Assembly (NCBI GenBank): GCA_032718475.1
Contig: JAUCBJ010006879.1
Location: 1 to 50,698 of the forward strand
From: Nemertoderma westbladi
Lineage: Eukaryota; Animalia; Xenacoelomorpha
Direction: 5' to 3'
DNA length: 50,698 nucleotides
The translations under genes and the position numbers were made by a program. Every line of letters starts with the position of its first letter. The stretch's first letter is position 1. This document shows, piece by piece, positions 1 through 50,698 of the stretch. Below the pieces are notes generated by a model that did no database searches, was not told the origin of the DNA, and saw nothing but the letters and a program-made list of their open reading frames with translations.

Positions 1-61
1 GTACTACCTACCTACTGTTACTTACATCATTATAATTATAATAATAATTGTTATTATCTAA

Positions 62-1120
62 ATGGCATCAAGAAATATGAATGATATTCATACCCACAAT
101 CATTATGAAGCCCTGTCGGACTCTATAGATGGAACTAGAATAGAAATAGAAGACGAGCGGGTGCTGGTAAATGAAAACATCCAACACGTAGATTCTATGC
201 TTGCAAATCTACCAGCGATCATTGATGAACGGATTCGAAAATCACTACATGGAACTACTGAGTCAAGCAATATTGATGATTCGGTCCTCATAGAACGGGT
301 TTCACAGGAGGTCTACTGCGGTGTCAACATGGATGTATACGCTCTTCGGAACGAACTCGAGAAGTCACTGATTAGACTGGACCAATTCTCCCAACGCATC
401 GATCGTACTGATGCGTCGCTGGACGATCTGGAACAGTATTCGAGACGGAACTGTCTGCTGATTCATGGATTCGCTGTCCAAGATAACCGGGGTGATATGG
501 ATGCGACAGCAAAGGAGATACTCGCTTTTCTACAGAGTAAACTGGATGTTGATTTGTGTCTTGCTGACATCGATCGTTGCCACAATATAAAGCCGCGTAT
601 AAATGGAGATTCGGAACAAAAACTGTCAATCATTAAATTCACTAACTATCGTGCCAAAGCAAAGGTCCTACAGAAACGCAAGAGCCTCAAAGGAACCAAG
701 GTTTTTATTTCGGAAAGCCTCACCAAACGTCGTGCTGCACTACTGAAGGAAGCCAAGGCGAAGGGTGGTATGCGTTCTGCTTGGTCAGTCGACGGCCGAA
801 TCCTGGTATCAACTTCCTCGGGATCAATTCTTACCATCACCTCGAGGAAAGATATTGATCACTGGACCCCGAGTTCCACCACGTCACCTTCCACTGTTGG
901 TAAATCAACGAAGTCTGTGGCGTCGGCTAAATCTGAGAATAAGTCTTCGTCTGGTTCTAAATCGAAGTCGGCTCCTAAGACGCAGTCTACTACAAGGATG
1001 GAAACAAAGTCTGACACTAACCGTAAGTCGACTGCAGCATCTAAATCGAAGAAGAAGATAACTAAAGCTCTGAGTAGTAGCACTATTACGGTGTCTACTT
1101 CAACCCCTGACAGGGAATAA
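62..1120 (+). CDS. LINE ORF1p (coiled coil + RRM/L1-transposase-like domain, basic S/T/K-rich tail)
   Basis: Motifs LDDLEQYSRRNCLLIHG, IDRCH, VFISESLTKRR and AWSVDGRILV are typical of CR1/L2 ORF1 proteins. Confidence 0.9.
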   Translation: MASRNMNDIHTHNHYEALSDSIDGTRIEIEDERVLVNENIQHVDSMLANLPAIIDERIRKSLHGTTESSNIDDSVLIERVSQEVYCGVNMDVYALRNELEKSLIRLDQFSQRIDRTDASLDDLEQYSRRNCLLIHGFAVQDNRGDMDATAKEILAFLQSKLDVDLCLADIDRCHNIKPRINGDSEQKLSIIKFTNYRAKAKVLQKRKSLKGTKVFISESLTKRRAALLKEAKAKGGMRSAWSVDGRILVSTSSGSILTITSRKDIDHWTPSSTTSPSTVGKSTKSVASAKSENKSSSGSKSKSAPKTQSTTRMETKSDTNRKSTAASKSKKKITKALSSSTITVSTSTPDRE

Positions 1121-1193
1121 GTGTAGTTAATACCTGTCTGTATGGTATTAGTAGTGAAAGTTTTAATTTCATAATTATATAGTCTAGTTAATT

Positions 1194-4100
1194 ATGGCTG
1201 TCCCAAGTATCAAAGTACCCAAATTATCTATTAATCATCCAATCAAATATCCCTGTAAGGCTTGTCGCACTGCTGTTAAAACAAACCAATCTGCTATATT
1301 TTGTGAAATATGTGAGTGCTGGGTACATTCAAAGTGTATTAGACCTTCTCTACAACGCGGTGATTATCGTTACTTCCAAAATTCAGTCCTCCCATGGTTT
1401 TGCCCTGAATGCATTGCATCAAATCTACCATTTATGAATATTGTAGATGACGATGAATTTATTTTCACTATAATTGACTACCGAATTCCGGACACCATAG
1501 ATATTTCTGCTTTAAACTCAACTTTTTTCGAACCTTATAATTTAAAAGCCGTTGGAAATAACGACTTCGACACAGAATTCAACCCTGATGTGCATTTATA
1601 TTCTGATTTTTCTGACATCAAAAATTGTACATACTACTTTTCAGATGATTTCAATGAAAAATTCAATAACGAAAATTTATATGATTTGTCTTTACTTCAC
1701 CTAAATTCAAGGAGCCTACCAGGCAACTTTGAGAACATATCTGCATATATAAAACAACAAATATCAATAAAATTTGATGCTATAGGAATTAGTGAGACAT
1801 GGCTAAATGCAGATAGGCATATAATCGACAATTATAATTTGGAAGGATATAATTTTTTTCAAAAAAATAGGGAAACAAAGTTGGGTGGGGGAGTTGGTCT
1901 TTACATTAAAGACACAATATCAGCTATACCACGTGATGACCTTTCCAAGCTTCCGAGTAATGGAAATGGATTGGATTCACTATTTATAGAAATTCCACAA
2001 GAGAAAAGTAAAAATATCTTAATTGGTGTCATTTATCGACCCCCTGATCATTGCATTCAGGACAGCATCACATCACTAAACATCATATTACAAAAAATTA
2101 CAGACGAGGGCAAAATTTGTTACCTTATGGGGGATTATAATATGGACCTCCTTAAGGTAGAACAGCATGCACCAACAAGTGATTTTTTTAATTTAATGAC
2201 TTCTCATTGTTTTCACCCAACCATTTCTAAACCAACCCGTATCACTGACACAACTGCTACCTTAATTGATAACATATTTGTAAACACGCTTCCTACTTCT
2301 CTCGACTCTGGTATTTTTATATGTAATTTAACAGATCACCTACCCATATTTCTCCTCAGTAAATTTAACAGCAAACTTAGTAAGAGAGACATTAAAAAAT
2401 TTGTATTACAGAGGCAATATTCTGAAAAAAACAGTACAATTTTTAATGAGAAACTCTCTAGCTTTGACTGGAATACCATGTTGCTGCTAGCTAGTGACCA
2501 TGACAATGCAAATGATATGTACAATAAATTTGTAGCAATTTACTCAAAAATATATAATGAGTGCTTTCCAATCAAACGAATAAAATTAGCAAATCCCAAA
2601 ACACCATGGATACCGCATAATATATTAAAATGTATCAAGAAAAAAGACAGATTTTACCACGATTACCTCATCCATAAAAATGAAAAAGCCAAAGAAAAAT
2701 TTGTGAAATATCGCGATGCACTGAAGACAATCATTCGAAGGTCTAAAATTAATTATTTTAATAACGCCATGGACAGTAAAACTCGAACAGTGAAACAAAT
2801 ATGGCAATCTATAAATCAACTAATTAACCGCAAAGTCAACAAAACATCTGGGCCGACTTTAATTCATCATGATTCCCGTACTGCCACGGAACCCAAAACG
2901 ATTGCTACCTCCATGAATCAGTATTATTCTCGTGTAGCTTTTAATCTTGACAAAGAGATACCAATAGTCGAAGGTAATCCCATTGATTATTTATCACCAA
3001 TTAAATTTCCCAATTATCATCTAGATGAATTTAATAGTGTTTCATGTTCTGATATTAAAACAATAGTTTTGGATTTTGATTCAAAGGCCAGCCCCGGTCA
3101 TGATGGTATCCGTGGTAAAATTGTCCAGAACTCATTACAGCCGATCCTATTACCTCTAACATATATTATTAATTGCTCTCTCCGCACCGGTATTGTACCA
3201 GACAGTCTGAAAATTGCACGAGTTGTTCCAATTTTTAAATGTGATGACCCCACGATTCCTAAAAACTATAGACCAATATCGGTCTTACCATTCTTCTCTA
3301 AGATTTTCGAAAAAGTTGTTGCTAACCAACTTCTAAAATATGTCACCCACCAGGTAATTATATCGCCATCACAATTTGGGTTTCAGGCAAACATATCAAC
3401 GCAATTAGCATTATTAACACTTGTAGACAAAATTACATCATCCCTTGAAAAGAAACAATCAACATTAGCACTCTCAATAGACCTATCAAAGGCATTTGAC
3501 ACGGTTAACCATGCAATTCTATTAAGCAAAATGGAACACTATGGAATAAAAGGTGTTGCATTGGAATGGTTCCAAAGTTACTTGTTCCAACGTAACAATA
3601 TGTAGCCATTGACAATATTTGTTCCGAACAAAAAATTATCCAGTGCGGGGTGCCCAGGGGTCCATTCTAGGTCCTCTGCTTTTCCTCCTATACTGCAACG
3701 ACATAACCAATGTCTCCAAAATATTTAGTTTTGTTTTATTTGCGGACGACACCAGCATAGTTAACTCTAGTAATAATATTGATAACCTGATTGCCAGTAC
3801 GAACTCTGAAGTACAAAATCTCCAAAAATGGTTTTGTGTCAATCGCCTATCCTTGAATATCAGCAAAACAAACTATATTATCTTCAATACAAGCAACCGG
3901 ATCATCAGTCCATCAACTCCAATTCACATTAATAACATTGACATTACTCGAGTAAAGGTGGCCAAATTCCTTGGTGTACACATAGATGAGCGACTAAACT
4001 GGAAGTACCATCTACACCAAATAAGTATGAAGATTAGTAAAAATATAGGTGTTATAAACAAGGTAAAATCATTTATGACTACAGAATCTTTAGCAGCTCT

Positions 4101-4653
4101 ATACTACGCAATGGTCCATCCATACTTAAGTTACTGTACGGTAGTTTGGGGTAAATCAATAACGGACAATACTGAACAACTAGTACCCAGTTACACCAGA
4201 TCAAAATTTAGACATAGAAGGAGGAGGAGGCGAAAAGTTTATGATGTTGTTTCAATAACAAACATTTTTAAATTGCACAAACACCAACAGAAAATTATTT
4301 CAATAATTCAACATCGCGATCTTAATTTTTCACCACCTACACTTAATCACATTTTTACTCAACAAGTAGCTATCCTCTCCTTTAAGTCTATCCGTAATAT
4401 AACCCCCCATGGGATATTGCCCGACCTATTAACACCCGTTTCAAATGTACACACCCATGAGACAAGATCCTCACAATCTCAAAATGCGTTCCGTCTACGA
4501 AATAGGCTAAAAATCCGAACTCAATCTATTTACGCCCTAGCACCAGTAATTTGGAATGGTCTACCTCTTGCAGTGCGACAGTCTAGCGGATTATTACAAT
4601 TTAAGTACAAATTAAATAATTTCTTAAGGGGTACTACTATAACTACAACGTAA
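1194..4653 (+). CDS. LINE ORF2p (PHD finger, APE endonuclease, reverse transcriptase) with two 1-nt frameshifts near 3595 and 3655
   Basis: [25 protein letters not shown]; APE HLNSRSL, GISETW, GDYN, IDNIF, TDHLP; RT NYRPIS, DLSKAFD, QGSILGP, FADD. Adding one base at each site restores [26 protein letters not shown]. Confidence 0.9.
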
Positions 4654-5480
4654 GTATCAATTTCACTTGTTTTCTATAATTATTTCGCTAGTTATTGTTA
4701 TCATTTAGTTATTATAATTTTCACTTGTTTTCTATATTCTGCTAGTTATTGTTATTCTATGTATCAATAATAAATTTAAACATATTAATGTACGTATTAT
4801 AATTAGTTTTGTCGCAACAGTAAGCTTTTTGTAGGCCCATTTTAAGAATTGTATAAGGTTTTTTTTTTCTCTACTGTATGTATATTGTTTGTTTGTTTAA
4901 ACTGGTGTCTGAAATAATGGGATCCTCCGTGCAGGCACCAGCCACGCAAATCTAATCCAATTATTTTAAATTCACAATGTAATTAAATACTATATTATTA
5001 ATAATAATAGCTTGTTTCTATCAGTTCATATTATTGTGTTGTGCATGCATTATTATATCATTTAATATCAATATTTGTGTGGGAATAGTTTAATAAAAGT
5101 TAAAGTTAAAGTTAAAAAGTTAAGGTGTACCGTGCCAATGACTGAATGATTAGCGGTAACTACTGAACTACCGGTATCTAAACTATTATATTATTATTAC
5201 CGGTACTAGGCTAATTAGGCCTAAACTATAATCACCGCAAGGGTTTCCGGGGCCATGTTTAGATTACATGATATGGCATGTCTGCAGTGTATGGTACCGG
5301 CTGACCTGTATTACAGCCTGACAGTACCGGTACAAATGGTACATGCAGATTGGCAGACAGCCCCTATGTTTTGCAAAATTTGTCAGAAAACCAGCTGATT
5401 TATCCTACAGTAATAATAATTTAACGCATGTTAATTTTGGATAAATAAATATATTATAACTACAATAACAGTTACACTGA

Positions 5481-5706
5481 TGCTGCACGAAGGCCCCACG
5501 CAAATTCTACTTGGAAAATTTTCAAACTTTTGCCAAACAACATGTGTACCAAGTTTGGATAGATTTCATCAAGGATTGGCCGAGTTATTAACGTTTAAAA
5601 TAAAATACTGAAAAAAAACGCGACAGAACGACAGAACGACAGAACGACAGGTTGATTAATGGTACCACTACGCTAAGGCTCTCTCACTTCGTGGCTCGCC
5701 CCACAG
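5481..5706. mobile_element. Helentron/HINE-like remnant related to the element at 26757-27400
   Basis: TGCTGCACGAAGGCCCCACG (5481-5500) and GTGGCTCGCCCCACA (~5691-5705) resemble the termini of the 26.7-27.4 kb element. Also an (ACAGAACG)n microsatellite and a TGTACCAAGTTTGG motif. Confidence 0.5.
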
Positions 5707-5715
5707 AGTTGTAGA

Positions 5716-7290
5716 AATCATTTCCCCACCGTATTAATAGTCAAATCGTCTGGGGATCTATAGGAGATCCCGTTAGGAGATTTAGCTGTGCTGAGATCGC
5801 CGAGCCGAGCATTAATGTCCCTCGCAATAATAAATTGTTGCCAATCAGAGCTGCCGAGTATCTTTGCTTGTATCCTCCCCCATACTTTCATTGAGTAGAA
5901 CCGCGAATCGGATGGTGGGCTATAAATACATGCGAACATAATACATGGGTACAAGTGCCACAGTAACCATATGATATCATCTTTTGTTTCTATGGAAACC
6001 CCTTGAAGAATAAATACGATGACGAACCAGTACAGTGACCCCTCCTCGATGGGAATTCTTACAGGGCGGTGGTCTTAGAACAACATAACCAGGTACTGCG
6101 AACCTATAAGAATTTTTAATTTCCTGAATAAAAATGAGGTCATATTGCATAAATAAAACTGACACGTGCTTGAGGGTATTGCTTGAGTGGTATTTCTCGC
6201 CAAACCCATCAGAGTTCTAAGATAATAAGTTTAATTCCACACAGTTACTGCGGCGGCAATCTAAAAAGACGGATTAAATGAATCAATAACGATCCCATCC
6301 CTTACAACGGATCTCGACTCTGGGTCATAGATAATGTTACTTCCAACATTTTCTGGTTTATCAGCCTCTGTTTTAGCAATACCCTGTAATTGTTTGATCT
6401 CGATACGAATACCCAGGTGCATATCAGGTTTGATAAAGACCCTTTTTAACTCTTTGTTATCCTTTAACCTCTTCGATTGTTGGAGTATCTCTCTTCTATC
6501 ACAGGCAGTTGGACCCAACGCTATAAGGAGTGGCCGAGGTCGGTGTGTACCTGGATTCTGCTTTCCCAGGCGGCGGGTAGTGAAGTCTTGTACGGATTCC
6601 AAATCAATCTCCTTGAGAATCGCATTGCACTTATCTCTATTGGACGTCGCGTTAAGCAATGATTCCGATTCGCTGACTCCTAAAAGAATCACATTGCGTG
6701 CTCGCAAAGACCTGTCGATAGACTCGCAAAATCTTTGCTGGTTGGTACAGGTTTTCTTCAGCACAGCGTTTTCCTGCTCGAGAATGTCGATGCGCTCCTC
6801 CAACACCGTAACCCATTGGTTCATAGCAGCATCAACACTAGAAGCTATAATATCTTTAAGTTGTGAGATTGATAGAGTACCGATAGATGCACTATCAGTG
6901 TTTGGTTGTTGATGTATGGGGAAGGATGTAGGAATACTGGTTGACCTTGGACCAAGGAAAAGTTGTTGGGAAGATGTGCCTACAAGTCCTGTAAGGTGCG
7001 GTTGTGATGGAGTAAAATATGGTCTGGTACCGGTAACAGTACCGGTGTTGCGTGCCGACACCACCGCCATCCAGAGTTGGACTTCCTGCGGTATTGGTTC
7101 CTGGAACAGTGACAGCACAGGAATTACAATTGCCACCATTACGCAGCTTCTGTTGAAATCCGCCACAGGATTTGCATTTGCCCAAACCAAATACGAAATC
7201 AATGTAAAAATTACTTTAAAAATATTACTAAAAACAGCAGAATTCAGAAGTGGTATTACAGTAATCTGAACCGATTTGGCTTCCATTCCT
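5716..7290 (-). mobile_element. Degenerate LINE: ORF1 plus the start of ORF2 (APE), 3'-truncated
   Basis: ORF1-like RARNVILLGVSE, RRLGK..RPRPL, VFIKPD. An N-terminal CxxC..CxxC (MGKCKSC...CNSC, from 7185) lies in another frame. APE fragments DLIFIQE, HRGGVTVLV, CIYSPPSDS, RDINAR. No RT present. Confidence 0.82.
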
Positions 7291-7369
7291 ATTTCTATAT
7301 ATTTAGTAGGTCATGATTGCACCAGTAAAAAATTGGTGTTAAAAAATGGTTTAATTATTACACAAATCC

Positions 7370-7432
7370 GCTAGTGGAATATGGTTAGAGCGTCAGACAT
7401 CTTACCTGGAGTTACCAGTTCGATCCCACCTG
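7370..7432 (+). mobile_element. tRNA-derived SINE head remnant
   Basis: A-box-like TGGTTAGAGCG and B-box-like GTTCGATCCC at tRNA spacing; no intact cloverleaf. Confidence 0.4.
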
Positions 7433-7717
7433 TCATTGCGCAGTAATATGAAACCACTCATTCTCCCAAAATGCCAATAATAAATTATTATTATAATTTG
7501 TAAGAAAATTACATATTGTGAATGATTTAATGAGCCATTCGCAATTTCACTGTTCCGGGGTTTTATACTTATTAGCATGCATGGATTTAGCTTTAGTTTG
7601 TACATGCTGTTATTAATGCTGCAGTGATTATTATAAATTAATTGTGTGTACTATATGTACTACTAATATACTATTTAAGAATAATGTATACAGAATTATA
7701 TTATGCTATTATTATTT

Positions 7718-7858
7718 TGATGTAATGTAAATGGTTTTGTTCAGAAGCGGAAAAAATGAGAAAGCTCGTCGTCAGGGGTTGAACCAGCGCTATACATACG
7801 TTTCGGCCTAACAGGCCTAATCATCAGCTTCTGAACAAAACCATTTACATAACATCAT
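7718..7858 (-). ncRNA. Degenerate Penelope-type hammerhead-like motif inside a ~30-bp inverted repeat
   Basis: Minus strand reads GTTCAGAAG-CTGATGA-tta-GGCC-tgtta-GGCC-GAAAC and is closed by a long inverted repeat (7718-7748 / 7827-7858). The cleavage triplet is not canonical. Confidence 0.45.
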
Positions 7859-7926
7859 TAATTACAGTTGCAACAGCTCTTCTCCAATTTATGTAATTAT
7901 TATTTTGAACATTATGTTATTTACAG

Positions 7927-8035
7927 ACAGCCTTTGCAGAGAACGCCGAAGGAGGACAGCTGTATGCAGGCTGTGATCGTTATAAGAGATGCAACAGTTT
8001 CGGTGGGGAACTGATCTCAAACTGTCAATCTATAG
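7927..8035 (+). CDS. Exon A of Ly6/uPAR-like chimeric gene (TAFAENAEGGQLYAGCDRYKRCNSFGGELISNCQSI)
   Basis: ttacag acceptor and gtaag donor; open frame with an xGC-x5-C three-finger cysteine pattern; ends in phase 1. Upstream exons were not found in the window. Confidence 0.75.
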
Positions 8036-8280
8036 GTAAGAGGAAGGTAATAGGTTGTACACACAAACCAAATTTTATATTAAAATGTAACTTTTTAATG
8101 AAATGTAAGAGGTCTCAGGCAAAATTTTGTAGGGGGGGGGGGGGGGGGGGGGTGCCCTGCGCATGGTGATGCTGCGACGCCACTGCCTCTAACTATAAAC
8201 CGTAATACTTCTCAACGAAAAATGTATTTTTGTAATCGCGAATTATGAGTCCGCCTAGTTTTATATTAATAATTATTTAG

Positions 8281-8472
8281 GAGAAACATTCCCACTCGCC
8301 TGTGGACCAACTTCAATAGCGGATACTGCACTTCTTATGACCAAGTTGGCGACCATTGACGAGATAGTAACCTCCACCACAGAAAACAAAATTGGTCTTC
8401 TTAAGACCAGACTCGTTCCTTTTACTAAACAAACACTTACACTGGCAGACAACAAGGACGTTTACAATGCAG
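8281..8472 (+). CDS. Exon B of Ly6/uPAR-like chimeric gene (helical repeat 1)
   Basis: tttag acceptor, gtaag donor, 192 nt, phase 1-1; GETFPLACGPTSIADTALLMTKLATIDEIVTSTTENKIGLLKTRL...KDVYNA. Confidence 0.82.
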
Positions 8473-9262
8473 GTAAGTAAGAAATTGCATGTCTCTATAT
8501 AATAAGCCAGTAAAGGTGAAGTTCAGCACACCAAACAAAGAGAAATAATATATGATAATGTTAGCTTTCTGAATATAATATAGTCCATCTTTAGGCTATC
8601 AAATAATATAACATAGAATTACAATAGTAGTCTAGGCTATATTTTATAATACTAACTAACAATTTACATTTAAATTTCCCGCCAAAGTGAAATATATAGA
8701 AATAATATTATACGATATAGTAGTGAATAAGAAAATAAATTTTTTTAACTGGTCCAGGAATGGTAAATTAACAGAAATTGTAATAAATACTTATGGAAAA
8801 TGAATTAAAACGGGCCGTGTGAAGTAAATATGTAACGTAACTGTTAAAGAATTTCCGCTGAAGTGCATTATTATTAATCACATGCTATATTTCATAAAGT
8901 TGACAATCGCAAGGAATCCCATAATAACATAGGAACGTTGTAGTAAGTGGTTGTTTGACCATCTTTATTTATATTAACTTTACCTCAACTTTCTCAAAAT
9001 GTTATTTTCACATAAATTATTTCTCAAACTTGTGGGGCAGCAAAATATATATAATATACTCCACCTCGCTATAATTTAGGCAGTACTATACCAAGGTGCA
9101 CCAATTTGTCGTCCATATTCTACTGATATTAAATTTAAATATATATTTGATTGGTTACGATTTAATTCAGCACCAAAAAATCACCTTATCCATCAAATAA
9201 ATTAACCTTTCCACCAAATATTTCTTATTTAGCTCTAATTAGGTAGAACTAACCTTCGGCAA

Positions 9263-9363
9263 TCGAAAATCTAGACAAAAGGTGTCTTAACCTTAAAACC
9301 TAACTGGAAAACTGGTTTCCAGTTAGGTTTAGGGTTGAAGACACTTTTTGTCTAGAGTTTCGA
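9263..9363. repeat. ~100-bp near-perfect palindrome (MITE-like), intronic
   Basis: TCGAAAATCTAGACAAAAGGTGTCTTAACCTTAAAACCTAACTGGAAA is mirrored across a ~5-nt spacer, within a larger region of inverted ACCAAA/TTTGGT repeats (~9170-9460). Confidence 0.75.
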
Positions 9364-9616
9364 CAGGGCGACACTACCCAGGGCCATAGACAGACCTTCT
9401 ATCATTTGGTGGTAAAGTGAGCCGTTTTTGGTGGAAAGTGAGTTTATTTGGTGCGAAAAGGTATCTAATTAGGTGTGCAAATAATTTGTTGCGTATTTAA
9501 TTTAAATTATTACATAGAGAGTTTCCTCGGTTTGAGGTGTAAAGTTTTGAATAAACATACTTTATATCACTGTTGTTGGTATTTCTATTTCAACCGACAA
9601 CCTTATTTATGTTTAG

Positions 9617-9853
9617 GCGTTTCAATTTCTCTTCTCCTTAATAATGGATGGAAGACGCAAGCAGAATTAGCGGCTTTGGACTTATCAGAGATTACGACAG
9701 CATTGAAAGACAACTTGAAACGAACCAAAGGTTATGGGAGTTCCTACATGGATAGTCTGACGAGTGATGTACCACAACTACTGAGCATCGCGTGTGATGC
9801 ACAGGGCTATGCCTGTACTACAGACACCATGCGAGGGGCACTTGTGGCAGGCG
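9617..9853 (+). CDS. Exon C of Ly6/uPAR-like chimeric gene (helical repeat 2)
   Basis: tttag acceptor, gtaag donor, 237 nt, phase 1-1; GVSISLLLNNGWKTQAELAALDLSEITTALKDNL...LLSIACDAQGYACTTDTMRGALVAG. Confidence 0.85.
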
Positions 9854-10685
9854 GTAAGTATATTAATAATTTAATCTAATCTCATGCATATCTACTACAG
9901 CAAGAAGTACAGCAAACTCTAATAAGATACGATAACTGTAATCTTATTAAGTTTTTGATTATGACTTGGAGTATCAAATTTTATTCGAAAATGGAAAGTT
10001 TAATTAAAAGTAAAGGTAATACTCCTCACAGAAAGTGTGATTCTCGCGGAGAATTCCGCTCCCATATCCCATCATTGGTTAACATTGGACCTCTGCGGAT
10101 AGTGATGTTCGTTCTCATCTTTAAGATAATTAAATTATACCTCTTAGAACTTAAAATTTGTAGAATTTTATCAATGTCTCATGCTGTATATATTTAAAAT
10201 TTAAAAATACTTGAATTACAATGGTTTTCCTTCAATATATCTAAAACTCGTTTATTACTTTGGTACCTTTTCAGTCTACATTTCTTACTATATCCTTTAT
10301 TAAAAATTGTAAATTCCAACATTTTATTTATTCGGTGTTCCAGTTTAGTACCATTGGCTTTGTTTTATGTGCTGCTCGGCTTAATTAATCGGCCCAGGTA
10401 ATCATTCAGTACTATCCCAAATCAAATTCAACATGTCAATCAATAATTATTTGAACTGTTACAGCTTAATTAATAATTAAATTTAAAAAACAAATTATTA
10501 TCTATTGCCTCAATTATAGACACAATATATTTTTTGTATAGTTTCAAAATAATATTTTTTTAATTATATGTAAACAGATATATATAGTGGTATAAAAGTT
10601 GCAGTTATAATGATAGCGTTAATTAATTAATAATATCATTATCATTATTTATTATATATTAATTATTAATTTTGGTTTATCACAG

Positions 10686-10777
10686 GATGGGCAACTGAAC
10701 ATGAACTAAACTATCTGGGGTCTTCCGAACAGAAACCACTCTTGATATCTGAAGTTAAAAAACTTACTAAGACAGCT
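10686..10777 (+). CDS. Exon D of Ly6/uPAR-like chimeric gene (helical repeat 3)
   Basis: cacag acceptor, gttag donor, 92 nt, phase 1-0; GWATEHELNYLGSSEQKPLLISEVKKLTKTA. Confidence 0.8.
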
Positions 10778-11183
10778 GTTAGTTAATTACAATGATGTGA
10801 TAATGACCAAAATCTAAAAAATAGTTTAAAATTTTAATATATTTAAAAAAATTCACAATAAACATAAAAAATAGTATAGCGGATTTAACGAATATTTTAT
10901 ATACTTTTAACTTTTTAAAATATACGTTGAAATAATAAATAATTGTATATTCAGCATGTGAAATGTTATTATTTATTATAACTAATAAGTTATGTGTTAC
11001 TATTGAATTATGAATTGAATATTGTAACATCTGTTATTTAGAAAATAACAAAGTTCTTTATTTAATCCCAGTCCACGAGGTCGGTATACTCACTCATACC
11101 ACGATCCTTTATCACGACCTGCTGATGATACGGTCTGATGATACAGACTTCCTGGTTTACCATTCACCAAGCCCGAATTATTT

Positions 11184-11482
11184 CATTGACAGTATCATCC
11201 CTGCAGTATCCTCTAGTCCCAAACCACTTCACCATTTGGATCTCGACCCCCTAAGACAGTGAGTGATCTGTAGCCCCAATAATGTGCCCTTACCCATCCC
11301 ATAACCTCCCCATATTCTTTGCCCTACTTTGTAACCATTTCACCTCTTAGATTCTTTAGGAATCATTTTGCTTCTCTTCCAGCAACACCATCGAGTACAC
11401 CATGGGAGTAAAGGAAGCCCTAAGTTCTTCACAGGCAGTTCTATACTAAAGTGATTTGATTTCTCGGCATACTGCGGCCAAT
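11184..11482 (-). mobile_element. 3' fragment of a CRE/R2-superfamily (restriction-like endonuclease) retrotransposon, intronic
   Basis: Minus-strand translation with frameshifts gives YRTACEELRASFTPMV, DGVAGREAK, EVMGWVRG and CLRGSRSKW, matching the C-terminus of CRE-like elements. Confidence 0.65.
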
Positions 11483-11586
11483 GTATGATTGGGCGGGAGT
11501 TCAATCTATAATTTAGATTAGATAGTTTGAGAATATGAATTTTGTTTTGTATTATAAAGTTAATGCTAATTTACAATCGTTTTTAG

Positions 11587-11830
11587 GTCGACAGCAACAC
11601 TGCTGAAGCCACACTCATTCAAATCGCTTCAGTTGCACTTTTCCTCAATGAATTGGGTATCGCCGCCCCCCAACAACTGTCCACGATGACCAATGACGAA
11701 CAGCGAGATCTACTGAAGACCACGTTGTTGAGTAGACTGACCCTGTCCACTGAGGCTCGAACAGCCCTTGAGGGTGAGGCTACTCCTGACCCCACATACC
11801 TTCTTGCCTTGGCATGTCAGATACGTCCAG
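11587..11830 (+). CDS. Exon E of Ly6/uPAR-like chimeric gene (helical repeat 4)
   Basis: tttag acceptor, gtttg donor, 244 nt, phase 0-1; VDSNTAEATLIQIASVALFLNELGIAAPQQLSTMTNDEQRDLLKTTL...LLALACQIRP. Confidence 0.85.
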
Positions 11831-12876
11831 GTTTGTTAAACTCAAGGCTATTCCTGCAATAGATATTTATTAGACCTTCATCTTATAATAAGAAACATAT
11901 TATTAATATATGTGTATTACCATGCATGACGTACTTCCCCTCGGCACTGTTTTATTTTTTGTACCAGTCTGAACTGATCAGTATGTGTATTGATACCATC
12001 TATTTGTCATGGTGAGCAATCCAACTACTCACTGGAATATCCAACTGCCTTCGTAACAATATAATCCGCATCTGATTGTTTGGTTGGTTGGAAGGTTTGA
12101 TAAACATTGTGAGCACAAATTGTGTTGACAGATTTAGAAATTTTGTTAAAAAAAAGTTATGGCATAATATGTTATGAAAACATATTAAAATAAAATCGCC
12201 CCAAACCCTAAACCTCAAACCCACCCCAAACCAATCCACATGACTGTGGACTGTAGACTAATTGAATTACTGTGGACAGTGTCGTTTCTTACTGTGACGC
12301 GATCCGGTTGGCTCAGAATCCCGTCCACTGAAATGTTCCTGTGTAGTTTCCCTACGCGCTAGCGTGGCGGTTCCTTTTTGGGGATATTTGGCCGAAGCCC
12401 CGGTGAATAACAGTTTACTGGGTTTAGCTAGTTCTTAATAACTGATACTGACTGCACACACCTGGGCTGTGCTGCTGCGCTAGTGGTAAGAAACGATGCA
12501 CATACTGCACATATAGCCAACTGAGCTGTCCACACAGGGTACAGCTATTATGTGTATAACCTACCTACTGGTTATAGGTAAAATCAACCAATAATGAGGC
12601 CTTAGAGTTGATACATACAGAGCCCCCTCCCATTTGTCCTCCTGTGAATCATGCCACTTGTCAGTTTCACTGGACTCTATTGGCCCTTGGGGTTTGCTGT
12701 AAGTGATGAGCTGGTAAGCTCACTTACAGGCCTGATATTTCTTATGCCCAATATTAGTAAATTGCCCACCCCCCCCCCCCCCCCCCCCCATTTGTTATCA
12801 GAGCGAATTGAATTGAATCTGCTAACGATCATACTTGGTTTTTAATATTTCTTATTATATTTTTTCGCATTTTCAG

Positions 12877-13061
12877 ATATATTTCGATTTGGAGCAGCTA
12901 CCAACTGTCAACTTAGCTGCTGTTCATCAAACAACTGTAATATGCTGAATAATTTTCGAGGTCTAACTATTCCTCCACCAAGTGATATTGCAAGCAAATT
13001 CCAACCAACACTACCCATCATTTATATACTAATCAATTTGATCGTTATTAATTCGCAATAA
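12877..13061 (+). CDS. Terminal exon F of Ly6/uPAR-like chimeric gene (CCxxxxCN motif + putative GPI signal)
   Basis: tttcag acceptor, phase 1; DIFRFGAATNCQLSCCSSNNCNMLNNFRGLTIPPPSDIASKFQPTLPIIYILINLIVINSQ*. Hydrophobic C-terminus with no cytoplasmic tail. Confidence 0.82.
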
Positions 13062-13468
13062 ATATTATTACATATATTACAATGTTTGGTATAGTTTGTT
13101 AGGCCTTTACAAACTACATAGACTTAAAACACATTGATAATATGCATTTCTGAGGTTGTGGTTATAATATTATTTTCTCAATGACATTTAAATGAAATTG
13201 TCATTGATTTAACATTGATTGAAAAGGCCTTCATTTAATCACTTAAAAAAAAAATATATAAAAAATAATAAAATAGTAATAAAAATTTGATAAGGCAAAA
13301 TAAAAAATGTCGGCTTCATGGGGTCATTGACGGTGAGCGGAACTAGTTGTGTTTCAAATTTCAAGTTTATATAAAGATTTGTAGAAAATCTGGAGGGGGG
13401 GGGGGGGGGGTCCTTGGAAAATGACACAATATTACAGGACATGGTGTATAACTATTTATTTATGATCA

Positions 13469-13531
13469 GGTCGCAATAATTGTCCTGGTCGCAATTGTAC
13501 GGTCCACCATTGTCCGGGTCGAAATTGTCCT
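13469..13531 (+). repeat. Short ~15-bp tandem repeats (GGTCGCAATTGTCC-like), probable DNA-transposon subterminal remnant
   Basis: Four degenerate copies. Confidence 0.5.
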
Positions 13532-14031
13532 AACTTCATAATTTTATGGTTTACTGTGAAAGATTACCAATAACAGTTGCGAACTTGCATTCCTTTTGGA
13601 AACAATGCGGAGGTTTTATCTGGAGAAATCACACATGGTGGAGATATTCAGAGGTAATATTTGTTCTCACAATCTGATTTAACATAATTAAAAAAATTTC
13701 CCATGTGGTGATTTCAACACTCCCATTTATTTTATAGCGGCCAAGCATTCCATCACATAAGCATTTATTTGTATTTTTGTTACAGTAATTACTGCTCAAA
13801 TTATAAACATATTTGAAGAAATAAAGTTCAGTAAAACATATATAAATCATATCATCTGCCTGTACTTATATAAATCCAGTCCTATCATTTAGTTGTCGCA
13901 AAAAACACATCTGCACGCACGTTTTGTTCAATATCCAGTTATATTTAATTGTAATAGCGACAGCTATATGTTTGTCTCTATTTTTTCATTATAACGAATT
14001 TTCACCTATAACATTGTAAATTACCTTCACC

Positions 14032-17017
14032 ATGGCCCATGAAGATGCCTATTGAGATGCTGACGTTCCAATGGATGAAATTCAAACTAGTACCCATGAT
14101 GGTCTCAATAAAGACATCCTGGAAAATATGTGACGAAACATTTTGAGTTACAGAGTGGCAGAGTATTCGGGATAGGGATGCATCATTTAATAAAAGCCGA
14201 AATGATTCAGTTAGCATTAGCAGATGGTGGGCTGGGGTTGCATGTGGTGTGTTGGTAGTGTTGTTAGTGGGTGCGGCAATAGTAACTTCCTTTTATTTAC
14301 TTCAACTCAAATTTACTACTACTACTAGGATCGGCATGCTGCATTGCAGCTGCATTTTTAAGAATGCTGTGCCGGCTTATCGACAAAATTGCACCGCCAC
14401 AACTCCCTATCACCCATGAAATTTGCTAGATCATCCGCATCTTCAAGGCCAGTATCCTTTAAGATGCGTCTCAAGAAAGTCATGGGCTGTCCACCATGCT
14501 TATTCACTCCATGAGGCTGCCAAAGTACTAGATTATGCACTGGCTGGTCCTCACGGCGAAAGCAATGTCCTGCAAAGCAGAGGCGATTTTGTTCTAGTGT
14601 CAAGCTTGGGGGAACCAATGAGACACCTCCAATGTTATAAAGTGTCTCGTTGGAGATGTGTGCATTGTACTTGACACACTGAACCCGGCCTAGCATTCTC
14701 GTGAATGTGCCATCAAGAGATTTGGTGTCCTCAGCAGTTAGAGCCCAGCATGGACTCCCATAGAGGAGTACTGGTACTACAGCTGCTCTAAATAATCGGA
14801 CCTTAAGTTTCCGATTAATTCTCGGTGACTTCCAAATCCTGGAAAGCCTATTCAAGGATGCCCATGCCTTTCCCTTACGTATTCGAAGGTCCTCACCTGA
14901 CTTCCGGATCCATGATCCCAGGAACAGAAGTCATCCACATGCTCAAGCATACCATCTTTTGAGCGCATGCTCATCCGATCAGAGACTTGCTGAGGACTTT
15001 CAAAGTTAACTGTCAAAATTGTGGTCTTTCTGGAGTTAATAAAAAGACCAACACTAGAAGCAGCATGTTCCAATGAGCTGAGGAGCCATTGGGCTCCCTC
15101 TAGTGATTCTGAGAGTACTCCTAAGTCATCAGCAAAGTCTAGATCAGTTAGGTACTTGGCAGGATTTCCTCTACTTCTGAAGCCAGTAAGTGGAGTTATC
15201 ATGACCCCATCATCATTATGATGATCTAAGGACATGCGTAGAACATAGTCAACAACAATTATGAACAAGAATGGTGCAAGTTTGTCTCCCTGGAGGACGC
15301 CCCATAACACTTCAAATGGTTCTGTGTCACCGTCAACAGTAGACACAAATGTTGTCGAACCATCGTATACTGATCTGATTAGTGCAATAATTTCATCAGG
15401 AATCCCATATAATGAAAGTATGCTGAAAATACATGAGCGAGAGACTGAATCAAAGGCCTTGAAGAAGTCAACAAAGATAACTGCCAGATGCCTGTCTTTC
15501 TTTTTTGATAACTCTTCAATTATCCTGCTAAGTGCCAAAATGGGCTCCATGGTCCCACGACCTTTACGGAACCCATTCTGATTTCCATGGGGCAGTCTCT
15601 CAATGGGAACCCTGATGCGATTTAATAGAATTCTATTGTATAGCTTTGCAGGAATCGAGATCAATGAGATTCCCCGAAAAGAACCACAGAGTGTTAGGTT
15701 GCCCTTCTTGGGAACTGGTACCAACTTATTTGTTTTCATTTCTTGTGGAACTCTTGTTGTTCGGTGCATGTCTACTATGATGGGATAGATGAGCTTTAAA
15801 CACTCGGGTATTTTAAAGACCTCAGGGGGAACACCATCTACTCCACTGGCACGATTCGTCTTAATGCTCTTTGCAGCAGCCTTCACTTCTGCAAAGGAAA
15901 TATCACCAATGGGAATATCTGGGAGTACAGACTCAGACACTTTTACTTCTGTAAAGTTACCAGGCAATACCCTGTCATTATTGAGGAGCTATTCAAAGTG
16001 GGCCTTCCAACCATTGAGGCGATCGGCTGGTGATTCAGCCTTAACCTTGGTGGTTGGTTGGCTTTTGCGACCAGCAAGCAAGTTGATCGATCTCCATGCC
16101 TGCAATGATTGGCTGCTGTCGTCAGCATCATTGATGGCATCAATCAACCTGTTGGTTTATTAGTTCCTGTAAATTAACAGAGTACTGCCTGTTCAGGGAC
16201 CTAGATGCAGCCTTAACTGCATTCTTGGCCGCTGTAGTCTGTTTGAGTCGGGGCTCTTTCTGCGCCTTTTTACAGTCGAGATACGAAACAAGATACAAGA
16301 CGAGATTCGTGACTTAAATGATATCCTTTTTAGATCTGAATTTAAAATTTCCAAAATAGAGTATATTATGTTGTTACAGATTCAACCAGAATTAATTTGT
16401 TCAAATTCCCAAGTGGATACAACTACATATGTTAGTTATATTTATGGACTAAATGGGGTCGTTAGATGCGTCCCTGGTGGTCCGTGGATAGTAATACAGA
16501 GGCGGGTAGATGGATCACTAGACTTCTATCGCAAATGGACCAGTTATACTATGGGCTTTGGTAATCTGGATAGTGAGTTTTTTCTAGGTTTGGATGACAT
16601 CCACAAACTTACCAAAGCTGGAGTCAAACTGAGGATCAATCTTTGGTACAACAAAGGAGAACACAAGTATGCCAAAGATAACAAATTCACTATTGGCGAT
16701 TATAATAGTAATTACAGGCTACAGATATCTGGGCAAGGCGGTACAGCTGGTGATTCGATACTTTAAGGAAGTCCCGGAGGGGGTTGGTACATCAATGGAC
16801 AACCGTTCTCCACTAAGGACAGCGACAACGATGCTTCTTCCAGAAACTGCACCATTGCATTGAACGCAACGGGGCTTGGTGGTATTGGGACTGCAGCTTG
16901 TCCAATCTAAATGGCATCTACGGCAGGGAGGGTGATGAGGGACCTAATTTGTACACATTCACTGATCCTCCGATTGTCATACCGATGGATAAAATAGAAA
17001 TGAAGATTAGAGTTTAG
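14032..17017 (+). pseudogene. Intronless type II transmembrane fibrinogen-related (FReD, FIBCD1-like architecture) pseudogene interrupted by an RTE LINE
   Basis: ACCATGG start; TM segment RWWAGVACGVLVVLLVGAAIVTSFYLLQLKF; after the LINE, an in-frame coiled coil TVEIRNKIQDEIRDLNDIL, then FReD motifs WIVIQRRVDGSLDFYRKW, GFGNLDSEFFLGLDDIH, FSTKDSDND, GAWWYWDCSLSNLNG, EMKIR*. Premature stops and frameshifts present. Confidence 0.85.
14317..16268 (-). mobile_element. 5'-truncated RTE-clade LINE with (TAG)n tail and TTTAC target-site duplication
   Basis: RT motifs FRGISL, FVDFFKAFDSV, GVLQGD.LAPFLF, DLDFADD; C-terminal LLYGS..WALT, RLCFAGHCFR; frameshift near 14920. TTTAC occurs at 14312-14316 and 16269-16273. 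Confidence 0.9.
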
Positions 17018-17121
17018 CGGATCTACTATTGTTAACTATAACTGTATAATTAGGTTTGTTTATATTTTGATTGTTTAGTGAATCTACTATTGTTAATTAC
17101 AATTTTTGTACCTTGGTAGCG

Positions 17122-17310
17122 CGGTATCGTCGCGTTTCAGCAACAGTCGCGTTTTGGGAACAGTCGCGTTTCAGCAAAAAAAGATGCGTTTTGGCAAAAA
17201 AATGCGTTTTGGCAAAAAAAAAGTCGCGTTTTGACAAAAAGGTGCGATTTGGCAAAAGTCGCAATTAGGCAAAAAAGTTGCGTTTCGGCAAAAGGTTGCG
17301 TTTCGGCAAA
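17122..17310 (+). repeat. ~20-bp tandem minisatellite (GTCGCGTTTTGGCAAAAAA-like)
   Basis: About ten degenerate copies; typical of non-autonomous DNA-transposon subterminal arrays. Confidence 0.8.
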
Positions 17311-18079
17311 ATTATTATATCTATTATACTATCAACAAAACAATTAAAATGAAAAGTGAAACAAGCAGGGCATTATAAATATATAATACAATAGCACGTT
17401 CGTTCGTGAGTTGTAATGCTAATAAAAGTTTAACATCCCTGACCTGGAATAGTGTTGTATAGGTATACTGTACGTCGCTGTAAGTAAACCATGAATTTTG
17501 GTGAAGCCCAGAAAGTCCCAAGTAAGAGGCCTTCTGGGCAGGTTCGTACAATTGAAGATGGTGATATATATATTGTATACAGATGGGGACTTAAGAAAAT
17601 ACACGGTGGAGTAGAGGACCGCGCCTGTGTGCCCATTGCAGGAAAGTAAAAGAGGCCACTTTCTTAAAACGTAAAGATTTTGTAAAATAATAGCAGATTC
17701 CTGTTGCATTTATTTATTACTGAGTACTTGAACACTGGAAATTACTTGGAAGTTGGAGGTTATCCTGAGAGGCATAAGTACAGTAAGTACATTATCGCAG
17801 TGTTGTTTAGAGATTCTGTTTAACCACTGTACACTGTGTACTACAGTATTACTTTTTGTAATAATTATATTTGAATTTTTATAATAATAGTAATAATAGG
17901 TTGTTGAAACTACTGTAAGTTAAGGATGTTCTTAGCGAGTATGGACGAGTTTCGTTTAATTCAATTCGAGATTTATTGAGTTTCAGTTTCAGCCAATCAG
18001 AGCTTCCCATTCGTAGACCACGCGTCCTTTGGGACTGAAAATGATAATTGGACCTTACAATTGGCCTATGTACCTATGG

Positions 18080-18408
18080 TCCGAAACTCAAAACTCAAAA
18101 CCTTGTGCGAAACTCAACACCTTATGCAAAACTCAACAATCAACACCTTGTGCGAAACTCAACACTCAACACCTTGTGCGAAACTCAACACCATCTGCGA
18201 AACTCATCACTCAACACCTTGTGCGAAACTCAACACTCAACACCTTGTGCGAAACTCAACACTCAACACCTTGTGCGAAACTCAACACTCAACACCTTGT
18301 GCGAAACTCATCATTCAACACCTTGTGCGAAACCCAATAAAAACCTTGAGTGAAACTCAACGCTCAACACCGTTGTGCGAAACTCAACACTCAACGTCAA
18401 CTCAACAC
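18080..18408 (+). repeat. 26-bp tandem minisatellite (AAACTCAACACTCAACACCTTGTGCG)n
   Basis: About 11-12 copies; explains the repetitive ORFs in all three frames. Confidence 0.9.
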
Positions 18409-19644
18409 TTCCTACAACTACCACAAAATGCTCTTACTTAATATGTATGGTTCATATCGATGTTTTTATGAAAATGCATTAGAGAACTTAATTTGGATTG
18501 TCAATAACACTGAGAAGTCAGATAAACATTATTGATGAAATAAAGTAAATAACAAATAACCACATCTGAGTGATTACATACGAATGCAACTGTTTTCAAT
18601 AACGTTGTTTTAAATGTCGATGATTGGTAATGGACAAACACTGCACATTATCTAGTAATATGTTTGAGGAGATATAGTGTTTATTTTATACTTTTTTGTC
18701 CCCGTAAATCTTGCATCGTTTTATATAATAATAGGCAAGTGATAGAATAGATGATATTGATAAACAAAGTCCACGTTAAGATGATATTGTCATACCATTT
18801 CAGGAAAAACTTTAATGATCTAAACAACCGAGAAGATGGTTCGTCGTTCATTGAAAAACTGATAGTTAAACTTCGTAATACTTTTATGAATTTTTCAATT
18901 TTATTTAATTACTTAAAATAGCCAATACATTTTTCCTATCAATCACTTAGGTTTCTTTCAGTATTATCATAATGTTTTGATGCTAAAAATATCAGATTCT
19001 GGAGCGCGGCCTTTGCTTAAAACCTTTTACCCGCAGTTTTTCAAAACATAATGATTTGAGACAGTCAAGTGGATGAATTTGGATTCTCTGTTTGTTACAA
19101 ATCAGGGAGAGTTTTCATTAGATTTCATGTTTTTTTGACATTTTATTATATTCCGGGTGAACTTCAGGGTCAATATCAACAGTCAACAGTCAATTTGGCG
19201 AATAATTATTTTATTAACAATTTGTAAATAAGGCATTTTCTTAAAATTTCAAATTAAAAGAAGCTCAAATCTGCTTGATTTCGATAATTTTGTCTCTTGT
19301 GAATGCTACCTGCCATTTCTTTTACAATATAACATGTTTTTTCAGCAATATAATTCAAAATTAAAAAATGTTCCCACTATGGGAACAACTGCGTTTGATG
19401 TGTGCGAAATACATTATACTGTATGTACTCGTTCTCGTCTTTTCTCTTTTGAGTTGATTATTCTTTCTGCTAGCAGATTTGGTCTGCCATCTGGGGATTT
19501 GATCCCCATTTATTATTATTGTTGGGTGTATACAGTCTGTATATCTGTATATAGTGTCTTATAGACACTCTCTCTGCCTGTCTAGGCCTACAGCATATAG
19601 GCATACCGGTCCTGCAGGTAGGACTACTTTGTTTTTTAGGTGAT

Positions 19645-19758
19645 TGTATTCTGAAAATCGCACTTTGTATCAAGATTGCACATTGCAGTACTGTACTGCC
19701 ATGTATTCTGAAAATCGCACTTTGTATCAAGATTGCACATTGCAGTACTGTACTGCCA
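19645..19758 (+). repeat. Perfect 57-bp tandem duplication
   Basis: 19645-19701 equals 19702-19758. Confidence 0.9.
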
Positions 19759-20931
19759 ATTCTGAAATTAGTCTATGCTGCATCAACAGTACGATGAAAT
19801 AAGAATAAAAAATATTAAGTAGAATCGCGTTTGACCCATGCACATGATATTTCAAAATATACTTTTTTTCGGAATTGTGAAAAAACAGCACTTTTCAACA
19901 GTTTGTAAACAAAAAACATGAATAAATTTGGTTGTTTTCCTATTCAAATACACAAAGCTTGACATTTTCAAAAGTGAATTTAATTCTTTAGAATTAGATA
20001 ATTGGGTAGATAAAGGGTCTATTAATACTTATTTAGTTGTAGCTAGATACCGGTTGCGGTTGTGTGTTATTATTTTAAATTACTCTGAAGAAGCCCGTTA
20101 ACCCTATTCCACCTGGGCTCTTTTGTCCGAGATTCCACCTGGGGTTGGGCATAATATGCCCAACAGTTTATTATACACTAAAAAGTAATGATAATTTTAT
20201 CAAAACTTTCCAAATTTTCGCAGGTTTATAGAAAAATATATAATGCATCTGTTCTGAGTTTTATATATTCATAATTTAAAATAATATATCCATATAAATT
20301 AATTATCATGAAGATAACCCATTATAGTATCAAAAGCTGAGATAATACTATACATACTCCTCCCAACACCACTGTCTGCCTAACTCTGCCAGACATCCCA
20401 AGTGAAAATTTTGCTTGCAGGGGTGCTGTTATTGAATAGATTTATTCACCTCTGTTTATGTCTGCTGTATTACATTAGGAATATACTGGTTTCAATGGTG
20501 GTTGTTGTTTTATCCTAGTAGACTTATTGCTTGCTTATCTGTCAGTTTAGTATTTTGTTATTAAAAAATAATGTGATTGATGTGTACTAATCCAAGCAGT
20601 AGACAATCTCGTGTTTGAATTTAAATTTACAACCCAGCCAAGTGAATGTCCTGGACCGTAATTGGTTGTATTCTAGCTTGTTGACCAGGGGAACTATCCA
20701 ACCAGGGATTATCTTTTCTACCAGTTAGGCTAATAAAGATATTATAATAAAAAAATGTGACTATGATATGAAAAACAAACCATAGCACAAAAAGTATAAA
20801 TGATGAAAAAAATATTTTGTTACCATCAGAAAGCCAATTAAAGTCAATTAATTTCAATTAATTAATTTCTAGGAAAAGTCAATTAATTTCATAATAATAC
20901 ATAAAAATCATCATCATGAATTTCTAAAAAT

Positions 20932-22950
20932 CCTTTCAATACCCTAATTAAAGCAAAGCACAGCTGGTTTATATTCTTATAAACAAAAAGTGGAGAAACA
21001 GCATGATTAACTGCGAGGCATACAGCTCGTTCAACCTAATTAGTTCGGACCATAGGATCGTGACTTCTGCAGTCACGACATCAGACTCAGTTTGAGAGCC
21101 AGCAAACCCAGGACAAGTAAGCAAATCAATATGACTGGGAGAAACTAAGAACTGACAATGCAGTATTTATACTTACACGGAAAAAGTTGAAAACCGCTTT
21201 GAAGTACTTTAGTCAGTGGATGAAGACCAGTCCACCGATTCCAGATACCAGAATATAATAAAAGCCCACAAGGAATCAGCCAAGCCACAAGAGGCAAGAA
21301 ATCCTAACGACAACAGTATGTCCCACGGCAACACTGTGAGGTTTATTGTACTGGAAGAGAGAAGATCTTATATCTTAAGATCTACAAAGTAAAACAACCA
21401 ACAACCGAAAAAAAACAAGGTTGAGAAAGCTAAGGAAGATATAAAATTAGCCTACAACCTCAGCCAGAAATACATACAGGATAAAATTGAAGAAATTACA
21501 ACAAACTGCTTGCAAACAGCAACAATCAAGACTTACCTGGCAAACTGCAAATGAGAAATTGTAAATGTCAGAAAGGTTGTGCTAAGCTGATAGTCCTGAA
21601 GAACGTGTTTGAAAATGGAAAGATCACTTCATAAAGTTGTTTTGGCATCGACCAAACATCGAGGTCAGCCCTACAAGAAAGGTGTGGCAAGACTCTACCT
21701 ATAGAAACATGGGACTTCACACCTGCCGAACTCCAAAGAAACATTAATTAAAAGCATGTCCAATCATAAAGTGAGTGGATTAGATTAAATCCCTACAGAG
21801 GTATGTAAAATAGGAGTAAACAAACCATTACTGGATGTTTGTATCCAGATGCTGAAAAAGGAAAAGGCACCACTAATTTGGACTAAAAGTCAACTAAAAC
21901 CACTCCCCAAGAAAGGAGACTTCGGTATACCAATAAACTATCCTGAGCCTGGGATTGTCTGCTTGTGGTAGCTGCCAAAATTTATAACAAAATGAGCATT
22001 CGACTCAATTCATAGAGGTAAAATGCTGGAAATCCTAAGAGCTTATGGAATACCAGGGGTAATTGTGGCTGGCATTGGATTATTATATTGTGAGACAGAA
22101 GCTCTTGTACTCTCACCAGATGGTGAAACTGAGTTCTTCTCAAACCTGGTTGGCATACTGCAAGGTAACACATTGTCGCTATTACTATTCGTAATTGTAC
22201 TGGATTACGTAACACAAAGGGTGAAGATCTGGGATTCACACTTCAAGAACGCAGAAGTAGTAGATATCCGGCATCTAAAGTCACAGACATCGCTTTGATG
22301 ATGACATCGCCCTGCATTATAATATGCTAACATTTGCACAGCTTCTACTAAATATAGTAGGGAAGGCTGCTAAGGAGGCTGGATTGCATATAAATGCTAC
22401 CAAGATCGAATTCATGACCTTTAATGTTGATGGAAACTTGACAACCATTGATAAAAATCAACTAAGGAAGGTCAACGACTTCCAGTACCTTGGATCATGG
22501 ATAGAGAGTAGCAAAAAATACATAGAAGTTAGGAAAGTAAAGGCTTGGGTAGCTCTATCAAAAATGGATACTATCTGGAAATCAGATCGCTCTAGGCACC
22601 TGAAGACTAAGTTCTTTCGAGCCACTGTGGAAAGTATACTTTTATACAGTGTGAGCCCTGGACCTGGACACTGACTAAATCACTTGAACAACGAATTGCT
22701 ACACACGATTACTAAGCCTTAAACCTCAGCTAGAGAACACCGACAACAAACGCCAAGCTTCATACCACCATGCTGGAGAAGTTAAGATGAGGTCATGCCA
22801 GATCTACATTTCTGGCAACCAACTCAAGGGAATCGTAGGCATGGATGACCGGCTATGAGATATATCGACCAACTTGAAAGATACACTGAACTTGAGACAA
22901 TTGAAATTGCTACCACTATGGAGTATCGGGAAGCATGGAATGATCTCATT
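20932..22950 (+). mobile_element. Heavily decayed RTE-clade LINE (end of APE, RT, C-terminus)
   Basis: Fragments YILINKKWRNS..SSDHRIV, PLPKKGD, EILRAYGIP, GILQGNTL, DFQYLGSWI, KFFRATVESILLY; many stops and indels. Confidence 0.85.
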
Positions 22951-22954
22951 TCTG

Positions 22955-23528
22955 TATGTCTTGATTGTTGTTGTAGGTGAGCAGTTAGTTGTAACTTCTT
23001 CAATTTTATCTTGTAAAAAAAATGTATTTCTCCTGGCTGATGTTGTAGGCCAATTTTAGATCTTCCTTAGCTTTCTCAACCTTGTTTTTTTTTCGGTTGT
23101 TGGTTGTTCGGTTTTTGCTTTGTAAATCTTATGATCTCTTATAATCAGTACAATAAACCCCGCAGTGTTGCCATGGGACATACTGTTTTCGTTAGGATTT
23201 CTGAGCAATATGCCTCTTGCCTGATTCCTTGTGGGCTTTTATTATTCTGGTATATAGAATCGGTGGACTGGTCTTCATCCATTGACTGAAGTACTGCAAT
23301 GTCAGTTCTTAGTTTCTCCCAGTCATAGTTGATTTGCTTACTTGTCCTGGGTTTGCTGGCTCTCAAACTGAGTCTGATGTGTCGTGACTGCAGAAGTCAC
23401 GATCCTATGGTCCGAACTAATTAGATTGAACGAACTGTATGCCTCGCAGTTAATAATGCTGTTTCTCCACTTTTTGTTTATAAGGATATAAACCAGCTGT
23501 GCTTTGCTTTAATTAGGGTATTGAAAGG
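22955..23528 (-). repeat. Inverted copy of the 5' ~600 bp (20932-21535) of the adjacent RTE element
   Basis: The reverse complement starts at the same base (CCTTTCAATACCCTAATTAAAGC) and aligns with small indels. Confidence 0.9.
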
Positions 23529-24189
23529 TCCATAGCTTCCATAGCTATAAGTATGACGTTGATAATTAAACTGTTTGTTGAAGATTTTCGTTTCAAAGTT
23601 TTTATCTCTTAATAAATGACTATTAACATTGACGTGATTTGTGCATGGGTTAGCAGTGGTTGTTAACCTGATTAAAGAATTAAATTCAGTTTTGAAAATG
23701 TCAAGCTTTGATTATTTGAATAGGAAAACAACCAAACTTATGTTTTGGATTCAAGAGTCAGATAGATAGACTGACTCATCAGCTACTGCTGTACATACAT
23801 GTAACTATGGCATTATGAATGTAGCCTATATGTTGAGCTGTAGCCTGTAGATGAGTCTATTCTCTTATCTATTCTCTATAGGCTTGGTGCTACAGCTATG
23901 TACCGGTACGAGATAGGGTAGGTTAGGCTAGGCACTAATGTGATAGGCTAGGCGAGGCACTATTCAATTGATAATTATATCGTTTATTGTTTTGGTTAGA
24001 AAAGGCTTTCATTGCAATAAAACAGACTTTGACAGTATTCCTTTATCAGTCAGGTAATTTAGATTTGAAAGTATTGTATGTATGTAGCCCTGAGGCCTAC
24101 TACTTTAGGCTGACCTGTATATAATATTACTACTGCTTTACTGTATATTTCATTATTGAAATAAATGTTCAGAGATTCTACAGTGGCGT

Positions 24190-25875
24190 TCATGATGGGG
24201 GAGCTCAGTTTCGCTTCTTTCTGATGCTATGTTTTCAGCCGAAGCCAATGATGATATTGTAATCATCCCACCCATAGAACCGTTAACTGATGATAAAAGA
24301 GTTGATGATATAATAATATAGGGATATATATATATATATAGGGATACTAATATATCCCTAACTATGCCAAAAGAAATAGCTGAAACTGTAGAAATACATC
24401 GTGATATGGATTTGGTTGAGAATGACATTAGTACTGAGGAGGCTACTGATCGACAGCATTGGCAGAAGCAGGACATTACAGGTTGCAGTGTCGAGAAACT
24501 GAATTACCTTACTAATGATTACCATGAACTCGTGGAAACGACTCCTGCTGATATATTTGCCAAAATGTTCACTGAAGAAATGTTTCAGAATTTGGTAGAT
24601 GAAACCATTCGATATTCCCGTGAACACAATGAACACCAGTTCTCCATAACAGTCTCTGAAATGAGAAGTTTTATAGGGCTGTTGTACCACACAGGATATA
24701 ATAATCGGCCACATGAGGATCACTATTGGTCTATATCACTTGATCTACAGCATGCAATATTTCCAAAGATTTTTGGGAGGCCCTGGGAAAGATATTGAGA
24801 ATGATAAACTTTCTAAGATACAGCCTATATATAATTGGCTCATTTCACAATTCAATCAGTTTGAAATAAGGGATGAAAATCTGTCCATAGATGAATCGAT
24901 GGTTCCATACTTTGGTCACCATAGTTTCAAGTAGTTTATCAGAGGTAAACCAATTAGATTGGGTTTCAAGGTCTGGTTTATTTGTTCCTCAAATGGCTAT
25001 CCTTATAATTGTCGGATATATACAGGGAAGAATGCCACATATCGTAGTGATACTACTACTAGGATCGGCATGCTGCATTGCAACTGCATTTTTAATAATG
25101 CTGTGCCGGAGTACATATCGTAGTGATAGATTGGTCATTCTGGATCTCACCATGTCTACTTCGATAACCTGTTAACTTCTGTTGCTCTCCTCTCTGAGCT
25201 AAAGAGGGATGGTTTCCATGCCACTGGTACAATTAGTGAGAACCGAACTGGAAAGTGTCCTCTCCAAGCCTCAATAGACTTGAAGAAGACAAGCAGGGCT
25301 ACATTCGACTACCGATCCAATGGTGAGGTAGTTGTTGTTCGCTGGAATGACAACAGTGTTGTTTCTGTAGCCTCCAAATGTGAGCAGGTATTCCCAACTG
25401 TAAAGACAACTCGAATTGTCAACAAAGTGCTGGGCACCCAGGTTGATCAACCTTCCCTTATAGCATCATATAACCGGGGCATGGGTGGAGTTGACCTCAT
25501 GGATAGACTCCTAGGTTCGTATTGTCCCACAATAAGCATGAAGAAGTGGTGGTGGCCGCTCTTCATTAATGCGATCAATGTTGCCATGGTAGCCGCCTGG
25601 CGTCCAAGTACCCCTTATCTCACCTGGAATTATTATCTCAAGTTGTAAACAGCCTTATTACCATGATGCCCACGAAATGCCCTTCTGGACTGTCATTGGT
25701 AACTCCTGCAGCTGTAAAACGATCAAAGACAGTCGGGGCTCTCCATTCTTTAGTTACAACAACTCAGTTGCGCTGTGGGGTTTGTCAGAAGAACTGCTGG
25801 TGGAGGATGTGCTGTGTCTGCCTGAAGAGGATGCACCTTGATGTTTGCTTTGATAGATTCCACCATATTTCTTGA
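24190..25875 (+). pseudogene. piggyBac (PGBD2/3-like) transposase, disrupted
   Basis: LSIDESMVPYFGHHSFK*FIRGKPIRLGFKVW, HVYFDN, VRWNDNSVVSVAS, YNRGMGGVDLMD, KKWWWPLF and a C-terminal Cys-rich CGVC..CCVC..H..CF..FH; stops, frameshifts and insertions present. Confidence 0.9.
25053..25112 (-). mobile_element. 60-bp extreme 3' end of the RTE family seen at 14317-16268, with a 16-bp TSD
   Basis: Matches ~14319-14374; flanked by ACATATCGTAGTGATA at 25037-25052 and 25113-25128. Confidence 0.9.
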
Positions 25876-26756
25876 ACAGAGTGCATATTGATTTAAGACT
25901 ATATATTTCAACTGTCTGCAATATATATACTAGGATTAGATTAAATACAGTCCTTATTATATTGTAATAACTTAGTTTTATTTTTGCTTAATATAGGTAC
26001 CGTTGTTCCCATAGTGGGAACATCAAAAAATCATGGAAGGCATTAATACAATTTTTTGAAATTTTTATAGGGTCTAAATAGGACAATTTTAATAGCTCAA
26101 AACAAATTGTGGACAATTCTGAACCTGTCTTCCATGAGCAGCGTTTATAATATTTCAGGTTTCTCAGAGGGGCTAGAAATCTTTCATTATTGTCGTACAG
26201 TGGGTTCAAAAATTTTACCACATCACGAAAATTACATGAAATTGTAATGAGAGATTGCATGTTGCTGATGTATATGACACATTAATAAGACATTTAAACG
26301 GCGTATAGACACATCTATGAATAATAAATGTTTAAACATCATCTAACATTCAACAAACAACATATATTTAGATTGAATATAATATATAATATTACATATA
26401 TAAAATATAATAATATAATATTTAATAAGAAATGGCAAGTAAATGAATAATAAAGAGACCAATATCCCGCTGTTTTTAAAAAGTGATATTTATTTCGCAA
26501 ATTTTCGAGTTAGCATTACTCTTAACCCAGCAAAACCCAGACATCTAAAAACTCGATCTAATTCATTCATATTTTCAGAACTAAGTCCACATGGTCTAAC
26601 TTAAACATAGTTTCAACAACAGTATCAAAACTATAACCAATTTCGATTCATTAGGTAGGGTACAAATGTAGAACTTGGGCACTATGGAGGTATTTATATA
26701 TTAATAAAAATAACACCAATTTGTTTATAAAGGATAGACTTTTTGCAATATTGTCG

Positions 26757-27400
26757 ATGTGGGGCGAGACACGTAGTCGGCGAGCCTTGGCATACGGTTC
26801 ATATAGGGCAAATGGGGCATGTCCGTCTGTCTGTCTGTCCGTCTGTCCGTCTGTCTGGTAAATGTTTGAACGCGAATTTCTCGGCATCGCTGGTTCGGAA
26901 TTGAACCAAACTTAGTAGGTAAGTAGTAGAGAGAAAGTTTAGGAAGTTTGTAAAGTTTGGTGAAAAATCATGTAGTCTGACGTCAGCTACGACAGATTAT
27001 GTGGTTTTTAGAAAATGTTAAATTTCTCGGGAAGGCCTCATTTTCCTGAGCTGAAATTTTGGTGGCCTGTAGAGGATCATGAAGTCTATCTTTTACGAAA
27101 TTGAAAAGGTAAGACATTTAATTGGGGATCCGCTAGAGACTCAGAAGTAATGACATAGGCCTACCGGTACGGTACTGCTGTACAGTGCTGCACTGGTAAG
27201 TACGAAATTGCAGAATAACAATTTGACACCACCTAGCGGCTGAGCGGATTAACATATGATTTTATGTAATGAATGAATACATTTATAGCATGGGATATGG
27301 GGTCCAAACTAGACATGCCCCATTTGCTCTATATGAACCGTATGCCAAGGCTTGCCGACTACGTGCTGCGCGAAGTCCCCACGAACGTGTTATTAACTAC
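26757..27400 (+). mobile_element. Non-autonomous Helentron-like element (HINE/DINE-1-type structure)
   Basis: ~65-bp subterminal inverted repeats (26760-26824 / 27313-27382), a (GTCY)n microsatellite just inside the left arm, and a TTGAACCAAACTT motif. Confidence 0.7.
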
Positions 27401-27631
27401 TTATATATTAGGCAACTACTGCACAGTCCTTAATGGGGTTACAAATGTAGACGTTGGGCGCTGCTGGATTTTAATCTAATCATGCTATATATGTAGTTAA
27501 ACAATAGTAATGTTAGTTTCTAAGCAACTACACATATTAAAATTATATTATAATTTAATTGTATTACAGTACGAGTCTCTAAGACGGATCAAAGGTTTGT
27601 GTAAACCATGTGAGTTGACAACTGCATTGTC

Positions 27632-27755
27632 TAATTCTATTGTTAATTATATTGTTAACTCTATTGTTAACTCTATTGTTAACTCTATTGTTAACTCTAT
27701 TGTACAACTCTATTGTACAACTCTATTGTACAACTCTATTGTACAACTCTATTGT
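27632..27755 (+). repeat. Minisatellite switching from a 12-bp unit (AACTCTATTGTT) to a 13-bp unit (ACAACTCTATTGT)
   Basis: Read directly from the sequence. Confidence 0.85.
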
Positions 27756-28167
27756 TTAACTACATTAATAGAATGATTAAGAGATGCCAACTCGAAAATT
27801 TGCGAAATAAATATACCTTTTTAAAAACAGCGGGATATTGGTCTCTTTTTTTTATTTTACTTAGCAATTTTTTATTATTATTAATTGACGGGATTACACA
27901 CCCTGCGGTTGTATTTATTTACTTGAGTTTTATAACATATTTTCAATTCTACTTCTTAAATGTCTCATACAATTTGCCAATCTCACAAACGACTTTATTG
28001 ATCTGTCATTTGTTAGGAAATATACGATAGGATCCAAAACAAGATTTAGATACCAGATGTAATAGGTAGATATGTAAAACGACGGGTTGAGATATTCTAT
28101 TCCAAATATCTGAAAATAAAAAAAATTATATTAATTCCAAAAGGCAAAAATACATGGTCATTAATAA

Positions 28168-28263
28168 AGCTTCTCAATAATGGCAGGGTATTGCCTGATA
28201 ACTTTATAGATGTAAATGTGTCTGAGTCTGCACTCCCAGATATTCTCCATTGGCGATATCTCC
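28168..28263 (+). mobile_element. ~95-bp internal fragment of the same RTE family
   Basis: The reverse complement aligns to ~15896-15991. Confidence 0.8.
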
Positions 28264-29934
28264 GTTGCTGTAAGGGACTTTCGTCATGTGTCTTGAGAAT
28301 ATTGAAAGTTCTTATCCTATTCCGAGTGTTCCACTAGCTGAATATCGACCTCCCCTCCCACTAGACCTCTGGTTTCGTTCAGGCAACGTGCCGTCGGATA
28401 GTACCAGTCGAGGATATGTAGTAGACCCCAGAGGTAGTATCATGAATAATATAGATTGGTTTGACTTACAATGTATATTGTTATGATATTCACTAGTCCT
28501 ATTCTAATATCTCACCATTATTAGTGTCATTGCAAGTACCTTGCGAATAACGTATACACCAATAAACTAATATAAATATATATATAGGCAATGAAAAAGA
28601 AGGTGATATTTGATGCATAATTACACTCAAGAAACTCCACATCCAATATCGACATGTTAAATACACCAAATATTACCAATAACCACTAAACATCTGGCCC
28701 TCTAAGATTAGCACTTCTAATATTAACATCTCAATGTGCAGTTTCAATGCAGAAGGCCAATGATAGTAGTAATAGTATTATTAATTATTTATATTATTTC
28801 ACAAAATAATTTAGAATTTTTATTCATGTTTTAAAAAACCATAGGTTACCTACATCCACAAAGCACGACACACATGGGTGGGCAACTGGGCATGTAGGGG
28901 AAATAGAGGAGGGAATAAAAATGGAATGAGCACAGAGAGTATCAATTACATCAAGTGGTTTTTAAGGATAATCCCCATAGTGCATTACCGGTGCAAACTT
29001 CAATTCTCACACACAGTCAGTGATCTGTATCACCGGTTGCACTCTGAAATTCACTGACTTGCCCAAAAAGTCAACCAACCACAACCGTCAAAACCATGAA
29101 AAGTCAACCAACCACAAAGGTTAAGGGTGAATCTCCAGCTGAACACCTCAATGTTTGGAAGGCCCAATTTGAGAAGCGTCTAAACTGCTTTCATAGACAG
29201 TGCTGACATAGATGGCGTGATCCCTGAGGGGTTTGGAGCTCATTTAACCCATTATTGTGGATATGTATAGGACAAAGAGAGTCCTTCAAGAAATTAAAAC
29301 ATTTTGGCCTCTGTCCCAAATAAAAGCAATGTAGCATCCTATGGATCTTTTCATGGAAATTCGTTAAACTCGATTGCTGCAAATCTATACAATATAATTA
29401 TATTAAGCACACAACTACCTGTTGGGTGGTTCACAGTCAGCAGTGTACCGCTGGCCCTGCGGTACACCACGCGGTGTACCGTTCCATTGAATGTGAACGG
29501 GCCTTTCAATATATATATACCTAACCTTACATACCTACAAGTTACTCTGATCTAGTTAAGCTAAAGCCTTTCCAAAGAAAATAATGACTAGAGATTTCAC
29601 TAATTATTACAACAAACAATGTTGTATGTAAATGTACATTATTAATGATGATTAATGTATGGGGTTGATAGTAAAACTATTTGATGGGGGTGAATCCAGT
29701 TTTATCCGTAACATCCTGGGATGATTTGTAATGCAAAATTCCAGTTCATTTTGCGGTATTTGCACGAATCTTGTCACGAATGCTGAGAGGGTTGAGTGGG
29801 GTAGTTTGGAAATTGGAGAGCTTAAGAGAGTGGGATAGAAGAAATACAAGTGTGAGAAGTGCATGAGTTGTTGGTCTAAGACAACTGGCTAAGCACCATG
29901 ATGGGCCAGGTTTTGTTTGGTATTTCTATATACA

Positions 29935-32900
29935 CTAGAAAGCCTGTGGCCCTTCGGGCCACAGCTTTCTAGTGCACGTGCAGATGATATATGAATATGT
30001 GTGGGAGATTTGAGAACTGCATACGGAATAGACACCATCATTAAATAAAACACCACCCCCATAAGATATAACTGTCAAGTTTCAACTTTAGGCAGATTGT
30101 AAATAACAAAATTTCCAGAAAATGATCACTTTCAGATCCACCCTCTACCTGCGGACTGGTGAAATGCAGACGGCGCTGCAGTTTGGTAAAGATGGGGTTT
30201 ATGGTGAAGTAAAATGCCTGCCTTTCAAGTTTCAGCTTAAACAGATTGTAAATAACAAAATTGGTGTAGATGTTCACATTCAGACATTTCACCCTCTAGC
30301 GGTAGATTGAAGAACTGTAGACGACTCTGGGACTCCGTAAAGATACAGAATATGCTGTAGTAGATTCCTGCCAAGTTCCAGCTCAATAGAATTAAAAAGA
30401 ACCAAATGGGATGAGGTGTTCACTATCAGATATGTCGCCCTCTAGCGGCAGATGGGGGGACTGTATACAACGCTGTGACTCCGTAAAGGTACAGCCTATG
30501 CTGTAGTAGAGGCCTACCAAGTTTCAGTCTAAACCGTTAGTAAATAACAAAGTTGTAGAAGATGTTAACTTTCAGACATTTCACCCTCTAGCGGTAGACT
30601 GGGGAAGTGAATAGGATTCTGCAACCCCGTAAAGATACAGCCTATGATGTAGTAGATACCAACCAAGTTTCAGCTCAAAATGATTAAAAAGAACCAAATG
30701 GGATGAGGTTTTCACTATCAGACAATTCGCCCTCTAGCGGCTGACTGTGGAACTGTAGACGACTCTACTACTCCGCAAAGATATAGCCTATGCTATAGTA
30801 GATGCCTACCAAGTTTCAGTCTAAAAGGATTGTAAATAACAAAGTTGGAGAAGATGTTAACTTTCATACATTTCACCCTCTAGCGGCAGACGCGGGTAAT
30901 GTAGACAACTCTGCGCGACTCAGTAAAGATATAGCCTATGCTGTAGTAGATGCCTACCAAGTTCAGTCTAAATGGATTATAAATAACAAAGTTGGAGAAG
31001 ATGTTAACTTTCAGACATTTCGCCCTCTAGCGGTAGACTGGGGAATTGTAGACGACTCTGCGACTCAGTAAAGATACAGCCTATGCTGTAGTAGATGCCT
31101 ACCAAGTTTCAGTCTAAACGGATTGTAAATAACAAAGTTGGAGAAGATGTTAACTCTCAGACATTTAGCCCTCTAACGGTAGACTGGGGAACTGTGGACA
31201 ACTCAGTGACTCCGGAAATATACAGCCTATGCTGCAGTATATAGCTACCAAGTTTCAGCTCAAAAGCATTAAAAACAACCCAATGAGATCAGGTTTTCAC
31301 TATCGGACAATTCGCCCTCTAGCGGCAGATGGGGAAACTTCAGACGGCTCTGAGTATTACGTTGCAACGAGTTAGGGCAAGACCTATCTAACGAGCTATA
31401 GTAAGCGAGATTTCATCGAGATTAGATGTATAATATTAGATAAAATAATAATACAGTAAGTATAGGCCTACAGAAATAATTATTTTACTTTTAATATTCA
31501 TAACAGTAAAACAAAAATGTTATAAACCTCTCCTTCCATGCAGCCAATGATTGAGAAAGCAGAATTACACTTGAGCAGTTCGCAACAGACAACCCAAACC
31601 CACCCCAATCAACACTACAGCCTGGCTTGCTCCTTATCTGTGCCCAGCTAGCTGCGATTTCAATAATTACCTTAACGTTGCTATGATACAGAAAAAAATC
31701 CTTCCCTATATTCACTACAGCACTAAGAATAGGCCAATTCGATCGTGCTTGGCGAATATGACATATTTATACACTATTTGGTTTTTAATCAATAAATAAT
31801 CATACATATTTATATTAAACACTCGAATAAAATAAAAACTTTGTGAGAATGGGACACGGCGAATCTACTCATGTTAATTTTATACCAGATGGGATAAATG
31901 TTAGCCCTCTAAATAATTAATTACCGATAGAAGAACCGAAATAATTCGATAAATTTCGCCCGAAAATCACGAAAATCGCCCTCTAGCGGCAGACGGGTGA
32001 ACTTCAGACGACTCTGAGTATTACGTTGCAACGAGTTAGAGCGAGACCTTTCTAACGAGCTATAGCAAGCGAGATTTCATCGAGATGGGTTCGATTGTAT
32101 AGCTGATGACAAACAGACAGACAGACAGACAATGCATATTTATATATATTACTAGAAAGCCTGTGGCCCTTCGGGCCACAGCTTTCTAGTGCACGTGCAG
32201 ATGATATATGAATATGTGTGGGAGATTTGAGAACTGCATACGGAACAGACACCATCATTAAATAAAACACCACCCCCATAAGAGATAACTGTCAAGTTTC
32301 AACTTTAGGCAGATTGTAAATAACAAAATTTCCAGAAAATGATCACTTTCAGATCCACCCTCTACCTGCGGACTGGTGAAATGCAGACGGCGCTGCAGTT
32401 TGGTAAAGATGGGGTTTATGGTGAAGTAAAATGCCTGCCTTTCAAGTTTCAGCTTAAACAGATTGTAAATAACAAAATTGGTGTAGATGTTCACATTCAG
32501 ACATTTCACCCTCTAGCGGTAGACTGAAGAACTGTAGACGACTCTGGGACTCCGTAAAGATACAGAATATGCTGTAGTAGATTCCTGCCAAGTTCCAGCT
32601 CAATAGGATTAAAAAGAACCAAATGGGATGAGGTGTTCACTATCAGATATGTCGCCCTCTAGCGGCAGATGGGGGGACTGTATACAACTCTGTGACTCCG
32701 TAAAGGTACAGCCTATGCTGTAGTAGATGCCTACCAAGTTTCAGTCTAAACCGTTAGTAAATAACAAAGTTGGAGAAGATGTTAACTTTCAGACATTTCA
32801 CCCTCTAGCGGTAGACTGGGGAAGTGAATAGGATTCTGCAAACCCGTAAAGATACAGCCTATGATGTAGTAGATACCAACCAAGTTTCAGCTCAAAATGA

Positions 32901-35900
32901 TTAAAAAGAACCAAATGGGATGAGGTATTCACTATCAGAAAATTCGCCCTCTAGCGGCTGACTGTGGAACTGTAGACGACTCTACTACTCCGCAAAGATA
33001 TAGCCTATGCTATAGTAGATGCCTACCAAGTTTCAGTCTAAAAGGATTGTAAATAAGAAAGTTGGAGGAGATGTTAACTTTTATACATTTCGCCATCTAG
33101 CGGCAGACGCGGGTAATGTAGACAACTCTGCGCGACTCAGTAAAGATATAGCCTATGCTGTAGTAGATGCCTACCAAGTTCAGTCTAGATGGATTATAAA
33201 TAACAAAGTTGGAGAAGATGTTAACTTTCAGACATTTCGCCCTCTAGCGGTAGACTGGGGAATTGTAGACGACTCTGCCACTCAGTAAAGATACAGCCTA
33301 TGCTGCAGTATATACCTACCAAGTTTCAGCTCAAAAGCATTAAAAACAACCCAATGAGATCAGGTTTTCACTATCGGACAATTCGCCCTCTAGCGGCAGA
33401 TGGGGAAACTTCAGACGGCTCTGAGTATTACGTTGCAACGAGTTAGGGCAAGACCTATCTAACGAGCTATAGTAAGCGAGATTTCATCGAGATTAGATGT
33501 ATAATATTAGATAAAATAATAATACAGTAAGTATAGGCCTACAGAAATAATTATTTTACTTTTAATATTCATAACAGTAAAACAAAAATGTTATAAACCT
33601 CTCCTTCCATGCAGCCAATGATTGAGAAAGCAGAATTACACTTGAGCAGTTCGCAACAGACAACCCAAACCCACCCCAATCAACACTACAGCCTGGCTTG
33701 CTCCTTATCTGTGCCCAGCTAGCTGCGATTTCAATAATTACCTTAACGTTGCTATGATACAGAAAAAAATCCTTCCCTTTATTCACTACAGCACTAAGAA
33801 TAGGCCAATTCGATCGTGCTTGGCGAATATGACATATTTATACACTATTTGGTTTTTAATCAATAAATAATCATACATATTTATATTAAACACTCGAATA
33901 AAATAAAAACTTTGTGAGAATGGGACACGGCGAATCTACTCATGTTAATTTTATACCAGATGGGATAAATGTTAGCCCTCTAAATAATTAATTACCGATA
34001 GAAGAACCGAAATAATTCGATAAATTTCGCCCGAAAATCACGAAAATCGCCCTCTAGCGGCAGACGGGTGAACTTCAGACGACTCTGAGTATTACGTTGC
34101 AACGAGTTAGAGCGAGACCTTTCTAACGAGCTATAGCAAGCGAGATTTCATCGAGATGGGTTCGATTGTATAGCTGATGACAAACAGACAGACAGACAGA
34201 CAATGCATATTTATATATATTAGATTACTAGAAAGCCTGTGGCCCTTCGGGCCACAGCTTTCTAGTGCACGTGCAGATGATATATGAATATGTGTGGGAG
34301 ATTTGAGAACTGCATACGGAACAGACACCATCATTAAATAAAACACCACCCCCATAAGAGATAACTGTCAAGTTTCAACTTTAGGCAGATTGTAAATAAC
34401 AAAATTTCCAGAAAATGATCACTTTCAGATCCACCCTCTACCTGCGGACTGGTGAAATGCAGACGGCGCTGCAGTTTGGTAAAGATGGGGTTTATGGTGA
34501 AGTAAAATGCCTGCCTTTCAAGTTTCAGCTTAAACAGATTGTAAATAACAAAATTGGTGTAGATGTTCACATTCAGACATTTCACCCTCTAGCGGTAGAC
34601 TGAAGAACTGTAGACAACTCTGGGACTCCGTAAAGATACACAATATGATGTAGTAGATTCCTGCCAAGTTCCAGCTCAATAGGATTAAAAAGAACCAAAT
34701 GGGATGAGGTGTTCACTATCAGATATGTCGCCCTCTAGCGGCAGATGGGGGGACTGTATACAACTCTGTGACTCCGTAAAGGTACAGCCTATGCTGTAGT
34801 AGATGCCTACCAAGTTTCAGTCTAAACCGTTAGTAAATAACAAAGTTGGAGAAGATGTTAACTTTCAGACATTTCACCCTCTAGCGGTAGACTGGGGAAG
34901 TGAATAGGATTCTGCAAACCCGTAAAGATACAGCCTATGATGTAGTAGATACCAACCAAGTTTCAGCTCAAAATGATTAAAAAGAACCAAATGGGATGAG
35001 GTATTCACTATCAGAAAATTCGCCCTCTAGCGGCTGACTGTGGAACTGTAGACGACTCTACTACTCCGCAAAGATATAGCCTATGCTATAGTAGATGCCT
35101 ACCAAGTTTCAGTCTAAAAGGATTGTAAATAATAAAGTTGGAGGAGATGTTAACTTTCATACATTTCGCCCTCTAGCGGCAGACGCGGGTAATGTAGACA
35201 ACTCTGCGCGACTCAGTAAAGATATAGCCTATGCTGTAGTAGATGCCTACCAAGTTCAGTCTAGATGGATTATAAATAACAAAGTTGGAGAAGATGTTAA
35301 CTTTCAGACATTTCGCCCTCTAGCGGTAGACTGGGGAATTGTAGACGACTCTGCCACTCAGTAAAGATACAGCCTATGCTGCAGTATATAGCTACCAAGT
35401 TTCAGCTCAAAAGCATTAAAAACAACCCAATGAGATCAGGTTTTCACTATCGGACAATTCACCCTCTAGCGGCAGATGGGGAAACTTCAGACGGCTCTGA
35501 GTATTACGTTGCAACGAGTTAGGGCAAGACCTATCTAACGAGCTATAGTAAGTGAGATTTCATCGAGATTAGATGTATAATATTAGATAAAATAATAATA
35601 CAGTAAGTATAGGCCTACAGAAATAATTATTTTACTTTTAATATTCATAACAGTAAAACAAAAATGTTATAAACCTCTCCTTCCATGCAGCCAATGATTG
35701 AGAAAGCAGAATTACACTTGAGCAGTTCGCAACAGACAACCCAAACCCACCCCAATCAACACTACAGCCTGGCTTGCTCCTTATCTGTGCCCAGCTAGCT
35801 GCGATTTCAATAATTACCTTAACGTTGCTATGATACAGAAAAAAATCCTTCCCTATATTCACTACAGCACTAAGAATAGGCCAATTCGATCGTGCTTGGC

Positions 35901-38900
35901 GAATATGACATATTTATACACTATTTGGTTTTTAATCAATAAATAATCATACATATTTATATTAAACACTCGAATAAAATAAAAACTTTGTGAGAATGGG
36001 ACACGGCGAATCTACTCATGTTAATTTTATACCAGATGGGATAAATGTTAGCCCTCTAAATAATTAATTACCGATAGAAGAACCGAAATAATTCGATAAA
36101 TTTCGCCCGAAAATCACGAAAATCGCCCTCTAGCGGCAGACGGGTGAACTTCAGACGACTCTGAGTATTACGTTGCAACGAGTTAGAGCGAGACCTTTCT
36201 AACGAGCTATAGCAAGCGAGATTTCATCGAGATGGGTTCGATTGTATAGCTGATGACAAACAGACAGACAGACAGACAATGCATATTTATATATATTACT
36301 AGAAAGCCTGTGGCCCTTCGGGCCACAGCTTTCTAGTGCACGTGCAGATGATATATGAATATGTGTGGGAGATTTGAGAACTGCATACGGAACAGACACC
36401 ATCATTAAATAAAACACCACCCCCATAAGAGATAACTGTCAAGTTTCAACTTTAGGCAGATTGTAAATAACAAAATTTCCAGAAAATGATCACTTTCAGA
36501 TCCACCCTCTACCTGCGGACTGGTGAAATGCAGACGGCGCTGCAGTTTGGTAAAGATGGGGTTTATGGTGAAGTAAAATGCCTGCCTTTCAAGTTTCAGC
36601 TTAAACAGATTGTAAATAACAAAATTGGTGTAGATGTTCACATTCAGACATTACACCCTCTAGCGGTAGACTGAAGAACTGTAGACGACTCTGGGACTCC
36701 GTAAAGATACACAATATGCTGTAGTAGATTCCTGCCAAGTTCCAGCTCAATAGGATTAAAAAGAACCAAATGGGATGAGGTGTTCACTATCAGATATGTC
36801 GCCCTCTAGCGGCAGATGGGGGGACTGTATACAACTCTGTGACTCCGTAAAGGTACAGCCTATGCTGTAGTAGATGCCTACCAAGTTTCAGTCTAAACCG
36901 TTAGTAAATAACAAAGTTGGAGAAGATGTTAACTTTCAGACATTTCACCCTCTAGCGGTAGACTGGGGAAGTGAATAGGATTCTGCAAACCCGTAAAGAT
37001 ACAGCCTATGATGTAGTAGATACCAACCAAGTTTCAGCTCAAAATGATTAAAAAGAACCAAATGGGATGAGGTATTCACTATCAGAAAATTCGGCCTCTA
37101 GCGGCTGACTGTGGAACTGTAGACGACTCTACTACTCCGCAAAGATATAGCCTATGCTATAGTAGATGCCTACCAAGTTTCAGTCTAAAAGGATTGTAAA
37201 TAAGAAAGTTGGAGGAGATGTTAACTTTCATACATTTCGCCCTCTAGCGGCAGACGCGGGTAATGTAGACAACTCTGCGCGACTCAGTAAAGATATAGCC
37301 TATGCTGTAGTAGATGCCTACCAAGTTCAGTCTAGATGGATTATAAATAACAAAGTTGGAGAAGATGTTAACTTTCAGACATTTCGCCCTCTAGCGGTAG
37401 ACTGGGGAATTGTAGACGACTCTGCCACTCAGTAAAGATACAGCCTATGCTGCAGTATATAGCTACCAAGTTTCAGCTCAAAAGCATTAAAAACAACCCA
37501 ATGAGATCAGGTTTTCACTATCGGACAATTCGCCCTCTAGCGGCAGATGGGGAAACTTCAGACGGCTCTGAGTATTACGTTGCAACGAGTTAGGGCAAGA
37601 CCTATCTAACGAGCTATAGTAAGCGAGATTTCATCGAGATTAGATGTATAATATTAGATAAAATAATAATACAGTAAGTATAGGCCTACAGAAATAATTA
37701 TTTTACTTTTAATATTCATAACAGTAAAACAAAAATGTTATAAACCTCTCCTTCCATGCAGCCAATGATTGAGAAAGCAGAATTACACTTGAGCAGTTCG
37801 CAACAGACAACCCAAACCCACCCCAATCAACACTACAGCCTGGCTTGCTCCTTATCTGTGCCCAGCTAGCTGCGATTTCAATAATTACCTTAACGTTGCT
37901 ATGATACAGAAAAAAATCCTTCCCTATATTCACTACAGCACTAAGAATAGGCCAATTCGATCGTGCTTGGCGAATATGACATATTTATACACTATTTGGT
38001 TTTTAATCAATAAATAATCATACATATTTATATTAAACACTCGAATAAAATAAAAACTTTGTGAGAATGGGACACGGCGAATCTACTCATGTTAATTTTA
38101 TACCAGATGGGATAAATGTTAGCCCTCTAAATAATTAATTACCGATAGAAGAACCGAAATAATTCGATAAATTTCGCCCGAAAATCACGAAAATCGCCCT
38201 CTAGCGGCAGACGGGTGAACTTCAGACGACTCTGAGTATTACGTTGCAACGAGTTAGAGCGAGACCTTTCTAACGAGCTATAGCAAGCGAGATTTCATCG
38301 AGATGGGTTCGATTGTATAGCTGATGACAAACAGACAGACAGACAGACAATGCATATTTATATATATTAGACTAGAAAGCCTGTGGCCCTTCGGGCCACA
38401 GCTTTCTAGTGCACGTGCAGATGATATATGAATATGTGTGGGAGATATGAGAACTGCATATGGAACAGACACCATCATTAAATAAAACACCACCCCCATA
38501 AGATATAACTGTCAAGTTTCAACTTTAGGCAGATTGTAAATAACAAAATTTCCAGAAAATGATCACTTTCAGATCCACCCTCTACCTGCGGACTGGTGAA
38601 ATGCAGACGGCGCTGCAGTTTGGTAAAGATGGGGTTTATGGTGAAGTAAAATGCCTGCCTTTCAAGTTTCAGCTTAAACAGATTGTAAATAACAAAATTG
38701 GTGTAGATGTTCACATTCAGACATTTCACCCTCTAGCGGTAGACTGAAGAACTGTAGACGACTCTGGGACTCCGTAAAGATACAGAATATGCTGTAGTAG
38801 ATTCCTGCCAAGTTCCAGCTCAATAGGATTAAAAAGAACCAAATGGGATGAGGTGTTCACTATCAGATATGTCGCCCTCTAGCGGCAGATGGGGGGACTG

Positions 38901-41900
38901 TATACAACTCTGTGACTCCGTAAAGGTACAGCCTATGTTGTAGTAGATGCCTACCAAGTTTCAGTCTAAACCGTTAGTAAATAACAAAGTTGTAGAAGAT
39001 GTTAACTTTCAGACATTTCACCCTCTAGCGGTAGACTGGGGAAGTGAATAGGATTCTGCAACCCCATAAAGATACAGCCTATGATGTAGTAGATACCAAC
39101 CAAGTTTCAGCTCAAAATGATTAAAAAGAACCAAATGGGATGAGGTTTTCACTATCAGACAATTCGCCCTCTAGCGGCCGACTGTGGAACTGTAGACGAC
39201 TCTACTACTCCGCAAAGATATAGCCTATGCTATAGTAGATGCCTACCAAGTTTCAGTCTAAAAGGATTGTAAATAACAAAGTTGGAGGAGATGTTAACTT
39301 TCATACATTTCGCCCTCTAGCGGCAGACGCGGGTAATGTAGACAACTCTGCGCGACTCAGTAAAGATATAGCCTATGCTGTAGTAGATGCCTACCAAGTT
39401 CAGTCTAAATGGATTATAAATAACAAAGTTGGAGAAGATGTTAACTTTCAGACATTTCGCCCTCTAGCGGTAGACTGGGGAATTGTAGACGACTCTGCGA
39501 CTCAGTAAAGATACAGCCTATACTGTAGTAGATGCCTACCAAGTTTCAGTCTAAACGGATTGTAAATAACAAAGTTGGAGAAGATGTTAACTCTCAGACA
39601 TTTAGCCCTCTAACGGTAGACTGGGGAACTGTGTACAACTCAGTGACTCCGGAAATATACAGCCTATGCTGCAGTATATAGCTACCTAGTTTCAGCTCAA
39701 AAGCATTAAAAACAACCCAATAAGATCAGGTTTTCACTATCGGACAATTCGCCCTCTAGCGGCAGATGGGGGAACTTCAGACGGCTCTGAGTATTACGTT
39801 GCAACGAGTTAGGGCAAGACCTATCTAACGAGCTATAGTAAGCGAGATTTCATCGAGATTAGATGTATAATATTAGATAAAATAATAATACAGTAAGTAT
39901 AGGCCTACAGAAATAATTATTTTACTTTTAATATTCATAACAGTAAAACAAAAATGTTATAAACCTCTCCTTCCATGCAGCCAATGATTGAGAAAGCAGA
40001 ATTACACTTGAGCAGTTCGCAACAGACAACCCAAACCCACCCCAATCAACACTACAGCCTGGCTTGCTCCTTATCTGTGCCCAGCTAGCTGCGATTTCAA
40101 TAATTACCTTAACGTTGCTATGATACAGAAAAAAATCCTTCCCTATATTCACTACAGCACTAAGAATAGGCCAATTCGATCGTGCTTGGCGAATATGACA
40201 TATTTATACACTATTTGGTTTTTAATCAATAAATAATCATAGATATTTATATTAAACACTCGAATAAAATAAAAACTTTGTGAGAATGGGACACGGCGAA
40301 TCTACTCATGTTAATTTTATACCAGATGGGATAAATGTTAGCCCTCTAAATAATTAATTACCGATAGAAGAACCGAAATAATTCGATAAATTTCGCCCGA
40401 AAATCACGAAAATCGCCCTCTAGCGGCAGACGGGTGAACTTCAGACGACTCTGAGTATTACGTTGCAACGAGTTAGAGCGAGACCTTTCTAACGAGCTAT
40501 AGCAAGCGAGATTTCATCGAGATGGGTTCGATTGTATAGCTGATGACAAACAGACAGACAGACAGACAGACAATGCATATTTATATATATTAGATTACTA
40601 GAAAGCCTGTGGCCCTTCGGGCCACAGCTTTCTAGTGCACGTGCAGATGATATATGAATATGTGTGGGAGATTTGAGAACTGCATACGGAACAGACACCA
40701 TCATTAAATAAAACACCACCCCCATAAGAGATAACTGTCAAGTTTCAACTTTAGGCAGATTGTAAATAACAAAATTTCCAGAAAATGATCACTTTCAGAT
40801 CCACCCTCTACCTGCGGACTGGTGAAATGCAGACGGCGCTGCAGTTTGGTAAAGATGGGGTTTATGGTGAAGTAAAATGCCTGCCTTTCAAGTTTCAGCT
40901 TAAACAGATTGTAAATAACAAAATTGGTGTAGATGTTCACATTCAGACATTTCACCCTCTAGCGGTAGACTGAAGAACTGTAGACAACTCTGGGACTCCG
41001 TAAAGATACACAATATGATGTAGTAGATTCCTGCCAAGTTCCAGCTCAATAGGATTAAAAAGAACCAAATGGGATGAGGTGTTCACTATCAGATATGTCG
41101 CCCTCTAGCGGCAGATGGGGGGACTGTATACAACTCTGTGACTCCGTAAAGGTACAGCCTATGCTGTAGTAGATGCCTACCAAGTTTCAGTCTAAACCGT
41201 TAGTAAATAACAAAGTTGGAGAAGATGTTAACTTTCAGACATTTCACCCTCTAGCGGTAGACTGGGGAAGTGAATAGGATTCTGCAAACCCGTAAAGATA
41301 CAGCCTATGATGTAGTAGATACCAACCAAGTTTCAGCTCAAAATGATTAAAAAGAACCAAATGGGATGAGGTATTCACTATCAGAAAATTCGCCCTCTAG
41401 CGGCTGACTGTGGAACTGTAGACGACTCTACTACTCCGCAAAGATATAGCCTATGCTATAGTAGATGCCTACCAAGTTTCAGTCTAAAAGGATTGTAAAT
41501 AAGAAAGTTGGAGGAGATGTTAACTTTCATACATTTCGCCCTCTAGCGGCAGACGCGGGTAATGTAGACAACTCTGCGCGACTCAGTAAAGATATAGCCT
41601 ATGCTGTAGTAGATGCCTACCAAGTTCAGTCTAGATGGATTATAAATAACAAAGTTGGAGAAGATGTTAACTTTCAGACATTTCGCCCTCTGGCGGTAGA
41701 CTGGGGAATTGTAGACGACTCTGCCACTCAGTAAAGATGCAGCCTATGCTGCAGTATATAGCTACCAAGTTTCAGCTCAAAAGCATTAAAAACAACCCAA
41801 TGAGATCAGGTTTTCACTATCGGACAATTCGCCCTCTAGCGGCAGATGGGGAAACTTCAGACGGCTCTGAGTATTACGTTGCAACGAGTTAGGGCAAGAC

Positions 41901-44894
41901 CTATCTAACGAGCTATAGTAAGCGAGATTTCATCGAGATTAGATGTATAATATTAGATAAAATAATAATACAGTAAGTATAGGCCTACAGAAATAATTAT
42001 TTTACTTTTAATATTCATAACAGTAAAACAAAAATGTTATAAACCTCTCCTTCCATGCAGCCAATGATTGAGAAAGCAGAATTACACTTGAGCAGTTCGC
42101 AACAGACAACCCAAACCCACCCCAATCAACACTACAGCCTGGCTTGCTCCTTATCTGTGCCCAGCTAGCTGCGATTTCAATAATTACCTTAACGTTGCTA
42201 TGATACAGAAAAAAATCCTTCCCTATATTCACTACAGCACTAAGAATAGGCCAATTCGATCGTGCTTGGCGAATATGACATATTTATACACTATTTGGTT
42301 TTTAATCAATAAATAATCATACATATTTATATTAAACACTCGAATAAAATAAAAACTTTGTGAGAATGGGACACGGCGAATCTACTCATGTTAATTTTAT
42401 ACCAGATGGGATAAATGTTAGCCCTCTAAATAATTAATTACCGATAGAAGAACCGAAATAATTCGATAAATTTCGCCCGAAAATCACGAAAATCGCCCTC
42501 TAGCGGCAGACGGGTGAACTTCAGACGACTCTGAGTATTACGTTGCAACGAGTTAGAGCGAGACCTTTCTAACGAGCTATAGCAAGCGAGATTTCATCGA
42601 GATGGGTTCGATTGTATAGCTGATGACAAACAGACAGACAGACAGACAATGCATATTTATATATATTAGATTACTAGAAAGCCTGTGGCCCTTCGGGCCA
42701 CAGCTTTCTAGTGCACGTGCAGATGATATATGAATATGTGTGGGAGATTTGAGAACTGCATACGGAACAGACACCATCATTAAATAAAACACCACCCCCA
42801 TAAGAGATAACTGTCAATTTTCAACTTTAGGCACATTGTAAATAACAAAATTTCCAGAAAATGATCACTTTCAGATCCACCCTCTACCTGCGGACTGGTG
42901 AAATGCAGACGGCGCTGCAGTTTGGTAAAGATGGGGTTTATGGTGAAGTAAAATGCCTGCCTTTCAAGTTTCAGCTTAAACAGATTGTAAATAACAAAAT
43001 TGGTGTAGATGTTCACATTCAGACATTTCACCCTCTAGCGGTAGACTGAAGAACTGTAGACAACTCTGGGACTCCGTAAAGATACACAATATGATGTAGT
43101 AGATTCCTGCCAAGTTCCAGCTCAATAGGATTAAAAAGAACCAAATGGGATGAGGTTTTCACTACCAGACAATTCGCCCTCTAGCGGCTGACTGTGGAAC
43201 TGTAGACGACTCTACTACTCCGCAAAGATATAGCCTATGCTATAGTAGATGCCTACCAAGTTTCAGTCTAAACCGTTAGTAAATAACAAAGTTGGAGAAG
43301 CTGTTAACTTTCAGACATTTCACTCTCTAGCGGTAGACTGGGGAAGTGAATAGGATTCTGCAACCCCGTAAAGATACAGCCTATGATGTAGTAGATACCA
43401 GCCAAGTTTCAGCTCAAAATGATTAAAAATAACCAAATGGGATGAGGTTTTCACTATCAGACAATTCGCCCTCTAGCGGCTGACTGTGGAACTGTAGACG
43501 ACTCTACTACTCCGCAAAGATATAGCCTATGCTATAGTAGATGCCTACCAAGTTTCAGTCTAAAAGGATTGTAAATAACAAAGTTGGAGGAGATGTTAAC
43601 TTTCATACATTTCGCCCTCTAGCGGCAGACGCGGGTAATGTAGACAACTCTGCGCGACTCAGTAAAGATATAGCCTATGCTGTAGTAGATGCCTACCAAG
43701 TTCAGTCTAAATGGATTATAAATAACAAAGTTGGAGAAGATGTTAACTTTCAGACATTTCGCCCTCTAGCGGTAGACTGGGGAATTGTAGACGACTCTGC
43801 GACTCAGTAAAGATACAGCCTATGCTGTAGTAGATGCCTACCAAGTTTCAGTCTAAACGGATTGTAAATAACAAAGTTGGAGAAGATGTTAACTCTCAGA
43901 CATTTGGCCCTCTAACGGTAGACTGGGGAACTGTAGACAACTCTGTGACTCCGGAAATATACAGCCTATGCTGCAGTATATAGCTACCAAGTTTCAGCTC
44001 AAAGGCATTAAAAACAACCCAATGAGATCAGGTTTTCACTATCGGACAATTCGCCCTCTAGCGGCAGATGGGGGAACTTCAGACGGCTCTGAGTCTTACG
44101 TTGCAACGAGTTAGGGCGAGACCTATCTAACGAGCTATAGTAAGCGAGATTTCATCGAGATTAGATGTATAATATTAGATAAAATAATAATACAGTAAGT
44201 ATAGGCCTACAGAAATAATTATTTTACTTTTAATATTCATAACAGTAAAACAAAAATGTTATAAACCTCTCCTTCCATGCAGCCAATGATTGAGAAAGCA
44301 GAATTACACTTGAGCAGTTCGCAACAGACAACCCAAACCCACCCCAATCAACACTCCAGCCTGGCTTGCTCCTTATCTGTGCCCAGCTAGCTGCGATTTC
44401 AATAATTACCTTAACGTTGCTATGATACAGAAAAAAATCCTTCCCTATTCACTACAGCACTAAGAATAGGCCAATTCGATCGTGCTTGGCGAATATGACA
44501 TATTTATACACTATTTGATTTTTAATCAATAAATAATCATACATATTTATATTAAACACTCGAATAAAATAAAAACTTTGTGAGAATGGGACACGGCGAA
44601 TCTACCCATGTTAATTTTATACCAGGTGGGATAAATGTTAGCCCTCTAAATCATTAATTACCGATAGAAGAACCGAAATAATTCGATAAATTTCGCCCGA
44701 AAATCACGAAAATCGCCCTCTAGCGGCAGACGGGTGAACTTCAGACGACTCTGAGTATTACGCTGCAACGAGTTAGGGCGAGACCTTTCTAACGAGCTAT
44801 AGCAAGCGAGATTTCATCGAGATGGGTTCGATTGTATAGCCGATGACAAACACACAGACAGACAGACAGACAATCGATATTTATATATATTAGA
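29935..44894 (-). mobile_element. Head-to-tail array of seven non-autonomous Helitrons (units start at 29935, 32152, 34228, 36299, 38372, 40598, 42674; 2071-2226 bp each)
   Basis: On the minus strand, units begin TCTAATATATATAAA..(TGTC)n (the TC is missing at two junctions) and end in a GC-rich hairpin + CTAG. The array sits in an A^T target with no TSD. Internal ~146-bp subrepeats; no Rep/helicase ORF. Confidence 0.92.
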
Positions 44895-45309
44895 TTATAT
44901 TATATATATTATACATATATGTATGGTTTGGTTGAGTAAGGGGCGAGGACCATAGACTGAAGGTGTAGGATGCAAATATAAATTTAGACTATACGATAAT
45001 GCATATATAATATAATAAGCAGAATAAGCATATAATATGATGACGACAGGAGTACAGCAATACCCTTCACCGGTACCGTAGCATAATCAAATAGGCAATA
45101 TACAGAGTAGAACAGACCAGTACTGATATCAGTACAGTAGTAAGTAAACCTACATCTACTAGTATATAGTCTGATACTGTGAAAGGCCATGGCCTATCCA
45201 TAGTCCTACACCTCCCCACTACTCTCAATGAATGTATTTCTTAGTCACTTTCATTTAGAGTTCCTCAATTAGTCTCTTTGGTTTTCGGCAGGTATGGACA
45301 GGACGATGC

Positions 45310-45565
45310 TGTACAGTAGGATGTATACTCAATATCTAATATGGACCTTCATTATATGTGTGCATAAACAATGCCACATATTACTATGTGTTTAGTTCTA
45401 TGTTTGTATTCTGTACAGTGCACTCAGCTGAAGGTTTTTAGTAATATTAATTAATGGTGGTGGATTGTCTCACATATATGTCAAGCTATCCATTGAGAAA
45501 AATATTAAAAGCATTTTGTCCTAAATAATATAATATTATTTTATTGATTTATGTTCAACCGAACA
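45310..45565 (+). repeat. 5' LTR (TG...CA, ~256 bp)
   Basis: Direct repeat of 50451-50698 and immediately followed by the PBS. Confidence 0.9.
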
Positions 45566-45576
45566 TGGCGCTGCGA
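45566..45576 (+). promoter_or_regulatory. Primer-binding site TGGCGCTGCGA (probably tRNA-Ser)
   Basis: Begins with TGG immediately after the LTR CA. The tRNA-Ser assignment comes from recalled tRNA 3' ends and was not searched. Confidence 0.7.
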
Positions 45577-45673
45577 TTGGAAAATAAAACTAACAATTTA
45601 CTTAATTATTTTAAAATTAATTAAATATTATTTATACATTATTTAATTCATTGAATGTTTTATTATAATCACA

Positions 45674-48600
45674 ATGGATGCTACATTAAATAAATTAAAG
45701 AACTCTCGTTCTGCACACTATGGCTACTGTGGAAAAGTACTGCGAAGACTTGACATAGCCCACGATGAATATCTCCACTCAAATATAGAGAATATTACAG
45801 TTGAAGACATCGAAGAAATGGAGAACATGGTAGAATAATTCAGTGCAGCCATAGAGCGATATTTCAATGCTCATCTCCTTGTCCAGGAAATTGAGCCCAC
45901 AGCTGAAGATGATACACATACACTTCGCATCGACGAATTTCAAACCCAAATTTTAACATCCAGAAAAGCAATTAAACTAGCTACCCGTCTGTATCATGAG
46001 TCTACTCGAGTAACAAATGCTAATACCTCTTCTACTGCAAACCATGACGTCACAGATACGCGACCTCGTCCAGGTTCGAATTTCCGTATTGACAGGAATA
46101 GTCAACCACAAGAACTATGTACTTCAATATCTTTGCAATCTTTCAAGATATGGCACAACAAGTTTTCTGTCCATTATCGAATTAACAATATGCGCCACAT
46201 GGAACCAGGAGATCAGTTTGGTCATTTATTTGCATGTCTATCAAGTGAAATGATTACAAAATTGAGATTTACTATGGGCATAACTATTAACACACGAAAA
46301 CCAGTAGAACAAATTTTAACTGAAATAGAACAGTATTTTACAGAAAAATCCAGCTTAGCAAGGAGACGTTGTGATTACGAAAGATGTCACCAATCAGCAG
46401 GCGAATCTTTTGAAAACTTTTACGAACGCCTTCTTAGCTTACAAGAGTTAACCGAACCAGAAACAGGTTGCACTTGTGCAGACAACCATCTGGTCACCCG
46501 CATGATGTGCGGAATTAATAATATGGAATTACAAAGGAAGCTGTTTGCATTACAACCTACAAAACTCACAGTTAAACATGTTAGGAGCGTATGCATTGCT
46601 CATGAGCGAGGAGATACTGAAACTAGTGCGTTATCAAACCCAATTTCCACTTCTGCTCAGCAGGTTTCAACGACTGAAATTGATTATGAACAAGCACATT
46701 ATTCCATGATGGCACATCTCTCAAAATTGTCAGATGATGACTCTATTCAAGCACTGCAAGTATTGCAATCCCTCCCTCCAAAGTTCAACAAAATTTACCC
46801 AAACAAGTCTACAAGCAATAATACAACAAGCAGATCAAACTCAGCTTGCTGTTGGTGCGGTGAAAATGTTGGAATGATGCACCGAATCAACAGATCCAGA
46901 TGTCCAGCAAGCCACCACCAATGTCCCAAGTGCAATAAATATGGTCACTTCCAATCTGTTTGTTTATTCATCCCGAAACATTCATCATCGACAAACAATC
47001 GACATATTCAGAAAAATGTCAACCAACCGCAATATAAAAACCAGACCCATCAGGTATATGTACCCGACGAAGAATACTCAACCATTGGGGAGGAATTCTT
47101 TGTAAACACTATTAATACATGGATTGATCACGAATCTAAAGTAGATAATACAATTAATCCTATTGGATCTGTAATTCATATATCTCATGATGTATCTAAA
47201 ACACCGACACTTGAAATGATTGCTCGGAGCGCACCCCATATCAGGATCATGGTAAAGGGACAAAATAATCACAGTTTCATATGCAATGCTCTGCCAGATA
47301 CAGGAGCTGATGCGCCAATTATTCCATATGACCTCCTCTTGAAAAATGGCTTAGAAACAGAAATAAATACCGATATAATACCGAAAATATACGCCGCTAA
47401 TAAGCAATTAATTCAAGCTTGTGGAATTATATCACTCAATATTCAATACTATGGTACTGATGTAAAAGTCCTTGCAGTTGTCACAAAGGTTGGCTCAACT
47501 TTTATTATACCTTGGTTCACATTGAAATCTTTAAACATAGTACCAGAATCATTCCCTATTCCAGAGCATACAGTAAGCCAAGTACAAGCAATAAATGATG
47601 TTGACTCTATTCGTAAGGAATTAATAGAAGAATTTAAGGATGTTTTCGATGATTCAAAATTCATGCCCATGAACATTCCTCCAATGGAAATACATCTCAA
47701 ACCAGGAGCCATACCTTATAAGTTGAAAGTCTCCCGAAAAATACCAATACATTTGGAGGCTGAAACAAAAGCAGAACTTGCAAAAATGACAAGGCTTGGT
47801 ATCATTAAGAAAGTAGAACTGAATACAGGAAAACCTCCTCCAGAATGGATAGCACCAATGGTAGTAATTAAAAAACCAAGAGGGGGAATCCGGATTTGTA
47901 TAGATTATACAAAGCTCAATGAATTTGTTGAACGACCAATACACCCTTTTAAATGCCCAGCTGACATAGTAAGCAGCATCAAACCAAATGCAGAATTTTT
48001 CTCTACAGCAGACGCAGTAAAAGGATACTGGCAAATACCACTTGATGAGTCTAGTCAACCACTTACGACATTTATATCACCCTGGGGATGCTATATGTTT
48101 GTACGTGCCCCAATGGGTCTCAGTTCTACTGGGGATGTGTTCTGCATTTGGGGAGACGAAGCTTTCAGTGGTTTAGAGAATCTAGAAAAAATAGTCGACG
48201 ATCTATTAGTTCACACTGTATCATTTGAAGAACACAAAGAATCAGTTCGGGCTATTCTAGAACGGTGCAGAGAATATCGTATAACTCTATCAAAAGAAAA
48301 GTTTATATTCGGACAACCGGAAGTCGAATTTGTGGGCCTTCGTATTGGACGTGAGGGGATTCGTGGTGACCCAAGTAAATTACGAGCAATTAAAGAATTC
48401 CCAGTTCCAAAAACCTTAAAGGAGTTACGTTCTTTTCTAGGACTTATTCACCAGCTGAACATGTTTTCAGACAAAATTGCCCCAACATCGGCACCACTGA
48501 AGGAATTATTAAGCTCAAAAAATACTTTTCGTTGGACTGATGAACACACTGCTAATTTTGAAGATATCAAAGCTACTATGATTTCTTTACCTATTCTGAA

Positions 48601-50401
48601 ACCATTCGATATGAACCTGGAAACAGCACTATTTACAGATGCATCAAGAAATGGATTGGGCTTTGTCCTCATGCAGAAACATAACGCAGGTTGGCGTATA
48701 GTTCAATGTGGGAGCAGGTTTATCACAACGACTGAAGCGAACTGGGCAGTTTGCGAACTCGAACTTCTTGGAGTTGTATGGGCAGTCAAGAAATGTCGAA
48801 CATATCTTTTAGGATGTCCACGAATTATAATAAAGACTGATCACAAACCATTACGCTCCATTTTAAATGACAAATTGCTCAATGCTATCGATAATGTTCG
48901 ACTGCAGCGACTGAAAGAGAAATTAATGGGTTATAATATAAGAGCTGAGTGGATTCCGGGTAAAGATAACATAATAGCTGACACTTTATCACGTTCTCCA
49001 GTCGATAAACCAACACCAGGTGACTCAGATTTCGCTGAAGATGTTGCCTTACATGTTCGTTCTGTTATGTCTGTTTTGACCAAAGAAATAGATCCAGCAT
49101 ACAAACTTCTATATGATGCTGCTAAAAATGATGAACATTACGATATACTTCGTTACATCATTATTAATGGTTTATCTTCACCTAACCAATTACCCTCGAC
49201 TTTAACTCCATATAAAAATATACTTCCAGAATTATCAATCCAAGATGGTCTTATTGTCTTAGGAAACCGTATAGTAGTGCCGATACAAGCTAGGGGAGAA
49301 ATACTTCGCCGTCTACATGCCTCACACCAGGGAGTGCGCCGTACTATCGAACGGGCACGCCAGCTTTATTACTGGCCAGGTTTTCGAAGTGCTATTAGGA
49401 ACACTATCGAAGCATGTGAACTGTGCCAAGTCCACAAGGCAAGCCAATGTCAAGAGCCCCTTATACAGGAATCACTTCCAAAACGGCCATTTGAAAGGGT
49501 TTCCTCAGACATATTTAGCTATGGAGGAAATTATTTCATGGTTTATGTCGATCGGTACAGTGGGTGGCCAAATGTATTCTTCTTTGGCAAGACTGTCCCC
49601 ACTACCACATCTGTTAAAACAAAGATGGCTGAATGGTTTTGCGACATGGGAGTGCCAATTAAACTCAGAACCGATGGGGGATCTCAATATACTTCACGTG
49701 AATTTAAACAATTTTGTGAAGACTGGTCTATAAATCATGCTATCAGCAGTGCCCATTACCCCCAGTCAAACGGACACGCTGAAGCTGCAGTAAAGTCTAT
49801 GAAAGCTCTTGCAAAGAAAAGCACCTCAGCAAATGGCAATTTCGACAAATTGACCTTTATAGAAGGTCTTCTCGAATGGAGGAACACCCACATAATTCAG
49901 AACACCCATCACCCTCAGCGACTAACAAGAACGCGTTTACCCACAAGCCGTAGCCTAATGGATATTCACTGGGGTGATCAATTGGATAATGCTGAGAAAA
50001 TGGCTGCCCGTCGAAAACGTGAAGAGTTTGCAAGCAAACAACGCTATGATAATCATGCTCATACCCTACCAATCTTGAACATAGGAACAATGGTATATAT
50101 CCAAGACACAGTTACTGGCAAGTGGGATCGATTTGGCAAAATCACATCCATGCGAAATGAAGAAAACAATAGGCGCAGTTACTACGTGCTGCTTCCATCA
50201 GGACGAGTATTCCTGCGCAACAGACGATTTCTACGACCTATGCCTATCATTTCGACAGATTCATCTACCATGTCGACTCACGACACTAAAACTCTTAAAT
50301 CTCCTTCCATGCCTGTACATAATTACCCGGATGTATTACGACGTGGCACACGGGAGAGACGACCACCGATCCGTTACCAAGCAACGAAACTGACTCAATA
50401 A
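45674..50401 (+). CDS. Gag-Pol polyprotein with an in-frame TAA at 45836-45838
   Basis: ATG at 45674 is in frame with ORF 46133-50401. Knuckle CCWCG..H..CPASHHQCPKCNKYGHFQSVC; protease LPDTGA; RT ICIDYTKLN, GYWQIPL, IVDD; RNase H TDAS/ELE/TDHKPL; integrase HASHQG..CELC, SSD, TDGG, SNGHAE. Confidence 0.9.
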
Positions 50402-50450
50402 TCAACGTCTATATTGTTCCTTTAAATACGACCAATAGACTGGGGCGGCA

Positions 50451-50698
50451 TGTACAGTAGGATGTATACTCAATATCTAATATGGACCTTCATTATATGT
50501 GTGCATAAACAACGCCACATATTACTATGTGTTTAGTTCTATGTTTGTATTCTGTACAGTGCACTCAGCTGAAGGTTTTTAGTAATATTAATTAATGGTG
50601 GTGGATTGTCTCACATATATGTCAAGCTATCCATTGAGAAAAATATTAAAAGCATTTTGTCCTAAATAATATAATATTATTTTATTGATTTATGTTCA
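50451..50698 (+). repeat. 3' LTR (probably clipped by ~8 nt at the window edge)
   Basis: Identical to 45310-45557 except one T/C difference seen by eye; preceded by a purine-rich tract AGACTGGGGCGGCA. Confidence 0.92.

Follow-up and report, generated by a model that had tools for sequence, protein, structure and literature searches.

The Ly6/uPAR (LU) three-finger domain is built around ten cysteines bonded 1-5, 2-3, 4-6, 7-8 and 9-10, and its N-terminus carries an LxCxxC motif together with a signal peptide. The C-terminal end of the domain is marked by the motif CCxxxxCN (PMC4839075, PMC6600238), and the usual gene plan consists of a signal exon and two LU exons, with an internal intron placed at the loop-2 tip and the GPI signal in the last exon (PMC6600238). 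Extra disulfides in loop 3 are known in LYPD6, ACVR2/BMPR2 and TGFBR2 (PMC6600238). In the text of their survey, Paramonov et al. (2026, PMC13719153) report invertebrate LU proteins with Kunitz, C1q, fibrinogen, Ig, MAM, thioredoxin, permease or 7TM domains, and the protein described here, likewise from an invertebrate, is similar in joining LU features to a domain of unrelated origin. The text describes domains as being added and does not use the words insert, split or interrupt, unlike our reading of the present locus as a split LU domain. The survey retained only LU matches of at least 60 residues and the lancelet was its sole chordate, so split domains would likely be missed. Our literature searches, thin on subscription papers, found no split LU protein and no other protein of this architecture, in line with the initial annotation of this DNA.

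The locus lies in a stretch of 50,698 nucleotides of Nemertoderma westbladi DNA (contig JAUCBJ010006879.1), referred to below as the window, and belongs to an animal gene of which the window contains the 3' portion. The six exons proposed in the initial annotation, all on the plus strand, were spliced and did give one stop-free frame of 352 codons with a TAA stop at 13059-13061. Exon A (7927-8035, phase 0 in and phase 1 out) encodes 36 residues including Cys16, Cys22 and Cys33. Exon B (8281-8472, phase 1-1) encodes Cys44 and the first repeat of helical module 1, while exon C (9617-9853, phase 1-1) encodes the second repeat of that module, Cys160, a six-residue linker, Cys167 and the start of helical module 2, whose first repeat lies in exon D (10686-10777, phase 1-0) and second repeat, with Cys287, in exon E (11587-11830, phase 0-1). 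The terminal exon F (12877-13061, phase 1 in) encodes 60 residues with Cys302, CCxxxxCN, a spacer and a hydrophobic tail before the stop. All five introns are GT-AG with phases 1,1,1,0,1, as first proposed, and exon A is preceded by an AG acceptor; the GC content is 0.34-0.53 in exons versus 0.26-0.41 in introns.

A plain scan for exons across the entire window (26 candidate rows) recovered A, B and E with the same ends and C with the same donor and an acceptor further upstream, and did not return D, which has a weak though homology-supported GTTAGT donor, or the terminal exon F. The B/C, C/D and D/E splices are supported because a module profile that excludes the window sequence matches the frame twice and runs collinearly across all three. 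By the same profile, the proposed sites are the best of three in-frame options at B/C and again at D/E, and they are the sole in-frame option at C/D; among the 24 possible exon orders, the genomic order BCDE scored highest (69.2 vs. 58.8 bits). There are 15 in-frame alternatives at junction A/B and 10 at E/F, which homology cannot rank. The block B-E opens and closes in phase 1 with neither a start nor a stop codon of its own, and its nearest phase-compatible exons are A and F. An in-frame direct splice from A to F, which had gone unnoticed in the initial annotation, gives a stop-free product of 97 residues with seven cysteines, in which a 13-residue loop separates both clamp cysteines (Cys33 and Cys302). 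The signal peptide and first cysteines had been expected beyond the window, and it is consistent with this that no upstream LU exon or signal-peptide exon was found in it.

The cysteines of the frame are residues 16, 22 and 33 in exon A, 44, 160, 167 and 287 in the insert, and 302, 306, 307 and 312 in exon F, so that exon A reads YAGC-x5-C-x10-C and exon F C-x3-CC-x4-CN, both as originally noted. The CCxxxxCN motif (12918-12941, plus strand, residues 306-313) has its Asn outside any glycosylation sequon, and there is no N-glycosylation sequon anywhere in the 352-codon frame; CD59, LYNX1, LYPD6 and Drosophila Quiver/Sleepless likewise carry a C-terminal CCxxxxCN with a non-glycosylated Asn (PMC6600238, PMC4839075). 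The chance expectation for CC-x4-CN is 0.2 per window over six frames, while eight are present: seven are copies of one minus-strand motif in a tandem array at 30-45 kb, and the eighth, in exon F, is the sole one with an extra upstream cysteine, an arrangement (C-x2-4-CC-x4-CN) seen in 0/100 order-3 Markov simulations. The spacing of the seven cysteines outside the insert is compatible with LU cysteines 6 and 7, an extra pair, and cysteines 8, 9 and 10, whereas cysteines 1-5 would lie beyond the window. With this spacing-derived numbering, GC-x5-C of exon A sits where cysteines 6 and 7 are expected, as in single-domain LU proteins (PMC6600238, PMC4839075), and we infer that exon A is the second half of finger 2 with one additional loop-3 cysteine; the likely extra loop-3 disulfide would resemble that of LYPD6 (PMC6600238). 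The phase-0 intron before exon A lies 15 residues upstream of the putative sixth cysteine, which would fit the usual position at the loop-2 tip only if finger 2 is long (PMC6600238).

LU domains span 60-90 contiguous residues encoded by two exons, while at this locus 255 residues and four extra exons lie between putative cysteines 7 and 8; Cys22 and Cys306 have 283 residues between them in the full frame, outside the compact LU range, and a compact LU-like spacing appears only in the A-to-F skip product. The LU reading is drawn from motifs, namely C-x3-CC-x4-CN, the GPI-like tail and the cysteine spacing, and we file the gene as LU-like, short of a proven LU member. Pfam, including the uPAR_Ly6_toxin clan, returned no family for exon A (36 aa) or exon F (60 aa) alone, pieces short enough to fall under its filters, and no match in solved structures was found for exon A, exon F or an A+F profile. 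The A+F profile matched no LU protein, an F+A profile had no relative among five candidates, CCxxxxCN was present in 0/143 relatives of the insert, and searches of the insert and the ends found no homologue with the full split layout. Exon F modelled alone gave an uninformative pLDDT of 48. Judging by the motifs named above, both cysteine-rich ends likely fold together as one LU three-finger domain.

A GPI signal is recognised by small residues at omega and omega+2, a polar spacer, an uncharged hydrophobic C-terminus and no cytoplasmic tail. By these rules, the candidate signal at 12984-13058 (plus strand), returned by a rule-of-thumb scan with omega at Asp328 followed by 24 residues, fits the pattern, while the signal peptide that is also required would lie outside the window. 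The proposed CCxxxxCN end with a GPI-like tail is retained. Its last 20 residues are uncharged, with a peak hydropathy of 3.1 over 11 residues, and it is short (about 14 strongly hydrophobic residues). As in GPI-anchored single-domain LU proteins, the GPI-like signal is encoded in the last exon (PMC6600238, PMC4839075). Candidate AATAAA sites are found at 13057, where the hexamer overlaps the stop codon, and at 13267, 13278 and 13299, all on the plus strand within 13057-13304.

The 255 residues of exons B-E had been described as one helical module of about that size, unrelated to LU. The length, the helical character and the lack of relation to LU are retained, although not the single module: on profile evidence the insert is a tandem pair of an unnamed all-helical module of about 115 residues, with many relatives, each copy consisting of two repeats of about 55 residues. 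Module 1 (Cys44-Cys160, 8301-9795, plus strand) covers profile positions 5-101 of 115 and is strongly diverged, scoring 14.4 bits in the whole frame and 18.4 bits alone; module 2 (Cys167-Cys287, 9814-11817, plus strand) covers positions 2-97 of 115 and scores 53.2 and 57.1 bits, respectively, and for either module 0/1000 shuffles scored as high. The profile was built from 268 module copies. Searched against 1.84 billion proteins, a profile of the four-exon insert gave 15 matches at E<=0.001, the best of them at 4e-9, and all but one of the 15 belong to one family. Exon E alone had no relative among 380 candidates, exon C had none in metagenome contigs, the Atlas gave no usable match for exon E or for the bacterial protein P0002, viral contigs contained no relative of the module, and neither Pfam nor NCBIfam has a model of it. 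Several candidates were dropped: P0015 as an unrelated repeat without a match, L010, L011 and the Erwinia phage protein in L014 for giving no score against the module profile, and 5/9 genome loci whose sole matches were to other regions of P0028.

The module is carried by Nocardia, Lentzea, Angustibacter, Nitrospira, Hassallia, Rhizobium tropici and Acidobacteriota, and the bacterial proteins (P0001-P0004, P0028) resemble the window protein in having two tandem copies with a short linker and two internal repeats each. Exactly two copies are present in 129/135 bacterial-type proteins, with linkers of 2-14 residues, and the module is terminal in 133/135. Its partners there include trypsin, matrixin, lipoxygenase, beta-lactamase-like and Hint domains, and its fusion in bacteria to either end of unrelated catalytic domains would suit a domain that serves in binding or targeting and has no catalytic role. 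The predicted fold of one bacterial relative consists of two 9-helix modules (pLDDT 89.6); this model had no fold match at E<=0.001 in PDB or BFVD, which does not make the fold new, and its top hit among 48,161 chains had Z 4.2 and an rmsd of 3.5 over 78 aligned residues. Literature searches, with the same thin reach into subscription papers, found no paper that contains the module motif.

Bacterial copies are mostly terminal, lack end cysteines and keep Arg-Asn motifs (267/272 and 272/272 at the two repeats), whereas the window copies are internal, bracketed by cysteines, split by introns and lack Arg-Asn at all four expected places. Cysteines at both module ends occur in 2/2 window copies, 0/272 bacterial-type copies and 0/9 animal-like copies. 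The window modules are homologous to the bacterial module but probably do not work like it. The same module is found inserted in a host domain in the giant CUB/carboxypeptidase-regulatory-like protein P0019 (with P0005 and P0025) and in P0007; the label animal-like for P0019 is inferred from its CUB domain and composition. A module-free host repeat aligns to P0019 in two pieces around the module (10.1+13.2 bits), and in one piece of 25.8 bits once the module is removed. The module therefore tolerates insertion, given that it breaks up a host domain of this animal-like protein. The animal-like copies share a Trp at module column 12 with window module 2, but differ from the window copies in being single, sitting in another host domain, lacking end cysteines and mostly keeping Arg-Asn. 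In a tree of 26/272 bacterial-type copies (chosen for diversity), 5/9 animal-like copies and the two window copies, the bacterial copies separated from the others at 94/95 (unstarred); the branches are long and the bootstrap is unsettled, so this tree cannot give a donor or a direction.

The explanation that we favour, somewhat above even confidence, is a GPI-anchored, split three-finger pedestal whose finger 3 presents two modules, each stapled by a disulfide, for binding or adhesion. Cys22-Cys306 would be the LU 7-8 bond and Cys307-Cys312 the 9-10 bond, Cys16 would pair with a cysteine upstream of the window (LU 4-6), and Cys33-Cys302 would add one more clamp where finger 3 begins at its foot. 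Within the insert, the pairs Cys44-Cys160 and Cys167-Cys287 would each hold one module closed, leaving the three-finger core to serve as a pedestal close to the membrane, with finger 3 displaying the modules as a likely binding or adhesion surface. Because the animal copies here lack the Arg-Asn motifs, the original ligand was probably lost, and the modules may be a repurposed interaction surface or a spacer. Historically, the module pair may have arrived as a single 1-1 block within a phase-1 intron of finger 3, with the introns inside the pair gained later. The interpretation of the initial annotation is thus partly supported.

It is rather unlikely that the ends are not one LU domain, with F a lone LU-like remnant or a small disulfide knot and A from another cysteine-rich domain, strung end to end on a GPI anchor. 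The missing profile or structural support for LU in exons A and F, the N-terminal half lying outside the window, and the weakness of the three-cysteine pattern of exon A on its own would all suit such a mosaic, but chance rarely produces CCxxxxCN with a further cysteine upstream, and Cys306 needs a 7-8 partner, for which exon A is the nearest source, as the insert cysteines would pair symmetrically at the module ends. We consider it still less likely that this is a compact LU gene with A spliced straight to F in its main mRNA, and with B-E as an optional cassette for a long isoform, by which the cell could switch the helical display on and off. The open A-to-F splice, together with six further skip products tried, all in frame, is compatible with this; on the other hand, in-frame skipping is automatic with phase-1 introns, partial skips cut modules and leave odd cysteines, and open frames and clear homology in all four insert exons suggest regular use.

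It is improbable that the gene is a recent pseudogene or a relic that the upstream retroelements truncated at its 5' end. There is no first exon in the 7.9 kb upstream of exon A, which is mostly retroelement-derived (a first LINE with RT, endonuclease and PHD matches, and a second at 5718-7310, minus strand, with no Pfam match), and module 1 is very diverged, but the 1,059 coding bases contain no stop or frameshift, the ten splice dinucleotides and the exon A acceptor are intact, and the cysteine pairs are complete. Least credible of all is that the tail is a transmembrane helix and that further exons complete a type I membrane protein, whether TGF-beta-receptor-like or of another kind. TGF-beta receptors do have LU domains as ectodomains, and some of these carry extra loop-3 disulfides (PMC6600238), and their plan is LU, transmembrane helix and kinase; the window gene departs from it, as the stop codon comes three residues beyond the hydrophobic tail, exon F has no strong donor and is followed by AATAAA sites, and there is no kinase-like frame downstream of it in the window.

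Beyond the split pedestal itself, we only tentatively propose, as a broader and on balance doubtful idea, that finger 3 is a plug-in display site, where a bacterial tandem binding module arrived by horizontal transfer into the phase-1 intron of an LU gene, was stapled by disulfides and shown at the surface, and is perhaps switchable by exon skipping. A whole two-domain insert in finger 3 would mean that the LU fold, which is treated as a compact unit that is repeated or fused end to end, tolerates large natural insertions, and that profile surveys that need 60 contiguous residues miss a class of LU proteins. The insert also brings to light an all-helical domain, so far without a name, that is common to many bacteria and some animal-like proteins, and it offers a case, open to testing, in which a bacterial accessory domain may have been recruited to the animal cell surface.

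The locus on the forward strand is a real gene fragment, with an insert from a newly recognised protein family. Its six exons, A (7927..8035), B (8281..8472), C (9617..9853), D (10686..10777), E (11587..11830) and F (12877..13061), lie where the initial annotation had placed them and join into a frame open over 352 codons and closed by TAA at 13059-13061, with GT-AG borders at all five introns and the phases 1,1,1,0,1 proposed at that time. GC content is mostly higher in exons than in introns. Of the 11 encoded cysteines, exon A supplies three, and exons B-E and exon F supply four each. Exons B-E make up a symmetric block (phase 1-1) that lacks start and stop codons, and splicing A directly to F keeps the frame; the 97-residue product has 7 cysteines. 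The window yielded neither a first exon nor one for a signal peptide or the N-terminal part of a Ly6/uPAR (LU) domain.

The surroundings are rich in mobile and repeated DNA. A LINE at 62-4653 (+) combines an ORF1-like frame with an ORF2 (PHD finger, endonuclease, reverse transcriptase, RT) whose RT domain is disrupted near 3605; it is followed at 5718-7310 (-) by two frames which presumably resemble remnants of LINE ORF1 and endonuclease, with no Pfam match at E 0.001. Downstream are an RT-bearing LINE remnant (14358-15988, -), an apparently partial fibrinogen C-terminal domain frame 3 kb beyond the gene (16173-16766, +, E 5e-27), a broken piggyBac-like DDE transposase (24322-25875, +), a higher-order tandem array (29921-44900) of ~2.1 kb units, 96-98% identical to one another and each of 7-8 copies of a 146-base repeat, and a Gypsy-like gag-pol in a single frame of 1,520 codons (45839-50401, +) that matches RT, RNase H and integrase. 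Together with the spliceosomal introns, the LINE, piggyBac-like and Gypsy elements and the fibrinogen-domain frame suggest that the host is an animal. Within intron B/C there is a palindromic element of 101 bases (9263-9363), 87% self-complementary, which is likely a small non-autonomous transposon.

The insert had been described as a single helical module; its helical nature stands, while a profile matches two module copies in it. Self-comparison resolved four weak repeats of ~55 residues, forming two units that run from cysteine to cysteine (44-160 and 167-287). A search of 1.84 billion representatives with a profile built from exons B-E gave 15 matches (best E 4e-9, already accounting for library size), and 14 of them have one module in common. 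A further search gave 281 proteins from 7,997 scored candidates. The resulting module profile (115 positions, 268 copies, window copies excluded) fits the frame twice, with positions 5-101 on residues 52-146 and 2-97 on residues 171-264, although the set leans towards the window because its members were found with window-derived queries. Each window copy outscored 1000 of 1000 shuffles. Pfam and NCBIfam have no model covering the module. An AlphaFold2 model of P0002, a bacterial-type relative and not the protein of the window, shows two nine-helix modules (pLDDT 89.6).

The same profile supports junctions B/C, C/D and D/E, across all of which it is continuous, and the genomic exon order scores highest among the 24 orders of B-E. 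Among in-frame options within 45 bases, the annotated sites are the best of three at B/C, the only one at C/D and the best of three at D/E. For A/B and E/F, splice signals and phase fit the proposed sites and are what carries them, because both junctions lie outside the modules, where homology cannot rank the 15 and 10 in-frame options that score alike.

Elsewhere the module is mostly bacterial. Bacterial-type proteins hold exactly two copies in 129 of 135 cases and have them at an end of the protein in 133 of 135. Named carriers among the 120 matches listed of the 281 include Nitrospira, Bryobacteraceae, Nocardia, Lentzea and Angustibacter; Hassallia also carries the module, as do four of nine genome loci (three Acidobacteriota, one gammaproteobacterium). 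It is plasmid-borne in Nocardia and Rhizobium tropici: plasmid c of R. tropici CIAT 899 encodes the pair in a signal-peptide-like protein (L012, 3851-5503), and a Nocardia plasmid encodes it as a stand-alone protein (L013, 3956-4708); both sources are named and culturable and would allow the module to be tested. Partner domains include trypsin, matrixin, lipoxygenase, beta-lactamase-like, LGFP and Hint, a spread which would fit a non-catalytic binding or targeting domain.

P0019, an animal-looking CUB-domain protein of 3,297 residues, has single copies (residues 2071-2190, 2457-2576 and 2885-3000) interrupting a repeated host domain, apparently at different points of the repeat. A repeat that lacks the module aligns in two pieces flanking the first copy, and in one piece after module removal; the pattern is alike, if weaker, for the other two, and the module is therefore able to insert into another fold.

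The window copies differ from their relatives in two respects. Both are bracketed by cysteines, as are none of 272 bacterial-type and none of nine animal-like copies, and neither retains the Arg-Asn motifs, which are present in 267 of 272 and 272 of 272 bacterial-type copies. Trp at column 12 is present in window module 2 and in all nine animal-like copies and absent from the 272 bacterial-type ones; window module 1 has Leu. In a tree of 33 rows, a split at 94/95, which does not reach a star, sets the bacterial copies apart, and the window branches are long. Trp and tree fit a module lineage shared among animals and do not give the direction of transfer. Since introns sit at different places in the two window copies and the copy boundary lies inside exon C, the pair likely predates its introns, as would be expected had it arrived without introns, like the bacterial pairs.

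Regarding the ends, we consider it fairly probable, judging from cysteine pattern, that A and F are halves of a split LU domain. CCxxxxCN is the C-terminal LU motif (Loughner et al. 2016, PMC4839075), and LU domains are defined by 60-90 residues and ten cysteines bonded 1-5, 2-3, 4-6, 7-8 and 9-10, with an intron at the tip of loop 2 in the gene plan and additional loop-3 disulfides described for LYPD6, ACVR2/BMPR2 and TGFBR2 (Leth et al. 2019, PMC6600238). Exon A fits cysteines 6 and 7 and exon F cysteines 8-10, while an extra pair (33, 302) flanks the insert. C-x3-CC-x4-CN in exon F has no second instance in the window and appeared in none of 100 simulated windows; the seven remaining CC-x4-CN are copies of one motif within the tandem array. 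By rule of thumb, the C-terminal tail is compatible with a GPI signal. Several results count against the LU reading: neither exon A nor exon F matched Pfam or solved structures, the A+F profile search matched no LU protein, CCxxxxCN occurs in none of 143 insert relatives, and the intron preceding exon A is phase 0. The end of exon A (7996-8028) resembles the start of exon F (12885-12911), both reading FG...NCQ with nine identical bases, by chance, hairpin symmetry or duplication at the insertion site. No split LU protein was found in the literature searched, and the new LU architectures listed in the main text of a survey of 387 invertebrate genomes, which retained only LU matches of at least 60 residues and included no tunicate, include none described as an insertion (Paramonov et al. 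2026, PMC13719153).

Taken as a whole, a GPI-anchored three-finger core displaying two stapled helical modules is in our judgement somewhat better than an even prospect. A signal peptide, most likely encoded upstream, would direct the protein into the secretory pathway, with predicted GPI anchoring near Asp328. Upstream exons together with A and F would build the core, and the extra disulfide would clamp the foot of finger 3. Projecting from there, the two stapled modules would offer a surface for binding or adhesion, with a ligand other than the bacterial one.
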